A stretch of DNA of 64,000 nt, from contig JAUIMG010000004.1 in the NCBI GenBank assembly GCA_030433355.1, positions 76,260 to 140,259 of the forward strand, read 5' to 3'. Source of the DNA: Bacteroidia bacterium. GTDB taxonomy: Bacteria > Bacteroidota > Bacteroidia > Flavobacteriales_E > Vicingaceae. The translations under genes and the position numbers were made by a program. Shown piece by piece: positions 1-64,000 of the stretch (its first letter is position 1; the number at the start of each line of letters is the position of its first letter). The notes under the pieces are model-generated. The model did not search any database, had not been told where the DNA came from, and saw nothing but the letters and a program-made list of their open reading frames with translations.

Positions 1-503
1 TTTCTTTCTCTCTCTTCTTCAATCTCCTTTTGAATATTCCTAGCAGGTATTTCTTCTCCTTCTAGGCCCAAATCCTCTCTTCCTCTATCAAGAGCTGCAA
101 GTTGATCTGCATTTTTAAAACTCAACTTGGCCTTATCCATATATCCTAACTGTTCTTCTAATAAGCCCAAATTGTTGTGTGCAATTGCATCTTCTGGATC
201 TAATTGTATGGCAATTTTATAGTCTTCTATAGCTTCTATAGTTCTTCCAAAGCTCCCTTTGATATAAGCTCTGCTCGAATATCTATAGCTTTTCTTAGGT
301 TCAATCTCTACTGCTTTATCCATATCTGCTAAAGCCATTTTTTTATTTTTTAAGTGAAAGTAAACTACTCCTCTTTCACTTATGTATTCTGCATTATTTG
401 GAAACTCCTTGATTAAATCATTCAATAATTTAAGTGCTGAATCAAATTCTCCTTTTTTTAAGCCTTCAATTGCTTTTTTGTACTTTTCCTCTTGTATACT
501 CAT
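1..503 (-). CDS. TPR-repeat protein, C-terminus runs off the window
   Basis: My own reverse-strand translation from the ATG at 503 gives MSIQEEKYKKAIEGLKKGEFDSALKLLNDLIKEFPNNAEYISERGVVYFHLKNKKMALADMDKAVEIEPKKSYRYSSRAYIKG..., which has TPR-like periodicity. It is absent from the ORF track because no stop codon lies in the window. Confidence 0.6.
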   Translation of the reverse strand, partial: MSIQEEKYKKAIEGLKKGEFDSALKLLNDLIKEFPNNAEYISERGVVYFHLKNKKMALADMDKAVEIEPKKSYRYSSRAYIKGSFGRTIEAIEDYKIAIQLDPEDAIAHNNLGLLEEQLGYMDKAKLSFKNADQLAALDRGREDLGLEGEEIPARNIQKEIEEERER

Positions 504-516
504 GAACTTTTTTTCT

Positions 517-1203
517 ATGTCAACAGCTAATTCTTCCGATTCAAAATTAAAAAAGAAAGCCTTAGTATTTGGTGCAACCGGTTTAGTAGGGAAACAACTA
601 ATACAACAATTAGTTGCCATAGAGGAAATAGAGCGTATACATATTGTAAATAGGCGAGAACAGCTTTATTCTTCTAATAAAATAAAACAGTATGTTATTG
701 ACTACTCTTCTTTAGAGGAAAAGAATGAAATTTTTAAAGTAGACCAAGTATATATCTGCTTGGGAACTACGATTAAGAAAGCAGGAAGTAAAGCAAATTT
801 TGAAGAAGTAGATCTTATCTTAGCTGTTCGGATAGCTAAAATGGCTGCAAATAACTCTGTTGAGAAATTAATAATGATTTCTTCTATGGGTGCCGAAGAA
901 AAATCTTCAAACTTCTATTTGAGTACAAAAGGTAAAGCAGAAAATCAAATTAAGCGTTTAGAAATACCACAAACCTATTTTGTAAGACCTTCCTTATTAC
1001 TTGGAGATAGGAAAGAAAAAAGAGTAGGGGAAAGCATTGCTAAAATAGTAATGTCAAGTCTTTCCTTCTTATTTATTGGACCCTTTAAGAATTACAAGGC
1101 GATAAAAGATACTACAGTTGCAAAGGCAATGATCCATATTATGTTTTCCGAATTGGATTCTAGAGCTTTCGAGAATAAGGAGCTATTTAATTTAGCCGAA
1201 TAA
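517..1203 (+). CDS. NAD(P)-binding Rossmann-fold oxidoreductase (NAD(P)H-binding family)
   Basis: Carries the glycine-rich motif ALVFGATGLVGKQL. The track ORF starts at 382, but its first 45 aa overlap the divergent TPR gene and look non-coding, so I chose the ATG at 517 (MSTANSS...). Confidence 0.65.
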   Translation: MSTANSSDSKLKKKALVFGATGLVGKQLIQQLVAIEEIERIHIVNRREQLYSSNKIKQYVIDYSSLEEKNEIFKVDQVYICLGTTIKKAGSKANFEEVDLILAVRIAKMAANNSVEKLIMISSMGAEEKSSNFYLSTKGKAENQIKRLEIPQTYFVRPSLLLGDRKEKRVGESIAKIVMSSLSFLFIGPFKNYKAIKDTTVAKAMIHIMFSELDSRAFENKELFNLAE

Positions 1204-2322
1204 CTATCTCCTGCCTCTTGGAGGGCCTTCCATAGATGGAGAAAGGTTCCATAATTTTATTTCATCGCTTTCATCAACTCCTGAGATTAATTCAATATTA
1301 ATACCATCTGATAGACCTGTTTCAACATATCTTTTTTCAAAAGTTTGCTCTGCCGTTTCCACTTCAACGTAAGCAGAGTCTCCCTCAAATTGCAATAGAG
1401 CTTCTGATATTGCTAATACAGAATCTCTCCTATCTAAAACGATATCAGCATTAGCGCTATATCCAGCTCTGATAAATTGATTCTCCTTTAATTTTACAGC
1501 TGCTTTTATTTCAAATTGGATAGCTCCGTCTTCTTCAATTCCTTTCGGAGAGATGTATTCTAGAACTGCATCAAAAGTTTCATTTTCAATTGCTCCAATT
1601 TTTAGAATCAAAGCCATTCCGGTTTTAATTTTCCCTACTTCAGATTCATCTACCTTTCCTTCAAAAACTAAATCTGTCATATCAGCTACAGAAGCTACAG
1701 TAGTTCCATCATTCATCGTATTCGCTTCAATTACAGAGTTTCCTTCTTCAACTGGTACATCTAGCACCATCCCTTCTATAGTAGAACGGATTAAACGGTT
1801 GGTAGACGCTTTGTTAGAAGATGTTTCACCTTTTTTAACTAACTCTAAATTGTCAAATGCTGCTTTATACTCTTCCTTGGCAGTTTTATGGGCTATGTCA
1901 AATGCCTGGTATTCTGCTTGAGAAATTACCTTGTCATCAAACAAGCTTTGATTTCTATCTAAATCAAGTTTTGCATTGTCTAAACTAATTTTTGCCTGAC
2001 GCAATCTATTTTCTGCATTGTTTAAAGAAACCATATTGGGAATAATTTTCACCAAAGCAATCTTGTCATTCTTGCTAACCATATCACCCGCTTCTACGTA
2101 AATTTCATCAATAATACCGGATACCTGTGGTTTGATTTCTATCTCCTTTCTTGGTACAATAGAGCCTGTTGCTACTGTCTTATTTATAATATCTGTTGTG
2201 ATGATACTACTTGTTTTAAAAACCACTGGTTTCTCTTCCGATTTGGAATAAAGGAAATATATGGTCCAAACAAAAACACCTAATAAGGCTATTCCAAGAA
2301 ATACTTTAAAAAACTTTTTCAT
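1204..2322 (-). CDS. Efflux transporter periplasmic adaptor subunit (HlyD/MacA family)
   Basis: Has an N-terminal membrane anchor, a lipoyl-like/coiled-coil/beta-barrel layout (VEAGDMVSKNDKIALV), and sits in an operon with MacB-type permeases and an ATPase. Confidence 0.85.
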   Translation of the reverse strand: MKKFFKVFLGIALLGVFVWTIYFLYSKSEEKPVVFKTSSIITTDIINKTVATGSIVPRKEIEIKPQVSGIIDEIYVEAGDMVSKNDKIALVKIIPNMVSLNNAENRLRQAKISLDNAKLDLDRNQSLFDDKVISQAEYQAFDIAHKTAKEEYKAAFDNLELVKKGETSSNKASTNRLIRSTIEGMVLDVPVEEGNSVIEANTMNDGTTVASVADMTDLVFEGKVDESEVGKIKTGMALILKIGAIENETFDAVLEYISPKGIEEDGAIQFEIKAAVKLKENQFIRAGYSANADIVLDRRDSVLAISEALLQFEGDSAYVEVETAEQTFEKRYVETGLSDGINIELISGVDESDEIKLWNLSPSMEGPPRGRR

Positions 2323-2330
2323 AGGTCTAA

Positions 2331-3587
2331 TTATTCTGCTCTAAGAGCTTCTATTGGTTTAATTTTTATTGCTTTTCGTGCGGGAATTAAGCCTCCCAAG
2401 GCACCTGAAAATATTAATACACTTAATGCTGTTAATGCTACATTTAGATCAATAGTTGGATTGACAAAAATAGAGTCTCCATTCCCTTCACCTAAAAAAC
2501 TTGATAGAAATTCGGTAAGTGCTACGCCAAATAATAGACCAAAATAACCTGCAAAAGAAGTAAGTGTAATTGCTTCAAGCATTATTTGTGTTACTATTGA
2601 AATAGGTGTTGCACCTATTGCTCTTCTTATTCCAATTTCTTTAGTCCTCTCTTTAACAATAATCAACATGATATTAGAAACGCCAATAATTCCTGCTAAT
2701 AAGGTGCCGATACCTACTACCCAAATTAAAGTAGAAATACCATTAAATAGCCCATTCATCTGCTCATACTTTTCTTGAGCATTGAAAGAGCCAAAAGCTC
2801 GCTCATCGTTAGGTGCAACTTTATGTCTGCGTTTAAGAACATTTAAAATATCTTCTTCAACCTGACTAGCAGATGAGTTAGGTAAGGCAGTTGCAGCAAT
2901 CCATCCTACAATATTCCCATAATTGAATGCCTTTTGAAAAGTAGAGAAGGGAATAAAGAGAGTCTGTCCATCATTTTCGCTCCTATTTCCTGTTTTCTTA
3001 GTCTTCCAAACACCAACTACTTTGAAATAAACGCCATTTATTTTAACATTTTTATTGATAGGGTTTTCCTCTCCAAATAAGACATCTCTCACATTTGTTC
3101 CAATTATTACTACTTTTCTTTTATCTTCAATATCATAATGATTCAAAAACCTTCCTTGCAATATTTCCATAGGGTTAATGGCTTGTACTTCTGGGTAGTC
3201 TCCCATTACGCTAAAAGCTGCGGACTTATTGTTGTATGTGACGTTGTTTCCTCCACCATATCCCCTCAATTGGTTTCTTGGTACTAAATGTTCCAAACCA
3301 TTGACTTCCTGTCTAATAACATCCATGTCTTCATTCTTCATATTGAAGTATCTTCCTTTTGGCAGACCTGCATAGGGAACGGATGTTCTTTGCGTCCAAA
3401 TAAAAACACTATTGGTTGCAGTGCCACCAAACTTTTTGGTTACCCCATTTTCTAGCCCATTACCTGAACCTAGCATAATAATGAGCATGAAAATACCCCA
3501 GAATACTCCAAATGCAGTAAGGAAAGTTCTTAGCTTGTTCTTTTTAAGAGAACTGTATATTTCTTGCCATCTATCTAAATCAAACAT
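2331..3587 (-). CDS. ABC transporter permease, FtsX/MacB family
   Basis: N-terminal TM helix, a large periplasmic domain, and a C-terminal FtsX-type 3-TM bundle (VKERTKEIGIRRAIGA). Confidence 0.85.
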   Translation of the reverse strand: MFDLDRWQEIYSSLKKNKLRTFLTAFGVFWGIFMLIIMLGSGNGLENGVTKKFGGTATNSVFIWTQRTSVPYAGLPKGRYFNMKNEDMDVIRQEVNGLEHLVPRNQLRGYGGGNNVTYNNKSAAFSVMGDYPEVQAINPMEILQGRFLNHYDIEDKRKVVIIGTNVRDVLFGEENPINKNVKINGVYFKVVGVWKTKKTGNRSENDGQTLFIPFSTFQKAFNYGNIVGWIAATALPNSSASQVEEDILNVLKRRHKVAPNDERAFGSFNAQEKYEQMNGLFNGISTLIWVVGIGTLLAGIIGVSNIMLIIVKERTKEIGIRRAIGATPISIVTQIMLEAITLTSFAGYFGLLFGVALTEFLSSFLGEGNGDSIFVNPTIDLNVALTALSVLIFSGALGGLIPARKAIKIKPIEALRAE

Positions 3588-3588
3588 A

Positions 3589-4824
3589 TCATTCGTCTCT
3601 TAATGCAACAATTGGGCGTATTATAGATGCTTTTCGGGCAGGAATGATACCTGCTAATGCTCCTGCAGAAACTAAGAGGATAGTTGCAGAAATCGCAATT
3701 TGAAAATCTACCTCTGGGTTCTGAAAGAAAGGAGTGTCAGGAGGAATAAAACTCCCTACGAGTTCAATAAGCCCCACACCTAATACCATACCAATATAAC
3801 CAGACACGGAAGTAATCAAAATAGATTCCATGAGTATTAAACCAATAATACTTGACGGGGTAGCTCCCAAGGCTTTTCGAATACCAATTTCTTTGGTTCT
3901 TTCTTTTACAACAATAAGCATGATGTTACTAATGCCAACAATACCTGCAATAATGGTCATGATTCCAATGATCCAAATGAAGACATTGATGCCAGTAAAC
4001 ATGCTTTGTATTTCTTGATACCCCTCTACATTATTCCATATTCTAAGTGCTCTTTCATCTTTGGGGTCAAAGTTGTGCCTTTTAGCGATAAGCGCCCTAA
4101 CCTCTTTTTCAATTTCCTTGCTTTCTTCTACTGTGGCATCTCCTACGGTGAACATCATTCTGCTTATTCTATCCCCACCATTATATACTAACTGGGCGGT
4201 TGTTATAGGCATGTATAAAACTTCTTGTTCATTCTCTCCACCTTCATCTTCAAAGACTCCAATAATTTTAAAAGGAACTCCATTAATTTTTACATATTTT
4301 CCTATGGGGTCTTCTTCTTTAAATAAAACATTCTTCGCCAAAGTGCCTATAGAGGCTACTTTTCTTCTTTCTTTAATATCTTTTTCATTAATAAATCTAC
4401 CTTTAACGGTTAAGGTTTTCTCAATATACTGATGGTCTGGGTGAACCGTTCTAATAGAGAAAGAAGAGTTTTCTCCTTTATAAGAAACTCCTGTTCCACT
4501 GGGTACATTATACCTTCCACTCAACTTTTCTATTTGAGAAATCTCATTCAACAAGCTTTCATAGTCTGCATTATCAAATTCGATAAAACGACCAGGTTTC
4601 ATCCCTTTGAAAGGTATACTTGTTTGTCTTGGCGTTAACCATATACTATTGGTTGCAGTATCTTTAAATTCATCTTGAGCTCCATTTTTTAATCCGGTAC
4701 CTGAACCTAATAAGATAATAAGCATAAATATTCCCCAAGCAACACTAAAGCCAGTAAGCACTGTTCTTAGCTTATTTTTGCTAATGGTGTGAAATATTTC
4801 TTGCCACTTATCTCTATCAAACAT
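3589..4824 (-). CDS. ABC transporter permease, FtsX/MacB family (paralog)
   Basis: Same architecture as its neighbour (VKERTKEIGIRKALGA). Confidence 0.85.
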   Translation of the reverse strand: MFDRDKWQEIFHTISKNKLRTVLTGFSVAWGIFMLIILLGSGTGLKNGAQDEFKDTATNSIWLTPRQTSIPFKGMKPGRFIEFDNADYESLLNEISQIEKLSGRYNVPSGTGVSYKGENSSFSIRTVHPDHQYIEKTLTVKGRFINEKDIKERRKVASIGTLAKNVLFKEEDPIGKYVKINGVPFKIIGVFEDEGGENEQEVLYMPITTAQLVYNGGDRISRMMFTVGDATVEESKEIEKEVRALIAKRHNFDPKDERALRIWNNVEGYQEIQSMFTGINVFIWIIGIMTIIAGIVGISNIMLIVVKERTKEIGIRKALGATPSSIIGLILMESILITSVSGYIGMVLGVGLIELVGSFIPPDTPFFQNPEVDFQIAISATILLVSAGALAGIIPARKASIIRPIVALRDE

Positions 4825-5494
4825 GGCTTTCTTCTTTGATTATTTGACCATCTTTCAATCGAATTAAACGATCTGTTTGCGCAGCGATGTCATTTTCGTG
4901 CGTTACAATAATAACGGTAATCCCTTCTTCATTAATTTTCCTCAATAACTTCATAACCTCTGTAGAAGTAACAGAATCAAGTGCTCCTGTTGGCTCATCG
5001 GCCAATAATACTTTTGGTTGACTAATTAAAGCCCTAGCAATTGCCACTCTTTGTTTTTGCCCCCCTGAAAGCTCATTGGGTAGGTGAGTAGCCCATTCCC
5101 CTAATCCAACTTTTTCTAAATATTCTAAAGCTAATTTATTCCTTTCTTTCCGACTCACTTTTTTGTAGTACAATGGCAATGCTACATTTTCCATCGCATT
5201 TTTAAAGGAGATAAGGTTAAACGACTGAAAAACGAATCCCAGAAATTTATTTCTGTATTGTGCAGCCTTTGTTTCTGATAAGTCTTTTATCAACGTTCCA
5301 TCTAGGGTATAGGTGCCTTCATCATAATTGTCTAACATCCCAAGAATATTCAAAAGAGTAGACTTTCCAGATCCTGAAGAACCCATGATAGAAACCATTT
5401 CTCCTTCTTTAATCTCCATGTCAATTCCTTTGAGCACATGAAGCTTATTCTTACCCATTTGGTAAGACTTATGGATGTTCTTTAAGTTAATCAT
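4817..5494 (-). CDS. ABC transporter ATP-binding protein (MacB/LolD-like)
   Basis: Walker A GSSGSGKST, signature LSGGQKQR, Walker B LLADEPTGALD. Overlaps the permease gene by 8 nt. Confidence 0.9.
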   Translation of the reverse strand: MINLKNIHKSYQMGKNKLHVLKGIDMEIKEGEMVSIMGSSGSGKSTLLNILGMLDNYDEGTYTLDGTLIKDLSETKAAQYRNKFLGFVFQSFNLISFKNAMENVALPLYYKKVSRKERNKLALEYLEKVGLGEWATHLPNELSGGQKQRVAIARALISQPKVLLADEPTGALDSVTSTEVMKLLRKINEEGITVIIVTHENDIAAQTDRLIRLKDGQIIKEESHV

Positions 5495-5571
5495 CTAATA
5501 GTAAATATATTATTAAATCAAATGGGATATATCTATTTTGGATAGATGGTTACATAATTAGATAGGCGCAA

Positions 5572-6684
5572 TTATTTAAGTAGAAATTTTGCGCTAATTG
5601 GATGATGATCGGATAACTTTTCTGAATGGGTGTCAAAATCCTTCACTTCAAAATTATCATCCATAAAGATGTAATCTATTCTAAAAGAAGGAAACTCTCC
5701 GATATATGTTCTACCTAAACCACTACCTGCTTTCATAAAAGCATCTTGAAATTCGCCTTTAATTTGACCATAAGCATAAGAACTTGGCGTATCGTTAAAG
5801 TCTCCGCATAATATGGTAGGAAATGGCGATTGATCTAGACTCTTTCTTATTGAATCTGCTTGTTGTGCTCTTCTTTTAAAACCATATTTAATTTTATTTA
5901 CCATCATCATCTCATCTCCAAAGTCTTCTGAATATTGGTTCTGATTAATTTCTTGCATGGCTTTATAATCGCGTTTATCTAGCTTTATAGATGCCAAATG
6001 GGTATTGTAAACTCTTATTGTTTTATTTTTTATTTCAATATCTGTGTATATGCAGGCATTGTCATCTTTTTCTTTAAAATTAACTAGGCCGCGACCAACT
6101 ATAGGGTATTTACTGAATGTTACCAATCCCCAATGATCGTTTTCTCTCAAGGTAGTAGTGTAATAGGTATGGTAGTTTTTTGATTCTAAAAATTGCACTA
6201 GAGTATCTAGTGTTTTAAAATTGTACTTAGGGTTGGGAATATCGGTATTGTAAAACTCTTGCAAGCATAAAATATGTGCTTGTTCTTCTTCCAGGAATTC
6301 GAATATTTTATTTCTGGTTGTTTTTTCTTTGGTCCACATATAGAGGTCAAATACCCTTACATTAAAAGAAAGCACTTTTACAGTTTCCTCTACATTCTCT
6401 TCATTTCCACTCAATCTTAACTGAGCAAACTTTGGAACGGTTTTGTAAGCCAAGAAAAGGATTATTAAGGAGAGAAAAATTCTGGAACTACCCCTGAAAA
6501 TCCAAAAAATAACAAAAAAGAAATTTAGAATTAGAAAGTAAGGTAGTGCTAATCCAAAAAATGCAACTGGCCAAAAATTAGTAGGGTTTATGAGAGGTGC
6601 TGCATATCCTATTAAGGTAGCAATTGCCAGTAAAACATTTAATCCGAAAACAAACTTTCCTAGAAATTTAAAGCCTTTCAACAC
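5572..6684 (-). CDS. Endonuclease/exonuclease/phosphatase (EEP) family membrane protein
   Basis: N-terminal TM helices followed by an EEP-like domain ending in the typical LSDHHPI motif. Confidence 0.7.
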   Translation of the reverse strand: MLKGFKFLGKFVFGLNVLLAIATLIGYAAPLINPTNFWPVAFFGLALPYFLILNFFFVIFWIFRGSSRIFLSLIILFLAYKTVPKFAQLRLSGNEENVEETVKVLSFNVRVFDLYMWTKEKTTRNKIFEFLEEEQAHILCLQEFYNTDIPNPKYNFKTLDTLVQFLESKNYHTYYTTTLRENDHWGLVTFSKYPIVGRGLVNFKEKDDNACIYTDIEIKNKTIRVYNTHLASIKLDKRDYKAMQEINQNQYSEDFGDEMMMVNKIKYGFKRRAQQADSIRKSLDQSPFPTILCGDFNDTPSSYAYGQIKGEFQDAFMKAGSGLGRTYIGEFPSFRIDYIFMDDNFEVKDFDTHSEKLSDHHPISAKFLLK

Positions 6685-6708
6685 ACTTGAAAAATAAGTA
6701 AGATTTTG

Positions 6709-7920
6709 TTACTTCTTGTCTAATTTTAAAGAATGCCCCATTTTTTCTTTTTTTGTTCTGAGGTATAAATCATTGTGCTTGTTCGATTTTATCTCTAGGC
6801 TTACATTATCTGTAATCTCCAAACCGTAACCAATTAAACCAGTTCTTTTTTTTGGGTTATTACTCATAAGTCTCATCTTAGAAACTCCTAAATCTCCTAG
6901 AATTTGAGCACCTATGCCATAATCTCGGTCATCCATATTAAAGCCAAGCTTTATATTTGCCTCAACAGTATCTAAGCCTTCTTCTTGTAATTTATAAGCT
7001 TTTAGTTTGTTCAATAAACCAATTCCTCTGCCTTCCTGGTTCATGTAAACGATAACTCCTTTACCTTCTTTCTCAATCAACTTCATAGCCTCTTGCAGTT
7101 GAGGACCACAATCGCATCTGCAAGAACCAAAAATATCACCAGTCATGCAAGAAGAGTGTACCCTTACCAAAACAGGCTCCTCTTTATTCCATTCTCCTTT
7201 TACTAAGGCTAAATGTTCTTGACCGTTGGTTGTTTGACTGTAGTGAATTAATCTAAAGTCTCCGTATTCTGTAGGCAATTGAACTTCAACCTCTCTTTTT
7301 ATTAGCGATTCATTAGCCAATCTATAGGCAATTAAATCTTTAATGGTCACAAGCTTTAAATCAAACTTTTTAGCAATTTCTTTTAACTGCGGAAGACGTG
7401 CCATGGTTCCATCTTCATTCATTATTTCAACTATAACTCCTGCAGGCTGCATACCTGCTAATCTAGCAAAATCTATAGCAGCTTCGGTATGCCCGGCTCT
7501 TCTTAAAACTCCTCCTTTTTTTGCTCTAAGAGGGAAAATGTGACCAGGTTTTCCTAATTCTTCTGCTTTAGTATTCGGATCTACTAATGCTTTTATCGTT
7601 TTAGCTCTATCACTTGCTGAAATACCTGTTGTAGTTCCATGTCCAATTAAATCGATGGATACGGTAAAAGGTGTTTCATAAGCAGCTGTATTTTGATTTA
7701 CCATCATATCCAACTTTAGCTCATCACAACGATCTTCTACCAAAGGGGCGCATATTAAGCCTCTTCCATGCGTAGCCATAAAGTTGATTACTTGTGCATT
7801 TACTTTTTCCGCAGCGATTAAAAAATCTCCCTCATTTTCTCTATCTTCATCGTCTACAACAATGATAATTTCTCCATTTTTAATGGCTTCTATTGCTTCT
7901 TCTATGGTATTTAAATCCAT
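6709..7920 (-). CDS. ribBA: Bifunctional 3,4-dihydroxy-2-butanone-4-phosphate synthase / GTP cyclohydrolase II
   Basis: DHBP synthase motif [10 protein letters not shown] and GTP cyclohydrolase II zinc site [10 protein letters not shown]. Start moved to the internal MDLNTIEE; the track ORF extends to 7959. Confidence 0.9.
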
Positions 7921-7993
7921 GCTTATTATTTGAATGTCAAAGTTAGTCAATACGACCAACAGCAGGGCAAAATGTTTTCTAAATCTCTTGTGA

Positions 7994-8746
7994 TTAAATA
8001 AAGGCGATTAAATCATTTTCAATCCAACCGCTATTGCCATTCGGTAAAGATACTTCTGTCCATCCTTCTGCAGAAGACTTTACTTTTACTTTTGTGCCTT
8101 CATGCAATACAAATAATTTAGAACTACCTTCACTTGGAGAGCTATTAATATTTACAGTAGGCTCTATAATAATTGCAAAATCAACACTTTTAAGAATGGC
8201 TTGGTGACGAAAAGCCATAAACCAGAATAGGACAGCTAAAAACAAATTGATAATTCCAAAATAGAAGCCAAGCTTTTTTAAGGAAATGCCATTACTTAAT
8301 AAGTAGGTGGATAAGCCAATTATAAAAAAAATAAAAAGTAAAATGCTGCCATTACTCCATGTTTTCAAAGAAAATAAGTTAAGCAAACTTTTCCACCAAC
8401 GATAAATGAATAGTTCTGGAATTTGATCAATCTTATCGATTGTTTTAGCGTTGGCAATTTCAAGGTTGTGCTTAGCATCCTCCATAGAAGGGTTAATCTT
8501 TATAGCCTTCTCATAATGAAGAATAGCCAATGCTAAGTCGTTATTTTTAAAGTATGCATTTGCTAAATTGTAATGCAAGTCTTCCGATAGGTAATTGCTG
8601 TCGAGAAGAGTAGTATAGATTTGTATGCTTTTGTTGTACTCTCCTTTTTTGTAATTACTTGCAGCAGAGTCTAACATACTTTCACTACTAGCAAATAGTC
8701 CAACATTGATTAAAGAAAGAAATAATATGGGGATAAATCTTCTCAT
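7994..8746 (-). CDS. batE: BatE-like TPR / SH3-type domain protein
   Basis: Signal peptide, TPR repeats, TM helices and a C-terminal SH3-like segment ([15 protein letters not shown]). It is the last gene of the Bat operon. Confidence 0.6.
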
Positions 8747-10539
8747 TTTAATACACTTTCAACCTCACTTATAATATCTATCGATTTTTGGTATATACTT
8801 TCAGCAGAATCAGCAGACTGCGGGGCAAATCTTGCCATTTCAGAAGAATGAATTACTTCTTTAAGATTGTTTATGGTATTAGAATCTATCTCTGATTTAG
8901 ATAAAGATTCAACTATTTTATCAATAGAAATCTCCGCTTTACTCAAATTATAGTAGTCTTGAAAGTAATTGTATAATGCATTGGATATTTCCTCAAAGAA
9001 AGCACTTAATTCTCCTTTATCTAAGAGTTTTTTGGCATTTCTAAGTTTTTGTTTGGCTTTGCTATTCGCTTTTGATTTTCTTAATCCAACTTGGTCTTTC
9101 GATTTCTCTTTAATTCTTTTCGAAATTAAATAAATACCTAAAAGAAGAAAGAGCAGGGATAGAACAACTAGGTAATAAGCTAAAGAACCAAAGAACTGAT
9201 GATCTGCTTTAATTAGATTTATGTTCGAAAGGTGGATATACCTTATGTCATTGTCTAAAATTTCAATCTCATTTTTTCTACTTCTCCCACTTAAAACAAC
9301 AGACTCTTCTTCTGCACCTTTTTCCACTTCTATAGATATTGGTTCTGTTTTAATTGTTTTATAGCTTTTTGTCGCTAAGTCGAAGTAAGAAAAACTTAAA
9401 GGGTCAATTTTAAAACTCCCTGAATGTCTTGGTATTACTAAGTAATTGAATTCTTTACTTCCTTTACTTCCGCTAAATGATGTCTTAAAGTTGTTTTTTG
9501 TTTCTGGATCGTAAACTTCAAAGTCGGGAGGGAAATTAATTTTTGGTGCTCCAATTAAGGGAAGGTTTCCATTGCCTTTTAATACAACTTTAAAATCTAT
9601 AGCTTCATTTGACTTTACACTGTTTTTTGAGGCAATTAGTGAAAAATCAAATTGGCCAACAGCACCACTAAAGTCAGCAGGTTTTCCTTGTTTGGGTAAA
9701 GGTTTTATCTCAATAGGTATAGGACTACTTTTAGTGATGACTTCTTTTCTCTCATAAGAACCAAACATAGATTCAAACATGCTTCTTGCTCTTCTGCTTC
9801 TTACTTGTACCGTAATTTTCATAGATAGCGGATCTATTTCGAGCTTGCCCGATCTTTGCGGGTAGAGTACTGTTTGCTGCAATTCTGCTACTTGATAGGT
9901 TTCTCCATCAATATATTCTGTTGATAATTCAATTTGATCGTATACAGATCGTAAATCTTGCGACCAAAAGCCATTCAATGCAGGTAGGCTTTCTAAATTT
10001 ATTCCTGCTAGAGATAATTTGGAGTATAACTTATAGGTAACCGTAATTTTTTCGCCTACATAGGCCGATTTCTTATCTACAAAAGATTTAATAAATACAT
10101 AATCACTTAGTTCTTCTCCTTGTTCTTTTCTTTCATTTTGCCTTTGTTTTTGAGCATTTGAGCCATTAGGGTTTTTGTCAACTACTTCAATAGAAATTGG
10201 ATCTGTTTTCTGAACTTTTCCATTGACATTAATTTCTGCCGGAGGAATGCTATACTTACCTGTTTTAGTAGAAACTAGGATATAACTTATGGTGTAGGAT
10301 TGTGTTCTATTTCCATTAATAATTTGTACGCTACTCGATTGATTTGGCCCTGATAATACACCAAATGTTCCAAAGTCAGGAGGAGTGAAATTTCCACCAC
10401 CAGCATTGATGGTAAAGGTTACTTGAAACCTCTGACCAAGCTCTACTACGCTATGGCTACTTTTGGCTGTAAAATTTACTGCAGCGGAGTAGCTTAGCTG
10501 AGATAAAAGAAAGAAGAATATCATTAAAAGTCTTCTCAT
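8743..10539 (-). CDS. batD: BatD-like oxygen-tolerance protein
   Basis: 598 aa with a signal peptide, a large extracytoplasmic domain and a late TM helix. Its position between BatC and BatE matches the canonical operon order. Confidence 0.7.
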   Translation of the reverse strand: MRRLLMIFFFLLSQLSYSAAVNFTAKSSHSVVELGQRFQVTFTINAGGGNFTPPDFGTFGVLSGPNQSSSVQIINGNRTQSYTISYILVSTKTGKYSIPPAEINVNGKVQKTDPISIEVVDKNPNGSNAQKQRQNERKEQGEELSDYVFIKSFVDKKSAYVGEKITVTYKLYSKLSLAGINLESLPALNGFWSQDLRSVYDQIELSTEYIDGETYQVAELQQTVLYPQRSGKLEIDPLSMKITVQVRSRRARSMFESMFGSYERKEVITKSSPIPIEIKPLPKQGKPADFSGAVGQFDFSLIASKNSVKSNEAIDFKVVLKGNGNLPLIGAPKINFPPDFEVYDPETKNNFKTSFSGSKGSKEFNYLVIPRHSGSFKIDPLSFSYFDLATKSYKTIKTEPISIEVEKGAEEESVVLSGRSRKNEIEILDNDIRYIHLSNINLIKADHQFFGSLAYYLVVLSLLFLLLGIYLISKRIKEKSKDQVGLRKSKANSKAKQKLRNAKKLLDKGELSAFFEEISNALYNYFQDYYNLSKAEISIDKIVESLSKSEIDSNTINNLKEVIHSSEMARFAPQSADSAESIYQKSIDIISEVESVLK

Positions 10540-11286
10540 TTACCAGTCTTTTTCAATATTAACATCAATTTCTTTCCCCTTTTTCTTCTTCAATTTCTCT
10601 TGAATTTCCTTTTCTTTATTGTTCAACGCTTCTAGAATTCTTTCAGCATCCTCTCTAGACATTTCTTGTTCTTTCTGCTGCTGCTGTTGCTGTTGTTGTT
10701 CTTCTTCCTGTTGTTCTTGCTCTTGCTCCTGTTGTTCCTGCTGCTCTTGTTGTTCCTGCTCTTGTTCTTCTTGATTTTCTTGCTTATCCTGTTGTTCTTG
10801 ATCTTGTTTTTCCTCTTGCTGCTCTTGTTCTTGCTCTTGTTGCTGTTGTTCTTGTTGTTGTTGTTGCAACATTTGTTGCGCATAAGCTAGATTGTAGCGA
10901 CTATCTTCATCTTGTGGATTATTGATTAAAGCATTTTTATAAGCATTAACACTTTCTTCAAATTTTTGGTTTTTTAAAAGTGAATTTCCAAGGTTATGGA
11001 ATGCTTTTGATTTACTTGCTTTATCTTCTGCTTTGTTAACAGCATTTTGATAATACTTGGCAGCTTCTTCATATTTCCCTTGTCTGTAGAGGGTGTTTCC
11101 TAAATTATAGTTAGATTCTAATAAATCACTCTCTTTAGACAAACTCTCTCTATACCTATTTTCAGCGGCAATAAATATGTTGTTTTTGTACTCTTGGTTA
11201 CCTTCTCTAACATCATAATATGCCGACTGCCCAAAATCTTCTAATGGTATGAGGATCAATAATATGTAAAACAGTTTATACTTCAT
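10540..11286 (-). CDS. batC: BatC-like TPR protein with a long Gln/Glu-rich tract
   Basis: TPR repeats (YNLGNTLYRQGKYEEAAKYYQNA) followed by about 68 aa made almost entirely of Q and E. Confidence 0.7.
   Translation of the reverse strand: MKYKLFYILLILIPLEDFGQSAYYDVREGNQEYKNNIFIAAENRYRESLSKESDLLESNYNLGNTLYRQGKYEEAAKYYQNAVNKAEDKASKSKAFHNLGNSLLKNQKFEESVNAYKNALINNPQDEDSRYNLAYAQQMLQQQQQEQQQQEQEQEQQEEKQDQEQQDKQENQEEQEQEQQEQQEQQEQEQEQQEEEQQQQQQQQKEQEMSREDAERILEALNNKEKEIQEKLKKKKGKEIDVNIEKDW
10663..10866 (-). repeat. Low-complexity CAA/CAG/GAA/GAG codon tract inside batC
   Basis: The + strand reads (CTG/TTG/CTC/TTC)n and encodes residues 141-208 QQQQQEQQQQEQEQEQQEE.... Confidence 0.9.
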
Positions 11287-12314
11287 GATTCAAAAAGATT
11301 TAGCCTTTCTTTCCACTTGCTTTTCTTTTCATTTATAGACAGACTTAGTAGGAAGAAGAAGAGAGCTGCTCCTAAGAAAAATTGGAATCTATCTTCGTAA
11401 TCGGTATATACTTGACTTTCAAATTCTGTTTTCTCTAAGCCGGATAAAACATCTAATATTCTATCAAAACCCGCATTAGAATTAGTAGCTCGTATGTACA
11501 GACCTTCTCCAGCAGTAGCAATTTCACTTAACATTTCTTCATTTAAGCTACTAACCACCGTATTTCCATTGCCATCTTGTCTAAAACCAATTTGTTCTCC
11601 TCTTTTAAATACCGGAATTGGTGCACCTATGGGAGTACCCATTCCAATAGTAAATATTTTGATGCCTTTCTGTCTGGCTTCTTCTGCAGCCGCTATAGCG
11701 TCATCTTCATGGTTTTCCCCATCAGTTACTATAATCAAAGCCTTATTCCCACCTTGCTCGTAATCAAAAGACTCCATGGCCAATTCAATGGCAGATCCAA
11801 TTGCAGTTCCTTGTGTAGGAACTATGTCCGTATCAATAGTATTTAAAAATAATTTAGCTGCAGCATAATCTGTTGTTATTGGTAATTGTGTGTAGGCTTG
11901 ACCTGCAAAAACGATAATTCCTAAGCGGTCACTCTTTAGCTCATTAAGTAGCTGAAGCATTGCTCTTTTAGCCCTTTCTAAGCGGTTTGGACTTAAATCC
12001 TCAGCTTTCATGCTATTGGAGACATCTAAAGCAACAATAAGATCAATACCTTCTCTTTTTACCTCTTCTAGCTTAGATCCGATTTGTGGATTAGAAATTC
12101 CTACAATAAGAAGTAAGTATGCTAATAGGAATAAGTAAAACTTTGTTTTGTACTTTGCATTGGAGTAGGAGGGCATTAATTGGTTCATTAAAGCATGCTC
12201 AGCAAATCTTTTTCTAGCCTTTTTCCGCCAAGTATTTACAAAATAAAAACCCAATAGCATGAGCGGTATTAGTGCTAATCCCCATAAGACCCATGTATGT
12301 TCAAATCGATACAT
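11283..12314 (-). CDS. batB: VWA domain protein BatB
   Basis: N-terminal TM helices and a VWA MIDAS motif (ALDVSNSM). Confidence 0.8.
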   Translation of the reverse strand: MYRFEHTWVLWGLALIPLMLLGFYFVNTWRKKARKRFAEHALMNQLMPSYSNAKYKTKFYLFLLAYLLLIVGISNPQIGSKLEEVKREGIDLIVALDVSNSMKAEDLSPNRLERAKRAMLQLLNELKSDRLGIIVFAGQAYTQLPITTDYAAAKLFLNTIDTDIVPTQGTAIGSAIELAMESFDYEQGGNKALIIVTDGENHEDDAIAAAEEARQKGIKIFTIGMGTPIGAPIPVFKRGEQIGFRQDGNGNTVVSSLNEEMLSEIATAGEGLYIRATNSNAGFDRILDVLSGLEKTEFESQVYTDYEDRFQFFLGAALFFFLLSLSINEKKSKWKERLNLFES

Positions 12315-13321
12315 TAATTCAAGGATTTTAACAGTGTGTTTTTTAAAGTAAAATCAACAAGGAGTAAAATAGCTGCAATCATGGCAAAAGGGAAGAATTC
12401 TTCTTTCTTTTTGCGATACTCAGTAACTTCAATTTTAGATTTTTCCAATTGATCGATTTCTGCATAAATTGCTTCTAAACTTCTGTTATTAGTAGCTCTA
12501 TAGTATTTTCCACCAGTTTTTTGTGCTATTTCTTTCATGGTTGGTTCATCAATTTTTACCTCTACATTTTGATAGGCAATTGTTCCAAAGCCTGTTTTAA
12601 AAGGGTAGGGGGCTTTTCCATTAGTTCCTAAACCTATGGTGTAAGTTCTTACTCCAAATTCTCTTGCAATTTCAGCTGCGGTTAAAGGTGGTACAGATCC
12701 TTTGGTATTAAATCCATCAGTTAATAGAATAACTACCTTGCTTTTCGCATCACTGTCTCTTAAACGATTCACAGCTGTTGCTAAGCCTAATCCGATAGCC
12801 GTGCCATCTTCAATCATACCGTTTTTTACATCTTTAAAAAGATTTTTTAATACTGCATGGTCGGTAGTTAAAGGCGATTGTGTAAAACTCTCGCCACTGA
12901 ATGTTACCAAGCCAATACGGTCATTAGGTCTAGAGCTAATAAAATCCATGGCAACATTCTTCGATGCTTCCAGTCTATTGGGTTTTAAATCCTCTGCCAA
13001 CATACTTCCAGAAATGTCCATGGCTATTACTATGTCAATACCTTCGGTAGTTACATCTTGCCAGCTTAAAGAAGATTGAGGTCGAGCAAGTGCTACTATT
13101 AACAAGGATAAAGCAATTAAACTTAAAACAATAGGAAGGTGTCTAACAAATCGAATGATTTCTGCACTTTGGTCTGGTAAAAACTTTGTGGCAGAAAATT
13201 GTACATTTGCTTTATTCTTTCTCAATTTAAAGAAATAGAATAGCAGCATTAGCGGTATAATCGCAAAAAGCACAAATAGCTCTGGGTTAGCAAATTGTAT
13301 ATCGTTCCACCAACGTATCAT
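12314..13321 (-). CDS. batA: VWA domain protein BatA
   Basis: N-terminal TM helices, VWA MIDAS motif (AMDISGSM), and a C-terminal TM helix. Confidence 0.8.
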   Translation of the reverse strand: MIRWWNDIQFANPELFVLFAIIPLMLLFYFFKLRKNKANVQFSATKFLPDQSAEIIRFVRHLPIVLSLIALSLLIVALARPQSSLSWQDVTTEGIDIVIAMDISGSMLAEDLKPNRLEASKNVAMDFISSRPNDRIGLVTFSGESFTQSPLTTDHAVLKNLFKDVKNGMIEDGTAIGLGLATAVNRLRDSDAKSKVVILLTDGFNTKGSVPPLTAAEIAREFGVRTYTIGLGTNGKAPYPFKTGFGTIAYQNVEVKIDEPTMKEIAQKTGGKYYRATNNRSLEAIYAEIDQLEKSKIEVTEYRKKKEEFFPFAMIAAILLLVDFTLKNTLLKSLN

Positions 13322-14274
13322 TCTTTTATTTCCTCCTCTTTATCTTCTTCCGTAACAACAATCTTTGTTGCCTCCACAAATTCAAAGGCATAACGAAGTG
13401 CTTCTTCATTCTCTGATGCCAAAGGATTTTGTTTCGCAAACTTGGCCATGTCTGATAGGCTTAATATTTTATGCAATTTTTTTCTTTCGTTTTCTTCTAA
13501 ATCTAATTGGGGTAATTGCATTAAAATCTCTTCTGTAGAAAGCTCTAAGGCCATAAAGCGAAATCTATTTTCCAAGTACTCTCGTACAATAAAAGATAGC
13601 TCCGAATAATAAGCCTTTGTTTCTCCCTTTTGCCATAGCTCCATCGAGCTTAATTCTTCCAATTTCCTTCTGGCAACAATGTCAGCTTCTTCCTTAGGAA
13701 CTTGAATTTCTTCAACTACTTCTTTGTTTTTATATCTTTTGTAGAGGTACCAAGCAAGAAGCAGTAAAAGTATAATTCCAACTATGGAAAGTAAGATGAC
13801 TCTATTTGCAATAATCCAGTCGCTTATAGAGAATGGAACCTCCATGATGTCTTTGATGTCTTTTATATCCTCTTCTGGAGTAATATTTACCGAATTCACT
13901 TCCAATAAAAGCGCTTCCGTTTGCAAGGTATCTCCATTTAGAATTAGTTGAAATGGTTTAATGGCGTAATACCCACTATCCCAAGAGGTAACTTTTACTT
14001 CTTGCTTAAAATATTGAACAGTAACATCTTCTTCATCAAAAGTGGTGTCGATATTGCCGACTTGAACAATTTCAATGAACTTGCTGATGGTATCTCTTAG
14101 CTCAGGGAATTGAATGCTATTATTTCCTACGGTATTTTCTAGTTCAAGCGTAATTGTACATTGCTCTCCAATCTTAATTTGCTCCTTGTCTATAGTAGCC
14201 CTGAATTCTTGTGCAACTAAGGAATTGAGGCCAATAATTAAAAGAAAAAGTATGCTGTATCTTATCCCTTTCAT
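13318..14274 (-). CDS. DUF4381-like membrane protein of the Bat operon
   Basis: Signal peptide, a mid-protein TM helix, and a C-terminal LSLSDMAKFAKQNP-type motif. Sits between the DUF58 gene and batA. Confidence 0.55.
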   Translation of the reverse strand: MKGIRYSILFLLIIGLNSLVAQEFRATIDKEQIKIGEQCTITLELENTVGNNSIQFPELRDTISKFIEIVQVGNIDTTFDEEDVTVQYFKQEVKVTSWDSGYYAIKPFQLILNGDTLQTEALLLEVNSVNITPEEDIKDIKDIMEVPFSISDWIIANRVILLSIVGIILLLLLAWYLYKRYKNKEVVEEIQVPKEEADIVARRKLEELSSMELWQKGETKAYYSELSFIVREYLENRFRFMALELSTEEILMQLPQLDLEENERKKLHKILSLSDMAKFAKQNPLASENEEALRYAFEFVEATKIVVTEEDKEEEIKE

Positions 14275-15164
14275 CTTTTGCTTTCTCTTCTTTTAAATAG
14301 ATTCATCAGCGGAGCTACATACGATTGATGTGTTCCAATTTTTGCAAGATCAACACCGCTTTTTCTGAGGGTTTCTTCAATTTCTTTCTGCTGTTTTAAA
14401 GCATTTGCCTTAAATGCTGTTCTATTCCTTTTAGAGGAGCTGTTGAACCAAAATTGCTGTTTTGTTTCTGGGTCTACCATTTGAATTAGACCAACATTTG
14501 GAATCTCTTGTTCTCTCTCATCATAAATTTGCAGACCGATGATATCGTGCTTTTTGTTGGCAATTTTTAATTCATTGCTAAAGTCGTCTGCTAAAAAGTC
14601 TGAGATTAAAAATGCAGTGCATCTTTTCTTAATTACGGAAGTGAAATATTTCAATGCCTCCTTGATATTGGTTCCTTGGTGTTCTGGTTCAAAGTCGATT
14701 AACTCTCTAATAATCATTAATATATGACTCTTACCTTTTTTTGGTGGAATAAACTTCTCTATTTGATCGCTAAAGAAGATTACTCCCACCTTATCGTTAT
14801 TATGAATGGCCGAGAAGGCGAGAACAGCACATAATTCGGTTACCAGTTCTTGTTTTAATTGCTTTGTAGAGCCGAAGTTTTTAGAACCACTCATATCCAC
14901 AAGTAACATAACGGTCATTTCCCTTTCTTCTTCAAAAACCTTAATATAAGGGTGGTTGAAGCGGGCAGTAACATTCCAATCTATCGTTCTAATCTCATCT
15001 CCAATTTGGTATTCTCTCACCTCGCTAAAGGCCATACCTCTTCCTTTGAAGGCAGAATGATATTCTCCAGAGAAAATTTGATTGCTCAATCCCCTGGTTT
15101 TAATTTCTATCTTCCTTACCTTCTTAAGTAAATCTTGTGTATTTCTAGTTTTTTGAGCTGCCAA
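14271..15164 (-). CDS. DUF58 domain protein (MoxR partner)
   Basis: Typical DUF58 core FKGRGMAFSEVREYQIGDEIRTIDW, immediately downstream of the MoxR ATPase gene. Confidence 0.85.
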   Translation of the reverse strand: MAAQKTRNTQDLLKKVRKIEIKTRGLSNQIFSGEYHSAFKGRGMAFSEVREYQIGDEIRTIDWNVTARFNHPYIKVFEEEREMTVMLLVDMSGSKNFGSTKQLKQELVTELCAVLAFSAIHNNDKVGVIFFSDQIEKFIPPKKGKSHILMIIRELIDFEPEHQGTNIKEALKYFTSVIKKRCTAFLISDFLADDFSNELKIANKKHDIIGLQIYDEREQEIPNVGLIQMVDPETKQQFWFNSSSKRNRTAFKANALKQQKEIEETLRKSGVDLAKIGTHQSYVAPLMNLFKRRESKR

Positions 15165-15174
15165 GGGAAACTAA

Positions 15175-16224
15175 TTAAGGAACTTCAACTGCATTTAAAA
15201 TTTCATTGATAATATCCTCAGAAGTCATGTTTTCGGCTTCTGCTTCGTAACTAAGACCAATTCTATGTCTTAATACATCCTTTGCAATACCTCTAATGTC
15301 TTCCGGTATTACATAACCTCGTCGCTTTATAAAAGCGAATGCTTTAGAGGCTTTGGCAAGACTGATACTAGCTCTTGGAGAAGCACCAAAGGATATTAAA
15401 TCTTTTAAGTGTGCTAAACCATAATCTTCCGGATTTCTTGTTGCAAATACAATATCGATAATGTATTTTTCAATCTTCTCATCCATGTATACCTCTTTAA
15501 CCGTTTCTCTAGCCTTTAAAATATCGGCAGGCTTTAAAACTTCTTTGGCTTTAGGCATTCCACCTTTCGAAAGATTATGTCTAATGATTAATTGTTCTTC
15601 TTCTTTTTTAGGATAGTCTAAAACTACCTTCAACATAAATCGGTCGACTTGCGCTTCTGGAAGTGGATAGGTACCTTCTTGTTCTACTGGGTTTTGTGTA
15701 GCTAGCACTAAAAATGGCTTAGGCAAATCAAATGTATTTTCACCAATCGTTACTTGCTTCTCTTGCATTGCTTCTAATAGAGCCGATTGCACTTTTGCAG
15801 GTGCTCTGTTAATTTCATCGGCTAAAACAAAGTTGGCGAAAATAGGACCTTTCTTGATGGTGAATTCTTCATTCTTCTGACTGTAAATCATCGTTCCCAA
15901 TAAATCAGCGGGTAATAAGTCTGGAGTAAACTGTATTCTACTAAAATCACCTTGCACTGTATCTGCCAGGGTGTTAATGGCTAAAGTTTTTGCCAATCCA
16001 GGAACACCTTCTAAAAGAATGTGACCATCAGAAAGTAAACCAATCAGCAATCGCTCAACCATTTGCTTCTGGCCAACAATTACTTTGTTCATTTCCATGG
16101 TAAGGAGATCTACGAATGAACTCTCCTTTTCTATCTTTTCATTAAGCGCTTTAATATCTACTGTTGATGCAGTATTCGTCGTGTTTTCGGTCTTAATTTC
16201 GGGACTTAGATTTCCTTCTTCCAT
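15175..16224 (-). CDS. MoxR-family AAA+ ATPase
   Basis: Walker A GVPGLAKT and Walker B LADEINRAPAK. It is the first gene of the Bat operon. Confidence 0.9.
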   Translation of the reverse strand: MEEGNLSPEIKTENTTNTASTVDIKALNEKIEKESSFVDLLTMEMNKVIVGQKQMVERLLIGLLSDGHILLEGVPGLAKTLAINTLADTVQGDFSRIQFTPDLLPADLLGTMIYSQKNEEFTIKKGPIFANFVLADEINRAPAKVQSALLEAMQEKQVTIGENTFDLPKPFLVLATQNPVEQEGTYPLPEAQVDRFMLKVVLDYPKKEEEQLIIRHNLSKGGMPKAKEVLKPADILKARETVKEVYMDEKIEKYIIDIVFATRNPEDYGLAHLKDLISFGASPRASISLAKASKAFAFIKRRGYVIPEDIRGIAKDVLRHRIGLSYEAEAENMTSEDIINEILNAVEVP

Positions 16225-16311
16225 ACTTTATCTAATTTTGGGTTCAAATGTAAGTAGGTGCTAACTTAGGAGCTTGTTGTCGCTGTTAATTATTGTTAAG
16301 AATACATAGCT

Positions 16312-16764
16312 ATGGATGTTAAAAAAATCAAACGTTTTCAGGGGGTAGATGATGCCCTTTTTTCTAAGTGTAGAAGTATCAGAGAGATAGTATTTATTGT
16401 AGAGCAAGAAGTGGAAGAGGACGAAGAATTTGATGAGTTTGAAGATTCTAGTTATCACTTTTTATTGGAAGTGAATAATGAAGCTATAGGAACTGCTCGA
16501 TGGAGAAGAATAGGAGAGAAAATAAAGTTAGAGCGTTTTGCCATCTTGAAAGATTACAGAAACAAGGGTTTGGGAGAATTTCTGGTGAGAGAAGTGGTGA
16601 AAGACGTTTTGGCGAATAGGAAAAATAAGGAGATTATGTATTTACATGCTCAACTTAAAGCTATTCCTTTGTATAGCCGTTGTGGATTTAAGCAAGTAGG
16701 GGACTTATTTTTAGAGTGTAATATCAAACATTACAAAATGGTTTATTCTAATGAATCATTTTGA
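16312..16764 (+). CDS. GNAT family N-acetyltransferase
   Basis: 150 aa carrying an acetyl-CoA-binding-type motif (RNKGLGEFLV). Confidence 0.75.
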   Translation: MDVKKIKRFQGVDDALFSKCRSIREIVFIVEQEVEEDEEFDEFEDSSYHFLLEVNNEAIGTARWRRIGEKIKLERFAILKDYRNKGLGEFLVREVVKDVLANRKNKEIMYLHAQLKAIPLYSRCGFKQVGDLFLECNIKHYKMVYSNESF

Positions 16765-16785
16765 TGAATTAGTTGTTATAGAATT

Positions 16786-17316
16786 ATGGAATACGCAACA
16801 TTTGGATCAGGATGCTTTTGGTGTACAGAAGCAATATTTAATCAGTTAAAAGGAGTAAGTAAGGTAATCTCCGGCTATAGTGGAGGTAAGATTTCTAATC
16901 CAACTTACCGAGAAGTTTGTAGCGGTTTAACTGGGCATGCAGAAGTAGTGCATATTGAATTTGACCCTGCTGTTATTAGTTATGAGGAGCTCCTTAGTAT
17001 TTTTTGGAGAACACACGATCCAACAACCTTAAACAGACAGGGAGCAGATAAGGGAACACAATATCGTTCTGTGGTTTTCTATCATTCAGAAGAACAAAAA
17101 GAATTGGCAGAGAAAATTAAGGTAGATTTAGATGCTTCAGGGGCTTTCGATAATCCTATTGTAACAGAGATAACTGCTTTCGATAAGTTTTATGCAGCCG
17201 AAGACTACCATCAAAATTATTTTGAGAATAATCCAGAACAGGCTTATTGCCAAGCAGTGGTAAGACCTAAGGTGGAGAAATTCGAAAAAGTTTTTGCAGA
17301 TAGATTGAAGGCTTAA
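16786..17316 (+). CDS. msrA: Peptide-methionine (S)-S-oxide reductase
   Basis: Active site GSGCFWC, plus the GHAEVV and YHQNYF motifs. Confidence 0.9.
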   Translation: MEYATFGSGCFWCTEAIFNQLKGVSKVISGYSGGKISNPTYREVCSGLTGHAEVVHIEFDPAVISYEELLSIFWRTHDPTTLNRQGADKGTQYRSVVFYHSEEQKELAEKIKVDLDASGAFDNPIVTEITAFDKFYAAEDYHQNYFENNPEQAYCQAVVRPKVEKFEKVFADRLKA

Positions 17317-17885
17317 GTTTTTAAAGCGTTGGAAAGACATTTTTCAATTTGAAGCATATGTCTTGTATTGTGTCCGATAATAAAGCCCAATGCGTCACCT
17401 AGTTTTAATCTCAGCATAGGAATTGCGGTTTGCGACTTTACCTTAAAGGTGTTTTTTGTTAAGGCTTCCTCGCAAATTTTTATGGTTTCCTCATTGGATT
17501 GTAAGAATTTCTCAATAGAATCTTTCTCCAGTTTAAATTGAAAAGGGTTCTTGCTTTTAAAGGTGTTCATTTTTTTGATTTTCCCAGCACTATCCGGATT
17601 CATCATTTTTATGAATTTTCCTCCCATAAATCCGTGCTTTACAGGAAAGTCTTGCTTTAAAGCAGGGGCTTTGTGGATGGCGGATTTCATATTCTTTCCG
17701 TAAAGAGAAGAGTAGTACCATAAATGTTCATAACATTCTAAGATATTCCAAGCATCCTTATTTGGTCTTGCTTTTAATAGCGTGATATCTAATTCAGCTA
17801 TTTCTTTGGTTCTATTTTGAATCTTAATGGATTCTTCCAAGAGGCTTTGTATGTAAGTTGTATATTCCATTTCTTTTTTTAACAA
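17313..17885 (-). CDS. DinB-like family protein (tentative)
   Basis: Helical protein of about 190 aa with a C-terminal GHNTRHMLQIE-type histidine motif. This is a weak assignment made by eye. Confidence 0.4.
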   Translation of the reverse strand: MLKKEMEYTTYIQSLLEESIKIQNRTKEIAELDITLLKARPNKDAWNILECYEHLWYYSSLYGKNMKSAIHKAPALKQDFPVKHGFMGGKFIKMMNPDSAGKIKKMNTFKSKNPFQFKLEKDSIEKFLQSNEETIKICEEALTKNTFKVKSQTAIPMLRLKLGDALGFIIGHNTRHMLQIEKCLSNALKT

Positions 17886-17922
17886 AGGTGAATAGAATCA
17901 TTTCCCCGAATATTGATTCAAA

Positions 17923-18477
17923 TCAAGAATTCAACAATCTGCTTAAAGTTTCTGCACTCATTCTTAAGTAAGCAGCAATGTATTTGTGTGGTACCTCTTG
18001 AAATACTTGCGGACTTCTTTCTAAAACTCTTTTTAATCTTTTCGCCGGATCTTTTTGTAGAATATCAATTTCTCTTTCGTAAAAAGTGGCTATCAAGTCC
18101 TTTAGTAAAGCATTGTAGTAACTTAAACTCTTTACACTTTCCTGCATCACTTTTTCAAAATCTATTTTCTTAGCACGGTAGAGGGTAGATTTTCTTAATG
18201 CTTCTATGTAAATATCGGTTGGTTGTTCGTTAAAAAAGGAGGGAATAGCTGCGATGATTGAATTTTTATAGCCGAAGCGAATGGTATGTTCCTCCTCATC
18301 CACATAGGTGTATGCTCTTAAGGCTCCTGAAACAACATAGTACAGATATTTTTCTGTTTGACCGGCTTTGATAAGAAAATCGCCTCGTTTAAGCTCTAAG
18401 GCTTTCCATTCAATTTCTTTGAATACTTCCAGAGGGTTTATACTTGAGGTAAAGGCTTTGGGGTTCTTTTGTTCCAA
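17923..18477 (-). CDS. Crp/Fnr family transcriptional regulator
   Basis: cNMP-binding-like N-terminus (FLIKAGQTEKYLYYVVSGALRAY) and a C-terminal HTH (IAAYLRMSAETLSRL). Confidence 0.75.
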   Translation of the reverse strand: MEQKNPKAFTSSINPLEVFKEIEWKALELKRGDFLIKAGQTEKYLYYVVSGALRAYTYVDEEEHTIRFGYKNSIIAAIPSFFNEQPTDIYIEALRKSTLYRAKKIDFEKVMQESVKSLSYYNALLKDLIATFYEREIDILQKDPAKRLKRVLERSPQVFQEVPHKYIAAYLRMSAETLSRLLNS

Positions 18478-18510
18478 TGTTTAGACTAAAAATGAAATTT
18501 AGTTAAATCT

Positions 18511-19410
18511 TTACAGCGGTTTTATTTTACTGAAGGAAGAATTCTTTTCTAAGTACCTTCTTAAAACACCTCCCTTAATGGTGTTTACATCATACTCTAC
18601 CATAAAGGCCTTTTCGTCTATATCTCCCACCAAATTGTGAATTTTTCGAATATCAATTCTGTTTATGATGGTATGTATGATTTTCATGTCGGAGCGCTTT
18701 CCTTGATTTCCGAAACCTTCTTCTCCTTTATAAACTGTAACACCAACACCCAGCTCATGGGTTAAGGCTTTAATAATTTCCTCATTCTTTCCGGAAATGA
18801 TTTTAACACCTATAAAGTCTTCGAAACCCTTCATGGTAAAATCGATTACTTTGGCGGTTACAACAAATGCGAGGGTAGAATAAAGGGCAGATTCAATTGA
18901 AATTAAAATAGCTGTGGCGGCAAATAAAAGAATATTGAAAATGAGTATGATTCTTCCTATGCTTAAGCCATAGCGGTCGTTTAAGAAAACACCCAAAATT
19001 TCTGAGCCATCCAGAACAGCTCCGTTTCTTATACTTAAGCCAATACCTGCTCCTAAACACAAACCACCAAAAAATGCTATTAAAAGCTTATCATCTGTTA
19101 TGGTAGTGAAGTTTTCGAAATGTATGAATAGGGCTAAAGCAAGTATGCTAAATAAGGACTTTAAGAGTACTCGTTTACTTAAAGTGAAGTATCCTAAAAG
19201 CAAGAAAGGCAAACTGAATACGATCAACAATAGCGAAATGTCTATGTCTACTAGTTTGTTGATTAAAATTGCGATACCTGTAACCCCTCCATCTAAAAAG
19301 CCATTCGGAAGAAGAAAAGCCTTTAGTCCTATACTAGCTAAAGTAATTCCAATTAAAATTTGTATTAATTCTGATAATCCGGCTTTAATTTCTTTTGCTC
19401 TTATTTTCAT
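18511..19410 (-). CDS. YitT family membrane protein (DUF2179 C-terminal domain)
   Basis: Multiple TM helices followed by a soluble C-terminal domain, an architecture typical of YitT. Confidence 0.7.
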   Translation of the reverse strand: MKIRAKEIKAGLSELIQILIGITLASIGLKAFLLPNGFLDGGVTGIAILINKLVDIDISLLLIVFSLPFLLLGYFTLSKRVLLKSLFSILALALFIHFENFTTITDDKLLIAFFGGLCLGAGIGLSIRNGAVLDGSEILGVFLNDRYGLSIGRIILIFNILLFAATAILISIESALYSTLAFVVTAKVIDFTMKGFEDFIGVKIISGKNEEIIKALTHELGVGVTVYKGEEGFGNQGKRSDMKIIHTIINRIDIRKIHNLVGDIDEKAFMVEYDVNTIKGGVLRRYLEKNSSFSKIKPL

Positions 19411-19582
19411 TGTGAAATATTAATGCTCTTTTTGACTCTTTATAAAATTGGACTTAAGAAAAAACAAAACTACATTTGCCATCCCAAAATAGGAAAATTT
19501 TACATTTAATTTTATTTATGTAAACCATAAAAAGAATAAATATATTCTAATACATATTTATATTTAATATTGCATTTAAATT

Positions 19583-21025
19583 ATGAGAAAAACAATTACA
19601 TACGCCAAAGGAGATGGAATAGGTCCTGAAATTATGGATGCAGCCATTAAAATTTTAAAAGCTGCTAATGCAGACTTAGAATATGAAGAAGTAGAAATAG
19701 GAGAGAAAGCCTATTTAAGTGGGAATACTTCAGGAATACCTAAGGAAGCTTGGGATAGTGTATTGAAAAATAGAGTATTCTTAAAGGCACCAATAACAAC
19801 CCCACAAGGTGGCGGTTACAAGAGTTTGAATGTTACTTTAAGAAAAACACTGGGCTTGTTTTCAAATGTTAGGCCTTGTAAAACGCTTACACCATATGTG
19901 CAATCAAAGCACCACATGGATTTGGTAATTGTAAGAGAAAATGAAGAGGATTTATATGCTGGGATTGAACACCAGCAAACCAATGAGGTAGTGCAGTGCT
20001 TGAAGTTAATTTCAAGACCAGGTTCCGAAAAAATTATTCGCTATGCTTTTGAATACGCTAAAGCACATGGCAGAAAGAAAGTAACTTGTTTGTCTAAAGA
20101 CAATATCATGAAGCAAACAGATGGTTTGTTTCATCAAGTATATAATGAAATTGGGGAAGAGTATCCAGAAATTGAAAAAGAGCACATGATTATTGATATA
20201 GGGGCTGCGCGTTTAGCAGATACTCCTGAGCATTTTGATGTGGTGGTAACTGCAAACCTTTACGGTGACGTAGTTTCTGATATAACTGCGCAAATTGCAG
20301 GTTCAGTTGGTTTAGCAGGTTCTTCTAATATTGGTGAAGATTTTGCCATGTTTGAAGCAATACATGGTTCTGCTCCTGACATTAAAGGACAAAATATTGC
20401 AAATCCTTCTGCATTAATCAACGCATCTGTAATGATGTTGAATTACTTAGGGCAGCCTAAAGTTGCTGAAAACATTCAGAATGCATGGTTATGTGCCATT
20501 GAAGAAGGGATCCATACGAAAGACATCTACAAAGAAGGAACTTCTTCTCAATTGGTTGGAACAAAAGAATTTGGTCAAGCAGTAATTGACCGTTTAGGCA
20601 AAATGCCACAGCATTTAGAGCCTGTTTCTTATCAAAATGTTACGGCTATTGAATTGCCTAAATACGATAGAAAAGAAGTAAGACAAAAAGATAAAGAGCT
20701 TGTTGGAGTTGATATGTTTGTTGATGATGCTGTTTTATCTCCAGATGATTTAGCTAAAAAACTACAAGCTTTAGATTCTAAGGAATTGAAATTATCTATG
20801 ATTACCAATAGAGGAGTTAAAGTATGGCCTGATGGTTTTAAAGAGACTTTCTGTACAGATCACTGGAGGTGTAGATTTACGCCTGAAGATGGAGTGAAAG
20901 TTAGTCCTAAAGACATTGTTTCTTTATTGGGAAAAGCAGCGGATGGCAATGTAGATGCAATAAAAACAGAAAACCTATACACCTTTGACGGAGTAAGAGC
21001 TTACTCATTAGGTCAAGGACAATAA
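19583..21025 (+). CDS. icd: NADP-dependent isocitrate dehydrogenase (480-aa form)
   Basis: Isocitrate/isopropylmalate dehydrogenase family motifs (NLYGDVVSD, GSAPDI). Confidence 0.85.
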   Translation: MRKTITYAKGDGIGPEIMDAAIKILKAANADLEYEEVEIGEKAYLSGNTSGIPKEAWDSVLKNRVFLKAPITTPQGGGYKSLNVTLRKTLGLFSNVRPCKTLTPYVQSKHHMDLVIVRENEEDLYAGIEHQQTNEVVQCLKLISRPGSEKIIRYAFEYAKAHGRKKVTCLSKDNIMKQTDGLFHQVYNEIGEEYPEIEKEHMIIDIGAARLADTPEHFDVVVTANLYGDVVSDITAQIAGSVGLAGSSNIGEDFAMFEAIHGSAPDIKGQNIANPSALINASVMMLNYLGQPKVAENIQNAWLCAIEEGIHTKDIYKEGTSSQLVGTKEFGQAVIDRLGKMPQHLEPVSYQNVTAIELPKYDRKEVRQKDKELVGVDMFVDDAVLSPDDLAKKLQALDSKELKLSMITNRGVKVWPDGFKETFCTDHWRCRFTPEDGVKVSPKDIVSLLGKAADGNVDAIKTENLYTFDGVRAYSLGQGQ

Positions 21026-21067
21026 TAGTAAAACACAAATTTTGGTTAGTTAGTGTGTTTTAATTGA

Positions 21068-21097
21068 AGCGGGTTTGGAAACAATCCCGCTTTTTTT
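21068..21097 (+). terminator. Rho-independent terminator between convergent icd and the LysR gene
   Basis: GC stem agcggg...cccgct followed by a T7 run. Confidence 0.6.
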
Positions 21098-22022
21098 ATT
21101 GGAAATTTTCAAACCACTCGAAGCGATCTTTTGTGATTCTATCTTTTTCTTGGTTTACATATTCTAAATAAGCTTTAGCAGCAGGAGAGAAATTTTTGTT
21201 TTTCAACCAAATTAAATTCCACTCGGTTATAATAGGCAGTTGCTTTGTTGGGATAATCTTTATGTCTCCATTAATTAGTTCATTTTTGATTCCTATTAGT
21301 GGCATAATGGAGTAACCCAAACCTGCAATTACCGCTTGTTTTACCGCTTCATTAGAAGTTAATTCTAGTTTTTTTAAGATATCTAAATTGTTTTTTTCAA
21401 TAAACTCTTCCATGGCTTTTCTTGTAGCAGAGCCCTTTTCTCTAAAGATTAAAGGCATATTTTCTAATTCTTTATTGTTTAAATAGCCTTCTTTAGCTTC
21501 GAAGTTTTTGCCGCCTACTAAATACAATTTATTTTGCAAAAGCTCTATACGGTCAATAATAAGGTTTTCGGGTAAAACAGAAACCATGGCAAAATCTATA
21601 TCATTTTTATTCAAGCTATTAACCACCATTTCTTTGTTGGTGACATCCATTTTAAGGTTTACACCAGGGTTTTTTTGAAGAAATTCAGCTATAAAAAATG
21701 GCATTACATATTTACCAGTAGACACACAAGATAGTCTAATTCTTCCACTAATTTCTCCTTTGTATGCTAAAGCTTTATGCTTCATTTCGTAGGCCTCACT
21801 TAATATTTTATCTACCGATTCCGCTATTTCTAAACCGAAATCTGTAATGTAAAGCTGCCTGCCTATTACTTCTGTTAATGGAATATTAAATTGGTCCTGA
21901 AAGTTTTTTAATTGTATAGATACCGCAGGTTGACTTAAATGTAACTCTTTGGCCGCTTTGGTTATACTCTGATGTTTTACTATCTTTTTGAAAATTTTAA
22001 GTTGATTGAGCGTATAATTCAT
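21096..22022 (-). CDS. LysR family transcriptional regulator
   Basis: N-terminal HTH ITKAAKELHLSQPAVSIQLK plus a substrate-binding domain. Confidence 0.85.
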   Translation of the reverse strand: MNYTLNQLKIFKKIVKHQSITKAAKELHLSQPAVSIQLKNFQDQFNIPLTEVIGRQLYITDFGLEIAESVDKILSEAYEMKHKALAYKGEISGRIRLSCVSTGKYVMPFFIAEFLQKNPGVNLKMDVTNKEMVVNSLNKNDIDFAMVSVLPENLIIDRIELLQNKLYLVGGKNFEAKEGYLNNKELENMPLIFREKGSATRKAMEEFIEKNNLDILKKLELTSNEAVKQAVIAGLGYSIMPLIGIKNELINGDIKIIPTKQLPIITEWNLIWLKNKNFSPAAKAYLEYVNQEKDRITKDRFEWFENFQ

Positions 22023-22059
22023 AAGAGTTTCATTATGTAAAACTTTTTAAATATAATCA

Positions 22060-22073
22060 TTTGCATATGCAAA
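22060..22073. promoter_or_regulatory. Perfect 14-bp palindrome TTTGCATATGCAAA, candidate LysR box
   Basis: Lies in the divergent intergenic region between the LysR gene and the 91-aa/SbtA-like operon. It has a T-N11-A-compatible dyad. Confidence 0.45.
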
Positions 22074-22100
22074 AGTATTCCTTAATTTGAAAAAAAAACA

Positions 22101-22376
22101 ATGGCTGAAAAGAATATAGATTTTATAGATGGAGTCTTTGATCAAACAGAGGCAGCTGAGATTTTACTTTCTGTGATAAACGATAAAATAAGGTTTCATA
22201 ATGTTAGTATTCTAGGAAGTAAAGAGAGATCGGATGGGGATTATTCTCATTCAGAACATAGATTGGAGCAGCTTAATAAAGCCAAAGATGAAATTATGCG
22301 GATGTTTAGAACAGAATGTGATCAAAATAGTAGAATTAGGATAAAGAGTAATATATCGATTGAAATCTTAGAATAA
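22101..22376 (+). CDS. Hypothetical 91-aa protein
   Basis: ORF only. It ends 5 nt upstream of the SbtA-like gene, and I recognise no motif in it. Confidence 0.4.
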   Translation: MAEKNIDFIDGVFDQTEAAEILLSVINDKIRFHNVSILGSKERSDGDYSHSEHRLEQLNKAKDEIMRMFRTECDQNSRIRIKSNISIEILE

Positions 22377-22381
22377 GTACT

Positions 22382-23344
22382 ATGGATTTACATCTACTGG
22401 TAGATAACTTAACCAACCCTGCTTTATTATTCTTTTTTCTTGGATTAATTGCCGTACAACTGAGGAGTGATTTAGAAATTCCACCAAACTCTTCCAAGTT
22501 TATCTCTCTCTACCTTCTCTTTTCTATTGGTTTTAAAGGAGGACAAGAACTTTCACATAGCGATTTTAGTCAAGAGGTTTGGTTCATGATTTCTGCAGGT
22601 ATTGGTTTGGCGGTATTGGTTCCAATCTATACCTTCTTTATCTTACGTAGAAAGCTAAATGTAGAAAACTCCGGAGCTATAGCGGCATCTTATGGTTCTG
22701 TAAGTGCAGTTACTTTTATTACTGCTATCTCTTTTCTAGAGTTAGAAGGAATTCCCTTTGGTGGACATATGGTAGCAGTGATGGCCTTGATGGAAGCGCC
22801 ATCTATTATTGTTGGAATGGCTTTAATCTTTCTCTTTGCAGGCAAGCAATCCAAAGAAATGTCCGTAGGTAGGATCTTGAGGCATTCTTTTACCAATGGT
22901 AGTGTAATGCTGATTTTGGGGAGTTTAGTGATTGGCTTTGTTGCCAATGAGCAGCAAGCAGCTGGAATTAAACCTTTTACAACGGATATATTCAAAGGTT
23001 TTCTTGCTATCTTTTTGTTGGATATGGGAATTGCGAGTGGAAAACGATTAAACTCTTTCTTTAAGAAAGGTTGGTTTACACTCCTTTTCGCTGTTGTTGT
23101 TCCATTGGTGAACGGCTCTGTAATAGCCATGAGCAGTGGTTTGATTAGTGATTCCATAGGGAACCGTTTCTTACTGTCTATCCTTGCTGCTAGTGCATCT
23201 TATATTGCCGTGCCTGCCGCTATGCGGATTGTAGTGCCAAAGGCAAACCCTTCTTTGTACATTCCCATGGCTTTAGCAATTACTTTTCCCTTAAATATTA
23301 CTTTAGGCATGCCATTGTACCTATATTTGATTAATAATTTCTAG
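22382..23344 (+). CDS. Sodium-dependent bicarbonate transport family permease (SbtA-like)
   Basis: Protein with about 10 TM helices. Its N-terminus LFFFLGLIAVQLRSDLEIP...FKGGQEL resembles the SbtA/DUF897 family as I remember it. Confidence 0.65.
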   Translation: MDLHLLVDNLTNPALLFFFLGLIAVQLRSDLEIPPNSSKFISLYLLFSIGFKGGQELSHSDFSQEVWFMISAGIGLAVLVPIYTFFILRRKLNVENSGAIAASYGSVSAVTFITAISFLELEGIPFGGHMVAVMALMEAPSIIVGMALIFLFAGKQSKEMSVGRILRHSFTNGSVMLILGSLVIGFVANEQQAAGIKPFTTDIFKGFLAIFLLDMGIASGKRLNSFFKKGWFTLLFAVVVPLVNGSVIAMSSGLISDSIGNRFLLSILAASASYIAVPAAMRIVVPKANPSLYIPMALAITFPLNITLGMPLYLYLINNF

Positions 23345-23348
23345 TTCC

Positions 23349-23699
23349 TTGGGTTTAAATAACAACGACATCATTAAAAAACTACGTGTAGCACTAAAGC
23401 TAAGAGATGACGATATCATTCGTATCTTAAAGCACGTTGGTTATGAGATTTCTAAAACAGAATTGAGCGCTTTTTTTAGAAGTGAAGATCATACGAACTT
23501 CAAACCGCTAAAAGACCAAATATTGAGAAATTTTCTCAATGGCTTGGTAATAGAAAAGCGGGGTAGGATGGACCGGCCAAAGGATAAAGACCCTAAAGTT
23601 GCAGGGACAAAACCCAAAGCAGCAGCTCCAAAGAAACCAAGCATAGAAAAGCACGGAGCAAAGCGAGTTGTACGTTTTAAAAAAAGCTCTGAAGATTAA
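23349..23699 (+). CDS. DUF1456-like protein with a Lys/Pro-rich basic tail
   Basis: IIKKLRVALKLRDDDIIRIL...ISKTELSAFFR matches the YehS/DUF1456 repeat as I remember it. The track uses a TTG start. Confidence 0.55.
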   Translation: MGLNNNDIIKKLRVALKLRDDDIIRILKHVGYEISKTELSAFFRSEDHTNFKPLKDQILRNFLNGLVIEKRGRMDRPKDKDPKVAGTKPKAAAPKKPSIEKHGAKRVVRFKKSSED

Positions 23700-23760
23700 T
23701 CCGTTTGTTAATAGATGGTAAAAGCATGCGAATAAATACATCTTTGCTTAAATTTGTTTC

Positions 23761-24174
23761 ATGTCATCTTTGAAAAAGATACTTTCTATCTCTCTTTTAA
23801 TCTGCTTTGCCATTAGCTCTATTGGCATTGGCGTGCATAAACATTATTGTGCAGGCTATTTGGCAGATGTAAGTATTTACCTTCCTTCCAACCCTTGCAA
23901 TATGGAAGAGGGAGAAATGTCTTGCCACAAAAAGAAAAAGAAATGCTGCGAAGATGAATTTCAATTCATCCAATTGGATCAAGATCTACAGAAAAAAGAG
24001 TTAAGCAACTTTCCATTAGAAGATGTATTCAAAGAGATTGAAAAGCCAAGAATTTTAACTTTTATCGCTTTAAACACAGAAGAAACAATTGACTTCTCTA
24101 AAGCGAAAGACCCTCCCGATATAGGAAAAAAGCCCCTGTATCAATTTTTTAAACGGTATACTTTTTATGGATGA
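23761..24174 (+). CDS. HYC_CC_PP family protein
   Basis: Contains the three name-giving motifs HKHYCAG, KKCCEDE and KDPPDIG, plus an N-terminal TM helix. Confidence 0.55.
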   Translation: MSSLKKILSISLLICFAISSIGIGVHKHYCAGYLADVSIYLPSNPCNMEEGEMSCHKKKKKCCEDEFQFIQLDQDLQKKELSNFPLEDVFKEIEKPRILTFIALNTEETIDFSKAKDPPDIGKKPLYQFFKRYTFYG

Positions 24175-24226
24175 TTTTTGCAGATTACTTCCAGCATAAA
24201 TCAAAATAATAGTTAAAAAATATACC

Positions 24227-24586
24227 ATGAAAAATATAATCATCACAATAATAGCTGTTTTCGCATTCAGCTTTGCTCAAGGGCAAGAAAAAAGCGATTC
24301 TAAAATTGTAGAAACATCTTTTGAAGTAGATGGAGTTTGCGGCATGTGCAAAGACCGAATAGAAGAGGCCGCTATGCGCACCAAAGGAGTAAAATTGGCG
24401 AATTGGGATAAAACTACCAAGGAGCTAAAAGTAACTTACAGAAGTGATAAAACTACAGAAGAAGCTATACAGCAGTCTGTTGCTTCTGTAGGACACGAAA
24501 CTCCTGCTACACCTGCAGATACATCTGCATACGCAAAGCTTCCAGGATGTTGCCGATACAAGGACGGCGCTAAGTGCGGCCATTAA
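24227..24586 (+). CDS. Heavy-metal-associated (HMA) domain protein, secreted
   Basis: Signal peptide, the GVCGMCKDRIE metal-binding motif, and a Cys-rich C-terminus LPGCCRYKDGAKCGH. Confidence 0.75.
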   Translation: MKNIIITIIAVFAFSFAQGQEKSDSKIVETSFEVDGVCGMCKDRIEEAAMRTKGVKLANWDKTTKELKVTYRSDKTTEEAIQQSVASVGHETPATPADTSAYAKLPGCCRYKDGAKCGH

Positions 24587-24595
24587 GCTCTAGTT

Positions 24596-26866
24596 ATGAG
24601 AATATATGTATTGCTTGCTATTTTGATAGCAAGTCATATTGGCTATGCACAACAAAGTCTTAAAGGGGTTGTATTAACTGAAAATAAGAAAGGAAAGCTG
24701 GAAGCGGTTCCTTTTGCCAATGTTTATTGGAAAGACACCAATATCGGGACATCCACCGATAGTTCTGGTACTTTTCAAATAGCAATCAGTGATCAATCCA
24801 ATGTGTTAATTGGCAGTTTTGTTGGTTTTCAGTCGGATACCATAGCGGTAGAAGATTTCAATAAGACAGTTACGCTTAAACTAAATTCTTCGGTGCAGCT
24901 TAAGGCTGTGGAAGTAGAATATAGAAGAAAAAGCACGGAGATGTCTTTTATCAATCCCATTAAAATGGAAGATATAAGCGAGAAGGAACTCTTTAAAGCT
25001 GCTTGTTGCAACCTTTCAGAGAGCTTTGAGACCAACCCTTCTGTAGATGTCAATTTTACAGATGCTATCACCGGAACTAGGCAAATAAGAATGCTTGGTT
25101 TGGATGGTCCTTACACCTTGATTACTAGAGAGAATATGATAGGAATACGAGGTTTGGGAAATGCTTATGGCATTTCCTTTATTCCAGGTTCTTGGATAAG
25201 CTCCATACAGGTAACCAAGGGAGTTGGCTCTGTAGTGAATGGTTATGAAAGTATAGCAGGACAGATCAATGTGGAGTTGAAAAAGCCAGATGAAGGGGAA
25301 CAGACTTTTTTGAATGTGTATGGAAACCGATCTGGACGTACGGAGTTGAATTTTATCAATACCCAGAAGCTAAGTGAGAAATGGTCGACTACCTTAATGC
25401 TGCATGGCAATACCAGGCCTTTGGAGCAAGATAGGAATGAGGATGGCTTTATGGATTTTCCCATGCAGAACCAAATCAATGTGGTGAACCGTTGGAAATT
25501 CAACAGTGGAAAAGGTTTGATGAGTCAGTTTGGGGTACATTATGTGAAAGATGAAAAGGATGGCGGACAAACTGCAGAGCAGATAAAGGATTCAGAAGCG
25601 ATCAACCCATTGTACAATGCCTACAAAGTAGAGGTGAATACAGAAAGAGTAGAAGGTTTTGCTAAGCTAGGCTATGTTTTTCCGGAGTTTAAATACAAAA
25701 GCTTTGGCTTTCAATTTTCGGCCATGAACCACGATCAGAACTCTGTTTTTGGCATTAGAAAATACGATGCTAATCAGCAGACTTTTTATGCCAATGGTAT
25801 TTACCAAAGTATTATTGGAACTACAGATCATGTGATTAAAGCTGGATTGAGTTTTATGTACGATGGTTATGAAGAGCAATTGGACACCTTAAGTTTTAAT
25901 AGAATTGAAAGAGTGCCAGGAGTTTTTGCAGAGTATACCTTCACGCCATCCAATAACATCACTTTGGTAGCAGGAGCAAGGGTAGATGAAAATAATGTCT
26001 ATGGAACCATTTACTCTGCTAGAATGCATTTTAGATGGGCTTTGGATGAGTTTACCGTGCTCCGTTTGCAGGCAGGTAATGGACAAAGAACTGCCAATCC
26101 AATTGCAGAGAAGCAATATGTGCTGGTAAGTTCTAGAAGTTTTGAGCTTTTGGGCGATGCAAATTTGCCTTATGGCTTGAAGCCGGAGAAAGCCACCAAT
26201 TTGGGCTTGAACATAAGCAGAGAGTTTCAAATAGACTACCGAGAAGGTTATGTGACTTTAGATCTTTACCGAACTAACTTTAGCCAGCAGCTGGTGTTAG
26301 ACTTGGATGAAAGCAGCAGAAGGGCGCTATTTTATAATCTAGATGGAGAATCTTTCTCCAATAGCATGCAATTGGAAGTGGCTTATGAGCTCATCAAATT
26401 CTTGGATTTAAAAATGGCCTACCGTTGGATGGAAGTGAGGACGGATTTTAGAAGCGGTTTGCGACAAAAGCCCTTTACGCCCAAGCATCGATTTTTTGCC
26501 AATTTGGCTTATGAGACAAGGACAAGTCTAAAGGGTTCTAATTGGACCTTTGATTTAACCGGACAGTGGTTGGGAGAGCAAAGGCTGCCATTTACCTCTG
26601 AAAATAGCTTAGAAAACCAGAGAGCAGAAACAGCGCCTTCTTTTACCTTGTGGAATACACAAATTACAAGAAACTTTAACCAGCGTTGGGCAGGCTATGT
26701 TGGGGTAGAAAATATCTTTGATTTTAGGCAAGACAATCCAATAATAGCTGCTGAAAACCCATTTGGTAGTGAGTTTGATGCTTCTATGGTTTGGGGGCCA
26801 ATCTTTGGAAGAATGATTTACGGAGGGCTTCGATTTGTGTTGAATGATAAGACGAAAAAGAAGTAA
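24596..26866 (+). CDS. TonB-dependent receptor with a CarboxypepD_reg-like N-terminal domain
   Basis: Signal peptide, then LKGVVLTE...VPFANVYW, a plug domain, and a long beta-barrel. Confidence 0.85.
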   Translation: MRIYVLLAILIASHIGYAQQSLKGVVLTENKKGKLEAVPFANVYWKDTNIGTSTDSSGTFQIAISDQSNVLIGSFVGFQSDTIAVEDFNKTVTLKLNSSVQLKAVEVEYRRKSTEMSFINPIKMEDISEKELFKAACCNLSESFETNPSVDVNFTDAITGTRQIRMLGLDGPYTLITRENMIGIRGLGNAYGISFIPGSWISSIQVTKGVGSVVNGYESIAGQINVELKKPDEGEQTFLNVYGNRSGRTELNFINTQKLSEKWSTTLMLHGNTRPLEQDRNEDGFMDFPMQNQINVVNRWKFNSGKGLMSQFGVHYVKDEKDGGQTAEQIKDSEAINPLYNAYKVEVNTERVEGFAKLGYVFPEFKYKSFGFQFSAMNHDQNSVFGIRKYDANQQTFYANGIYQSIIGTTDHVIKAGLSFMYDGYEEQLDTLSFNRIERVPGVFAEYTFTPSNNITLVAGARVDENNVYGTIYSARMHFRWALDEFTVLRLQAGNGQRTANPIAEKQYVLVSSRSFELLGDANLPYGLKPEKATNLGLNISREFQIDYREGYVTLDLYRTNFSQQLVLDLDESSRRALFYNLDGESFSNSMQLEVAYELIKFLDLKMAYRWMEVRTDFRSGLRQKPFTPKHRFFANLAYETRTSLKGSNWTFDLTGQWLGEQRLPFTSENSLENQRAETAPSFTLWNTQITRNFNQRWAGYVGVENIFDFRQDNPIIAAENPFGSEFDASMVWGPIFGRMIYGGLRFVLNDKTKKK

Positions 26867-26873
26867 ATAAAAA

Positions 26874-26906
26874 CTAAGTCAGTTCCTTAAACTGGCTTAG
26901 TTTTTT
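26874..26906 (+). terminator. Rho-independent terminator after the TonB receptor gene
   Basis: Hairpin ctaagtcag / ctggcttag with one mismatch, followed by a T6 run. Confidence 0.6.
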
Positions 26907-27029
26907 ACTTATCAACAGCTTAAAATGCCATCAATTCTAACTTTAGAATAAAGCACCCTATCTTATCAACAGCGGAGAAATTTCACTAGGCTTTTAGCTA
27001 CATTTATCTCTCTCAAATTATCGCTTTTT

Positions 27030-30000
27030 ATGCCCGATTTTTCGCACTTACACGTACATACCCAATACTCCCTTTTAGATGGAGCTGCACCTATCAATGC
27101 TTTGATGGAAAAGGCCAAGGGCGATAGGATGAAGGCAGTAGCGCTGACCGATCATGGGAATATGTTTGGTGCTTTTCAGTTTGTAGCTGCAGCACAGCGC
27201 CATAACATTACCCCGGTAGTTGGTTGTGAATTTTATTTGGTAGAAGATCGCTTTAAAAAAGAGTTTACCGGAGGCAAAAGAGACAAGCGCTTCCATCAAT
27301 TGCTGTTGGCAAAGAATCAAAAAGGCTATGAGAACCTTTCTAAGCTCTGTTCTTTGGGTTATATTGAGGGTTTGTACTCCAAGTACCCCCGTATCGATAT
27401 GGAGCTTCTAAAGAAGTATAAAGAGGGTTTGATTGCTACTACTTGTTGCATTGCTTCTGTAATTCAGCAAGGCATTCTCTTTAAATCGGAAGAAGAAGCA
27501 GAGAAAACCTTTGTAGAATGGTATGAGCTTTTTGGCGACGATTACTTCATAGAGCTGCAAAGACACGATCTAGGAGAGATTGATGGCACCGGCAAGACCC
27601 AAGAAGATGTGAATCAAATCTTAATGAAATGGTCGAAGAAGTACGGAGTGCCCATGATCGCCACCAACGATTCGCACTATGTAGACGAAGAAGATTGGAC
27701 GGCACATGATATTTTACTTTGCATCAATACCGGAGATAAGCTAAGTACGCCAAAAGGACAGGGGAAAGGCTATCGCTTTGGTTTTCCGAATAGCAATTTC
27801 TACTTCAAGACGCAGGCAGAAATGAACGAGCTGTTTAAAGATGTGCCAGAAGCTATCGACAATACCAATTTAGTCATCGACAAGATTACGGCACCTAAAC
27901 TAGAGCGTGATATATTGTTACCTAACTATACTCTTCCTGAAGGTTTTACCGACCAAAACGAATACCTGCGTCACATTACTTTTGAAGGAGCGAAAAGAAG
28001 GTATGGTTCCATCACCGCAGAGGTGGAACAGCGACTCAATTACGAATTGAGCGTAGTTAAAGACATGAACTTTCCTGGCTATTTCTTGATTGTGCAAGAT
28101 TTTACCACCGTTGCTAGACAAAAAGGCGTATCGGTTGGACCAGGTAGAGGTTCTGCTGCAGGATCTGCTGTGGCCTATTGCATTGGTATTACCAACATTG
28201 ACCCAATCAAATACAATCTACTCTTTGAGCGTTTCCTAAATCCGGAAAGGGTGAGCATGCCCGATATTGATATTGACTTTGACGATGAGGGAAGAAGTAA
28301 GATTATTGATTATGTGGTAGATAAGTACGGTAAAAACCAAGTAGCTCAAATTATTACCTATGGTTCTATGGCTGCAAAGAGCTCAATTAGAGATGTAGGT
28401 AGAGTGTTAGATATGCCTCTTCCTGAGGTAGATAAGATTTCAAAGATGGTGCCGGGTATGAGCCTTGGAAAGATCTTCGATAGCCAAGAAAGTGAGCTGA
28501 AGAAAATCCTAAATGCCGACGAATTTGCCCAAGTGAAAGAGATGCGGGAGATTATCTTAAGAGACGACCTTGCAGGAAAAACCTTGACCCAAGCCAAGAC
28601 TTTAGAAGGCTCGGTAAGAAATACTGGGGTGCATGCCTGCGGTATTATCATCTCGCCCGACGATATTACCAATTACGTGCCCGTTTGTACCTCTAAAGAC
28701 TCGGATTTACTGCTTACGCAGTTCGACAATAAGGTGGTGGAGGAAGCCGGCCTGTTGAAGATGGACTTCTTGGGCTTGAAAACCCTAACCATCATCAAAG
28801 ATGCCATTGCCTTGATCGAGGAGAATTATGGGGTAAAGATAGATCCAGATGAAATTCCACTAGACGACGAAAAGACCTATCAACTCTACCAAAGGGGAGA
28901 AACCAATGGAACTTTTCAGTTTGAGTCTGCCGGTATGCAGAAACATTTGAAGAATCTGAAACCCACCAATATAGAAGATTTGATTGCCATGAACGCCTTG
29001 TACCGTCCGGGTCCAATGCAGTTTATTGATTTATTCGTTTCGCGAAAGCGTGGCGATGTGCCCATAGAATACCCTCACGAGCTCTTAGGAGAGCTTTTAG
29101 AGAACACTTACGGGATTATGGTATACCAAGAGCAAATTATGCAGGCAGCGCAAATTATGGCCGGCTATAGCCTTGGAGAAGCAGACATACTGCGTCGTGC
29201 TATGGGAAAGAAGAAGATGGACGTGATGCAGCAGCAGAAGGCAAAATTTATAGAAGGCGCAGAAAAGCTACATCAGGTAGATCCAAAGAAGAGTGAAGAA
29301 GTGTTTGATATCATGCTAAAGTTTGCTGAATACGGCTTTAACCGCTCGCATTCTGCAGCCTACTCTGTGGTAGCCTTCCAAACGGCCTATTTAAAAGCCA
29401 ACTATCCAGAAGAATACATGGCTGCCGTGCTTACCAACAACATGAACGACATCAAAAAGGTGACTTTCTTTATGGAAGAATGCCGAAGAATGGGCACGCA
29501 GGTATTGGGACCAGATGTGAATGAGAGTGCCTACAAATTCACGGTAAACAAAAACAAGCAGATTCGGTTCGGCCTAGGAGCCTTAAAAGGAGTAGGAGAA
29601 GGCGCTGTAGAAGCCATTGTAAACGAACGCAAGAAAAACGGGCCCTACACTTCTATTTTCGATTTAAGCAAGCGTATTGACCTAAGAGCAGCCAATAAAA
29701 AGACCTTTGAGAGCTTGGCATTGGCCGGTGGCTTCGATTCTTTTAAGGAGGTGCATCGGGCGCAATACTTTCATGCTGTAAATGGAGAAGCGCCATTCTT
29801 AGAGAAAGCCATTCGCTTTGGCAGCATGCATCAAGAACAAGAAAATTCGGCACAAGCCTCTTTGTTTGGCGGAGAAGCAGCCATAGATATCCCTGAGCCT
29901 GAAATACCTGCTGCAGAAGAATGGGGAAGAATGGAGAAACTCTCCAAAGAGAAAGAAGTAGTGGGAATTTACCTTTCTGGCCATCCGCTTGACGATTATA

Positions 30001-30572
30001 AGTTTGAGATAGAGCAGTATTGCACCGCCAAAGTGCGCGATTTGGGCGATATGGAAGCCATGCTGAAAAAAGGAGAAGTGAAAGTGGCGGGCATAGTTAC
30101 CGAAGCACAGCATAGAACTACCAAAACTGGCAAGCCTTATGGAGTAATGGTTTTAGAGGGCTATGAAGAGAACCACCGCTTCATGTTTTTCTCCGACGAT
30201 TACATCAAATACAAGAGTTATTTAAGTACCGGCTGGTTTTTGTTTGTGGTGGGCAAGGTGCAAAAGCGCGCTTGGAACGATGAGTTGGAATTTAAAGTAA
30301 ACCGCATAGAGCTGCTCTCAGAAGTGCGTGACAAATTTTCTGAATCCATTAGTTTGAAGATTAATGTGGATGAGATAGACGAGCAGATGATTGCCTGGAT
30401 CAAGGGCTTGGAGGCAAAGAAGAAGGGAAATTGCAAGCTAGACATCTCTTTGGTAGACTATAAAGACAAATATGCAGTGAAGCTAAAATCTAGGAGTATC
30501 CTAGTAGATTTGACTAATGAGTTGATTGCAGACTTAGAAAAGAACGATAAAATAGAATTTAATGTAGTGTAA
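27030..30572 (+). CDS. dnaE: DNA polymerase III subunit alpha
   Basis: 1180 aa with a PHP domain (FSHLHVHTQYSLLDG), polymerase core motifs and an OB-fold C-terminus. Confidence 0.95.
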   Translation: MPDFSHLHVHTQYSLLDGAAPINALMEKAKGDRMKAVALTDHGNMFGAFQFVAAAQRHNITPVVGCEFYLVEDRFKKEFTGGKRDKRFHQLLLAKNQKGYENLSKLCSLGYIEGLYSKYPRIDMELLKKYKEGLIATTCCIASVIQQGILFKSEEEAEKTFVEWYELFGDDYFIELQRHDLGEIDGTGKTQEDVNQILMKWSKKYGVPMIATNDSHYVDEEDWTAHDILLCINTGDKLSTPKGQGKGYRFGFPNSNFYFKTQAEMNELFKDVPEAIDNTNLVIDKITAPKLERDILLPNYTLPEGFTDQNEYLRHITFEGAKRRYGSITAEVEQRLNYELSVVKDMNFPGYFLIVQDFTTVARQKGVSVGPGRGSAAGSAVAYCIGITNIDPIKYNLLFERFLNPERVSMPDIDIDFDDEGRSKIIDYVVDKYGKNQVAQIITYGSMAAKSSIRDVGRVLDMPLPEVDKISKMVPGMSLGKIFDSQESELKKILNADEFAQVKEMREIILRDDLAGKTLTQAKTLEGSVRNTGVHACGIIISPDDITNYVPVCTSKDSDLLLTQFDNKVVEEAGLLKMDFLGLKTLTIIKDAIALIEENYGVKIDPDEIPLDDEKTYQLYQRGETNGTFQFESAGMQKHLKNLKPTNIEDLIAMNALYRPGPMQFIDLFVSRKRGDVPIEYPHELLGELLENTYGIMVYQEQIMQAAQIMAGYSLGEADILRRAMGKKKMDVMQQQKAKFIEGAEKLHQVDPKKSEEVFDIMLKFAEYGFNRSHSAAYSVVAFQTAYLKANYPEEYMAAVLTNNMNDIKKVTFFMEECRRMGTQVLGPDVNESAYKFTVNKNKQIRFGLGALKGVGEGAVEAIVNERKKNGPYTSIFDLSKRIDLRAANKKTFESLALAGGFDSFKEVHRAQYFHAVNGEAPFLEKAIRFGSMHQEQENSAQASLFGGEAAIDIPEPEIPAAEEWGRMEKLSKEKEVVGIYLSGHPLDDYKFEIEQYCTAKVRDLGDMEAMLKKGEVKVAGIVTEAQHRTTKTGKPYGVMVLEGYEENHRFMFFSDDYIKYKSYLSTGWFLFVVGKVQKRAWNDELEFKVNRIELLSEVRDKFSESISLKINVDEIDEQMIAWIKGLEAKKKGNCKLDISLVDYKDKYAVKLKSRSILVDLTNELIADLEKNDKIEFNVV

Positions 30573-30646
30573 AAGTGTCAATATGTCGCCAAATGGTTTT
30601 GGCCTCCTATTTGAATACGTAATTTTGAAAAATAAAAACAACAGTT

Positions 30647-30967
30647 ATGGCATTAGAGTTAACAGACGCAAATTTTGAAGAAACAGTATTAAAATCAGAC
30701 AAGCCAGTATTGGTAGATTTTTGGGCAGAGTGGTGTGGACCATGTAGAATGGTTGGACCAGTAGTAGAAGAACTACACAATGATTACGAAGGTAAAGTAG
30801 TAGTAGGAAAAGTGAATGTAGATCACAATCCTGCAGTATCTGCACAGTTTGGAATTAGAAACATTCCTACGGTATTGATCTTTAAAAACGGAGAGATTGT
30901 AGACAAGCAAGTTGGTGCTGCTCCAAAATCTGCTTATGCAGATAAGTTGGATGCCCAATTGGCTTAA
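30647..30967 (+). CDS. trxA: Thioredoxin
   Basis: 106 aa with the WAEWCGPC active site. Confidence 0.9.
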   Translation: MALELTDANFEETVLKSDKPVLVDFWAEWCGPCRMVGPVVEELHNDYEGKVVVGKVNVDHNPAVSAQFGIRNIPTVLIFKNGEIVDKQVGAAPKSAYADKLDAQLA

Positions 30968-30988
30968 TTTCTTCCACAAAAAATAAAT

Positions 30989-31027
30989 AATCCCAATTTC
31001 TTGCTTTGCAGGAGGTTGGGATTTTTT
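30989..31027 (+). terminator. Rho-independent terminator after trxA
   Basis: Stem aatcccaa / ttgggatt followed by a T run. Confidence 0.65.
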
Positions 31028-31047
31028 AATATGCTTAATTTTCCCTT

Positions 31048-31977
31048 GTGCCAATAAACCTAAAAGAAACCCGTATTTACAGTCATTTGGAGCTTTTTGC
31101 CCGCCAAGTGGTAGAAGGCTTTATTACTGGCATGCACAAAAGTCCATTTCATGGTTTTTCGGTAGAGTTTGCCGAGCATCGCCAATACAACACCGGCGAA
31201 AGCACACGGCATTTGGATTGGAAGCTGTATGCCAAAACCGATAAGCTCTTTGTGAAGCGCTTTGAGGAAGAAACCAATCTTCGTTGCCGCATTATTTTGG
31301 ATGTGTCTTCTTCTATGGATTTTCCAGAAATGGACCCCAAAGAACCTACCAAAAATAAATTGGGCTTTTCTATTTATGCTGCGGCCGCTTTGATGGAGCT
31401 ATTGAAGAAGCAGCGCGATGCTTATGGCTTGAGCTTATTTGCCGAAGACATACAGCTGCATACCGAAGCCAAAACCAATGCCACCCACCAAAGGCTGATG
31501 TATGCTTATTTAGAGAAACTTTTGGACGAGCAAGAGAAGAAAGCTACCAAGCAGCAAACCTTTGCCGTAGATGCCTTACACCAATTGAGCGATATGATTC
31601 ACCGCCGATCTTTGGTGGTGATTTTTAGCGATATGCTAGACAATTCGGAACGTGCGGAAGAATTGCTTACTGCCTTGCAGCATTTGAAATACAACCAGCA
31701 TGAGGTAATTCTTTTTCATGTGGTAGACAAAAAACAAGAAGTAGATTTTGAATTTGAGAACCGCCCTTACCGCTTTATAGACTTAGAAAGTGGGGAAGAG
31801 GTAAAGCTTAACCCTGCGGAAGTGAAGGAGCATTACCAGGAGCAGATGGAAAAGCAGATGGCCGCCCTTAAGCTGCGCTGCGGACAGTATGGCATTGACC
31901 TAGTAGAGGCCGACATTAACCAAGGTTTCCACCAAATCTTAATGCCTTTCTTAAACAAGCGCAAAAAGCTGTATTAG
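31048..31977 (+). CDS. DUF58 domain protein (second, orphan copy)
   Basis: HKSPFHGFSVEFAEHRQYNTGESTRHLDW matches the DUF58 core. GTG start as in the track. No MoxR gene is adjacent. Confidence 0.8.
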   Translation: MPINLKETRIYSHLELFARQVVEGFITGMHKSPFHGFSVEFAEHRQYNTGESTRHLDWKLYAKTDKLFVKRFEEETNLRCRIILDVSSSMDFPEMDPKEPTKNKLGFSIYAAAALMELLKKQRDAYGLSLFAEDIQLHTEAKTNATHQRLMYAYLEKLLDEQEKKATKQQTFAVDALHQLSDMIHRRSLVVIFSDMLDNSERAEELLTALQHLKYNQHEVILFHVVDKKQEVDFEFENRPYRFIDLESGEEVKLNPAEVKEHYQEQMEKQMAALKLRCGQYGIDLVEADINQGFHQILMPFLNKRKKLY

Positions 31978-32085
31978 TCTTTAAAGGGATTTCAAAAGTG
32001 CCTCTCGATACATCCCGCCGAAGCGAGACAGTCGAAGTATTTTAGAACCAGTCGAAGATCTTTTAAAATCCTCTTGATGTAATAG

Positions 32086-33348
32086 CTACACCTGTTTCCC
32101 TTTCATCATCTTATTCCAATACAAGTAGGGTAAACCATATTTTTTCAACATCCATAATCTCCAATGCTCTTTGTCGCTATTGAAAACAAGCATTCTCTTT
32201 AGTTTAGGATCGGGAGTGAAATTACTGGCATAATCAAATTCTGCTAAAATCATTTTGCCATAGCCTGTAACCAATGGACAGGAAGAATAGCCATTGTAGG
32301 ACATTTGACCTAGCTTGTTTTGGGCAATCAAGCTCATTAAATGATCCACCACTACCGGTACTTGCTTTCGAATAGCTGCTCCTGTTTTTGCAGTAGGCAA
32401 AGCTGCTACATCACCTAGGCCAAAAATAAAAGGGTATTTCTTATGTTGCATGCTATGGTGATCTACATCCAACCAACCTGCATCATTTACTAGCTTTGAT
32501 TCTTGAATAAACTTAGGTGCCGTTTGAGGAGGAGCAATGTGTAGCAGGTCAAATGGAATCTCTATAATCTCCTCCCCACTTGCAATTTCTCCTAATTCAT
32601 TATCTTCATTGATTACGCACATATTCTCTTCAGGAGAAGTGTGTTTAAAGTAGATGATTTTTTTCTCCGAATCTATTTTAATGGGAGCATAGTAAGGTTT
32701 AAAATGTATTCCATAATGACCGATCACTTCCATTAAAGATTCCTTAATTGGCTTTACACCGAAGATGACACTTCCCGGAGTGGCAAAAACCACATTGCTT
32801 TTATCCTTTAGCTTATTCTTTCTAAAATAATCTGCCGCTAAATAGGCAATCTTTTGGGGTGCTCCACCGCATTTTATTGGTGTTGTAGGCTGTGTAAACA
32901 CAGCATTACCACCCTTAAAATTTTTGATTTTCTCCCAGGTGAATTCCGGATCGATGTAATTACTACAAGCTACTCCTTTTTCTAGAGCCTCAGGCAGGCC
33001 TTCTATTAGCTCCGGTGCCATCACCAAACCTGGTGCCACTACCAAATAATCGTATTCCAAGCTGCCACTACTTTTGGTGTTCACAATTTTGTTATCGTGG
33101 TCGAAGGTGGTGGCGTAATCCTTTACCCACTTAACTCCCTTGGGAATTAAATCTATCGTTTTGCGTTCTGTTTTCTTAAAATCAAAAGTTCCTGCACCTA
33201 CCAAAGTCCATGCTGGCTGGTAATAATGCTTTTCTGAAGGATCTATAATGGCGATGGAAAGATTTTTGTCTTTCTTTTTTAATTGTGCAGCAGTCATTAT
33301 TCCGGCTGTACCTGCTCCTATAATTACAATTTGGTAATGTGTTGTCAT
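32086..33348 (-). CDS. sqr: Sulfide:quinone oxidoreductase (type II SQR-like FAD oxidoreductase)
   Basis: FAD motif IVIIGAGTAG and conserved Cys contexts PIKCGGAPQK and YSSCPLVTG. Adjacent to the persulfide dioxygenase gene. Confidence 0.75.
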   Translation of the reverse strand: MTTHYQIVIIGAGTAGIMTAAQLKKKDKNLSIAIIDPSEKHYYQPAWTLVGAGTFDFKKTERKTIDLIPKGVKWVKDYATTFDHDNKIVNTKSSGSLEYDYLVVAPGLVMAPELIEGLPEALEKGVACSNYIDPEFTWEKIKNFKGGNAVFTQPTTPIKCGGAPQKIAYLAADYFRKNKLKDKSNVVFATPGSVIFGVKPIKESLMEVIGHYGIHFKPYYAPIKIDSEKKIIYFKHTSPEENMCVINEDNELGEIASGEEIIEIPFDLLHIAPPQTAPKFIQESKLVNDAGWLDVDHHSMQHKKYPFIFGLGDVAALPTAKTGAAIRKQVPVVVDHLMSLIAQNKLGQMSYNGYSSCPLVTGYGKMILAEFDYASNFTPDPKLKRMLVFNSDKEHWRLWMLKKYGLPYLYWNKMMKGKQV

Positions 33349-33463
33349 GGCTTTTAGATTTAAGGATGTATAAATCTATTCTTTTCCATGAGTAAGTAAA
33401 GTAACTTCTGTTACACAAAGCGCCGAAGCCATAACCAAATAAGGCCTATAATAATTTAGAGAT

Positions 33464-33499
33464 AAAAAAACTCCTGCATGAAGATGCAGGAGTTTTTTT
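33464..33499 (-). terminator. Strong bidirectional hairpin terminator between the pdo-rhodanese gene and sqr
   Basis: Perfect 10-bp stem actcctgcat/atgcaggagt with loop gaag, flanked by an A6 run and a T6 run. Confidence 0.75.
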
Positions 33500-33515
33500 A
33501 AATATTATGTTGGTA

Positions 33516-34928
33516 TTACAACATGGTAGTTGGACAAACATATTCTGTTTTTGGGAGCTCTGTTTTGGCCATCTCTTTAAAACCACCTCGTACATCTACG
33601 AAATTGTCCCATCCTCTTTGTTTTAATATAGAGGCTGCAATCATACTGCGATAACCTCCAGCACAGTGAAGCACAAACTTCTCCTCTTTGGGAAACTCTG
33701 CTAAATGCTGATTGATTTCATTGAGAGGAATATTGATGGCATCTACCAGGTGTTCCGAATCAAACTCGCTCTTTTTGCGGATATCAATGACTTTCACCTG
33801 CTTGCTCTTCCACTCTTTTTCTAAGTCTTGCGCGTTGATACGTTGAAAAGAATCTACTTCCTTGCCGCTAGCAGCCCAAGTAGCAAAACCACCATCTAAA
33901 TAGCCAATGGAATAATCATAGCCTACACGAGATAAACGGGTAATGGCTTCTTCTTCTTTTCCTACTTCGGTAATCAATAGTATTTTTTGTTTTACATCTG
34001 GAATCATTTCTCCCACCCATTGGGCAAAGTTTCCCTCTAAACCAATGTTAACACTCTTGGGTATAAAGCCTTTGGCAAAATCTTCGGCATCTCTAGTATC
34101 TAAAACCAAAGCATCTGTTTCATTGGCTACTACTTCAAACTCTTCGGCAGATAGTGGTTTAGCACCTCTTTCCATCACGGTATCTAAGCTATCGTAACCC
34201 TTGATGTTCATAATTACATTCTGTGGAAAATAGCCCGGAGGGGTAGTTAAGCCATCCAAAAGGGTTTCTATGAACTCTTCCTTGCTCATGTCTTGCAGGG
34301 CATAGTTCGTTTTCTTCTGATTGCCAAGGGTGTCTGTAGTTTCTTTACTCATGTTTTTACCACAGGCAGAACCCGCGCCATGGTTTGGAAATACAATTAA
34401 GTCGTCGCTCAGTGGCATAATTTTATTGCGCAGTGAATCGTACAAATGCGAAGCCAACTTTTCTTGGGTTAGATCTGCAATAACGTGCTGCGCCAAATCT
34501 GGTCGACCTACATCTCCAATAAATAAGGTATCTCCAGAAATTATTCCATATTCGTCTCCCTTTTCATCAATCAAGAGGTAGGTAGAACTTTCCATGGTAT
34601 GACCGGGAGTGTGAATAAGTCGAACGGTGTACTTACCTACTTTAAATTCTTGACCATCTTCTGCAATAATGGCTTCATAAGCCGGCTTGGCTGTAGGACC
34701 AAAAACGATTTGCGCTCCAGTTTTCTTTTTTAAATCCAAATGCCCACTCACAAAGTCTGCATGAAAGTGCGTTTCAAAAACGTATTTGATTTTAGCATGA
34801 TCATTCTTTGCTCTATCGATGTAAGGCTGCACTTCTCTCAAAGGATCAAAAATGGCAGCCTCTCCATTATTTTCTATGTAGTATGCTGCATGCGCAATGC
34901 AGCCGGTATAAATTTGTTCTATTTTCAT
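33516..34928 (-). CDS. MBL-fold persulfide dioxygenase fused to rhodanese domains
   Basis: Metallo-beta-lactamase motif THFHADFVSG and a C-terminal rhodanese active-site loop HCAGGYRS. Confidence 0.8.
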   Translation of the reverse strand: MKIEQIYTGCIAHAAYYIENNGEAAIFDPLREVQPYIDRAKNDHAKIKYVFETHFHADFVSGHLDLKKKTGAQIVFGPTAKPAYEAIIAEDGQEFKVGKYTVRLIHTPGHTMESSTYLLIDEKGDEYGIISGDTLFIGDVGRPDLAQHVIADLTQEKLASHLYDSLRNKIMPLSDDLIVFPNHGAGSACGKNMSKETTDTLGNQKKTNYALQDMSKEEFIETLLDGLTTPPGYFPQNVIMNIKGYDSLDTVMERGAKPLSAEEFEVVANETDALVLDTRDAEDFAKGFIPKSVNIGLEGNFAQWVGEMIPDVKQKILLITEVGKEEEAITRLSRVGYDYSIGYLDGGFATWAASGKEVDSFQRINAQDLEKEWKSKQVKVIDIRKKSEFDSEHLVDAINIPLNEINQHLAEFPKEEKFVLHCAGGYRSMIAASILKQRGWDNFVDVRGGFKEMAKTELPKTEYVCPTTML

Positions 34929-35120
34929 GGCTTTATTTTTTTTATTCTGCGTATAAAATTAGTTGCGATCTGATTAATCTTTCGTTACAAAAGTTACACT
35001 TGCCAGGGAGTTCTACTATGATAAAAATCAGTTCGATAGAATTTTGAACTTCGAGAAGCCCAAAAAAGTACCAAAGCATTTCTTAATCTAAAAGGATTCT
35101 TAAAATTGATCTTAATTACC

Positions 35121-35434
35121 ATTGCTTATAGCCTCACAGCATTTGAAATAGAAGCAGCATGAGGTAATTCTTTTCCATGTGGTAGATAAAAAGCAAGATT
35201 AGATTTTGAATTTGAAAACCGCCCTTACCGCTTTATAGACTTAGAAAGTGGGGAAGAGGTGAAGCTAAAGCCTGTAGAAGTGAAGGAACACTAGCAAGAG
35301 CAGATGGAAAAACAGATGGCCGCCCTAAAGCTGCGCTGCGGACAGTATGGCATTGGCTTGGTAGAGGCCGATATGAATCAAGGTTTTCACTAAATCTAAA
35401 TGCCTTTTTTGAATAAAAAGAAGATTTGTATTAA
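35121..35434 (+). pseudogene. Decayed duplicate of the 3' end of the DUF58 gene (31662-31977)
   Basis: My hand alignment found about 36 differences over about 280 aligned nt. There is a 1-nt deletion near 35195. In-frame stops at 35292-35294 (TAG replacing TAC) and 35391-35393 (TAA replacing CAA). Confidence 0.85.
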
Positions 35435-35886
35435 ACTACTCTCTCTGCTTCTCTTTTAATTGCTGCATTTCGCTCTCCTAAAAAGCGTTTCATGTAGTTT
35501 TTTAGAATGACTGCATTGAAGAGTTTTCCTAAAATTCCAAAAGGAGATTCAAAATGGAAATGATCTACCATGCTTGTAACCCCATTTACTTCGGTGAATA
35601 GATGTTCGTGTTTTATAGATTTGAAAATTCCTTTCACCATTTCATCAGTAAATGAATGCGGAGCATTCATGGCCGTAATTTTAGTGGTGAGTTGCTGTTT
35701 AATACCAAAATGAACTGCCTCCCAGGTAACGGTTTCTCCTAATCCAATTAAACCACTTGTTCTGCCCGCAATGGCTTTTTCTTTCGTTTTAGATGCTGCT
35801 TCTTGATGAAAATCAATACTGCGAGACAAATCGAATATGACTGGAATAGGTGCTTTGATTTTAGTGGTGATGTGAATTAGGGGCAT
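35431..35886 (-). CDS. SRPBCC (START/Bet v1-like) family protein
   Basis: 151 aa. The pattern PLIHITTKIKAPIPVIFDLSRSIDFH...ETVTWEAVHFGIKQ is typical of small SRPBCC proteins conserved in flavobacteria-like genomes, as far as I recall. Confidence 0.7.
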   Translation of the reverse strand: MPLIHITTKIKAPIPVIFDLSRSIDFHQEAASKTKEKAIAGRTSGLIGLGETVTWEAVHFGIKQQLTTKITAMNAPHSFTDEMVKGIFKSIKHEHLFTEVNGVTSMVDHFHFESPFGILGKLFNAVILKNYMKRFLGERNAAIKREAERVV

Positions 35887-36327
35887 TTACTTTGCTAATA
35901 AATCATTCGGATCAACAACAGGTAAAATAAAATTAGATAAAGCAGTTCCTTGAAATCGAGTCATTAAGATGCCACGAGAAGTTGAGTAGGTGATAGATCC
36001 AAGTGCATTTCCTAATCCTGAGCTTACTAATTCTTGTCCATCTTCTTTTGCAATCAGTTCGTTTAAGTTGTCAACAGAAAACCAATAGATGAAATGAAAC
36101 TTACCCACTGCTTCTTTTTGGTCTGTGCTTTCAGTTTCTACTGAAATACGAAAGTTGGTTTTTACTAACTTCTCTTGTAAGTTATGTCCCATTTCAAAAT
36201 CAACATCAAACTTGAAGTTGGTCACTTTGTTATTATCATGTTCCTCAGGACAATCTATTGCACCACTTAATATGGAAAAATGAAGCATCTTAATTTTTTC
36301 AGGAATTAGTTTACCAAAATCTTTCAT
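35887..36327 (-). CDS. Hypothetical protein, candidate SecB-like chaperone of a TAC module
   Basis: 146 aa. An aligned-by-eye beta-beta-beta-beta-alpha pattern and the C-terminal stretch LGNALGSITYSTSRGILMTRFQGTALSNFILPVVDPNDLL resemble E. coli SecB [41 protein letters not shown]. The start overlaps the antitoxin stop (TAATG). Confidence 0.4.
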   Translation of the reverse strand: MKDFGKLIPEKIKMLHFSILSGAIDCPEEHDNNKVTNFKFDVDFEMGHNLQEKLVKTNFRISVETESTDQKEAVGKFHFIYWFSVDNLNELIAKEDGQELVSSGLGNALGSITYSTSRGILMTRFQGTALSNFILPVVDPNDLLAK

Positions 36328-36809
36328 TAGGCAATTTGTCTTTTTGAATTAGCACTTTTCGAATCATAGGAATGTTCCATTTCTCTAACTTGAGTAATTT
36401 CTTGAACTCTCGAATCACTTCTTACAGAAATGGTAGAAGAGAAGTTATTGCTTGCAACTACTTTCATTATTGCATCAGGCGTTTTGAATGGTTTATTCTC
36501 AGTTAATCCTGAGACATAAGCGTATTGATGTAACTCTCTTTTCAAAAGCTCTGATTTACTTTCCAATTCAAAATGAGGTATAAGATCTAGCCTAAGAAGA
36601 ATAGAAACAATTTTTGAATAACTAAAATTTATATCTCCTGAGTTTAAAATTTGAGACATTCTTCCTGCGCTAATGTCTAAATACTTTGCCATGTCTTTTT
36701 GCTTGAAGCTTCTAGCTTCCATATATCGAACAATGGCATCGTATATTTTACCGTTTAATTCTTCTACCCAGTATCCTGGTTCAGAAATTACTTGTTCTCT
36801 TGTTATCAT
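36327..36809 (-). CDS. XRE-family HTH antitoxin (HigA-like) with a C-terminal extension of about 75 aa
   Basis: HTH segment FKQKDMAKYLDISAGRMSQILN. 4-nt overlap (ATGA) with the upstream toxin-like gene. Confidence 0.65.
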   Translation of the reverse strand: MITREQVISEPGYWVEELNGKIYDAIVRYMEARSFKQKDMAKYLDISAGRMSQILNSGDINFSYSKIVSILLRLDLIPHFELESKSELLKRELHQYAYVSGLTENKPFKTPDAIMKVVASNNFSSTISVRSDSRVQEITQVREMEHSYDSKSANSKRQIA

Positions 36810-37204
36810 AGCTTATGATTTTCGTTATAATAATCTATTATAATATTCTTTATTCTGTCGATATCTTGCTGTTGGCTTCCTTTTAAACCTCCTCCAACAA
36901 TTACTCTGCCTTTAGGATCTTGAAATAAATAAATTCTTATTTCGTTTTTCTTGGCTTCATACATTTTGCATGGCAGCCTATCGTCTTTTATTGTTCTAAA
37001 CTTGGCTTCAGGTAAGCGAATCGAGTTACAGCTGTGTTCAATAATTTTAAATGCGGATAAGAGAGATTTTGTGAGGTTTCCATCTTTTTCAATTTTAGCA
37101 TTAAACTGTTGCAATAGATTTTTATCGTTTTTGCAGAGCTCAAAAACCTTGATTTTGGTTTTCGGGCTGACTAGTTCCGACAATATTAACGAATAATTTC
37201 CCAA
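36806..37204 (-). CDS. HigB/Gp49-like (RelE/ParE superfamily) toxin
   Basis: 132 aa. The C-terminal core KMYEAKKNEIRIYLFQDPKGRVIVGGGLKGSQQQDIDRIKNII fits the phage Gp49/HigB pattern (..yElR...yRi.yf....ivll.g..K). Toxin-first gene order, as in higBA. Confidence 0.55.
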   Translation of the reverse strand: MGNYSLILSELVSPKTKIKVFELCKNDKNLLQQFNAKIEKDGNLTKSLLSAFKIIEHSCNSIRLPEAKFRTIKDDRLPCKMYEAKKNEIRIYLFQDPKGRVIVGGGLKGSQQQDIDRIKNIIIDYYNENHKL

Positions 37205-37209
37205 AAAGT

Positions 37210-37225
37210 TTAGTTATAACTAAAG
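37210..37225. promoter_or_regulatory. Perfect 16-bp palindrome TTTAGTTATAACTAAA, candidate operator of the TA(C) operon
   Basis: Lies 6 nt upstream of the toxin start codon, in the only sizeable (63-nt) gap of the gene string. Confidence 0.55.
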
Positions 37226-37267
37226 TTTAACAATTTTAAGCATTTTTATTTACTAACTTAATCCGCA

Positions 37268-38398
37268 TTAAACAGCTGATTTTATTGCACTGTTCAATTT
37301 CGCGACAGGCTTTTTAAAAACATTTACCATTCGCTCAGATGTTTCAATCAAAAAATCAATCATTTTAGGCCAATCTTCTTTTTCATAAATAGAAACTCCT
37401 TGCATTTCAAATTTTATCCTAGAGGAAACTTTATCATTCATTCGTTCCCAAACTAGTTTACCATTAAAATCATTTTCAATTGCATCTTTTTTAGCTTCTA
37501 AAAAATCAAAACATTTTTTATTCTCCAATTGAGCCCCTCTGTTAATATAAATTTCCGCTCTTGTATACGTTCTAGTACCAACTATATTTAGGTTTATACC
37601 GCTCATGCCAATCCCTATTCCTATCCAATTGTCTTTAGAAGGAGAGATATTAGAAAAGAGATTGTTTTTCTGATTACTTGCTTTTAGAAACTCAGCCCAA
37701 AAGTCTAAACGAACCTGATATCTATGCTTTAAGTTTTCTTGAACAGTTATTTCTTCTTGAGCTTTTGATGCCATGCTTATGGTATAATCTTGAGCATCTA
37801 CCACAGGGAGTATTTGGTCTAAGTTCAAAAAAAGTTTATCTTCTAATTTATAAGGAGTGACTTTAAAACATTGAATTCGAATTTGAAAATTCATTAGCCA
37901 TAGTACCGTAGAGGTTACTTCTTTTCTAAACTTAGCAGCAATAAGAATAATACGCTGTTTTGAACCTTCGTTAATGAGTACTTCACTATAATCTTCTTTA
38001 CCTAGAAACTCTGCCAAGAGGGTTTCTGCATCTTTACCTTTATTTTGAGCGTTCAAATAATCTTGAAATATTCTTTTAATGTCCTCTTTTGATAATGTAC
38101 TGCAATAGGAAGCATACTTTAGTGCTTGCCAAGTAACATCTTTACCTGAATCGTCTAATTTATTTTCAATTATAACTAGGTTTCCTTGTTTGTCTAGTGC
38201 TAATAAATCAAGTCTTTCTCTTGTTTCTTGAAATCCATCAAACTCTTTTTGAATGATTAGAAACTCTTCATCTGCAAGGCATGTTGGATCATTTGCAATC
38301 CATTCTTGCAAATGCTCTCTTTCTTTAAAGCCTAATTCAGAAAAAGTACATCTCTCTAATTTCTCAATAATATTATTATCCTGATTTATTCGATACAT
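37268..38398 (-). CDS. PD-(D/E)xK nuclease-like N-terminal domain fused to a DUF4268-like C-terminal domain
   Basis: RLDLLALDKQGNLVIIENK supplies a D...ExK motif at residues about 63-80. The C-terminal half resembles DUF4268 as I remember it. Confidence 0.5.
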   Translation of the reverse strand: MYRINQDNNIIEKLERCTFSELGFKEREHLQEWIANDPTCLADEEFLIIQKEFDGFQETRERLDLLALDKQGNLVIIENKLDDSGKDVTWQALKYASYCSTLSKEDIKRIFQDYLNAQNKGKDAETLLAEFLGKEDYSEVLINEGSKQRIILIAAKFRKEVTSTVLWLMNFQIRIQCFKVTPYKLEDKLFLNLDQILPVVDAQDYTISMASKAQEEITVQENLKHRYQVRLDFWAEFLKASNQKNNLFSNISPSKDNWIGIGIGMSGINLNIVGTRTYTRAEIYINRGAQLENKKCFDFLEAKKDAIENDFNGKLVWERMNDKVSSRIKFEMQGVSIYEKEDWPKMIDFLIETSERMVNVFKKPVAKLNSAIKSAV

Positions 38399-38423
38399 AA
38401 TTGTAGTATTTTATTTGGCTTTA

Positions 38424-38672
38424 CTATGAATTCCTTAATCTAACTAGGTTCGGTTCCCTAAACTCAAATAAATGAGCATAGTTCTTCCCTGCATGTGTGT
38501 TTGGGTGAGTTCTTAATCGTATTTGCTTTGCATTTGCAAAGCCAACATCCTTTTTATAGTAGAGCCTTCTATTGGTAATTTCATTACTAATTTCTTCTAA
38601 AGTAGCTGTTCTGTTTTCTTTGCTTAAAAGAACTACTGCTATTGCTTCGTGTAATTTTAAAATACGTTCCAT
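38424..38672 (-). CDS. Small winged-helix (HARE-HTH-like) protein
   Basis: 82 aa. LHEAIAVVLLSKENRTATLEEISNEI...LFEFREPNLVRLR resembles the HARE-HTH/Mrr_N type wHTH. Weak call made by eye. Confidence 0.35.
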   Translation of the reverse strand: MERILKLHEAIAVVLLSKENRTATLEEISNEITNRRLYYKKDVGFANAKQIRLRTHPNTHAGKNYAHLFEFREPNLVRLRNS

Positions 38673-38688
38673 TTTCTATTTCTAAAAA

Positions 38689-39189
38689 CTAACCCAAAAT
38701 CAACTGCAATACCATAGCTGCTGCGGCTACCAATATACTTAACCATGCGATGTATTCATTTCTCTTTGCTCTAGCTTTTGTTTTTGGGTAGTCATCAATT
38801 ATATTTTTCTTTAACTCAATATCGAGTTCTAAGGCTTTTCTCTCAATTTTATCTTTTTCTGCTTTTTCTGTATGGGCTTCTCTTGCTCTTTCCATCTGAC
38901 CGTCCCAATAAAACTTCATGCCTCCCTGTTGCATGAAATCAAGAAGAAGACCTGTGCCTTCAACCATCCAATTATTATCTTCTGAGTGAGTAACTCTAAT
39001 AACTTCTTTGGGTTGATTCTCTTCAATTATTCTTAAAAGATGATTTACTTGATCGAAATTTTTCTTCACTAAGAATGCATCCAAACTAATCTTATCTGTA
39101 AACGCAATATGGTTATGCTGCTTTAAAAGGAACTTAAATAATAAATCTGCTTCTTGCGACTGGCCTTTTGTTAATTGAAAAGAGTTCAT
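38689..39189 (-). CDS. Hypothetical tail-anchored membrane protein
   Basis: 166 aa with a soluble N-terminal domain, a charged helical stretch (EKAEKDKIERKALELDIELKK), and a single C-terminal TM helix YIAWLSILVAAAAMVLQLILG. Confidence 0.45.
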   Translation of the reverse strand: MNSFQLTKGQSQEADLLFKFLLKQHNHIAFTDKISLDAFLVKKNFDQVNHLLRIIEENQPKEVIRVTHSEDNNWMVEGTGLLLDFMQQGGMKFYWDGQMERAREAHTEKAEKDKIERKALELDIELKKNIIDDYPKTKARAKRNEYIAWLSILVAAAAMVLQLILG

Positions 39190-39193
39190 TTTT

Positions 39194-40003
39194 CTATGCT
39201 TTTAATGGCTCATTATTTTCATCTAATTGAGAAGTTTTCTTTGAATATTTATCTATTTGAATCAGATAATTAAACAAGAAACCAGGAATATATGGATGTT
39301 TATAACCACATGCTTTGCATATTTTATCGTCATTAACCTTTTCATTCTTTTTTAAGAAATCAGAGAATGCGGGATAAATTTTAGTGGATTGCATTAGAGC
39401 CAACCTTTTTGAAAAGAAAAATTTTTGGTCAGAAGTTAAAGTTGAATCTTCAATTGTTTCATATAAATTTATCCAATCTCCAAGTATTCCAAATATTTGA
39501 TAAAAGTGAACAGCTTTAGGATACCTCTCGGTATCGTGAGACTCTGCGTTATATCCTCCAGAAACGGTAGAATTTTGAACCGATTGGAAAATCCCTTCCA
39601 CCCCTAAATAATTTATATTATTTTTCTGAAAGTTAAATGAACTAATATCAATAGATAGTTGATTATATAAAGATTGTATGTTATTACGATCAATATCTTC
39701 CCTTCTTTCATCTCTCTCTCTATCTATTTGTCTCTGAATCTCTTTGTTTGCATTAACTTGTGCTAGAAAGGCAAAATAAACTAGAATAGAGCCAATTAAA
39801 CTTGTTATCGGCGCTGTTATTCCACCTATTGTATCTCCAATTTCATTTGGAGAACCAAAAGATAAGAAACCCACATCTTGTGTGAATAAATAAGGTGCAA
39901 TTATAACGAATAGGATTCCTAGAATTAATAAAAATAATGCACGTTTTGTGAAACTTATTTTAATCTCTTTTTTATCTTCCTTTTTATCTTCCTTTGGTTC
40001 CAT
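39194..40003 (-). CDS. Two-TM membrane protein, putative AbiC-like abortive-infection protein
   Basis: 269 aa. TM1 is ALFLLILGILFVIIAPYLF. The GDTIGGITAPITSLIGSILVYFAFLAQ segment resembles the Pfam putAbiC signature as I recall it. The C-terminal domain contains KICKACGYKHPY. Confidence 0.45.
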   Translation of the reverse strand: MEPKEDKKEDKKEIKISFTKRALFLLILGILFVIIAPYLFTQDVGFLSFGSPNEIGDTIGGITAPITSLIGSILVYFAFLAQVNANKEIQRQIDRERDERREDIDRNNIQSLYNQLSIDISSFNFQKNNINYLGVEGIFQSVQNSTVSGGYNAESHDTERYPKAVHFYQIFGILGDWINLYETIEDSTLTSDQKFFFSKRLALMQSTKIYPAFSDFLKKNEKVNDDKICKACGYKHPYIPGFLFNYLIQIDKYSKKTSQLDENNEPLKA

Positions 40004-40014
40004 AATACTACTTC

Positions 40015-41397
40015 CTATTTATACTCCCCCTCCCCCTCAGCAGCTACTCCCAACTCAACCTCCTCCATCTTATCATAAGCACCTTTTACCGAGACCTGAC
40101 CATTCATCAACATCGGCAACAACCAATCGCGAAGAGTGGAAAGTTGTTGGTTTTGAATTGAGTTTGATAGAATATTTTCTATTGTGGGTTTGAGAAGGGT
40201 TGAGAATTTTTTCAGAATTTCATTTTTTGGTTTTATAACTACAATTGAAGAAAAATCTCCTTTATTCATATTCGCGAATGTATTTCCTGTTTTAGCTTTT
40301 GCAAATTTGAAGTAGTCTTTGAGGTAGAAATACAAGAAATATTCATTTTCCTTATTCTCACAAACAACAGTGTTTAGTTGTTGGTTGGTTTGTGAATTTT
40401 CTGTTGCAAAAGCAACAAGCCCAGGAGAGGCTATGCAAGTAACACAGATTGCACCGTTCGGAATAAATTTATTTTTTTGTGTACTTGCTCCTAGTTCAGT
40501 AAGGCTTAATTCTGTTGAAGTTATGTGCATATTTCCTCTAACATCACCAATACAGATAAATGGTATATCACCATTAAAATTTTCATCAACTTTTGTAGAA
40601 GGGGTTTTACCTGTTATAATATTGGATTCTATTTCGCTTAATTCCTTCACCTCCCAACCCTCAGGTATCTCTCTCTTCAATTCTTCATTATAAACCATTT
40701 TGCCGCCAGAGGATTTGTAGGGCTTGCCAATCGAAGCCTTGGCGGAGTTTGGCTTGTTTTCGTCAGGAAACCCATCCTTCGCTGAAGCTTCGGATGGGAA
40801 CTCAAACTGCACAAACCAATAATCATAAATCAGTTTGGCCATACCTTCTAACTCCGCATTGATTTTGTTGTTCAGCTCTATTTTTTTGTTAATTGCATAA
40901 AGAAAATCTCCTATTTTCTTTTGTTCATCATAAGGAGGTAGGATTAAATCTAAATAGGAAAAAATTTGCTCATTAAGACTCGCTCGCAAAGTCATGATAG
41001 CATTGTTATTCATGGTTTTTCTAAAAAGATCACTCCTTAAGTAGAAAGCCATGAATTTATGATATGTAATATCCTTCTGAGTTGGTCTAAGTCTTTTTAG
41101 GAATCCACTATAAGAGGCCACTTCATAATTCCTAACGGCAACAGAGCTCATTCCTAATTCGTCGAGTGTTTCACTTGTTCTCGTCAAAAAAATATCACCT
41201 TCCAAAATAGAATACTTGCATTTTTCAACCTCAGAAATATCCATTAAATCAGGTAAATCCTCTGGCAAAAAGTGATCTTTAAATACTGTGCTAAAAGATA
41301 AAAATGGAGAACCATGTCCTGCTTGTTCAGGTTTGGATGAAATCCCTGAACTCATTTCATACAAATCAGAAAACTTATAAGTCACAAGTTTATACAT
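40015..41397 (-). CDS. hsdS: Type I restriction-modification specificity subunit
   Basis: Two target-recognition domains separated by conserved helices (LPPYDEQKKIGDFL, KLIYDYWFVQFEFP, LRDWLLPMLMNGQV). Confidence 0.9.
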   Translation of the reverse strand: MYKLVTYKFSDLYEMSSGISSKPEQAGHGSPFLSFSTVFKDHFLPEDLPDLMDISEVEKCKYSILEGDIFLTRTSETLDELGMSSVAVRNYEVASYSGFLKRLRPTQKDITYHKFMAFYLRSDLFRKTMNNNAIMTLRASLNEQIFSYLDLILPPYDEQKKIGDFLYAINKKIELNNKINAELEGMAKLIYDYWFVQFEFPSEASAKDGFPDENKPNSAKASIGKPYKSSGGKMVYNEELKREIPEGWEVKELSEIESNIITGKTPSTKVDENFNGDIPFICIGDVRGNMHITSTELSLTELGASTQKNKFIPNGAICVTCIASPGLVAFATENSQTNQQLNTVVCENKENEYFLYFYLKDYFKFAKAKTGNTFANMNKGDFSSIVVIKPKNEILKKFSTLLKPTIENILSNSIQNQQLSTLRDWLLPMLMNGQVSVKGAYDKMEEVELGVAAEGEGEYK

Positions 41398-43015
41398 GCT
41401 TCAATCCCTCCAAATTCTTTTCAATCTCTGTCTCTAACTTTTTCCCTTCCGCAAACAACTCACATAAATTGCTTTTAAAGCCGTTTAGCTTTAATTCAAA
41501 TTCTTCTGGTGTAATTTCGATGTATTCAATTTTTACTTCAAAGTATTGCCCTGCACTTAAGCTGAAGTTTTTGGCTTTTATGTCTTCGTAAGAAACCACT
41601 ACCGAAAAGTCATCTTCGGCTCTTTTGGCATTAAACACCTCAATAATGCGGTCTTCTTCCGCCGCAGCAAGCAGGGTCTTTTGGTTTTTACCATCTTTTA
41701 CTTTGCTGCCCAAATTAGAGGCATCTACCAATACCACATCGCCTTTGTTGGCTTTGTCTAAAAATAAAATAGAAACGTTGGTACCTGTGGTGGCAAAAAT
41801 ATTAGAGGGCATGCTTACCACTCCGGCCAACATTTTATCTTTTACCAACTTTTCGCGTATTTTCTTGTCAATACCGCTTTGGGCCGTAATAAAACCCGTA
41901 GGCACCACTATGGCAGCTTTGCCATTGGGTTTTAAAGAAGCCATAATGTGTTGAATAAACAACAAATAAATGGCCATGCTGTCTTTTTTACTTTTAGGCA
42001 CATTGGGCACGCCGGCAAAAAAACGTTCTTGGTTTTGTTTGTTGTCCAAATCATCGCGGTAATCCGAAAAATCTAATTTAAAGGGTGGGTTAGAAACCAC
42101 ATAGTTGAATTTGGCCAAACTGCCGTCTTTTTCTTTATGATAGGGCGAGAGTATGGTATTGCCCTTTACCACATTCGGCAGGGAATGCACCAAATCGTTT
42201 AAAATTAAATTCAAACGCAAAAGAGAAGAAGACTTTTGAGAAATATCTTGAGTGTAAATGGTGCATTGGTCTTCGCCAATTTGGTGCGCCAAATTCATAA
42301 GCAAAGTACCAGAGCCAGCAGAAGGATCGTAACAGGTTACATTTTTCACTTCTTTATCTACTAGGCAACGCGCCATAATTTTAGAAACAGCATGTGGGGT
42401 AAAGTATTCCGCATATTTTCCACCACTATCTGAATTGTAATCTTTAATCAGGTATTCAAAAATGGCAGAATAAAAATCAAACTTTTCTTCGAAAATATGC
42501 TCAAAGCTAAAATCTACCAATTTGTTAATGATGGCTTTGCAAAAGGCATCTTTATCGTCTACAATGTACCTACTCAATTCATCAAAAAGAGTCAGCTTTT
42601 CTCCTGTGTAGGTCATTACGGAGAATAAATCGCTGTTTACTTTGGCAATATCCAATAAGGTGGCATCAAAGATTTGAGAAAAGTTCTTTTCGTTTTGCCG
42701 CGCAAACAAATTGCTTATAAAATGATCTCGTTGAATTACAGCGGTAGATTCACCCAATTGAGCGACTAGCATTTCAAATTCATCATCGCTATAGCCATCA
42801 ATGGTTTCTTGCCATTTATCTCCTGCAGCCTTTAGTTTAGCATCTATTTCCTTGGTATTGTGTATGAATTTATCATTTAATAGTTTGTACAAGAAAACCT
42901 GCGTAATCACTTTAAATTCATTGCCATCATTACCTAAACCATAGGTAGCACAAACACTTTTTAACTCATCAATGAGTGCTCTTGTTTTCTGCTCAAAATC
43001 TTTCGTTCTATCCAT
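41390..43015 (-). CDS. hsdM: Type I restriction-modification DNA methyltransferase subunit
   Basis: SAM motif DPSAGSGTLL and catalytic motif VVSNPPFK. 8-nt overlap with hsdS. Confidence 0.9.
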   Translation of the reverse strand: MDRTKDFEQKTRALIDELKSVCATYGLGNDGNEFKVITQVFLYKLLNDKFIHNTKEIDAKLKAAGDKWQETIDGYSDDEFEMLVAQLGESTAVIQRDHFISNLFARQNEKNFSQIFDATLLDIAKVNSDLFSVMTYTGEKLTLFDELSRYIVDDKDAFCKAIINKLVDFSFEHIFEEKFDFYSAIFEYLIKDYNSDSGGKYAEYFTPHAVSKIMARCLVDKEVKNVTCYDPSAGSGTLLMNLAHQIGEDQCTIYTQDISQKSSSLLRLNLILNDLVHSLPNVVKGNTILSPYHKEKDGSLAKFNYVVSNPPFKLDFSDYRDDLDNKQNQERFFAGVPNVPKSKKDSMAIYLLFIQHIMASLKPNGKAAIVVPTGFITAQSGIDKKIREKLVKDKMLAGVVSMPSNIFATTGTNVSILFLDKANKGDVVLVDASNLGSKVKDGKNQKTLLAAAEEDRIIEVFNAKRAEDDFSVVVSYEDIKAKNFSLSAGQYFEVKIEYIEITPEEFELKLNGFKSNLCELFAEGKKLETEIEKNLEGLKHV

Positions 43016-43033
43016 TGTTATCTTCTGCTTTGT

Positions 43034-46000
43034 TTAGGCAATGTTGCCATAGTATTCATTCAAATATTCTTTTACCAATAATTGGTTGATGCGCTTGTAT
43101 TCGGGCATGCCCAATTGCATTTCACCCTTAAATTGTTGAATCACTAATCGCATCATCATTTTTTCTACGTAATTCTCATTGTCCAATTGGTGGGTGTTTT
43201 TTTCTATCTCTTCATCCACTCCTTCTTTCAACTGCATCAATACTTCCGCTAGTTTTCTGTCTTTATCGGTAATGGGGTCTTTTTCCATCAGGCGTTTATG
43301 CAAGCGAGCATATTTTTCGTCTTTGCTGTACTTTTCTTTTAGCAATTGGTTTTTTCGTTCCAACTCTTTGGCTTGGTTATAAATCACTTCCAGCTCTTCT
43401 ATGTTCTCGCTCATTTCATCCTTGCTTACTTCGCTCAGATTTTTTTTCTTAAACAGCCGTTCTAGTTCTTCTCTTAAGGAAATCAATTCTGGATCTCTTG
43501 GATCAAAGTTTCCTCCCAAGGCTTCTCTTGTTTTTTGTAGCATGTTTTTCAACTGGTCGGCCAATACCATTTCTTCTTCTCTCACTTTCGTGAAAGCGAA
43601 AAGAATGTCTTCTAAAGCGATATTGAGTAAATTTTGATTTTCTATATCGTTTTCTAAAGCTTCTCTAGTATTAATTAAAGCCAAGCGGTTATTGGCCTCT
43701 CTTGAAAGCACGCCTAATTTCTGAAAGTCTAATTTCTCTAAAAGGTCATAGTGTCCAAGCGTTCTAATCAAGTTGTATAAACTTCTCGCATCATTCAAGG
43801 CCTTGGTCACCTTCAGCATTTCTTTACGGTCGTTTATTTGAGATACTTGCTGTTGAAATACTTCCGCATTTTTGGTGTTGTAATCAAACAATACATCCTC
43901 AATGTTTTCTATTTCTTGCTTTATTTCTTCGGGGCTTTTAAATAGATCGGTGTAGTATTCCATTTCATCACCCAATTGATCTTGCAGTTCGGCAAAATAA
44001 TCGCGGTTGGTTTTGTCAAACTCACTTTGTATGTCGGCAAAGTCAACCACATAACCGTAGCGGTGATTTTTATAAGTTCGGTTAACTCGAGTTAAGGCCT
44101 GCAGTAAATTATGAGCTTTAATTACTCTAGTGATGTAGAGTTTTTTCAATCGTTTGGCATCAAATCCAGTGAGCAGCATGTTAAAAACAAAAAGGAAATC
44201 AATTTTCCCCTCTTTAAAATCTTCCACCAATTCTTTGCGGTCGTCTTTAGAGCCTACATCATGCAAAATAACTTGAGCTGTTTTTACTTTTCTAGCTTCG
44301 TTTTGCTGCTTTCCATAGCTTTCATTATTCTCAGCAGCCATCGCCAGTTCAGGTTCAGCTTGGGCATATTTTTCATTAAAAATTTGCTGCATCTCTTTCG
44401 CTTGGTCGGAAGAGTCGCAAATTACCATTCCGCCAACGGTATCATCTCCACTAGAGAGTCTAAACTTTTCTAAATCATTAATAACATACTCTAAAAGTGG
44501 TTCCACAAATTTGGGATGTGCATACACCTTCTTTTTATTGCCCGAGCCTCTAATCAATTTGATTTCATCTAAGGCTTCTTTCAACTTTAGCTTGTAAGAA
44601 GTTTCGATTTCTTCTCTGATCAAACGCAGGGTGTAGCCATCCTTAATGGATTTGTTGTAGTAGTATTTATGAATGTATTCTCCGAATAAATCTCTGGAGT
44701 TGTATTCATTCCCCAAAAGTGGAGTACCTGTTAATCCGATTTTAATGGCATTCGAATCTGACTCTTTTAAGTTCGCTAAAAAACTTCCTTTGGGATTGTA
44801 ACTGCGATGCACCTCATCTAAAAAATAGACGCGTTGAATATCTAAGTTGTAATCCGTGTTTTTTACAACCTCAGGGTCATCTTTAAATTTCTGAATGTTT
44901 ACAACCGTAATTTCTGCTTTCCCACTATCGTTATGAATAACAGCAGTAGACTTAATTTCTCGAGCAAATTCTTCTTTTGAATTTACATTATGTACCAATA
45001 AACCACGGCTTCTAAACTCAATACTTGCTTGTATCAACAAATCCAAACGGTCTACAATGAAATAGAACTTTGGGATGATGTTTTTAGATTGATAGTAATC
45101 GGTGAGGTATTTTACATTGTAATAAGCTAGGGCAGTTTTACCGCTTCCTTGCGTATGCCAAATGATGCCTTTTTTGATGCCTTCTTCCAACTTCTGCTCA
45201 ATGGCTTTGGTTGCAAATAACTGAGGATAGCGCATGATGTGCTTTTCCAAATGATTTACTCCTTGCACATAAGCAATGGCATATTGCAGAATAAAAGCCA
45301 AGCGATCTTTTTGAAAAAGCGAAGTGCAAATTCTATTCGTTGGTGTATTCCAAGCGGTATTTACTGCATACTCTTCCGCATTTCGAATGCTAACTAAATT
45401 ATTATCCTTTAAAACTCTGAGCTCTTCCCCCTCATCTAAAGCCGAAAGAATTTCATCTTCGGTAAACTCAACTTCCTCTCTAAAGTAATTGAAAGCATGT
45501 TGGCCATAAGAAGGAGCTGCATAAAATGCACCTTGCAAAGGCTCGGGGTCGCTATCGTCATATTCCATGTTGTTGGAAAAAACCATCAGCTGTGTAATAT
45601 TCACGAAGTTTCTAAACTTCTTGTTTTGAAAACGACTTAAAATTCGCTTGCGCTCTGCTTGCACACCATCGAGGTTGTTTGGCTTTTTCACTTCAATAAA
45701 AGCCAAAGGCATTCCATTAATTAGAAGAATAATATCAGGTCGAAAATTATCGTCATCCTTTTGATAGGGCAGTTCAGTAACTACATGAAAAGCATTGTTT
45801 TCAAAGTTGTCAAAGTCAATCAACCGATTGCCTGAACGATTGGTCAGTTTTTGATAGAAAACTTTTCCTAAATCTTCATTTTCCAGACATAGGGAAATTT
45901 CATCATACAATCGACGAACTTCTTGCTTATTTAAATCTGGGTTAAGCTTTTGAATTTGAGCATTGAAAATATCAACGAATATATTGGTGTTGCTGTCCCA

Positions 46001-46093
46001 TTGGGCATCTTTCAGTGAAAGGTATTCAAAACCTAACCGCATTAGATGCAGTATAGTTGGGATTTTTACGCGAGAGTCTTCGTTGAATTTCAT
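43034..46093 (-). CDS. hsdR: Type I restriction enzyme endonuclease/helicase subunit
   Basis: 1019 aa with helicase motif I HTQGSGKT and motif II FLDEVHRS, plus an N-terminal nuclease region. Confidence 0.9.
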   Translation of the reverse strand: MKFNEDSRVKIPTILHLMRLGFEYLSLKDAQWDSNTNIFVDIFNAQIQKLNPDLNKQEVRRLYDEISLCLENEDLGKVFYQKLTNRSGNRLIDFDNFENNAFHVVTELPYQKDDDNFRPDIILLINGMPLAFIEVKKPNNLDGVQAERKRILSRFQNKKFRNFVNITQLMVFSNNMEYDDSDPEPLQGAFYAAPSYGQHAFNYFREEVEFTEDEILSALDEGEELRVLKDNNLVSIRNAEEYAVNTAWNTPTNRICTSLFQKDRLAFILQYAIAYVQGVNHLEKHIMRYPQLFATKAIEQKLEEGIKKGIIWHTQGSGKTALAYYNVKYLTDYYQSKNIIPKFYFIVDRLDLLIQASIEFRSRGLLVHNVNSKEEFAREIKSTAVIHNDSGKAEITVVNIQKFKDDPEVVKNTDYNLDIQRVYFLDEVHRSYNPKGSFLANLKESDSNAIKIGLTGTPLLGNEYNSRDLFGEYIHKYYYNKSIKDGYTLRLIREEIETSYKLKLKEALDEIKLIRGSGNKKKVYAHPKFVEPLLEYVINDLEKFRLSSGDDTVGGMVICDSSDQAKEMQQIFNEKYAQAEPELAMAAENNESYGKQQNEARKVKTAQVILHDVGSKDDRKELVEDFKEGKIDFLFVFNMLLTGFDAKRLKKLYITRVIKAHNLLQALTRVNRTYKNHRYGYVVDFADIQSEFDKTNRDYFAELQDQLGDEMEYYTDLFKSPEEIKQEIENIEDVLFDYNTKNAEVFQQQVSQINDRKEMLKVTKALNDARSLYNLIRTLGHYDLLEKLDFQKLGVLSREANNRLALINTREALENDIENQNLLNIALEDILFAFTKVREEEMVLADQLKNMLQKTREALGGNFDPRDPELISLREELERLFKKKNLSEVSKDEMSENIEELEVIYNQAKELERKNQLLKEKYSKDEKYARLHKRLMEKDPITDKDRKLAEVLMQLKEGVDEEIEKNTHQLDNENYVEKMMMRLVIQQFKGEMQLGMPEYKRINQLLVKEYLNEYYGNIA

Positions 46094-46159
46094 AAAATTC
46101 TAGATTACTGCTAAAATAAGCACAGATAGGCAGAAAGGAAATACTTAGTTTTAGGTATT

Positions 46160-47209
46160 TTACGCAAGCGCTTCTTCTCCGTAGTTGATCAGTTTATCTA
46201 CAATGCTGTCTAATTGTTGGTCTACCTCGCTTTTGGAAACATAACTCAAGCCATCTTCTTTCAGTTTCAAGAGGTTCTCTTTAGAAGCATTGTCCATTTC
46301 GGCATCTGCGGTGAGCACTTCTGGTTCTAAGCGGTAGTAATCTGCTTTGTTGGCCGCACTAAGGGTATCAAAGATTTGCCGTAAATGGTAATGCACCGTT
46401 TGAGAACTGGCAGACATCATAATTTCTATGATGGGTTTGATCCAACCCACGGCGCCCCAATCTTTGGCTTTTTGGTAGTTGTATTGTTTGCTTTTGCTGC
46501 CAGTGCCAATAGAAACAATAAGCATGTCTTTGGCGGTTGGAAACTCACAAATGCCAGGGAATTTCATGGTCCGCACGGCAGAATAAGCCACCAAAGTGGG
46601 GTTGTTGACAAACACCCCACCATCAATTAGTGGGAATTCAGAACCCAATTCACTTTTTACCAAAGCGGTTTCAAAATAGGTGGGGGCGGCAGAAGTGGCT
46701 CTGGCTACTTCTTTTACCTTAAAGTTATAAATGGCATTATGGGCTTTGTGTTGTTTAAAAAAATGGGGTTTCCCATTTTTAATGTCGTAAGAACTAATGA
46801 TGCAGGGTTTGATTAGATCGGCCAACATCGTATCGCCAAAGGTTTCGGCCAAGGCTTTTTCTATGGCTGCGGCATCGTATTTTTCGTCCAATACGCAATT
46901 GCCGCTTCTTATTCTTTGTCGCAGAGTGGTGTCAAAAATGGCATCTCCTTTTTCCAAATAAAGCTTTACGGCTTCTTCAGCGGTAAGTAGAGGTCGGCCA
47001 TCGGCATTGGGCATCAAATAAGAAAGGCTTAAGATACCACCGGTGCTGGTGCCGGCCATAAAATCAAAATAATCGGCTAGGCGCTTATTGGGATTTTGGG
47101 TTTTTTCTTGGATCTTCTTTTCGATTTGCATCAGCGTAATTCCGGGCAGTATGCCTCTAATGCCACCACCATCAATGGAGAGGATTCTTACTTTTTTCTT
47201 GGGTTTCAT
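46160..47209 (-). CDS. Patatin-like phospholipase
   Basis: Oxyanion loop DGGGIRG, nucleophile motif GTSTGG (GxSxG), and catalytic Asp motif DGGVFVNNP. Confidence 0.85.
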   Translation of the reverse strand: MKPKKKVRILSIDGGGIRGILPGITLMQIEKKIQEKTQNPNKRLADYFDFMAGTSTGGILSLSYLMPNADGRPLLTAEEAVKLYLEKGDAIFDTTLRQRIRSGNCVLDEKYDAAAIEKALAETFGDTMLADLIKPCIISSYDIKNGKPHFFKQHKAHNAIYNFKVKEVARATSAAPTYFETALVKSELGSEFPLIDGGVFVNNPTLVAYSAVRTMKFPGICEFPTAKDMLIVSIGTGSKSKQYNYQKAKDWGAVGWIKPIIEIMMSASSQTVHYHLRQIFDTLSAANKADYYRLEPEVLTADAEMDNASKENLLKLKEDGLSYVSKSEVDQQLDSIVDKLINYGEEALA

Positions 47210-47287
47210 TTTTTAGCCTTTAGGGGTAAAAGAATTCCTGCAAGTTAAAACAGAAAAGGGGGGAAGTCAAGGGTAGGGTTCTTAATT

Positions 47288-47415
47288 GTCATTGCGAGTG
47301 GAACAAAGTGAAGCGAAGCAATCTGTTGATTAGATAACTCAATAACCAGATTGCTTCATTCGTACCTCATTCGCAATGACGTAATGGATAGATTGCTTCG
47401 TTCTTCGCAATGACA
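47288..47415. repeat. Compound palindromic REP/MITE-like element (GTCATTGCGAG...TCGCAATGAC arms)
   Basis: Arm 47288-47325 pairs with 47347-47380, and a third partial arm lies at 47390-47415. I recall this repeat family as common in intergenic regions of Bacteroidota. Confidence 0.7.
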
Positions 47416-47431
47416 GAATTCATATATTTTT

Positions 47432-48508
47432 TTACTTGTAGTTCCCTAATTTCTTAATTCGCTTAGCAATGCTTTCCAGTTCGGAGGCATCAAAAATGGG
47501 AGGAAGAAATGTTAAATACTTATTGAGTTCCTTCAGGTTTTTCACAGTTACGTAATCAAATTTCTCATGGGGTTTATTCTTAATCATTACCACTAGGTTT
47601 CTTACGGGAATTGTTCTTTTTCCCCAATGATGTATGAGTTTTAGTATGGAATTTTTCTTAGAATTAAGCATAGTAAAAAGGGCATATCCAGTTCTTTGCA
47701 CTTGTTGTACTGGAGAATAAGCATTTACATTAGCAATAGTAGTTTCACTCCAATTTTTGGTTTCTATTGCAAAAACACCTGCTCTGCAAAGCAATACATG
47801 ATCAATTTGTATGCTAAAGATTCTGTCTTTATCTTTTTTGTTGTAAATAGGAGGGTCGAATTTTACAGAGAAATCATTGAATAAGATGTATTCGTCCGAA
47901 AGCTTTTTTATTTCTTTCTGCACTAGGTTTTCTCCTTTAGCACCTTCAATTAAAGGGCCTAAATCATCTAAAATTGCTTTGGTAAACTGCAGTCTTTTAA
48001 GTTTTGGTTTAAGCCTATTGCGGATTATCTTCTCCCTGTTCTTTTCGAAGTAGTTAAACTTCTTTCTTCCTTTTAAGAACTGCCATTTTAAGTGTGCTAA
48101 GCTTAATGCTTTTAAGCTACTAAAACTCTTCTCCATAAGGTATATGTTAAAGCGGAGGAGGAGTGTGTAGCACCAATGGAAAAACTCTAAAAAATCATTT
48201 TTTATGTATTTCGATTCAAATACTGCCAGTCTTTTTCTTTTGGCTAGTAGTTTGCTTTCTACTTTCTCTTTTAAGCTACTACTTAAGTTTGCCATGCTTG
48301 TTTCAACTTTCTGAAGTTGGCTTTGCAGTTTAATGTATTCTTGGCAGTATTCCCTTTCCATCTCTTGCTGCAAGGTATTCAGGGTATGTGGGTATTTATC
48401 TTGAAATACTTCTATTTCTTGGATGGAGCTAAAATCATAAATCCCCTTCTTTAAAAGCGTTTCTTTTAATCTGCTTAAAGATTCTATTTGTCCGTAGACG
48501 ATGGCCAT
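47432..48508 (-). CDS. NERD domain protein with a long helical N-terminal region
   Basis: The C-terminal GAKGENLVQKEIKKL...IQIDHVLLCRAGVFAIETKNWS matches the NERD (nuclease-related domain) pattern. Confidence 0.7.
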   Translation of the reverse strand: MAIVYGQIESLSRLKETLLKKGIYDFSSIQEIEVFQDKYPHTLNTLQQEMEREYCQEYIKLQSQLQKVETSMANLSSSLKEKVESKLLAKRKRLAVFESKYIKNDFLEFFHWCYTLLLRFNIYLMEKSFSSLKALSLAHLKWQFLKGRKKFNYFEKNREKIIRNRLKPKLKRLQFTKAILDDLGPLIEGAKGENLVQKEIKKLSDEYILFNDFSVKFDPPIYNKKDKDRIFSIQIDHVLLCRAGVFAIETKNWSETTIANVNAYSPVQQVQRTGYALFTMLNSKKNSILKLIHHWGKRTIPVRNLVVMIKNKPHEKFDYVTVKNLKELNKYLTFLPPIFDASELESIAKRIKKLGNYK

Positions 48509-48756
48509 GCTATAGAATAAGGAGGTTTAGTTTTTCTAATTGGGAAATTACAAGTTCTTCACAAAAAAGGAGAAAGTCAATACTTAGAAATAGGTATTTT
48601 TTAGAGAAATAAAACCTAGAAGGAGCTATTATTGCCTAGGAAAGGCCATTTACCGCTCAAAGACTTTTATTTAATAAAATAAATGGATTGGTCTTAGGTA
48701 TCTCCGTGCAAGGCTCTCCAATCTTTAATTTTATCTTCAAGTTGTACAATTCTATT

Positions 48757-49044
48757 TTAAATTTTTTCCTCTTTGCGTTTCCATTTTTTTGTTGGAGCGG
48801 CTATCCACATAGGTAAACCGGGGATAATAGCGGGCCAAAATACTAGCGCACCAACTATGGTTAAACCAATGCCAACCCCTTTAAATCCTCTATTTGATTG
48901 TAGTTTTTGCTGCACAGCCAAAAGCTCAATTTTCAAATCGTCTCTTTCTTCTCTAAGTTCTTCTAATCTAGAATCGGGTCCTGCTTGAGCAAAGGAGCTA
49001 AAGGTAAAGTATAGTATAAGAATAAGGCTAAGGAGAAATTTCAT
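48757..49044 (-). CDS. Small secreted/membrane protein
   Basis: 95 aa with a signal peptide, a short coiled coil, a hydrophobic segment and a basic tail. Confidence 0.4.
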   Translation of the reverse strand: MKFLLSLILILYFTFSSFAQAGPDSRLEELREERDDLKIELLAVQQKLQSNRGFKGVGIGLTIVGALVFWPAIIPGLPMWIAAPTKKWKRKEEKI

Positions 49045-49142
49045 CCTAGGGGTTCAGATTAGTAATAGATAAATCGATTGCAATATCCTAAAGGATTTTT
49101 AGAAATCAAAATTATAGGATAGTGGGCGTAATACAGAGCGTT

Positions 49143-49676
49143 TCAATTAATAATTTCACATACGCAGCGCAAAGGAAACTTTCTTTTGGCATTTACTACA
49201 TCGTGGCTGTGTAGTTCGTTTTCTTTTCCAAAAGTATGCCAGTGGGTCACATGGCCATTTTCCATGGTTTCGTTTAGCCAAAAAGTATTTTGTTCTCCTT
49301 GCTTGGCCTGTTTGTCGTAGTCTATACGACCGCAAAGCAGAATATTCAAGGTATCGCTCAAATGTATTTTTCCTTTTTTATCGGCCTTGATCAATGCGCT
49401 TACTTCTTTTTCTGTTGGTAGTCTCCAACCCTTTGGACAAGCTTTTTTGGCATCTTCTACCAAATAAAATACACCGCAGCCTTGCGGAGACACAAGGGTG
49501 TCTTTGGCAGAAGGGGAGCGGTAGCGTAAGTTTTCGCCCAACCATTGTAACTCATGGAGTTGTACAATAGAGTATGTATTTCCATCTCTTTGGTCGGTAA
49601 AGCTTTTTGTCTTTTCTTCTGCCGTTGGGAAAAAGAGGATGAGAGAAATGAAATAGGAGATAAGGAAGTTATTCAT
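49143..49676 (-). CDS. FISUMP (Fibrobacter succinogenes major paralogous) domain protein
   Basis: FTDQRDGNTYSIVQL..LQWLGENL and GWRLPTEKE motifs. Confidence 0.7.
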   Translation of the reverse strand: MNNFLISYFISLILFFPTAEEKTKSFTDQRDGNTYSIVQLHELQWLGENLRYRSPSAKDTLVSPQGCGVFYLVEDAKKACPKGWRLPTEKEVSALIKADKKGKIHLSDTLNILLCGRIDYDKQAKQGEQNTFWLNETMENGHVTHWHTFGKENELHSHDVVNAKRKFPLRCVCEIIN

Positions 49677-49737
49677 GCTTTAAAGCTCTTAAAGAAAAAG
49701 GAGAAAGTCAAGAGCTGTAATCCGTTTTTCTTAGTCC

Positions 49738-50856
49738 TTAGCGTGCATAAACCTTTCTCCAGCTGCTCAAGGCAGGCCTTTCCTTGCCATCTTCATCCAA
49801 GAGGCCGCTATCGCGCCACAATTGTCCCAAGTCTTTGATGCTTGCCGGAAAAGTTTGCCAAAGGGCATCGTAGTCTCTGTGGCACCACCAAATAGTAAAG
49901 AGATAATTCTCTCGGTAGGCATTAAGCAGCAGTGTTTCTAGATAGTCTTTTTGCAAAGCTTGGTTAGCAAGAATGTTTAGATTCAAATTACTAACTACCA
50001 AATCCTCTGCAATTTGGGTAGTTTCTGCAAATGCCAAGGGCTTAGAAGTTTGACCATGTAAAAAGTCAAACGCTTTTTGAAAATCATCTACATTATCTAA
50101 CTGCTGAAAGAATGGGTAATAACTGATGGCCACAAAATCTTGGTTTTGGTTTACATAGGCCTGTATTTCACTCACCAAACTACTGTTTAAAGCGTTAGGA
50201 TTATACCAATTGTGTAAAGTCACCGATTCCGATAGTTGCACATTGGGGTGGGCCGTTTTAATGCGAGAGCGAACCTTGGTGATTAGTTTTTTATAGCCTT
50301 CCCACAGGCTTGGACTGTTGATCAACAGTTCGTTGGCTTCTATGGCCAATAATAGGTAGTCGGGCTGCAGCTCGCCAACAATGTAGTTAATATGACGCAC
50401 ATAGGCATCTTCTATGCTGCTTTGGTTGATGGAATCGTAGTTTGGCACCAAGCCATCAAAATCTTCGGCCAAATCGCTTCTTAAATTATTGAGCAAACTC
50501 ACCGAAACCAAAAGTTTGTTTTCTACAATCTTGCGGTTTTTACGCCCTAAGATATTATTGGTGAAGGCTGCAGGCAAGGCGGTATTATTGATCCAAGCAG
50601 ACCAAGGAATTTTATCGTCGATATGCTCTGCATAAATATCTCCTTCGGCTTGCAAAAATGCATAGGTGCTGTCTTGTGCGCCTAAAGTGGCCGCATATGG
50701 CCATGAGGTGAAGCCCATTTTAAAGTTGCGGTTTTCTATTTCATCTAAAACCGAATTGCTGCTAGGCGAATAGGGTGCAGGATCATTCCCTTCTTTTTCG
50801 CAAGCATAGAAGAGGGCAGTGAGTAAGAAAAGTAGATATATTGTTTTGGCTTTCAC
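49738..50856 (-). CDS. Lipoprotein, possible clan GH-A TIM-barrel glycoside-hydrolase-like protein
   Basis: Lipobox LFYAC, an LLLAIEANE (acid/base-like NE) motif and an LAFAETT (nucleophile-like E) motif. GTG start. Tentative. Confidence 0.4.
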   Translation of the reverse strand: MKAKTIYLLFLLTALFYACEKEGNDPAPYSPSSNSVLDEIENRNFKMGFTSWPYAATLGAQDSTYAFLQAEGDIYAEHIDDKIPWSAWINNTALPAAFTNNILGRKNRKIVENKLLVSVSLLNNLRSDLAEDFDGLVPNYDSINQSSIEDAYVRHINYIVGELQPDYLLLAIEANELLINSPSLWEGYKKLITKVRSRIKTAHPNVQLSESVTLHNWYNPNALNSSLVSEIQAYVNQNQDFVAISYYPFFQQLDNVDDFQKAFDFLHGQTSKPLAFAETTQIAEDLVVSNLNLNILANQALQKDYLETLLLNAYRENYLFTIWWCHRDYDALWQTFPASIKDLGQLWRDSGLLDEDGKERPALSSWRKVYAR

Positions 50857-50975
50857 TTAGGAAAGTTTCTCAAGATATTGGAGAAAGTCAATAGGTAGAT
50901 TACAGTATATTTTAATAAACAAAAGAGCCTCACATTACAAATCGCAATTTGAAAATTTAATATTTATACCACCTT

Positions 50976-51476
50976 TTAGTTATAATTGGCTTTAAATTCC
51001 CCATTTTTAACTTCCAAGGAGTCTATATTGTTAGAAGAATCTTCATAAAATGTCCCCTCAAAAGTCACTTCAAATCTCTTGTTTATTGTATCGTTTACTT
51101 TAATATCAGCCATCCCTTGATTAAAGATATAATAAACACTATCGTTCAATATATAGAAAATACGTGGTGAGAAAAATACTTCGGATTGAGTGAAATCAAT
51201 TGGATACAGATAAGTCATTGGAATTGAATTTTTTGTAAAAGACATCACTAGTTGAGGATAAGTATCGCTACTTGAACTTTTAGCAGTTATTTGTATTATA
51301 TCAAGTTCACCACCAGTACTTACCGAAGCAGCATTAAACTGCTTTCCTTCAATTTCTGCATAAATATAGAAGGCTCTATTATTCTTTAAAGTTGGCGAAT
51401 TTGAATCATCGTTTTCATTATCTTCACAACTAGGTAAAGCGATGAGTAGTAAAAGAAAAGGTAATAATTTTTTCAT
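50976..51476 (-). CDS. Hypothetical lipoprotein
   Basis: Signal peptide with lipobox LIALPSC. No recognisable domain. Confidence 0.5.
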   Translation of the reverse strand: MKKLLPFLLLLIALPSCEDNENDDSNSPTLKNNRAFYIYAEIEGKQFNAASVSTGGELDIIQITAKSSSSDTYPQLVMSFTKNSIPMTYLYPIDFTQSEVFFSPRIFYILNDSVYYIFNQGMADIKVNDTINKRFEVTFEGTFYEDSSNNIDSLEVKNGEFKANYN

Positions 51477-51821
51477 GATTAGTTTATTTTATAAAACAAT
51501 ATGATGAAAATATAGAGAACTTTTATAATTCACTATTTTTTTTGATTTTATAAAGTTTTTTTCCGAAACAATTGCTTGCAATAAGAAAGAAGAGGAGTAA
51601 AATAGAATTCTCCATTTAGCTTTATTAATTATTAAATGCCTTCAATTGAATTTATAAAGATTACAATATCTAAATAATAATGCGGAATATCAATACTTTT
51701 TAAAACTAAAGAGGCTTCCATTAATTTCTTTATAAATAGCTTTGAAGAAACCAAGATCTGTTATTGAAGCAGTAACTTTCATCAACTAAGGAAAAAACTA
51801 TTTTACAAAAAATACATAGAG

Positions 51822-52292
51822 ATGAAAAAGTCAATTTTTTACTTAAGCTTTATTTTTACCGTATTTATTTTTCAGAGCAATTTAGTAGTTGCACAAAACT
51901 ATGATTGGTTGCTAGAAAATGACAACTCCAAAGCATTTCATAAGAAAATGAAAAAATGGTTGAAGCTAGATTCTACAGATTTAGACCGCAATTTTTATAT
52001 CTCTGTCTACTGCTACAATCAAAGTGTTTCTTTATTAAATAATATAGATTACGATACCACCTCTTTAGATGATTTGAATAAGATTCAGGATAAGATCATG
52101 ACTTATATTGACATTTCTAAGGCGCATTTGGATAGAGTAGAAGACCCTGACTATAGAACTGCAGATCAATATGTAATGAAAAACTATATTTATTTTTCAA
52201 AGGATTATCAAGATAAAGCAGAGGAATACAAGGCAAAGCTAATGGCGTTAAATGAAGAAAAGCGCATCGCAAAACCAATTGCGGAAATGTAA
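51822..52292 (+). CDS. Hypothetical secreted protein
   Basis: Signal peptide and a helical protein. No recognisable domain. Confidence 0.45.
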   Translation: MKKSIFYLSFIFTVFIFQSNLVVAQNYDWLLENDNSKAFHKKMKKWLKLDSTDLDRNFYISVYCYNQSVSLLNNIDYDTTSLDDLNKIQDKIMTYIDISKAHLDRVEDPDYRTADQYVMKNYIYFSKDYQDKAEEYKAKLMALNEEKRIAKPIAEM

Positions 52293-52307
52293 AGAAAGCT
52301 GCTTTTC

Positions 52308-52697
52308 TTAGCGGGGCAAATCCAACTCATCTACCAAAACGCCATCGATAAAGACCAAGCGTCTTTTGATCCATTGTTTTTGGCCGTCAACAATGCCGGT
52401 GTTGAGCAATATGTTTATTTCTCCGCTGTACCAGCCTGCAAAAATGGCATCGGCATCTAAAAAGATATCCAACATGCCTATAAGCTTCATCTTGTGGTTA
52501 AAGCCTTTTAAGTCGGTAAGGTAAAGTTTGTTGTCTATAATTTCCCAAATGCCAATGTAGCCTCTTTCATTTTCAGAAGAGTAGGAAAGAAAGCGGTCGT
52601 CTATTTCATGAAACTCTAAATATGCAGCCAAAGGCTCTTCGTGGAAACTGCGTTTCTCGCCTTGGTAGTTTAAAAGTTCGGGAGTTTGTGTAGCCAT
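52308..52697 (-). CDS. Hypothetical cytoplasmic protein (129 aa)
   Basis: ORF only. Confidence 0.4.
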   Translation of the reverse strand: MATQTPELLNYQGEKRSFHEEPLAAYLEFHEIDDRFLSYSSENERGYIGIWEIIDNKLYLTDLKGFNHKMKLIGMLDIFLDADAIFAGWYSGEINILLNTGIVDGQKQWIKRRLVFIDGVLVDELDLPR

Positions 52698-52759
52698 TGT
52701 TTCAACAGAGCGTTTAGAATATGCCTGCGAAATTATTCATTCGCGCCTAAATCCCTTGC

Positions 52760-52981
52760 TTATTCCACTATTTCATAATCGATGCTCAGCTTTCGCAATG
52801 CTCTGTAGGCAGTAGCTGTGTTTCTATCTTCCACTTCAATCTCTATTTGGTCTCCTTCCAATAGCATTTCGGTAAAATCATTGGCCAAAGAAGTACTTAG
52901 GATGGCAATTTCTGTGAGACAATTTACAATGGCTCTTTTATCGGGCCTTTGGGCGCTGCAGCTGAGTAGGGTTATTTTCAT
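52760..52981 (-). CDS. Hypothetical small protein (73 aa)
   Basis: ORF only. Confidence 0.3.
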   Translation of the reverse strand: MKITLLSCSAQRPDKRAIVNCLTEIAILSTSLANDFTEMLLEGDQIEIEVEDRNTATAYRALRKLSIDYEIVE

Positions 52982-53042
52982 AATTATAGCTTCACAAGTT
53001 CTGCATCCTAAAGGAGAATAACAATAGCGGATTGAGATTATA

Positions 53043-53079
53043 ATTAAAAAGCCAAGCGAGTTTAGAAATGCTTGGCTTT
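53043..53079 (-). terminator. Rho-independent terminator downstream of the BlaR1-like gene
   Basis: Perfect 10-bp stem aaagccaagc/gcttggcttt, followed on the minus strand by a T5 run. Confidence 0.65.
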
Positions 53080-53119
53080 AGATGCTTTAATAGTATTTAA
53101 ATTATCTGCCTAGAATGCC

Positions 53120-54484
53120 TTATTCTTCCTCTACCTCTGAAGAGATTTCGTAAGGGAGATAATCTGCCGGATTTACATTTTCATTTTCTTTGATTACCTC
53201 ATAATGTAAGTGAATACTTAAGGACTTACCTGTTGAGCCAATAATTCCAATGATATCTCCTTGTTTTACTTGATCACCTGCTTTTACTTCAAGCTTAGAT
53301 AAATGCGCATACATGCTTTGGTAAGTATTGTTATGTTTTATTTTGATGTGATTACCATAGCCTTTGCTGAATTCTGCCAATTCTATAGTTCCATCGGCTG
53401 TAGCTAAAATTGGAGTTCCTTTTGCTGCTGTAAAATCAATTCCTGTATGCATTTTTTGTTCCTTGTTGATGGGATTAATTCTCATACCGTAAGGAGAGGC
53501 AATCTTTTCTAAATTCTCTTTTTTGATGGGAAGAATAGAAGGAATATCTGTCTTTTCCTTTTCAATGGCAAATATGGGAAGGTAAAGTACCTTATTCATT
53601 GGTGCAGGTTTAAATGCAGAGCTAATAATCACTGTAGTTGTAATTAGTACTGCTATCAATAAAGAAAAAATTCTTTTCATGGCTTTTGGTTTAGTTTGGT
53701 AAATCATTTTTATTCTGTTTTTAATGCTTAGGTATCCGAATTCACTTGTTAGTAGATTGCTACTTCCTCTTTCCATAAATTGCAGCAGGCTATTCAAATA
53801 GGAGCTTTCATTGCTTTCTTTGGCACTTGCAGCTTCATCGGCAAGAAATTCATGATTGCTTTTTATTTCTTTTTTAAACAGTTGGAGCAAGGGCTGAAAC
53901 CACAGCAAGCATTGTAGACTTTCAACCATAAGTATGTCTATACTATGTAGCTGCTCAAAATGTGTTTTCTCGTGGTGGAGTAGTGCGCTATTTTTACTCA
54001 CTTCTTCTACCAATTTTTCGGAAATAAATAGATAACCAAAAAAACTGAATGGATTGCTTTTGTAGGGAAGTAGTACTGTTTGCATGCCGTTTACCTTCGG
54101 ACCTTTTTGTTTAGTTAGTCTAAGCAAATGCAGCAAGTGTAAAGCAAAGCGTATAAATAAGGAAATGCTAATAATAGTGTAAAGTCCAAAGAGTAAGTAG
54201 TACCAAGAAAATGTAGTCGGTTTTTCGTTTGCAATTTGAATCTCTTCTCCTTTTTCAAGCAAAAACACTTGGTCTATTTTATCTACCTGCTTAAAAGTTT
54301 CTGCTACTACCGCATGGCTTGTACTAATTTCCATTTGCAAACTTGGAACTATAAGTGCTAGTAAGAGAGAAGCCAATAAGTAGAAACGATTAAACTGAAA
54401 AAGCTTCGTCTTAATTAGCAATAGCTTGTAAATACCTATTACTATGGCTAGAGCAGCAGTAGATTTTATTAAATAAAGAATCAT
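53120..54484 (-). CDS. BlaR1-type M56 peptidase membrane sensor fused to a C-terminal M23 peptidase domain
   Basis: M56 motif LLHHEKTHFEQLH (HExxH). M23 motifs HTGIDF and SIHLHYEV. Confidence 0.8.
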   Translation of the reverse strand: MILYLIKSTAALAIVIGIYKLLLIKTKLFQFNRFYLLASLLLALIVPSLQMEISTSHAVVAETFKQVDKIDQVFLLEKGEEIQIANEKPTTFSWYYLLFGLYTIISISLFIRFALHLLHLLRLTKQKGPKVNGMQTVLLPYKSNPFSFFGYLFISEKLVEEVSKNSALLHHEKTHFEQLHSIDILMVESLQCLLWFQPLLQLFKKEIKSNHEFLADEAASAKESNESSYLNSLLQFMERGSSNLLTSEFGYLSIKNRIKMIYQTKPKAMKRIFSLLIAVLITTTVIISSAFKPAPMNKVLYLPIFAIEKEKTDIPSILPIKKENLEKIASPYGMRINPINKEQKMHTGIDFTAAKGTPILATADGTIELAEFSKGYGNHIKIKHNNTYQSMYAHLSKLEVKAGDQVKQGDIIGIIGSTGKSLSIHLHYEVIKENENVNPADYLPYEISSEVEEE

Positions 54485-54861
54485 GATTTCTTGTTTTTCT
54501 TCTCAATTTGTCTGTTTACCATACTTTGCAGTTCTTCTAATTGCTCTATGCTTAAGTCTGTATTTTCGGTAAAGAAAGAAGCAAATTGTGCGGTAGAATT
54601 TTCGAAATAGTTGCTAATCATTTTCTTAAACTCTGAAGAGAAATAAGCAGGCTTTTTAAGTAATGGGTAGTACTCCTTATCTCTTCCATTCATTTTAAAG
54701 CCTACATGCTTTTTAGTGATGAGTCGGTTGATAAGGGTAGATATGGTAGTATATGCAGGCTTAGGTTCTTCAAACTGATCGACTATGTCTTTTAGGTAAC
54801 CCTTCTTTATATTCCAAAGGTGATTCATCAATTGCAATTCCTTTTCACTTAAATTCTTCAT
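54481..54861 (-). CDS. BlaI/MecI/CopY family transcriptional repressor
   Basis: Winged-helix N-terminus MKNLSEKELQLMNHLW. Start moved to the internal Met because the track's N-terminal extension covers the candidate operator. 4-nt overlap with the sensor gene. Confidence 0.8.
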   Translation of the reverse strand: MKNLSEKELQLMNHLWNIKKGYLKDIVDQFEEPKPAYTTISTLINRLITKKHVGFKMNGRDKEYYPLLKKPAYFSSEFKKMISNYFENSTAQFASFFTENTDLSIEQLEELQSMVNRQIEKKNKKS

Positions 54862-54880
54862 TACTATAATTGTCATTTTG

Positions 54881-54898
54881 TTACTACAAAAGTAGTAA
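54881..54898. promoter_or_regulatory. Dyad TTACTAC-AAAA-GTAGTAA, candidate BlaI operator
   Basis: Perfect 7-bp inverted repeat with a 4-nt spacer, 20 nt upstream of the preferred blaI start. Confidence 0.5.
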
Positions 54899-54963
54899 TA
54901 AAATTTAAATAACAAAACTAGCTTATATTTTTTATTGAATACTATCCATCCTAGGTAATTCCT

Positions 54964-56072
54964 TTAGTGCACTACCATAAAGCGTTTACTCTGCACACCT
55001 TTGGAATTGCTAATTTTTAGGAAGTAGGCGCCATTAGGCAATGCAGAAACATCGATACTACTTGGTACTTCTTCTTTGTCCCAAAGTAAACGGCCTTGGC
55101 TGTTAAAGATTTGGATTCTAGATAAAATTGGATTTTCTATTTCCATAAATAGAAGCTCCTTGCTTGGATTAGGATACAGGGTAAGCTCTTTTTCTTTGGC
55201 GATCTCTTTCTCTAAGGAGGTCACCAAGCCCGAATTGAAGAAGTTCCATATCTCTACCGAGGGGTCTATATCGTTATTGATAGATCCCAAGGCATTACAA
55301 ACCACTGGTGGAGCAGTACAACGGCCGGTGTTTGGCACATTGTGTCCGCCATTTATTATCAGATACTCTACAAAAGCTCCTCGGCTGCCACAGCTGTTGT
55401 AGGTTCTTTTTTCTACCCAAGAGCCATCGGCAGGATCTAAATCCGCTAAAGTATCTGCTACATAGCTGCTGCTGCACGCATTGATGTTGAGCCAATTGCC
55501 TCTAATGGAAGCCCAAGTTGGAAATACATTTGGTATACCATTGATTCTGCTAATGGTATCGCGATTGCCTAAGATAGAGAGCATGGCACACTGCTTGTTG
55601 GCGGCAAAGAATCGAAACCGATAATATTGGCCATGGCCGTAAATCGATTTCCTATAGCTGCTCCCAATTTCATTGTCATAAAGGCACCACTAGAAACTCC
55701 CATGCAGTAAATTTTAGTACTATCGATATTGTAGTTGGCCTGCACAGAGTCTAACACCCTGGAAATAAAAGTAACATCGTCAAAGTCGCCGCCGATGATA
55801 CCGGCATTCCAACCAATTCCTGTGTTTGGTAAGAAAAACAAAGGTTTGAAGTTCCAACGGCAGGTGTCGCCCAATGGATAAACAATAATCACATTATTGG
55901 CCTCTGCAATTGAATCTATGCTTAGGGTAGTTCGGTATTGGGTGATAGATTCGAAATAGGCATGTAGATTGACAATTAGTGGAGTTGGCGTAGTTCCATT
56001 ATATCCACTTGGTGTGGCTATGGTGTAGTATCGGACTTCATCTGCCATCGTTGTATCTATGGGGCTCATCAA
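54964..56072 (-). pseudogene. Frameshifted PHB-depolymerase-family esterase with a T9SS C-terminal sorting domain
   Basis: Two overlapping ORFs (55569-56072 and 54964-55584) together give an esterase (YCMGVSSGAFM serine motif) plus Por_Secre_tail (LTLYPNPSKE...GAYFLKISN). The frame switches near 55600-55630. Confidence 0.65.
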
Positions 56073-56224
56073 AAAAGACCTCGTGGTATTGCTTTGTTGG
56101 GCGTAAATAATGGATAAACAGATCGTAAATGTGCTAAGAAGAAGTAGTTTTTTAATGCTTTTTTGTTCTAGAATACAAAATACAAAAAAATAGGAGATAG
56201 AAAAATGGGCTTATTTACGACCGT

Positions 56225-56779
56225 TTAAGGATGCGTAAACCCTACTAATCGGATGCGTTTTGCATCCACAAATTGAAAAGTCCCTCTTTTGCCTTGCTTG
56301 CTTTCTAAGATTTGCTCCATCTGACTTTCTAAGTGCCTTGGAATAATTAATTCCACTTTGTTAAAATAGCTGTAAGTACTATCGTTGATCTGCCTTAAGG
56401 TATTGTTGTCTTCTTCTTCCATACTTTCTTCTATAAAGTAGTAGCGCAAAGGATCTATAAACAAAGGGAAGGCGGTAGAATCGGGCATTTTGTTTTTAGA
56501 AACCATGCTTTGGAAGGCAAATTCATATGCTGTCCCATCACTATATTTTTCTTCCAATTGTATTTCTATCACCCTAAGTTGGTAGCTATAACCCCACTCA
56601 AAATTGAAGTTTTCTAAGAATTCTATGGGAGAGTCGGGAGAGCTGAGAGTTAGGCGTTTAAAATGCTCGTAGTTTTGAAAAGAGAGATAAGGGTCTATGG
56701 TGATTGTCTTTTCGCTTAGGGTTTGTCCGAAGGCAGTTAGATAAGCAAGGTAGCATAGAAGTAAGAGGGAAATTTTCAT
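56225..56779 (-). CDS. Hypothetical secreted protein
   Basis: Signal peptide. No confident domain. Confidence 0.45.
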   Translation of the reverse strand: MKISLLLLCYLAYLTAFGQTLSEKTITIDPYLSFQNYEHFKRLTLSSPDSPIEFLENFNFEWGYSYQLRVIEIQLEEKYSDGTAYEFAFQSMVSKNKMPDSTAFPLFIDPLRYYFIEESMEEEDNNTLRQINDSTYSYFNKVELIIPRHLESQMEQILESKQGKRGTFQFVDAKRIRLVGFTHP

Positions 56780-56908
56780 GGCTTTTTATTCCTTTGCAAA
56801 ATACTAAAGCTATTCTACAAGACAATAGCGACTTTGTTTTCTAAACAATTCCCTTCATGAGGTGTCACAGAAAAGACGAAATTATCTTTACTTTAAGCCT
56901 TCAATTAA

Positions 56909-57598
56909 TTGTTCATGTCTCAAACTACCGTAATCTCTTTCTTTCAATACCAAGGCATTAAAGATAAATGGCAGGCCCTTGGCAGAATGGGTAGGTCTCC
57001 ATTGCTAGGTAAAACCATAGATGGTTTAAGCTTTTGGAAGGGCTTTGGAAGTGGCAGTGGGAATGGCTTTTCTATTTTTCCAGATTTCTCCACCTTTGGT
57101 CTATTAACGGTATTTAATTCAGAAGAGGAGGCCAATAAATTCCTCAATTCTGAAGTTATGCAAGCATACACAGCTAGTTGCACGAAATACAGCCATGTGC
57201 TAATGCACGCTATCAAAGCGAATGGTAGGTGGAGTGGTGTAGAGCCTTTCTTGCCTGATGCAGCATATGCTGAAAAGAATCCAATTGCCGTAATCACCAG
57301 AGCAACCATCAAACCCCAATTGGCATTTAAATTTTGGAGAAATGTTCCTAGTGTTTCTAAATCTATGGATGGGCATAAAGACCTTGTTTTTTCTAAAGGA
57401 ATAGGGGAGTGGCCCATCTTGATGCAAGCCACTTTTTCGCTATGGAAATCTGGAGATGCCATGCAAGGCTATGCCTACAAAAATAAAAAGCATGCAGATA
57501 TGGTGAAAAAAACGAGAGAGCTAGATTGGTATGCCGAGGAATTGTTTGCTCGTTTTTATCCATTTGAGTTTAGAGGCAATTTAATCCAGGCCGTTTAA
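56909..57598 (+). CDS. CrtA-like (spheroidene monooxygenase family) protein, tentative
   Basis: LSFWKGFGSGSGNGFSIFPDFSTFGLL and the C-terminal YAEELFARF resemble the small 'spheroidene monooxygenase' family annotated in flavobacteria, from memory. Confidence 0.35.
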   Translation: MFMSQTTVISFFQYQGIKDKWQALGRMGRSPLLGKTIDGLSFWKGFGSGSGNGFSIFPDFSTFGLLTVFNSEEEANKFLNSEVMQAYTASCTKYSHVLMHAIKANGRWSGVEPFLPDAAYAEKNPIAVITRATIKPQLAFKFWRNVPSVSKSMDGHKDLVFSKGIGEWPILMQATFSLWKSGDAMQGYAYKNKKHADMVKKTRELDWYAEELFARFYPFEFRGNLIQAV

Positions 57599-57621
57599 GG
57601 CTGCTTCCTTGCTATTTTGAG

Positions 57622-58923
57622 CTAGAAGCTTTGTAAATTATTGGCAATGCGTTCTGTCAAATCGCTCCTAACGCCTGCCTGCTTTGCATAATCTCTCCAA
57701 GAAAGGATTACCTCATTAAGCTGTTCAATAATTTTTTCGCCTTTTTTAAGGTTGTTCTCTTCCGCTATTTTCATCAAATCCTTCTTTGTAATCTGCAAAC
57801 GCTTGCCGTTTACACTCAATGTTTGTTGGTTTACCCAAAAGTTGTTGGGATCGAAAGAAAAGCATAGATCATAAGCAGGTGCCAATTGCCAAGGACCATC
57901 TTTTTTCATCAAGAAAGAGAAGTTTTTGGTGTGGTCATCAAAGTTGGTAGCCAAAACATTAAATACCATGCGGACAAACATCTGTTCTGCCTCTGGATAG
58001 CTCAAGCGTAGTAATCGCATAGTTTGAAAGAGCTGTTCATAGCTATAAGTTCCCATATCGTTAAAATCGTAATGCTGCAAACCACAAAGCGTTTGCAGGT
58101 GATGTTTCTCATTGCCTTCTCTATCGAATCGTTTGGTCATGAAATGAGCTCTTCCATTTTCTTCCAGTAATCTAGATTCACTCATATCTATGCCACAGTC
58201 TTTTGCCATCAAATAGTAGGCATATTCTACACGGCCCCAACCACTACTTTCTCCAAATTGCTCTCCACTTACCCCATCTAGTTTCAGTAACCAATGGGCA
58301 AAGCCTTTGGGTATTTTTCCCTGTCCAGATCTGATTTCGTTATTCTCAGTATTATAGGCAATAACCGCTTTTGGTCTTGCTCCACCTGCAGAGGTTCCTA
58401 TTTTTAAAACATCTAGCATCGCATTTTTCTTCTCTTTATTTACGCCGGTGCTAAAAGCCTCTCTTTTTTCTAGCATTTCTTTGGCAACCTCTACCAAGCT
58501 ATCTACTTCTAAAGCATAGCTATTCGTTCCATCTTTTATTTGTGTTGGCTCAAATTCTAAGGCTCCCATAGCTCTTTTGCCCATAAAGCAAAGTTGCTCC
58601 ACGGGGTTCATGCTATTTTCTGCTCTTCCTTGTCTAACAAGCCAGCTGTTTAAAAGCTTGTTCCCATATTTATCTGGCAAGGCATCTGCCAATAAACCGG
58701 GAAGTCCTTTGAAAGTATCCTCATGTTGACCTCTTCCTTTTCGTAGTTCAGGAAAATGATAGATGCGATTACCATTGCGAATGGGCATTTTAATAGGAGA
58801 GAGGTCCCAGCCTTTTTCTAAGAATTTACTATCGTATTGGAAGTAAGCCAACTGCTGTTGATGGTCCCATCTTACTGCACCAGCAAGTATTCCCCATATT
58901 TTAACTTCCGCTACGTCTACCAT
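57622..58923 (-). CDS. hipA: Type II toxin HipA (Ser/Thr kinase)
   Basis: HipA N-terminal and C-terminal domains, with catalytic motifs NFDDHTKNFSF and LAPAYDL. Confidence 0.85.
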   Translation of the reverse strand: MVDVAEVKIWGILAGAVRWDHQQQLAYFQYDSKFLEKGWDLSPIKMPIRNGNRIYHFPELRKGRGQHEDTFKGLPGLLADALPDKYGNKLLNSWLVRQGRAENSMNPVEQLCFMGKRAMGALEFEPTQIKDGTNSYALEVDSLVEVAKEMLEKREAFSTGVNKEKKNAMLDVLKIGTSAGGARPKAVIAYNTENNEIRSGQGKIPKGFAHWLLKLDGVSGEQFGESSGWGRVEYAYYLMAKDCGIDMSESRLLEENGRAHFMTKRFDREGNEKHHLQTLCGLQHYDFNDMGTYSYEQLFQTMRLLRLSYPEAEQMFVRMVFNVLATNFDDHTKNFSFLMKKDGPWQLAPAYDLCFSFDPNNFWVNQQTLSVNGKRLQITKKDLMKIAEENNLKKGEKIIEQLNEVILSWRDYAKQAGVRSDLTERIANNLQSF

Positions 58924-59270
58924 CCTAGATCCGGTTTATCTTCCTCTTTATTTTTTCGCTTGTAGGCATTTTTTCTTTCCTTTTCTTTTAGCTTGGCATA
59001 TTGTATAGGGCTAATTTCTTGTTCTACCTTAAAAGCATTCATCACTTCTAATAAGTCAAGAGTTCTTAGCACCTGGATAAGGCTATCTAATCTAACCTTT
59101 TCTCCTCTTTCTAATAAACTAAGGGTAGATCTACTAATACCTGCCGCCTTGGCAACTTCACTTTGAGATTGGTTGCGTTTTAGCCTATTGCTTTGGATAA
59201 AATTGCCAATGGTAGCAAGAAGAGCTTTATCGCTCATGGCATTCCAATTATGGTATGAAATGTCATTCAT
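58917..59270 (-). CDS. XRE-family HTH antitoxin (HipB-like)
   Basis: HTH QSEVAKAAGISRSTLSLLERG. 7-nt overlap with hipA. Confidence 0.75.
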   Translation of the reverse strand: MNDISYHNWNAMSDKALLATIGNFIQSNRLKRNQSQSEVAKAAGISRSTLSLLERGEKVRLDSLIQVLRTLDLLEVMNAFKVEQEISPIQYAKLKEKERKNAYKRKNKEEDKPDLGW

Positions 59271-59419
59271 ATTGGGTGTATTTAAATTGTTTTGACTGCT
59301 TTCTCCTACAAAAATAGGAATTTTCTTTCTAGATAATTGAAAAAGTAGTTTATCTCATGCAAATTAAGCAAAAATAGCTTAAATTGAATGAAAAGTCATT
59401 CAAAATATATCTTAGGGAT

Positions 59420-60031
59420 TTAAGGTAGAAGTATGGGTCCGAGCCAATACATCCAGAAGAAATAGCCAAAGCCACCACCGATAAAACCACTCAGCAGAAA
59501 GCTTTTTCTGTAAGGCCTTGGCAGTATTCTAAAAATAACAAAAGAGGAAATGGCTAAGCCTAATAAGGCAAAGGTGATTGGCAAAAAACCTGCGGGCAAA
59601 TCAAGTATCTTCGAAATATACTGCTCATCACCACCAAAATAAGAGCCATCAGGAGAAATAAATTCACCAACAATAGATAGAAACAAATTTATAGGCATCC
59701 TCAGCCAAAAGAGAGAGCCAAATATAAACAGCCAATCTTCCCAATAGAATAATTCTTCATCTCTACGTAATAAAAAGAAAAAAGAGAAGCTACCTACTAA
59801 AATGGTAGAAATTGGGCCGCCCCAAGAAATAAGCAATTGGTGAAAGGAAGGGTCTCCAACAAAGGCAGAATCGTCATAGCTCACACTAGCATGATGCAAA
59901 ATAGTTTCGAAACCAAAGTATTTGGCCACCAAAATATGTCCATACTCATGGCTAAGTGTACCAATAGGAATGCTAATGATAAAGCCTAAAGAGAAGATTA
60001 GAAAAGGTTTTAAAGCAATTGGTGATTTCAT
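59420..60031 (-). CDS. Polytopic membrane protein with an HExxH motif (putative zincin-like/M50-like metallopeptidase)
   Basis: LSHEYGHILVAKYFG lies in or near the first TM segment. About 5-6 TM helices. Confidence 0.45.
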   Translation of the reverse strand: MKSPIALKPFLIFSLGFIISIPIGTLSHEYGHILVAKYFGFETILHHASVSYDDSAFVGDPSFHQLLISWGGPISTILVGSFSFFFLLRRDEELFYWEDWLFIFGSLFWLRMPINLFLSIVGEFISPDGSYFGGDEQYISKILDLPAGFLPITFALLGLAISSFVIFRILPRPYRKSFLLSGFIGGGFGYFFWMYWLGPILLP

Positions 60032-60180
60032 TGTTTGTAATTGTCTACAATATCTTTAAAAGTGTTGGCATATCCTACTTAGAACTTCTTAAGCTAGATA
60101 GATGTTTTATACTTTTAAGATCTCATATTCTAATAATCATGCATTTAGGTTTATGCGATTTAATCACTATATTTAATTGA

Positions 60181-61311
60181 GTGAAATACATCGATGTCAT
60201 AGAAGAGCTGTCTCAAAGCAAAAGTCTACATCAAGGAAATGTATTTACTTTTTCAAAAGAAGTGCTTAAAACGGCAGCTACTACTTTAGGATGTAAGCGC
60301 ACCAATGCTTGGTTGTTCAATGAAGACAAATCGGTTTTACGCTCTATTTGCTCTTACGATGCATCTACCAACCGCTTTAAAGAGGAAGAATCTCTAAAGA
60401 GAGAAGAACTTCCAAATTATTTCAATTTTCTAACCAAGAATAAAATCATTGTTTCGGAAGATGCCCTTTCGGAGAGGATGAATACCGAACTCATAGATAC
60501 GTATCTACTTCCCAATCAAATAAAGTCGATGATAGACGTTCCGCTGCGTTCAGAAGGGGAAATGGTAGGGGTGATTTGCTTTGAAGCAGTGCAAGAGATT
60601 TACGAATGGTCTAGTGCAGATAAAAAGTTTACGCAGTCCCTAGCACAGTTATTATCTCTAGCGATAGAAACCAATAATAAAAATGCCTTAAGAGAAGAAC
60701 TGGAAAAAGCGGTGAAGCAAAAAGAGGTACTTCTTTATGAGATTAACCATCGGGTGAAGAACAATATGGCAGTAATCATTGGTTTGATCAATCTACAAAA
60801 GCATAAGTCTAAAGATGATTTTCATATCAACCTCTTGCAAGAATTAAAAGAGAAAATTCACTCCATGGCTGTGGTGCAGAACCATTTGCACAACAATAAA
60901 AGTTTGGTGAAAGTGGAGCTTTCTATGTACTTGCAAGAATTAATCAATAACCTACATCGCTCTTATGGACATGGCAAGGAAATTACGCTTAGCATGAATT
61001 TGAATAGAGCGGTTATAGATATTTCCAAAGGTATTCCTATAGGTTTAATAGCCAATGAAGTGCTTACTAATTCTTTTAAGTACGCCTTTGAAGAAGATGA
61101 GGTTGGCAATAGGCTTGCAGTAAACTTGTTCCGACGGAATAGAGAAATTGTGATTCAGTTTGAAGACAATGGAGTTGGCTTTGACCCGGAGCAAAAACAA
61201 GAGGGGATGGGCTTAGAGCTTATTCGAGATTTAAGCAAGCAAATTGATGGTACTTTCGAAATTCAAGTTAATGGTGGAGTTACCATTACCATTACATTTC
61301 CGATTGAATAG
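60181..61311 (+). CDS. GAF-domain sensor histidine kinase (HisKA_2 type)
   Basis: GAF-like N-terminus, H-box EINHRVKNNMAVIIGL, and ATPase G-box GMGLELI. GTG start. No response regulator is adjacent. Confidence 0.75.
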   Translation: MKYIDVIEELSQSKSLHQGNVFTFSKEVLKTAATTLGCKRTNAWLFNEDKSVLRSICSYDASTNRFKEEESLKREELPNYFNFLTKNKIIVSEDALSERMNTELIDTYLLPNQIKSMIDVPLRSEGEMVGVICFEAVQEIYEWSSADKKFTQSLAQLLSLAIETNNKNALREELEKAVKQKEVLLYEINHRVKNNMAVIIGLINLQKHKSKDDFHINLLQELKEKIHSMAVVQNHLHNNKSLVKVELSMYLQELINNLHRSYGHGKEITLSMNLNRAVIDISKGIPIGLIANEVLTNSFKYAFEEDEVGNRLAVNLFRRNREIVIQFEDNGVGFDPEQKQEGMGLELIRDLSKQIDGTFEIQVNGGVTITITFPIE

Positions 61312-62119
61312 CTAGTAACTCCTTCTCAATATCTACCAAGTAGATTTTATCTATTGTTTCTGTGTACGTATCTCTTCTTACTCTTTCATTTAAGTAGTAT
61401 TCTTTTGCTTTTTGTATCGCCTTGGCGTATTCCTTCATATGATTCATCTCTTTCTGTGCTAAAGCCAGATAATAATAAGTTTCTCCCATATAATCATTCA
61501 TTGCAATTTGTCTATTCAAATAGTCTATGGCTAAGGCATAGTTACCAGCTTCGTATTCTAAAACTCCCCAATGGTAGTAGTCAAATATAGTAGCTCCATA
61601 GCCCGAATCTATAATGTGCTCTTGAAAGAGCGCTCTTGCTTTTTCTACCTCTCCAATTTCTTTGTAGCAAAGTGCTAAAGCAATGTTGAGGTGATAATCT
61701 CCTGTTTGGCAAAAGCCAATATCGTAGTTTACCATGCTTTTTAACTCTTCGATATCGGCAATGGCGCCTTCATAATCTCTCAGAAATTGCAATCTACACC
61801 AACCTCTATAGCCTAGATATGCCGTAGGTTCTAATTCAACAGCTTTATCAATGAGTTTTTTCCATGCGATAAACTGTCCGCGCTTTAAAAAGGGCACTCC
61901 TTTTTCCATATACGAATAGGCAAAGCTTTCACACAATGCTATCGATTTATCGAAGTGTACTTGAGAGGTATAAGAACCTTGTCTGTATCGGATGGCGAGC
62001 ATGGCTTCTTCACAGGCTTCAAAACACTTTTTATCTCCTCTGTATACTTCGCAATTAGGTGGAGCAAAGAGTAGGATAGTACAAGCAAGCAGAAGAATAG
62101 TTATGCCTAATTTTTTCAT
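61292..62119 (-). CDS. TPR-repeat secreted protein/lipoprotein
   Basis: Signal peptide (LLACTILLFA) and TPR-like repeats. Confidence 0.55.
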   Translation of the reverse strand: MKKLGITILLLACTILLFAPPNCEVYRGDKKCFEACEEAMLAIRYRQGSYTSQVHFDKSIALCESFAYSYMEKGVPFLKRGQFIAWKKLIDKAVELEPTAYLGYRGWCRLQFLRDYEGAIADIEELKSMVNYDIGFCQTGDYHLNIALALCYKEIGEVEKARALFQEHIIDSGYGATIFDYYHWGVLEYEAGNYALAIDYLNRQIAMNDYMGETYYYLALAQKEMNHMKEYAKAIQKAKEYYLNERVRRDTYTETIDKIYLVDIEKELLAIQSEM

Positions 62120-62625
62120 GGTAGTATTTGAATGATTTGACCATCCCTTATTTTAAAGGTGAGGTATTGATAATAGTCTAAATCCTTTTCCTCCTTTTTT
62201 CTAGGAATCCATCCATCCAGGCTTTTGGTAATTTCCAACAGTTTTTCGGAGATTTTGCTGTCGAACTGAAAGGCCTTGTAGTCTCTATCCATTTCCTCTA
62301 TCCTAAATCTACCTGTTTCTCCATGGCAGTTTACCAAAAAGCGGATGGTTAGGTATCCGCTTTGGCCTGCTGTTTTAGGGTAGCTATAATTTTCTTCAAA
62401 AACCTTTTCTAAAGCTGGTTTTTCTCCTTGGTAGCCTGGCGCTTTGTCAGCAGAGTAGCGAACATAATATTGATAAACTTTCTTTTCATTGCAGACTTTA
62501 AAATCTTCACGGTCAAGCTTGGGATCAAAAAGAATATCTCCAACATCCATTGGAATAGTATCTGTAGAACAGGCTAAAAAGTAAATAGAAATAGCTACAA
62601 AAAGAAGACCCCTTTTTATCATCAT
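62116..62625 (-). CDS. Hypothetical lipoprotein
   Basis: Lipobox YFLACS. 4-nt overlap with the downstream TPR gene. Confidence 0.45.
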   Translation of the reverse strand: MMIKRGLLFVAISIYFLACSTDTIPMDVGDILFDPKLDREDFKVCNEKKVYQYYVRYSADKAPGYQGEKPALEKVFEENYSYPKTAGQSGYLTIRFLVNCHGETGRFRIEEMDRDYKAFQFDSKISEKLLEITKSLDGWIPRKKEEKDLDYYQYLTFKIRDGQIIQILP

Positions 62626-62801
62626 TAGAGCGAATGTAAGGATACTTTTATCTTGTTAATTGCTTAAGGGTTAATAATTTACATTTATTAACTTTTGCCC
62701 TTATTTCAAATTTGTAAAGAAAAAATCCAAAAGAAAACCACCTCCCTAGCGTGCTGCCATGAAAGTGGTTTTGTGGAATAGTGGTTATTCTTAAATCACT
62801 A

Positions 62802-62851
62802 ATCTAAACTACGTTGTTCTATATAAATCTAAACTATGTTGTTCTATATAA
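62802..62851. repeat. Tandem 25-bp direct duplication ATCTAAACTAYGTTGTTCTATATAA x2
   Basis: Two adjacent copies that differ at one position (C/T). Confidence 0.85.
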
Positions 62852-62919
62852 ACATTCAACTTTCCTATAGACGGAAGTAGATAAAAAAGAGTTGCTTGAA
62901 GAAAAAAGAAAAATCAATT

Positions 62920-64000
62920 CTAGAATATCAATTGCAATAGTAACTCTCCACGTATTGTATTGATAGTTTCCAATCCGGAATTATCATTTATAGAGGAAAC
63001 AGCGGTTTGTAGCTTCAAGTCATTGTTTTTGAAGTATTTGGAAAGTCCTACTCTAATAGCATCTACATCTCTCAATTGAGAGTTCGGATTCTCATCAAAT
63101 TCAGGAGTAGTGGTAGAGTAGCTAAAGTCTGCTGCATAGCCACTTTTTGTTACATAGCCCAATTGTACATTTAAGGCAGTTCCCAAGGAAAGGTATTCGC
63201 TAATTTCTGTTACTTCCAATTCATTAGCTCCGGCAACATCGGTAAACGTTCCATCTAAATTGGTTGCCGTTGCTATGCCATATTCACCCAATAAAGAAAA
63301 GCCCTTGTATTTGAATAAAATGTCGGTATATAATTGCCTGTAATCAGGCAATTGATCTTCTCCATTAGCATTATATAATTGAAAGTCACCATGTCCTTCT
63401 CCAACGGTATTGCTAGCACCATCATTAAAAGAAGCAGCTGTCCCTATTAATACCTTTACTTTTTCTTCATGCATTAAATCTGCAATAAGGTTCTCATTTC
63501 CTTCAGAGAATTGTCCCAAAGGATAGAGGTCTAAACGTGCTGCATATTTAAACCCACCTAAATCTACATCTCTAGAATCTGTTCCAAAGGAATTTTTTCC
63601 ATCTCCAGAAGTAACTGCAATTTGTGGAACTATGGCAATACTTTTCACTTTTATGGTATAATCTAAATACAAGCCAAACTCACGACCACTATTACTTAAG
63701 GAAGTACTAAGCAAACTTCTATCTGGATACTGCAAGAAGGTCTCCATGATTAGCATTTCTCGGTTATTAGCAATAGTCTGTTTTTGTCCAAAGGTTATAT
63801 TGAAATTTTCTGTTGGGTGAAAGGCTACCCAAGCATCTAAAAGAGGATTTGATTGGCTAAAATCTGTTTGCAATAAAAAACTAACTTTTTCTTTCACTGC
63901 TCTTCCGGAGATGTTGAAATAACTTCTTTTGGCATTTAAAAAATAATCGGCTTCAGCTCCTTCTAAATCCGTCTTTTCCAATGCAATATGGGGTTGAATC
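62920..64000 (-). CDS. Phosphate-selective porin O/P family protein, N-terminus off the window
   Basis: Beta-barrel-like alternation ending in LLLQLIF. The reading frame stays open from 63981 to the window edge. Confidence 0.6.
   Translation of the reverse strand, partial: IQPHIALEKTDLEGAEADYFLNAKRSYFNISGRAVKEKVSFLLQTDFSQSNPLLDAWVAFHPTENFNITFGQKQTIANNREMLIMETFLQYPDRSLLSTSLSNSGREFGLYLDYTIKVKSIAIVPQIAVTSGDGKNSFGTDSRDVDLGGFKYAARLDLYPLGQFSEGNENLIADLMHEEKVKVLIGTAASFNDGASNTVGEGHGDFQLYNANGEDQLPDYRQLYTDILFKYKGFSLLGEYGIATATNLDGTFTDVAGANELEVTEISEYLSLGTALNVQLGYVTKSGYAADFSYSTTTPEFDENPNSQLRDVDAIRVGLSKYFKNNDLKLQTAVSSINDNSGLETINTIRGELLLQLIF

Follow-up and report, generated by a model that had tools for sequence, protein, structure and literature searches.

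A direct repeat of the DUF58 gene end around an sqr-pdo pair in a Vicingaceae genome, a probable footprint of recombination between two haplotypes

Single crossovers with circularised molecules produce direct duplications of 109-950 bp that flank the insert, and in homology-facilitated illegitimate recombination (HFIR) one end is joined through homology and the other illegitimately (Amarir-Bouhram et al. 2011, PMC3240628); for HFIR, de Vries & Wackernagel 2002 and Prudhomme et al. 2002 are the sources given in PMC5361080. In Rhs and T6SS effector-immunity arrays, C-terminal displacement leaves orphaned 3' ends (Kirchberger et al. 2017, PMC5361080; also Jackson et al. 2009, as cited there). Pairs of sqr and pdo genes with PDO-rhodanese fusions serve sulfide oxidation in heterotrophic bacteria (PMC9163753). 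The locus described here lies in a window of 64,000 nt (the whole stretch of DNA that was analysed) and carries an sqr-pdo pair between two copies of a DUF58 gene end, named P and D. The repeat is genuine and records an ordinary kind of gene exchange among related bacteria, with no new mechanism. Features are listed below in window coordinates, and loci from other genomes are designated by L numbers.

31048-31977 (+): intact DUF58 gene, 309 aa from a GTG start (PF01882, E 2e-35)
31662-31977 (+): copy P, 316 nt, the final 105 codons of the intact gene, functional
31978-32085 (unstranded): spacer between the convergent genes DUF58 and sqr, with pieces in common with L036 (throughout) and L035 (to ~32038)
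32086-33348 (-): sqr, homolog of type II (mitochondrial-type) sulfide:quinone oxidoreductase, 420 aa (PF07992)
33463-33500 (unstranded): 17-bp palindromic hairpin between pdo and sqr, like a bidirectional terminator
33516-34928 (-): pdo, MBL-fold persulfide-dioxygenase-like and rhodanese domains (CstB-like), 470 aa (PF00753 + PF00581)
34929-35055 (unstranded): upstream flank of pdo, homologous to the pdo flank of L053
35056-35120 (unstranded): orphan filler of ~65 nt, ending at joint J1 (35120/35121), which is read as illegitimate
35121-35434 (+): copy D, 314 nt, in the same orientation as P, pseudogene fragment of a second DUF58 allele
35431-35886 (-): SRPBCC gene, with joint J2 at ~35434/35435
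35887-48508 (-): defence island, syntenic with L049 of another genus
49738-50856 (-): gene of 372 aa, far edge of the variable region in the comparison with L035, where its homolog is directly convergent to DUF58

The DUF58 gene is the last gene of a conserved dnaE-trx-DUF58 block (synteny with dnaE and trx in 29 relatives) and has an ω of 0.04-0.05 against its orthologs. The block is a mosaic among three lineages, which shows active homologous exchange at the locus. An earlier reading made from the sequence alone had described a direct repeat of the DUF58 3' end with a dead distal copy, and the repeat was borne out: P and D are 86.6-88% identical at the nucleotide level (~87%), BLAST within the window's own genome confirmed the significance of the match (E 1.2e-104), and the genome holds these two copies only. 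The homology begins abruptly at 31662/35121, D being 5'-truncated and spanning DUF58 codon 205 to the stop, and the DNA between the copies measures 3143 nt (31978-35120). In the homologous frame, D contains four stops, at 35149-35151 (TAC to TAG), 35292-35294 (TAC to TAG), 35391-35393 (CAA to TAA) and 35397-35399 (TTA to TAA), and two 1-nt deletions, near 35195 and near 35415-35422. The sequence-only reading had correctly listed the deletion near 35195 and the stops at 35292 and 35391, and had overlooked the first and last of these stops and the second deletion; its gene labels DUF58, sqr and MBL-rhodanese hold. The longest block identical between P and D (44 nt, 31759-31802) is also conserved in the orthologs of L033 and L035, so constraint alone may explain why the copies agree there. 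A search deeper in the island for a third, older piece of DUF58 gave no match at E 1e-3 or better, and no second DUF58 3' fragment was found in 40 relatives.

Within the cargo, residues 3-417 of the sqr product match human mitochondrial SQOR (PDB 6oi5) full-length (E 1e-96); the product is a full-length homolog of type II SQR with predicted activity, and sqr is present in 15 of the 87 family genomes. The pdo product carries PF00753 followed by two PF00581 stretches, and its residues 3-453 match PDB 3tp9 (E 1e-68) and PDB 3r2u (E 7e-57), a full-length match; we take 3r2u to be CstB. It is a CstB-like PDO-rhodanese fusion, again of predicted activity, with ~80% amino acid identity across Bacteroidota. 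As in the described sqr-pdo pairs with PDO-rhodanese fusions (PMC9163753), a type II SQR homolog stands beside an MBL-fold PDO with rhodanese domains, but here the strong hairpin at 33463-33500 separates the two genes and no regulator gene is adjacent. The 65-nt filler on the far side of the pdo flank matches nothing elsewhere in the genome and none of the loci retrieved for comparison.

Divergence between P and D amounts to dS 0.67 and dN 0.061 (ω 0.09). As yardsticks, functional orthologs have an ω of 0.02-0.05, and ~0.5 would be expected of a pseudogene evolving neutrally ever since it was duplicated in situ. Distances between lineages in the genus are dS 0.81-0.99 for dnaE and 0.80 for DUF58 between the window and L033. 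Because the ω of 0.09 lies far below that of in-situ decay, P and D are read as two functional alleles as far apart as the lineages of the genus and recently joined, and D would have gained only ~4% neutral changes since they came together. The repeat had been called decayed; most of its 13% difference is instead synonymous divergence between functional alleles, and the changes specific to D are mostly nonsense or missense. The first 67 nt of the repeat contain 8 D-specific and 0 P-specific changes, an asymmetry that correction for the scan leaves weak (p 0.04, or 0.21 with adjacent double changes merged). It gives a slight hint that P and D may be reciprocally chimeric; a crossover position inside the repeat, drawn from the same asymmetry, was rejected for its weak significance.

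At the distal end, the TAA of D (35432-35434) overlaps the stop of the convergent SRPBCC gene (35431-35433, minus strand), as had been pointed out, and the last three codons and the stop of SRPBCC come from the reverse complement of the end of D. The homology of SRPBCC to its relatives ends at 35441-35444, and its C-terminus is clipped at the joint with D (REAERVV before the stop in the window, REAESQSSKN before the stop in relatives). From this overlap, DUF58/SRPBCC had been proposed as the ancestral junction, which did not survive comparison: no relative has it, SRPBCC stands in other contexts in L049-L052, and the joint clipped the protein. The island contains a three-gene toxin-antitoxin-like module, a DUF4268 protein, three small genes, type I R-M genes (hsdS/M/R), a patatin gene and a NERD gene. 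Its nucleotide identity to L049 is 94.5% for hsdR, 91.4% for hsdM and 80.6% for the SRPBCC-DUF4268 block, and core genes are ~63-75% identical at the amino acid level in the other genus, against 80-94% identity for the island. On sequence comparison, the island beyond D is the demonstrably mobile, horizontally transferred part, so that D, instead of being the displaced native end, could just as well be an edge that hitch-hiked in with the island. In the 372-aa gene at the far edge, positions 2924-3345 of L035 correspond to window 49749-50170 with 82% nucleotide identity.

Among relatives, L036 (a 2.8-kb contig) is colinear with window 30717-32531, comprising DUF58, the spacer and the 3' end of sqr. 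It shares the left junction; sqr is truncated there, and a second DUF58 fragment is not visible. Over the 3' 446 nt of the window sqr, identity to L036 is 89.9% (dS 0.63±0.12, about that of core genes). The alternative already offered in the sequence-only reading, import from a relative that carries sqr downstream of DUF58, is directly supported by this contig. Of the two arrangements that this reading had asked about among relatives, the DUF58-sqr junction does exist, and DUF58 directly convergent with SRPBCC was found in none. In L035, where the DUF58 protein is identical, another gene lies downstream, and L033 has yet another neighbour, giving four arrangements downstream of DUF58 in four genus-level sequences; sqr is never beside DUF58 in other genera. 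When metagenome contigs were searched for a 22-mer specific to the genus, with third codon positions left degenerate, 71 loci were returned, none of them genus-level (best DUF58 70% at the amino acid level). Exact-protein look-ups with the window sqr, the window trx and the L034 trx gave no new contigs, and in the 90% clusters of sqr, pdo and SRPBCC the L053 pdo was the sole further member.

The repeat probably arose when two haplotypes recombined at a hotspot that lies downstream of DUF58, through one homologous exchange and one illegitimate joint. The two DUF58 alleles would derive from two lineages of one Vicingaceae genus, with ~87% nucleotide identity between lineages. Haplotype H1 would be dnaE-trx-DUF58-spacer-sqr-pdo, and haplotype H2 would have DUF58 and then, right at its stop codon, the SRPBCC-ended defence island. 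DNA of one lineage would have entered the other, by homologous exchange within shared sequence on one side and illegitimate joining at 35120/35121 on the other; the route may have been HFIR with linear DNA or, if the fragment had circularised, a single crossover of the Campbell type. The outcome would be one intact DUF58 (with P) and a non-functional second 3' end (D), which later acquired the ~4% of neutral changes, and no dedicated recombinase would be required. In favour of this history stand the repeat itself, an allele-level divergence between its copies, a relative with the H1 junction, a mobile island, two sharp joints and the lack of a recombinase; as for HFIR or a single crossover, the alleles belong to different lineages, homology is lost abruptly once, and a relative (L036) has the donor-type arrangement. 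It counts against it that homologous exchange at ~13% divergence is inefficient. Beyond pdo, the right-hand end of H1 is known for 159 nt only (L053), neither parental haplotype is seen whole, and no genome was found with the DUF58/SRPBCC-island arrangement of H2. The import may have been of sqr-pdo and P into an H2 genome or of the island and D into an H1 genome; neither direction is favoured by how P, D and the 5' half compare in pairwise identity with L033 and L035, nor by the dnaE-trx-DUF58 mosaic.

Site-specific insertion, at the DUF58 3' end, of a small module made up of sqr-pdo and a replacement for that end, by a recombinase acting in trans or since lost, is unlikely. The geometry would fit, with an intact gene bearing a new 3' end, the cargo and a displaced old 3' end, and the 44-nt identical block could be the core. 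The 19-nt motif AAAGTGCCTCTCGATACAT lies at 31995-32013 in the DUF58-sqr spacer, left of sqr, and is found in the same orientation upstream of pdo in L053, but it belongs to a palindromic spacer of which several pieces have been rearranged, and the genome has it only once. The pdo flank of the window keeps a 21-nt block with L053 at 34983-35003 and has an 11-nt deletion after 35033, where L053 has the motif. As candidate genome-wide repeat elements, GTGCCTCTCGATAC and TTCGAGAAGCC were both rejected, each having a single occurrence. The asymmetry of P- and D-specific changes is what a crossover near 31730-31740 predicts, yet it is weak after correction. Pfam scans of all ORFs of at least 90 aa in 27 to 61 kb of the window detected no recombinase; the five genome matches to tyrosine recombinase (PF00589) all lie outside the 143.6-kb contig of the window, and serine recombinase (PF00239) has no match in the genome. 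No recombinase is thus present in the 3.1-kb cargo, the 17.7-kb variable region or the whole 143.6-kb contig. Also against such a module are the second DUF58 3' fragment, seen in 0 of 40 relatives, and the DUF58-sqr adjacency, absent in other genera, and since the L036 sqr is as diverged as core genes, sqr-pdo is not a recently spreading module. The repeat had been presented as the classic footprint of integration into a gene 3' end; the recombination footprint and the dead gene end stand, and the small self-contained integrating element is not supported.

A broader proposal, in our view quite doubtful, is that in this Vicingaceae genus the DUF58 3' end serves as a dedicated site where modules are stacked independently of any recombinase. 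Repeated C-terminal-displacement events would there add metabolic (sqr-pdo) and defence modules, each with a fresh gene end, and a trans-acting factor would recognise, as its recombination signal, the palindromic TCGA-rich spacer with the 19-nt motif that is found on either side of sqr-pdo.

In-situ duplication of the DUF58 3' end in its own lineage, followed by long neutral decay of D, is very improbable. It would suit such a history that both copies point the same way on one chromosome with D alone broken, but ω is 0.09 and not ~0.5, and P has 11 lineage-specific changes, all 11 synonymous, level with the 12 of the L033 ortholog. P, D and L033 form a trichotomy (informative sites 4/4/4) and sites that group P with D are not in excess. 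Over the right-hand 245 nt, the neutral decay of D (9/245 sites) is several-fold too small for the P-D synonymous distance, the synonymous branch of P having 11/~61 (Fisher p 3e-4). Assembly of haplotypes from two co-occurring strains, conceivable for a 39-contig draft when related haplotypes co-occur in public metagenomes, can be set aside as just as improbable, since four stops and two frameshifts are not expected in the functional allele of a co-occurring strain, the joins at 35120/35121 and 35434/35435 have no shared sequence to mislead a k-mer assembler, and estimated contamination is 0.16%.

Read as recombination between two haplotypes, the locus offers a clean, dated example of accessory DNA stacked beside a core gene without mobile-element machinery, in which D would testify that haplotypes ~13% apart recombined, recently relative to the split of their lineages. 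For annotation it calls for caution, as an 87%-identical 'decayed' repeat may be mostly pre-existing allelic divergence and not age. Compared with integrase islands in gene 3' ends (attL/attR), the locus likewise has a 3'-end direct repeat that brackets accessory DNA and leaves the gene intact, but there is no integrase, the repeat is 87% identical and not a near-identical core, and no recurrence at the site was seen outside the genus. With Rhs and T6SS arrays it shares a conserved 5' anchor, an incoming 3' end with cargo and an old 3' end orphaned downstream; in contrast to these, DUF58 is a housekeeping-type gene with a conserved C-terminus and not a polymorphic toxin, and there is a single orphan and not an array, D being possibly a displaced end or the hitch-hiking edge of the island. 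HFIR and Campbell-type integration resemble it in one homologous junction, one sharp non-homologous junction and no dedicated recombinase, although the event here is deduced from one natural genome, the homologous partners are ~13% apart, and the usual result of classic HFIR is a deletion where here it is a duplication. As in the integration of circularised fragments (PMC3240628), an anchor duplication flanks foreign DNA, of 314-316 bp here against 109-950 bp.

The direct repeat of the DUF58 3' end described by the sequence-only reading is real and its coordinates are correct, as established with a repeat finder, MAFFT and BLAST against the genome. The features concerned are the following:

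31048-31977, + strand: intact DUF58 gene
31662-31977, + strand: copy P, the last 105 codons of this gene (repeat finder, MAFFT)
35121-35434, same direction as P: copy D, a DUF58 pseudogene fragment (repeat finder, MAFFT)

The copies share 86.6-88% identity (repeat finder and MAFFT), and exactly two are present in the window's own 2.9-Mb genome (BLAST, E 1e-104 for P). Relative to P, D carries two 1-nt deletions in the alignment and four homologous-frame stops (35149, 35292, 35391 and 35397), of which the sequence-only reading had correctly listed the second and third and missed the others; the overlap that it noted between the TAA of D and the stop of the convergent SRPBCC ORF is borne out.

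The 3143 nt between the copies hold two genes. One encodes a type II sulfide:quinone oxidoreductase homolog (sqr; human SQOR matched full-length, E 1e-96). The other (pdo) codes for an MBL-fold protein that also has rhodanese domains, as seen from Pfam and from matches over the full length to 3tp9 and 3r2u. A 17-bp palindrome with a perfect stem, TAAAAAAACTCCTGCATGAAGATGCAGGAGTTTTTTTA, lies between pdo and sqr (33463-33500), and the two genes may form something other than a simple operon. Upstream of pdo, the 21-nt block CGTTACAAAAGTTACACTTGC (34983-35003), whose pdo strand contains GTAACTTTTGTAAC, is identical in L053, a relative's locus (about 99-79, reverse strand), although dS between the two pdo genes is 1.17; it is a candidate for an operator or a promoter element.

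Changes within the repeat were polarised with L033 and L035, two loci of relatives. Private changes number 11 in P (all synonymous), 12 in L033 and 17 in D (mostly nonsense or missense), and the sites grouping P+D, P+L033 and D+L033 number 4 each. Between P and D, dS is 0.67, dN 0.061 and ω 0.09 (Nei-Gojobori); functional orthologs have ω of 0.02-0.05, and dnaE dS between the lineages of the genus is 0.81-0.99. The synonymous distance between P and D thus matches that between the genus's lineages, and the excess dN of about 0.04 measures the time of D as a pseudogene, which is short compared with the divergence of the alleles. Over the 245 nt on the right, the rate of private changes is well below that of P (9/245 per site in D, 11/~61 per synonymous site in P; Fisher p 3e-4). 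Low ω, lineage-level dS and little decay of D together indicate that functional DUF58 ends from two lineages were joined fairly recently. An in-situ duplication with D neutral ever since would give ω of about 0.5, and was rejected on the observed 0.09. The first 67 nt of the repeat, with 8 D-private and 0 P-private changes, hint at a reciprocal crossover near 31730-31740. Once corrected for the scan, the signal is weak (p 0.04, or 0.21 when adjacent double changes are merged).

All 29 family-level relatives that were examined keep the dnaE-trx-DUF58 block, and in the 1.5 kb downstream of DUF58 sqr, pdo and SRPBCC are absent from every one of them. By the names that relatives bear, the family is Vicingaceae. 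The reference set is without other species of the genus; close relatives come solely from metagenome assemblies. The samples behind the relatives are ERR9769276, ERR9769288, ERR9769289 and ERR9769297, together with ERZ26858995, ERZ27316891 and ERZ27249344.

Arrangements downstream of DUF58 in the four genus-level sequences (amino acid identity of DUF58 to the window in brackets)
Window: sqr-pdo, D, then a 13-kb defence island (three-gene toxin-antitoxin-like module, DUF4268, type I R-M, patatin, NERD)
L033 (94%): two DUF6090 genes
L035 (90%, protein same as L036): homolog of window gene 49738-50856
L036 (90%, protein same as L035): last 446 nt of sqr, unrelated genes beyond

Four arrangements in four sequences make the DUF58 3' end a hotspot. 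L035 and L036, contigs from sister samples with an identical DUF58 protein, are common for the first 84 nt past DUF58 (stop codon included) and diverge completely thereafter (L035 2784-3345 vs L036 1267-2755), L035 into the homolog of 49738-50856 and L036 into the truncated sqr and other genes; this difference shows the hotspot to be polymorphic within a population. L036 is colinear with window 30717-32531 through trx, DUF58 and the spacer into sqr, where it is clipped from the right by other DNA, which shows that replacement from the right happens at this locus. The sqr fragment has diverged from the window's about as much as core genes (dS 0.63±0.12, ω 0.037); it follows that DUF58 and sqr have been neighbours since the lineages split, and that sqr-pdo is not an element that has spread recently. 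In the family, sqr has a patchy distribution, occurring in 15 of 87 genomes with at most 63% amino acid identity, and was not found beside DUF58 in other genera.

The island right of D shares synteny with L049, which comes from another genus, and the nucleotide identities (hsdR 94.5%, hsdM 91.4%, SRPBCC-DUF4268 block 80.6%) are far above the core-gene similarity of those genera; the island therefore moves horizontally. In the comparison of 38694-41400 with L049 2008-5196, homology between the two genera is lacking in the hsdS specificity regions and in the three small genes behind hsdS, which lie between the well-conserved hsdM/hsdR (91-94%) and the DUF4268-SRPBCC block (81%); the island itself is modular. 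SRPBCC contexts differ in L049-L052, in none of which SRPBCC is next to DUF58, and homology to the window ends at 35441-35444 in all four. The SRPBCC C-terminus reads REAERVV* in the window (35431-35443) and REAESQSSKN* or REAESG* in six close homologs, and its last codons and stop are supplied by the end of the DUF58 pseudogene, read as reverse complement. Since they come from D, it was the junction that cut the SRPBCC gene short and gave it a new stop; the homology stop and altered C-terminus thus make the D|SRPBCC joint a scar, formed in a genome in which the stop codon of that DUF58 copy was still required.

Both boundaries of D are sharp: homology begins abruptly at 35120|35121, after about 65 nt without match anywhere, and ends at D's own stop codon. 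The dnaE-trx-DUF58 block (26909-31984) is a mosaic among three lineages. L034 is nearest to the window for most of dnaE and for trx, which differs by 1 amino acid from that of L034 and by 9 from that of L033; L033 is nearest at 30300-30500 and, from about 30900 on, throughout DUF58, with 97% identity over the 90 nt of 31558-31647. Homologous exchange is therefore active at the locus, and a single such exchange combined with one illegitimate joint is the simplest route. It could have proceeded by homology-facilitated illegitimate recombination of a linear fragment, or by a single crossover with a circularised fragment, a process that experimentally gives direct duplications of 109-950 bp (PMC3240628). 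Entry of sqr-pdo with P into a genome having DUF58|island, and entry of D and the island into one having DUF58-sqr-pdo, fit equally well. Of the two explanations in the sequence-only reading, recombination import from a relative with DUF58-sqr-pdo is the better, and L036 has the DUF58-sqr adjacency.

Its other explanation, integration into the gene's 3' end, would require a site-specific mini-island served by a recombinase in trans: no tyrosine recombinase was found on the whole 143.6-kb contig and no serine recombinase in the genome. The geometry speaks for it most, together with a 19-nt motif, AAAGTGCCTCTCGATACAT. This motif lies left of sqr in the window (31995-32013, 18 nt past the DUF58 stop) and recurs with the same orientation upstream of the L053 pdo (35-53, reverse strand); but it occurs once in the window's genome and is one of the several pieces into which a palindromic spacer has been shuffled, the spacers of the window, L035 (motif at 2885-2901) and L036 being shuffled versions of one TCGA-rich palindrome. 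In the window's right flank, after 35033, 11 nt of the motif are deleted. An assembly artefact is unlikely, D having stops and frameshifts and the joints being without shared sequence.

Recombination at a variable locus has left the repeat as a scar of a known type. No new mechanism is involved, but the case is useful as a dated example; the outcome resembles the orphaned 3' ends of Rhs/T6SS loci (PMC5361080).

Follow-up and report, generated by a model that had tools for sequence, protein, structure and literature searches.

A candidate HigBAC-type toxin-antitoxin-chaperone cassette with a predicted SecB-fold protein in a Bacteroidota defence island

Toxin-antitoxin-chaperone (TAC) systems are established anti-phage systems in which the chaperone senses phage proteins, and they have recently become a model for such sensing by bacteria, with the chaperone as the sensor. 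All characterised TACs known to us come from Actinobacteria and Proteobacteria. Our literature search, which was incomplete in coverage and counts as absence of evidence only, returned neither a characterised TAC from Bacteroidota nor anything on PDC-M64; the latter is a phage defence candidate in PADLOC, found by guilt-by-embedding (Payne et al. 2024), that consists of cassettes of anonymous protein families and is not called a TAC there. In the described systems, the antitoxin HigA1 of Mycobacterium tuberculosis (Mtb) terminates in a Val-Ala ClpXP degron and the antitoxin CmdA in Ala-Ala, and in a 2012 survey 25 out of about 60 TAC/AC chaperones had the SecB domain PF02556.

Here, we analyse three consecutive minus-strand genes, g1, g2 and g3 (132, 160 and 146 aa, from the ORF reading), in the window, the whole 64-kb stretch of Bacteroidota DNA under study. 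A sequence-only reading had proposed that they form a TAC module, an interpretation that is largely supported: we hold it likely (probability about 0.75) that g1-g2-g3 is a HigBAC-type TAC cassette in a horizontally acquired defence island, and the cassette is a highly diverged lineage of this known type, too diverged for sequence searches to recognise. The features are as follows.

37205 to 37228, no strand: palindrome, candidate operator, with 12+12-nt arms abutting the g1 start codon
36806 to 37204, minus strand: g1, putative toxin, 132 aa, TTG start; RelE/ParE superfamily, gp49/HigB-like
36327 to 36809, minus strand: g2, whole gene, 160 aa
36525 to 36809, minus strand: g2 HTH core, residues 1-95, XRE-type HTH_37; predicted DNA-binding and toxin-neutralising part of the antitoxin
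36327 to 36524, minus strand: g2 tail, residues 96-160 plus stop; C-terminal extension, candidate chaperone-addiction (ChAD) region
35887 to 36327, minus strand: g3, putative dedicated chaperone (SecB-TA), 146 aa, SecB fold in the predicted model
35431 to 35886: SRPBCC gene, downstream neighbour, 151 aa, its start abutting the g3 stop

The genes are co-oriented and tightly linked in toxin-antitoxin-chaperone (T-A-C) order. The g1 stop and g2 start share ATGA at 36806-36809 (4-nt overlap), the g2 stop and g3 start share TAATG at 36325-36329 (1-nt overlap), and at 35884-35889 (TAAATG) the g3 stop lies directly against the SRPBCC start; the ORF coordinates thus agree with the gene sizes and two overlaps first described from the letters. 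The same order with both overlaps recurs at loci L038, L082, L084/85, L086/87 and L098, and the same T-A-C order at L093 and L095, so the arrangement is more than a chance run of ORFs. Flanking genes are otherwise unrelated, with the exception of L038, which shares the flanks of the window, and the cassette turns up in unrelated surroundings, moving as one unit. In distinct genomes all three ORFs remain intact, with 54-90% identity, and the chaperones cluster by partner type, those paired with g2-type antitoxins forming one clade. In one further locus, L083, which comes from a metagenome assembly, a 1-nt difference within an A7 run shifts the frame; this may be a sequencing error and is therefore not counted as counter-selection of the toxin. 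In several genomes the cassette adjoins RM systems or is embedded in them, and in the window it shares with Type I RM, PDC-S11, patatin and NERD genes an island with a GC content of 0.30-0.33, for which a horizontally acquired defence island is the best explanation; no tRNA was found at the island border.

The putative toxin is linked to its superfamily through its relatives. Searched alone, g1 had no Pfam match and matched TIGR02683 weakly (E = 0.024; 15 bits versus a curated cutoff of 62.85), which leaves g1 itself under the curated cutoff for the RelE/ParE gp49/HigB family (PF05973, TIGR02683). An exhaustive HMMER search found 219 relatives; among the 107 that were aligned, 77 match the TIGR02683 RelE/ParE toxin model (E ≤ 0.01, best 5e-8) and 7 match PF05973 (Gp49), the sole recurrent Pfam family, giving a transitive, family-level homology in which no other family recurs. 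The best AF2 model (pLDDT 72; the other four models, 49-53) has a beta-alpha-alpha-beta-beta-beta-alpha topology, and its best PDB matches were Streptococcus pneumoniae HigB (6af3/6af4; Foldseek probability 0.94-0.99, TM 0.45-0.65, weak E of 0.045-0.19), with RelE2 (3g5o) also among the matches. Searching viral structures (BFVD) with the model yielded no meaningful fold match, and the toxin-family profile found only designed-protein noise among PDB sequences. Conserved residues in the alignment of relatives are E83-x-K85, R90, Y92 and K108-x-x-Q111; the catalytic-type residues are invariant or nearly so among the 107, and by spacing alone they would correspond to E66-x-R68, R77 and K95-x-x-Q98 of Mtb HigB-TAC. 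We regard g1 as a putative gp49/HigB-like toxin of the RelE/ParE superfamily, as family profiles and the model suggest, and by analogy as a predicted ribosome-dependent mRNA endonuclease. The HigB/Gp49 assignment made from sequence is therefore borne out at the family level, by the TIGR02683 matches; in the suggested PF05973 check, g1 itself had no match and seven relatives did.

Directly downstream of the toxin gene, g2 has the profile and position of an XRE/HigA-type antitoxin. Pfam HTH_37 covers residues 22-75 (E = 1.7e-5; 25 bits versus a cutoff of 27), and PF13744 (HTH_37) is precomputed for 13/13 g2 homologues, which supports the XRE HTH call. This HTH core is nearly invariant within the family and shares homology, up to about residue 95-100, with the short antitoxins found in two-gene modules. 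The tail, previously put at about 75 aa, has that length when counted from the Pfam HTH match but about 60 aa when counted from the short antitoxins. It is rich in S/T/N/Q (32%, versus 19% in the core) and has five aromatic residues; YAY, F108 and MKVV are semi-conserved around a hypervariable middle, and on our own reading the semi-conserved aromatics lie at about positions 96, 108, 123 and 148. The tail finishes with a conserved K/R-x-I-A carboxy terminus (-IA in 10/11 full-length homologues and -VA in 1/11), a candidate degron by analogy with HigA1 and CmdA. Because -IA is also present on a short, chaperone-less antitoxin (L089_A) and missing from L093_A and L095_A, it is not specific to chaperone addiction.

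Tail and third gene were surveyed together in a small sample of 11 complete g1-family contexts, only two of them chaperone-less. In the nine cassettes with a third gene (the window, L038, L086, L082, L084, L093, L095, L098 and the contig of P0142), the antitoxins are 131-160 aa long; seven of these nine third genes are SecB-like by profile and that of L098 by eye only, the one of P0142 being unchecked. In the two modules without a third gene, the antitoxins are 103 and 117 aa long and the tail is missing. At a further locus, L002, tail and chaperone alone survive. The C-terminal extension is thus absent from the chaperone-less homologues in this sample, and we consider it a candidate ChAD element by analogy with characterised TACs. 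No linear motif shared between g2-type and PDC-M64-type tails was found, which is uninformative because the ChADs of characterised TACs are also dissimilar in sequence.

For g3, the evidence is structural. Its AF2 model (pLDDT 91, pTM 0.82) has four long strands and one long helix, and in a Foldseek search of the PDB its top 18 matches were without exception SecB of Escherichia coli or Haemophilus influenzae, or Mtb Rv1957 in complex with ChAD peptide (E from 2e-6 to 1e-4, TM 0.50-0.72, about 12% identity). A SecB NMR model and two Streptococcus proteins of unknown function followed (E = 3e-4 to 1e-3), and the remaining folds began at E > 0.04 with TM < 0.25. By this confident model, g3 has the SecB fold expected of a TAC third protein. 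At the sequence level, neither g3 nor 30 relatives matched the curated PF02556 profile, even at E ≤ 1 (Pfam); an NCBIfam search of g3 and a search of PDB sequences with the g3-family profile found no SecB; hhalign of g3 against E. coli SecB was non-significant (probability 0.1%); and the pairwise alignment score with E. coli SecB was z = 1.1 versus shuffles. Since no sequence method links g3 to SecB, the assignment rests on the predicted structure. The residue-by-residue alignment to SecB that had been drawn by eye is in a different register from that of hhalign and, with detection failing by every sequence route, is unusable as evidence; the claim that the 146-aa protein is SecB-like stands on structure prediction but not on PF02556.

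g3 has 328 homologues. The family is patchily distributed, island-borne and low in GC, and where upstream sequence was available its genes lie nearly always directly downstream of an HTH antitoxin gene; one homologue has the UniRef title "Preprotein translocase subunit SecB." The C-terminus is the most conserved region of g3, with the invariant motif ITYSTSRGILMTRFQGT.L..F.LP...PN.L. We consider g3 a putative dedicated antitoxin chaperone (SecB-TA) and, by analogy with known TACs, a possible sensor of phage proteins.

Databases already know the family: it is candidate PDC-M64 of PADLOC. The match of g3 to the PDC-M64C model (PDLC04763) covers its full length (E = 1e-29); the window chaperone nevertheless belongs to a separate clade, g2 matches PDC-M64 models weakly and through the HTH (E = 0.004-0.02), and g1 matches none. 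Most Bacteroidota g3 homologues belong to PDC-M64 cassettes, which encode a protein of ~175 aa, an HTH protein of ~130 aa and the SecB-like protein; most of these loci have an 11-nt overlap and the same gene order, and the wider family is common in Bacteroidota. We had considered a swap in the toxin slot relative to PDC-M64, as blastp showed no similarity, and withdrew it after hhalign identified the ~175-aa proteins as remote homologues of the g1 family (96.2%, E = 2.3e-9). Because hhalign links the two toxin families, we read the window cassette as a diverged sister lineage of PDC-M64 and not as a toxin swap.

Directly against the g1 start codon lies a palindrome with arms AAAGTTTAGTTA/TAACTAAAGTTT and a perfect 16-bp core, TTTAGTTATAACTAAA. 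In a repeat search, the arms were 92% complementary with 0 nt between them, and this was the only such site within the 64-kb window. About 40 nt containing the palindrome are conserved in L038, L082, L084 and L086, further upstream sequence being unrelated. We infer that the HTH antitoxin may bind here, which makes the palindrome a candidate operator, and the promoter may overlap it; a sigma-70 promoter and terminator scan, a type of scan unsuited to Bacteroidota promoters, gave no excess of sites over shuffles.

For the working of the cassette, we infer toxicity, chaperone dependence, a degron, operator binding, phage sensing and anti-phage activity, arranged as follows. The g1 toxin would cleave mRNA on the ribosome, and the XRE HTH core of g2 would neutralise it and probably repress the operon by way of the palindrome next to the g1 start codon. 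The roughly 60-75-aa unstructured tail of g2, with its degron-like Ile-Ala end, would be the chaperone-addiction element; g3, presumably a tetramer, would bind this tail and keep the antitoxin soluble and protected from proteolysis. By analogy with E. coli HigBAC and CmdTAC, infection would produce a phage structural protein that competes for the chaperone; loss of the antitoxin would follow, and the toxin, now free, would shut down translation (abortive infection).

Several other explanations were weighed. The cassette could be a two-gene HigBA-like toxin-antitoxin pair followed by a SecB-fold protein that is no antitoxin chaperone, in which case g3 might sense phage or act as an adaptor on its own, be a second regulator, or act on a different client, and the g2 tail would serve, for example, oligomerisation or protease targeting only. 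In its favour, binding of g3 to the g2 tail is a prediction, the tails are hypervariable without a clear motif common to the g2 and PDC-M64 types, the highly conserved C-terminus of g3 could serve another interaction, and -IA also occurs on a chaperone-less antitoxin. We nonetheless judge this explanation unlikely: the g2/g3 junction (1-nt overlap) and strict T-A-C order are kept in g1/g2-type cassettes, as are the order and mostly the 11-nt overlap in PDC-M64-type cassettes, long tails occur only where the third gene is present, chaperones cluster by antitoxin type, tail and chaperone are retained together in L002, ChADs are dissimilar among characterised TACs too, and the closest structural matches of g3 include Rv1957 bound to a ChAD peptide. 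Still less probable is that the locus is not, or is no longer, a poison-antidote system, in which case g1 would be gp49-like but non-toxic and g2 would regulate transcription. Non-toxic HigB paralogues do exist (HigB2 and HigB3 of M. tuberculosis), g1 falls far under the curated family thresholds and its toxin model is only moderately confident; against this stand the near-invariance of the catalytic-type residues in 107 relatives, the conservation of three intact ORFs across distinct genomes, and the defence-island setting.

Two readings of the neighbourhood have very little to recommend them. A general SecB export chaperone merely adjoining a toxin-antitoxin pair would account for the fold of g3 and for the single UniRef title, but the g3 family is patchy, island-borne and low in GC, its genes nearly always follow an HTH antitoxin gene where upstream sequence was available, neither g3 nor 30 relatives show any PF02556 signal, and the cassette travels as a unit. 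A four-gene unit, in which the SRPBCC protein would be a second, RatA-like toxin or an accessory factor, had been left open by the sequence-only reading on account of the abutting TAAATG; we rejected it and consider it highly improbable. L038 has the same neighbour at a 5-nt gap, and the GC content of the SRPBCC gene (0.371) lies between those of the cassette and core genes, but among the fetched loci tblastn found an SRPBCC homologue only in L038, which has the flanks of the window and is therefore not an independent context, and in L001, a duplicate of the window. Downstream of the six other cassette loci (L082, L084/85, L086/87, L093, L095 and L098) lie different genes or genes on the opposite strand, so linkage of SRPBCC to the cassette is not conserved, and the Pfam match of the SRPBCC protein is to Polyketide_cyc2 (E = 6e-5), with Polyketide_cyc at only 0.048.

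The HigBAC-type TAC reading extends TACs to Bacteroidota, which are key in marine, freshwater and gut ecosystems and whose phage defences are poorly studied, and it supplies a functional label for the anonymous PADLOC candidate PDC-M64. SecB-like chaperones can diverge beyond sequence detection, and TAC abundance is therefore probably underestimated. Closely related cassettes whose antitoxin tails differ, with chaperone clades to match, are a natural series in which to study chaperone-tail specificity. More tentatively, at somewhat under even odds, the whole Bacteroidota PDC-M64 family and the window's sister lineage may form a large unrecognised TAC branch of anti-phage systems, habitually in or beside Type I RM operons, with a chaperone clade missed by profiles; its chaperones would sense structural proteins of Bacteroidota phages, and the invariant C-terminal segment SRGILMTRFQGT.L..F.LP...PN.L would be a client-binding groove unlike that of proteobacterial or mycobacterial SecB-TA. 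The TAC concept itself is unchanged by these findings.

Compared with canonical SecB (E. coli, H. influenzae; PF02556), the predicted model of g3 shares the four-stranded sheet and long helix (TM 0.61-0.72), whereas g3 has no significant sequence similarity and is island-borne and toxin-antitoxin-linked, not housekeeping; SecA binding by g3 is not expected. With E. coli HigBAC (NT1F31) and CmdTAC, the cassette shares a tripartite layout, a long unstructured antitoxin tail with spaced aromatics, and a location suggesting defence. The chaperones of those systems were found by PSI-BLAST from SecB-like queries, a route by which g3 is undetectable; CmdT is an ADP-ribosyltransferase and not a RelE-type RNase, and the ChAD of HigA in HigBAC is 96 aa long and has four aromatic motifs at intervals of about 30 residues, in contrast to the ~60-75-aa tail of g2. 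The comparison with Mtb HigB1 (Rv1955)-HigA1 (Rv1956)-Rv1957 made from the letters was apt, and all three component assignments survive. The Mtb locus differs in that g3 is only ~12% identical and invisible to PF02556, the g2 tail has no sequence similarity, and the window, known from sequence alone, has a Bacteroidota host and places its cassette in a Type I RM defence island instead of a stress-response locus. It is alike in its T-A-C order, its gp49-type RelE-superfamily toxin (putative for g1) with comparable spacing of catalytic-type residues, its XRE antitoxin with an extension ending in an aliphatic-Ala dipeptide (VA in Mtb, IA in the window), and its SecB-fold third protein, the chains of which in 5mtw rank with the best structural matches to the predicted model of g3 (TM 0.50-0.61).

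In the window, three consecutive minus-strand genes, a putative toxin (g1), an XRE antitoxin (g2) and a SecB-like putative chaperone (g3), probably form a HigBAC-type toxin-antitoxin-chaperone (TAC) module (probability about 0.75). ORF listing and direct reading agreed with the sequence-only reading on all three genes, their coordinates and their overlaps (ATGA, 36806-36809; TAATG, 36325-36329). The cassette and its upstream flank comprise the following features.

35887-36327, minus strand: g3, 146 aa
36327-36809, minus strand: g2, 160 aa
36806-37204, minus strand: g1, 132 aa, TTG start
37205-37228: palindrome (12+12 nt) abutting the g1 TTG start, its last base adjoining the start codon
37268-38398, minus strand: PDC-S11 protein (a PADLOC phage defence candidate; E = 1e-158), 376 aa, N-terminal NucS/PD-(D/E)XK-like and C-terminal DUF4268
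38424-40003, minus strand: three small ORFs (82, 166 and 269 aa; GC, 0.30-0.35) between HsdS and PDC-S11
40015-41397, minus strand: HsdS, Type I restriction-modification (RM) operon
41390-43015, minus strand: HsdM, same operon
43034-46093, minus strand: HsdR, same operon
46160-47209, minus strand: patatin-like phospholipase gene, after HsdR
47432-48508, minus strand: NERD-domain gene, after the patatin gene

Searched alone, g1 matched TIGR02683 (RelE/ParE toxin) weakly (E = 0.024, residues 89-122). Exhaustive HMMER search found 219 relatives, versus 6 close ones by word-indexed search; among 107 aligned relatives, 77 matched TIGR02683 (best, 5e-8) and 7 matched Pfam Gp49, with no further recurrent family. 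The AlphaFold2 model, of moderate confidence (pLDDT 72, pTM 0.64; other four models, 49-53), had RelE-type topology, and its best PDB matches were Streptococcus pneumoniae HigB (6af3/6af4; probability, 0.94-0.99; TM, 0.45-0.65; E weak, 0.045 at best), with RelE2 likewise among the matches. R90 and Y92 are invariant in the 107 relatives, E83, G106, K108, Q111 and D114 nearly so, and K85 is invariant in the six close homologues. By spacing, E83-x-K85, R90 and K108-x-x-Q111 would line up with E66-x-R68, R77 and K95-x-x-Q98 in the Mycobacterium tuberculosis (Mtb) TAC toxin, and also with the S. pneumoniae HigB residues R68, R73 and K92. At family level, where the original HigB/Gp49 call stands, we assign g1 to the RelE/ParE superfamily as a gp49/HigB-like protein; g1 itself falls below curated thresholds.

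Cassettes share a conserved stretch of about 40 nt ahead of g1; it contains the palindrome, a candidate operator that would fit autoregulation by the HTH antitoxin. The TTG start (window 37202-37204) is common to five cassettes (window, L038, L082, L084 and L086), and an in-frame TAA lies 12 nt upstream of it in the window. Because the palindrome reaches the base before the start codon, g1 may be transcribed with a very short leader or as a leaderless message. A scan for sigma-70-type promoters detected none, as expected for Bacteroidota.

The antitoxin g2 matched Pfam HTH_37 at residues 22-75, and PF13744 was precomputed for 13/13 homologues. Residues 1-85 are almost invariant in the family, followed by a semi-conserved YAY..G..NK.F...MKVV, a hypervariable stretch and a conserved carboxy terminus (-IA in 10 of 11 full-length members, -VA in one, preceded by K/R-x). 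The tail is polar (S/T/N/Q, 32% versus 19% in the core) and carries five aromatic residues. It parallels the chaperone-addiction region (ChAD) of Mtb HigA1, whose terminal Val-Ala is a ClpXP degron, the Ala-Ala end of CmdA and the ChAD of E. coli HigA, recognised via spaced aromatic residues. The -IA terminus is suggestive but not specific, because it also ends a short, chaperone-less antitoxin (L089_A) and is absent from two tails with divergent chaperones.

The survey of antitoxin lengths took in loci of more distant g1-family toxins; antitoxins were 160, 157, 157, 151, 152, 137, 147, 145 and 131 aa long in nine cassettes with a third gene, and 103 and 117 aa in two modules without. All testable antitoxins of the survey share the g2 HTH core and homology stops at about residue 95-100, which bears out the proposed extra C-terminal tail. 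Third genes were divergent but SecB-like by profile in L093 (3301-3756; E = 1e-13) and L095 (1214-1681; 8e-9), by an eye-read signature only in L098 (1269-1727; TRGV…GTPL…VVVPL), and counted without a SecB check on the contig of P0142; SecB-like chaperones may extend well beyond profile detection. The L093 cassette lies directly after an HsdS gene. In a decayed cassette of an uncultured Flavobacteriales (L002, OY970294.1, 3759-4450), the sole remnants are an intact SecB-like gene and, before it, an ORF consisting of only a g2-type tail (…EEYAYQKGLL…PLKEIA); both the toxin and the HTH core are missing, and upstream there is a fragment from the N-terminus of HsdM. Two metagenomic contigs (L083, 181-563; L082, 3606-4004) carry toxin genes that differ only by one nucleotide missing from an A7 run in L083, which frameshifts that copy; this reflects inactivation of the toxin or else a homopolymer error. 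The L083 antitoxin and chaperone are intact.

For g3, a by-eye SecB alignment had been offered, which is not evidence, every sequence method being negative: g3 had no Pfam or NCBIfam match, PF02556 was reached by 0/31 family members even at E <= 1, the family profile did not find SecB among PDB sequences, hhalign against E. coli SecB was non-significant, and pairwise alignment gave z = 1.1 versus shuffles. The SecB-like nature of g3 was instead borne out by structure prediction. An AlphaFold2 model from a 31-sequence alignment (pLDDT 91, pTM 0.82) showed four long strands, then a long helix. Its top 18 Foldseek (PDB) matches were SecB of E. coli and Haemophilus influenzae and Rv1957, the Mtb TAC chaperone, with its ChAD peptide (E, 2e-6 to 1e-4; TM, 0.50-0.72; identity, ~12%), followed by 2o2a (a Streptococcus protein without known function, matched in three chains), 2hng (another such protein) and a SecB NMR model; remaining folds start at E > 0.04 and TM < 0.25. 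Because SecB and Rv1957 fill the top ranks and other folds are far weaker, g3 is predicted to have the SecB fold. The family is large (328 homologues) and has an almost invariant C-terminal third; the invariant F.LP...PN.L segment may, speculatively, play the role of the L-P-P-L segment in the extended C-terminus of Mtb SecB-TA, which is among the ChAD contacts.

Relatives of g3 occurred at 112 loci in species-representative genomes, of which 80 were kept (79 Bacteroidota, 1 Ignavibacteriales). An HTH_3 protein of ~130-137 aa lies directly upstream in 69/80 (overlap usually 11 nt), preceded in 63 by a ~173-183-aa protein; all three genes match models of the PADLOC candidate PDC-M64. The g1/g2 pair with its own chaperone clade recurs in L038, L082, L084/85 and L086/87. 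The ~175-aa PDC-M64 first gene (L003, 3025-3576, and 62 other loci) had no Pfam or NCBIfam match, yet hhalign shows these proteins to be distantly homologous to the g1 family (96.2%, E = 2.3e-9, 114 columns). They share LR.Y…IVV..GG.K…Q with g1 and carry extra sequence. Because of this homology, the whole Bacteroidota family follows the same HigB-like, XRE and SecB-like logic, with the window as a diverged sister lineage of PDC-M64 and not the product of a toxin swap.

The stretch that contains the cassette is low in GC (0.30-0.33; whole window, 0.365; neighbouring metabolic genes, 0.39-0.41). The PDC-S11 gene directly upstream is 90% identical to its L038 copy, and 40015-48508 looks like an extended defence island. 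The three small ORFs may be further RM-embedded defence candidates; the 166- and 269-aa ORFs had no Pfam matches and the 82-aa ORF weak sub-threshold ones only. Hydrophobic segments were seen by eye in the two longer ORFs. Flanks of g1/g2-type cassettes are unrelated except in syntenic L038, with MmeI-type or Type I RM genes frequent. A 151-aa SRPBCC gene, once considered a possible fourth member, immediately follows g3, its start codon abutting the stop (TAAATG, 35884-35889). Its homologues follow the cassette only in L038 and the duplicate contig of the window (L001), and other cassettes have different or opposite-strand downstream neighbours; the four-gene unit is rejected.

Beyond the observed architecture, predicted folds, family links, tail-chaperone association and defence-island context, a mechanism can be sketched on the model of three known systems, Mtb TAC, E. 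coli HigBAC and CmdTAC. A g3 tetramer would bind the g2 tail, shielding g2 from aggregation and proteolysis, and g2 would neutralise g1 and repress the operon. In an infected cell, a structural protein of the phage would compete for g3; with g2 lost, g1 would cleave ribosome-bound mRNA and infection would abort.

The PDC candidates of PADLOC owe their definition to "guilt-by-embedding" within BREX, DISARM and Type I RM systems; their source calls them untested, and its main text and supplements do not mention SecB in connection with PDC-M64. In line with the sequence-only reading, which knew of none, no characterised Bacteroidota TAC was found in the searchable literature. The novelty lies in the strong divergence of this SecB-like clade and in giving the anonymous PDC-M64 a functional label; the result is solid and useful for annotation, if conceptually unsurprising. 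The Mtb-type layout recognised at the outset is supported, and known TACs have exactly the gene order and the toxin and antitoxin types of g1-g2-g3.

Follow-up and report, generated by a model that had tools for sequence, protein, structure and literature searches.

The stretch of DNA analysed here, to which we refer as the window, consists of 64,000 nucleotides from a Bacteroidia bacterium. On its minus strand lies a run of type I restriction-modification (R-M) genes, and 3' of the specificity gene hsdS we find three small genes on the same strand, labelled A (269 aa), B (166 aa) and C (82 aa) in the following (Table 1). Reading the sequence confirmed the gaps of 11, 4 and 16 nt that the first-pass annotation had given for hsdS-A, A-B and B-C, as well as its gene order and strand, and the two peptides that it cited, GDTIGGITAPITSLIGSILVYFAFLAQ and KICKACGYKHPY, both occur in the sequence. 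Since a fourth gene on the same strand is located 25 nt past C, the run of genes extends beyond C. The product of this fourth gene combines a NucS/PD-(D/E)XK-like N-terminus with DUF4268.

Table 1. Genes and segments of the locus, with positions in the window
Feature	Position	Strand	Basis or description
hsdR, type I restriction subunit, first backbone gene	43034..46093	-	1019-aa ORF
hsdM, type I methyltransferase subunit, backbone gene	41390..43015	-	541-aa ORF
hsdS, specificity subunit	40015..41397	-	Pfam Methylase_S, E 9.6e-33
Exchangeable cargo segment, exactly genes A and B	38694..40030	-	blastn of the window against L012
Gene A, 269 aa	39194..40003	-	N-terminal 2-TM hairpin and C-terminal helical domain
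Gene B, 166 aa	38689..39189	-	tail-anchored winged-helix protein
Gene C, 82 aa	38424..38672	-	free-standing basic winged helix; conserved backbone
PDC-S11 candidate defence gene	37268..38398	-	PADLOC PDC-S11, E 9.6e-159; Pfam DUF4268, E 1.3e-35

Judging from the sequence, A, B and C are genuine genes and not chance ORFs, because homologues exist for each of them (177 for A, 5 close ones for B and 38 for C) and because the dN/dS of C, calculated against a sister genome, is low (0.042/0.475, that is, approximately 0.09), indicating a strongly conserved gene. An exhaustive profile search with B gave 64 matches at E <= 1e-3, most of them distant relatives. The short intergenic gaps contain no terminator-like sites, which makes co-transcription of the three genes behind hsdS plausible; in the region as a whole, such sites are not enriched (10 sites compared with 7.7 +/- 2.5 in shuffled sequence). 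A scan with a sigma-70 promoter model, which does not cover Bacteroidota promoters, returned as many sites as expected from shuffled sequence.

The genes are situated in a defence island, as had been proposed before: in addition to PDC-S11, we see a PADLOC match to PDC-M64C downstream. We were not able to find any Pfam, NCBIfam or PADLOC model that names A, B or C, again in line with the first-pass annotation, and none of the three has an accepted match in PADLOC-DB 2.0.0, including its PDC and HEC models. More specifically, A has no match in Pfam, NCBIfam or PADLOC (the latter at E <= 1), B has nothing significant in Pfam, NCBIfam, PADLOC or PHROG, and C has no significant match in NCBIfam, PADLOC (E <= 1) or PHROG. 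A match of B to Csx1 in PADLOC (E 0.006, 14 bits) was treated as chance. The sole significant match of the trio in any family library is that of A residues 22-105 to phrog_8999 (E 4e-5), a family of unknown function. Profile searches of the three families against PDB sequences returned no relatives, and tblastn detected neither A nor B in GenBank phages. In IMG/VR, the matches of A are limited to its N-terminus, the B superfamily has a relative (a partial match) on one contig only, and C has no match.

Embedded genes are reported to be common in type I R-M systems, with PrrC almost confined to them (Payne et al., bioRxiv 10.1101/2024.01.29.577857). The present locus resembles such cases, including the "guilt-by-embedding" PDC candidates of that preprint, in that it has a variable slot in a run led by a type I R-M system, close to PDC-S11 and PDC-M64C, which is occupied by PDC-M04 in the sister genome. 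On the other hand, hsdS precedes all three genes, and none of them is placed between hsd genes.

The first-pass annotation described A as a protein with two N-terminal TM helices that is reminiscent of the putAbiC family (PF16872). Hydropathy agrees with the former, as Kyte-Doolittle windows give two hydrophobic segments in A (residues ~22-43 and 59-84). The latter holds for a part of the protein: the N-terminal 2-TM module is homologous to that of putAbiC, but the C-terminal domain is unrelated and A is not a full member of the family. Comparing the A family (51 sequences) with 11 PF16872-annotated proteins, hhalign reported a probability of 99.95% (E 2.9e-38) over 87 columns, corresponding to A residues 17-104, and aligned nothing past residue 104; a Pfam hmmscan of A at E <= 1 does not list PF16872. 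The common part comprises TM1, a short loop, TM2 with the pattern IGDTIGGITAP...G..LV..AL.AQ.(D/N)AN and the start of a charged helix, the IGDTIGGITAP hairpin being strongly conserved. However, the C-terminal domain of PF16872 proteins (~250 residues, with the motifs HH and GHYFRNLYR) is missing from A, and neither motif is present in the alignment of the A family. The C-terminal domain of A is helical, has about 165 residues and ends in a conserved C-x2-C-x3-H-x3-P motif (CxxC-x3-H). A literature search for PF16872 returned nothing.

Together with AbiP, AbiC makes up the lactococcal AbiC/P group. A 2026 review (PMC13064643) describes AbiC as a protein with two TM helices and no assigned mechanism that lowers the production of the phage major capsid protein. 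Like AbiC, A is a single polypeptide with two TM segments. Positive charges are placed N-terminal of its hairpin and again behind TM2, from which a cytoplasmic location of both termini is expected. Given these sequence features, we regard A as a possible AbiC-related candidate for defence by a single gene at the membrane, in which the IGDTIGGITAP hairpin would be the part that acts on the membrane and the cytoplasmic C-terminal domain, with its probably zinc-binding CxxC-x3-H, would be the sensor.

For B, a soluble N-terminal domain, a highly charged helix and a C-terminal TM anchor had been suggested, and both hydropathy and the AlphaFold2 model are in agreement with this architecture; insertion into the membrane is predicted. 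From the N-terminus, a winged helix (residues 8-78) is followed by a long and charged helix, the motif DYPKTKARAKR and, at the C-terminus, a TM segment that is preceded by KTKARAKRNE and coincides with the sole hydrophobic window in the protein (147-166 of 166). The same architecture is kept in 31 aligned relatives. In the model (pLDDT 81 overall and ~90 over the winged helix), residues 90-165 form a single unbroken helix, and the predicted N-terminal elements are H8-23, E28-30, H31-37, H45-58, E64-67 and E75-78. Foldseek matched it to the winged-helix domains of MarR, PadR and kleisin proteins. While the Foldseek E-values for both B and C are weak (>= 0.007), the match lists are consistent, and it is on these lists together with the topology (H1-b1-H2-H3-b2-b3) that we base the assignment of a modelled winged helix-turn-helix fold to the N-terminus of B and to C. 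The family has no name, and a literature search for tail-anchored winged-helix defence proteins gave nothing relevant.

Lactococcal Sie proteins are membrane-anchored superinfection-exclusion proteins of prophages. B is also small and, by prediction, membrane-anchored; it differs from them in being anchored by its C-terminus and in carrying a cytoplasmic winged helix, and we found no sequence relation to it in PHROG or among GenBank phages. According to the model, B would hold its winged helix at the inner face of the membrane by means of a coiled stalk and the tail anchor, and would most likely bind a nucleic acid or a phage protein there, acting like an exclusion protein. Another option is that B is a tethered regulator. 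In either case it would ride on the transcription of whichever defence gene stands upstream.

The product of C has no hydrophobic segment. It had been described as a winged-helix DNA binder of the HARE-HTH/Mrr_N type, and while the structural comparison bears out the winged helix, we could not place C in these families. The AlphaFold2 model (pLDDT 92; elements H7-16, E22-24, H25-35, H48-55, H60-64, E69-72 and E76-79) is best matched in Foldseek by the winged-helix domains of forkhead, Cdt1, MCM8 and Fur proteins (TM 0.5-0.66; E-values for forkhead weak, >= 0.02), from which we predict a winged helix-turn-helix fold. In a Pfam hmmscan at E <= 1, C matches Forkhead (0.0078) and DIT1_PvcA only, and neither HARE-HTH (PF05066) nor Mrr_N (PF14338). 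An hhalign comparison of the C family with the Mrr protein of locus L001, which carries Mrr_N, gave a probability of 0.4%, although this is a comparison with a single sequence and is compatible with a distant membership. Within the family of 39 sequences, LKLHEAIAVVL is invariant, and there is often a 4-8 nt overlap between C and the stop codon of the gene before it.

Prokaryotic winged-helix domains read adenine methylation when they are fused to a nuclease (DpnI-type, PMC11037411). C is similar to these and to HARE-HTH/Mrr_N domains in its association with R-M genes and in its winged helix with an extra short helix (H48-55, H60-64), but it is free-standing and not fused to a nuclease. Regulators of the BrxR/CapW type (wHTH-WYL) co-localise with diverse defence systems (PMC9122601). 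C has in common with the BrxR family that it is small and basic, has a DNA-binding fold and is found with many defence and R-M operons; however, it is only 82 aa long, has no WYL or other ligand domain and is located at the 3' end of the run, whereas BrxR/CapW genes are upstream and divergent. The controller (C) proteins of type II R-M systems are Xre-type HTH proteins, in contrast to the winged-helix fold of gene C. Going by its modelled fold, C would be a small DNA-binding protein that accompanies R-M operons in Bacteroidota and whose translation is often coupled to that of the gene before it, most likely as a regulator, or a reader of the DNA state, for these operons.

We compared the locus with that of the sister genome (L012), the single one available, which is 89-91% identical at the DNA level. 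There, hsdR, hsdM, C, PDC-S11 and the genes downstream are retained at 80-91% DNA identity: hsdR has 95% aa and 88.7% DNA identity, hsdM 97% and 91%, the PDC-S11 gene 90% aa identity and C 91% aa identity, the latter standing behind different cargo. For hsdS, on the other hand, the aa identity is only 38%; the target-recognition domains differ, and the DNA-level alignment covers just the central and C-terminal conserved pieces. In blastn, the homology ends within hsdS at window position 40031 and restarts at 38693, at the stop codon of B (38689-38691). The slot that is filled by A and B in the window measures 1.78 kb in the sister genome and contains a 135-aa ORF in addition to PDC-M04A (2.7e-80) and PDC-M04B (2.1e-68), the latter two making up PDC-M04, a two-gene candidate system in PADLOC. 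Gene A has the lowest GC content of the locus (29.9%; GC3 20%). From this sequence comparison, we conclude that A+B has been exchanged horizontally as an insert lying between hsdS and C, and that C belongs to the conserved backbone. In this comparison the three genes are not gained or lost as a whole, since the sister genome has no A+B and yet has retained C.

The first-pass annotation had gone further and proposed that A, B and C form a single abortive-infection module backing the type I R-M system, with a membrane effector pair and a small DNA-binding protein, an idea that it was ready to give up if homologues of the three did not co-occur. We therefore turn to the distribution of the families, for which A, B, C and hsdS were searched by blastp over 119 loci, 98 of them from the A family. 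In none of these 98 loci is there a homologue of B or C (0/98), and tblastn with hsdR, hsdM and hsdS of the window found no hsd homologue in any of the 44 loci with full-length A relatives. When all ORFs of the 98 loci were clustered, no neighbour cluster recurred around these 44 relatives. Close relatives of B could be sampled in five other contexts, a small sample, all of them without A and four of them without C, the exception being L001; hsd genes are found in one of the five (also L001), as a remnant. Likewise, among 14 independent contexts of C elsewhere, none has A and only one has B. The three families thus each have a distribution of their own, as far as can be told from sequence searches, and the proposed module does not stand: the homologues do not co-occur, and the sister genome exchanges A and B while keeping C, with a breakpoint that falls between the two, precisely at the B stop codon.

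Instead, we believe, with a probability of roughly 70%, that the segment serves as a cargo slot in a defence island whose anchor is a type I R-M operon, and that A, B and C are orphan genes with separate functions rather than parts of one system, A and B being exchangeable cargo and C a backbone gene. There may be a partnership of A and B that is specific to this lineage, because the gap between them is 4 nt and because they are exchanged as a block in the comparison with one sister genome.

The contexts of B illustrate this independence. In L001, an hsd remnant is followed by DUF4238-B-C-Mrr; in the others we find AlbA_2-B-McrBC, an unknown 615-aa gene followed by B and an M78 peptidase resembling CapP/RmrA, a defence dCTP deaminase (1e-100) followed by B and DUF433-PIN, and B followed by an 87-aa gene and an AbiLi-like ATPase. 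The genes that stand 5' of B elsewhere (DUF4238, the 615-aa protein) show no relation to A in hhalign. C, for its part, is located behind hsdR, hsdM, an Eco57I-type methylase, a Type ISP remnant, GmrSD, Vsr or a KAP NTPase; approximately 10 of its 14 contexts have an R-M gene in the same-strand run (hsd homologues in 8), and C ends such runs or sits inside them, without A and usually without B. Hence a repeated association with R-M, as known for PrrC, is seen for C and not for A.

Against this background, a joint module of the three genes, or at least of A and B, in which a membrane effector pair would be combined with a DNA-binding sensor or regulator, seems unlikely to us. While the tight same-strand spacing, the replacement of A+B as a block by a recognised two-gene candidate system and the recurrence of the B-C adjacency in L001 would be expected under it, the separate distributions and the breakpoint between B and C described above speak against it. 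It is rather improbable, too, that B and C constitute a two-gene unit of a membrane-tethered and a soluble winged helix which travels with type I R-M systems, A being an unrelated neighbour: the two genes are indeed found in the same order, with a gap of 16-17 nt and downstream of hsd genes or remnants, in the window and in L001-L004, but this block may merely reflect the common descent of the stretch, B is missing from 13 of the 14 other contexts of C, the sister genome among them, C is missing from four of the five of B, and hhalign finds no relation between the C family and the winged helix of B. Finally, we consider it very improbable that the three genes have no link to phage defence, A and B being small membrane proteins with another role and C a conventional transcription factor, brought together by chance in a low-GC, horizontally acquired island, since in spite of the housekeeping surroundings of many relatives and the lack of a PADLOC model match, the close relatives of B are flanked by PADLOC-recognised defence genes in 5/5 contexts, almost every context of C is an R-M or defence run, the sister genome fills the same slot with PDC-M04 and the membrane module of A is common to the putAbiC family.

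Nevertheless, these housekeeping surroundings have a bearing on our preferred reading of three independent genes. Most genes next to members of the wider A family have housekeeping functions (ribosomal proteins, tRNA synthetases, metabolic enzymes), and only about a tenth are defence-like. Of four distant B relatives that we inspected, two are in housekeeping surroundings, where they stand alone, and two are beside phage genes (a portal gene and a DUF5675 cluster). For this reason, it is mainly their position that argues for a defence role of A and B. The mechanisms outlined above for all three genes are suggested by fold and charge distribution.

A more specific version, which we put forward only tentatively, is that C is a dedicated R-M accessory of Bacteroidota, translationally coupled to the last R-M gene, which would read methylation or time restriction once the operon has entered a new host, and that at the same time B represents a so far undescribed kind of tail-anchored winged-helix protein, which would intercept incoming phage DNA or a phage protein on the inner side of the membrane. 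Such a B could work alone and plug in behind any defence gene. We know of no controller-like factor of this kind for type I, IIG or ISP systems.

The locus calls for caution with respect to "guilt by adjacency": the tight spacing behind hsdS hinted at a three-gene system, and the comparative context turned it into a backbone gene and exchangeable cargo. It also brings to light three families overlooked by Pfam, NCBIfam and PADLOC. The family of A, with at least 177 members, joins an AbiC-type membrane module to a different, probably zinc-binding domain and suggests that the 2-TM hairpin may be a membrane unit that is used repeatedly and joined to varying cytoplasmic domains. B is a predicted tail-anchored winged-helix protein with close relatives solely among defence genes, and C is an 82-aa winged helix, by its model, that recurrently closes R-M operons in Bacteroidota. 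If it is true that C regulates or assists the R-M enzymes, it would add a layer of control, to our knowledge not previously described, to type I systems.

Eleven closely packed genes, from hsdR through an SRPBCC gene, form one minus-strand run in the window. The first-pass annotation had proposed that the three small genes behind hsdS, here called A, B and C, are an abortive-infection module nested behind the type I restriction-modification (R-M) operon. That three small genes do lie there was confirmed by layout, gaps, hydropathy and homologues; the gaps hsdS-A, A-B and B-C measure 11, 4 and 16 nt, as had been stated, and are without a terminator-like site. The three ORFs are genuine genes, with 177 homologues of A, 5 close ones of B and 38 of C, and gene C has a dN/dS of 0.042/0.475 against the sister genome. 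The PDC-S11 gene starts 25 nt past C, so that the run continues beyond it. GC is 30-37% over the run vs 41-43% in the flanking housekeeping genes, and is lowest in gene A (29.9%, GC3 20%).

Genes of the run, its upstream neighbour and the corresponding slot of the sister-genome locus L012
Feature	Position	Strand	Match
patatin-like gene, 349 aa, directly upstream of hsdR	46160-47209	-	PADLOC, E 7.1e-69
hsdR, type I restriction subunit	43034-46093	-	
hsdM, type I methyltransferase subunit	41390-43015	-	
hsdS, specificity subunit	40015-41397	-	
gene A, 269 aa	39194-40003	-	
gene B, 166 aa	38689-39189	-	
gene C, 82 aa	38424-38672	-	
PDC-S11 gene, 376 aa	37268-38398	-	PADLOC PDC-S11, E 9.6e-159
three small genes, 132 / 160 / 146 aa, overlapping or abutting	35887-37204	-	
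SRPBCC gene, 151 aa	35431-35886	-	
135-aa ORF, then PDC-M04A, PDC-M04B	L012 6217-7828		PDC-M04A (DUF3800) 2.7e-80; PDC-M04B 2.1e-68

The surroundings of A, B and C are clearly a defence island, given PDC-S11 (a PADLOC candidate defence family) behind C, a PDC-M64C match and a patatin-like phospholipase upstream of hsdR. The latter is called patatin-like because it matches PADLOC CBASS 'Effector Phospholipase' models; the next ORF beyond it (47432-48508) has no PADLOC match. The PDC-S11 protein has a NucS/PD-(D/E)XK-like N-terminus and DUF4268, and is 90% identical (aa) to the copy in L012, from a Vicingaceae MAG. The 132-, 160- and 146-aa genes are probably a PDC-M64-type candidate system; the 146-aa gene is the PDC-M64C match (PADLOC, E 1.1e-29), the 160-aa gene carries an HTH_37 domain and the 132-aa gene gives a faint RelE/HI1419-like signal. 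All three are retained in L012.

Over hsdR, hsdM and the conserved pieces of hsdS, L012 and the window share 89-91% DNA identity as far as 40031. Homology is then broken and is back at 38693, inside the B stop codon (38689-38691), beyond which L012 matches C, PDC-S11 and the downstream genes at 81% DNA identity. The A+B slot takes up 1.78 kb in L012 and contains the PDC-M04 pair and an ORF without Pfam or PADLOC match. Since L012 holds PDC-M04 where the window has A+B, these two genes are exchangeable cargo, and the slot they occupy is filled elsewhere by a recognised defence candidate. The segment is a cargo slot within an R-M-anchored defence island. C was kept while A+B were exchanged, which sets it apart from both as part of the conserved backbone and refutes the trio as a unit. 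The hsdS products (window 40015-41397 vs L012 4793-6208) are 38% identical, compared with 95-97% for hsdR and hsdM, and align at the DNA level only in the central and C-terminal conserved regions. This is a typical target-recognition domain swap, implying a different specificity.

The families A, B and C are each distributed separately. Scanning metagenome and viral contigs turned up 98 A-family loci, none with a B, C or hsdS homologue, and no hsd homologue occurs in the 44 loci with full-length relatives. No recurrent neighbour cluster was found across A-family loci; of 102 non-redundant neighbours most are housekeeping genes, and about one in ten is defence-like (AAA_21/AriA, PDC-M49A, HerA, PDC-S05, S06, S23). 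In five related metagenome loci (L023-L027) the A-family gene is followed directly by a 313-aa gene (cluster c27), the only neighbour to recur locally.

In a set of 5.8 billion clustered proteins B has just 5 close relatives, and the defence neighbourhood differs from one to the next: an HSDR_N fragment and hsdS C-terminal remnant, then DUF4238-B-C-Mrr (L001-L004); AlbA_2-B-McrBC (L005); a 615-aa unknown gene, B and an M78 peptidase resembling CapP/RmrA (L006-L008); a defence dCTP deaminase, B and DUF433-PIN (L009, L010); and B, an 87-aa gene and an AbiLi-like ATPase (L011). A is in none of these five contexts and C in one. In L001 (8342-8794), a decayed type I R-M locus lies immediately upstream of DUF4238-B-C-Mrr; what remains of it is a 66-aa piece of HSDR_N and an 80-aa ORF, which matches the last 70 residues of the window hsdS at 46% identity.

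Ten C loci came from a C-alignment scan of one genome per species and more from three exact-protein look-ups; A was not found at any of them. The gene ahead of C is there hsdR, hsdM, an Eco57I-type methylase, a Type ISP remnant, GmrSD, Vsr or a KAP NTPase, and C often overlaps the stop codon of that gene by 4-8 nt. hsd homologues occur in 8 independent contexts, and the same-strand run holds an R-M gene of some type in about 10 of 14. Some C-terminated R-M operons directly adjoin integrase, primase or excisionase-type genes (L131 7321-12434, L129 11047-12309), which suggests that these units are on or beside integrative elements. The three-gene module had been made dependent on co-occurrence across genomes; with separate distributions, and C without A+B in L012, it falls.

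The domain-level guesses were largely right for the two-TM, putAbiC-like N-terminus of A, the tail anchor of B and the winged helix of C; membership of C in HARE-HTH or Mrr_N could not be shown by Pfam scan or profile comparison. Hydropathy places the TM segments at residues ~22-43 and ~59-84 in A and 147-166 in B, with no hydrophobic segment in C. Pfam, NCBIfam and PADLOC scans of the three gave nothing significant, the sole library signal being phrog_8999 (function unknown) over A residues 22-105.

In an alignment of 51 A-family sequences, TM2 has an invariant IGDTIGGITAP...G..L..Q..AN motif, and C229-x2-C232-x3-H236-x3-P240 is near-invariant near the C-terminus. Profile-profile comparison with eleven proteins annotated as putAbiC (PF16872) gave a probability of 99.95%, limited to A residues 17-104. 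Between the C-terminal domains there is no relationship, and PF16872 is absent from the Pfam matches of A at E<=1. With only the N-terminal module in common, A is related to putAbiC by domain swap and does not belong to the family in full. Lys/Arg before TM1 and dense charge after TM2 would place both termini in the cytoplasm, in agreement with a zinc-binding motif in the C-terminal part; C-x2-C-G-x2-H-x3-P may be a zinc knuckle. Residues 229-240 (window 39194-39320) give a weak Pfam DUF4428 signal (E 0.047), and one family member (P0017) is without the segment.

The AlphaFold2 model of B (pLDDT 81 overall, ~90 over the N-terminal domain) has a canonical winged helix (H8-23, b28-30, H31-37, H45-58, b64-67, b75-78), with residues 90-165 as a single long helix that takes in the TM segment; Foldseek matches are MarR, PadR and kleisin winged-helix domains. 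An exhaustive profile search (E <= 1e-3) gave 64 matches, mostly distant relatives, which share this architecture at ~140-170 aa; (D/E)(Y/F)PKTK.RA is conserved ahead of the anchor. No consistent Pfam match was seen in 31 aligned members scanned. Of four distant members inspected, two are among housekeeping genes; the other two (P0184, P0199; L127 920-3631, L124 1-6474) adjoin either a phage portal gene or a run of small genes of phage type (DUF5675, DUF6712), a hint that prophages carry part of the wider family. B and C have no detectable relationship. C is modelled (pLDDT 92) as a winged helix plus an extra short helix; its closest folds, at weak E-values, are forkhead and other winged-helix domains, echoing a sub-threshold Pfam Forkhead match.

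A would work by itself as a membrane protein of AbiC type: the cytoplasmic C-terminal domain would sense a sign of infection, and the conserved hairpin would act on the membrane. AbiC has two TM helices and lowers major capsid protein production, with no known mechanism (2026 review, PMC13064643). The winged helix of B, held at the inner membrane face, would bind nucleic acid or a phage factor in the fashion of exclusion proteins, or be a tethered regulator. C is probably a DNA-binding protein that assists R-M operons, as a regulator or as a reader of DNA state. Payne et al. (bioRxiv 10.1101/2024.01.29.577857) describe how defence genes are found inside type I R-M, BREX and DISARM systems, with PrrC as the classic example. 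What is left standing, and of moderate interest, are three unnamed families, of which the most worthy of a test are C, a winged helix terminating R-M operons, and B, a tail-anchored winged helix whose close relatives are only in defence neighbourhoods.
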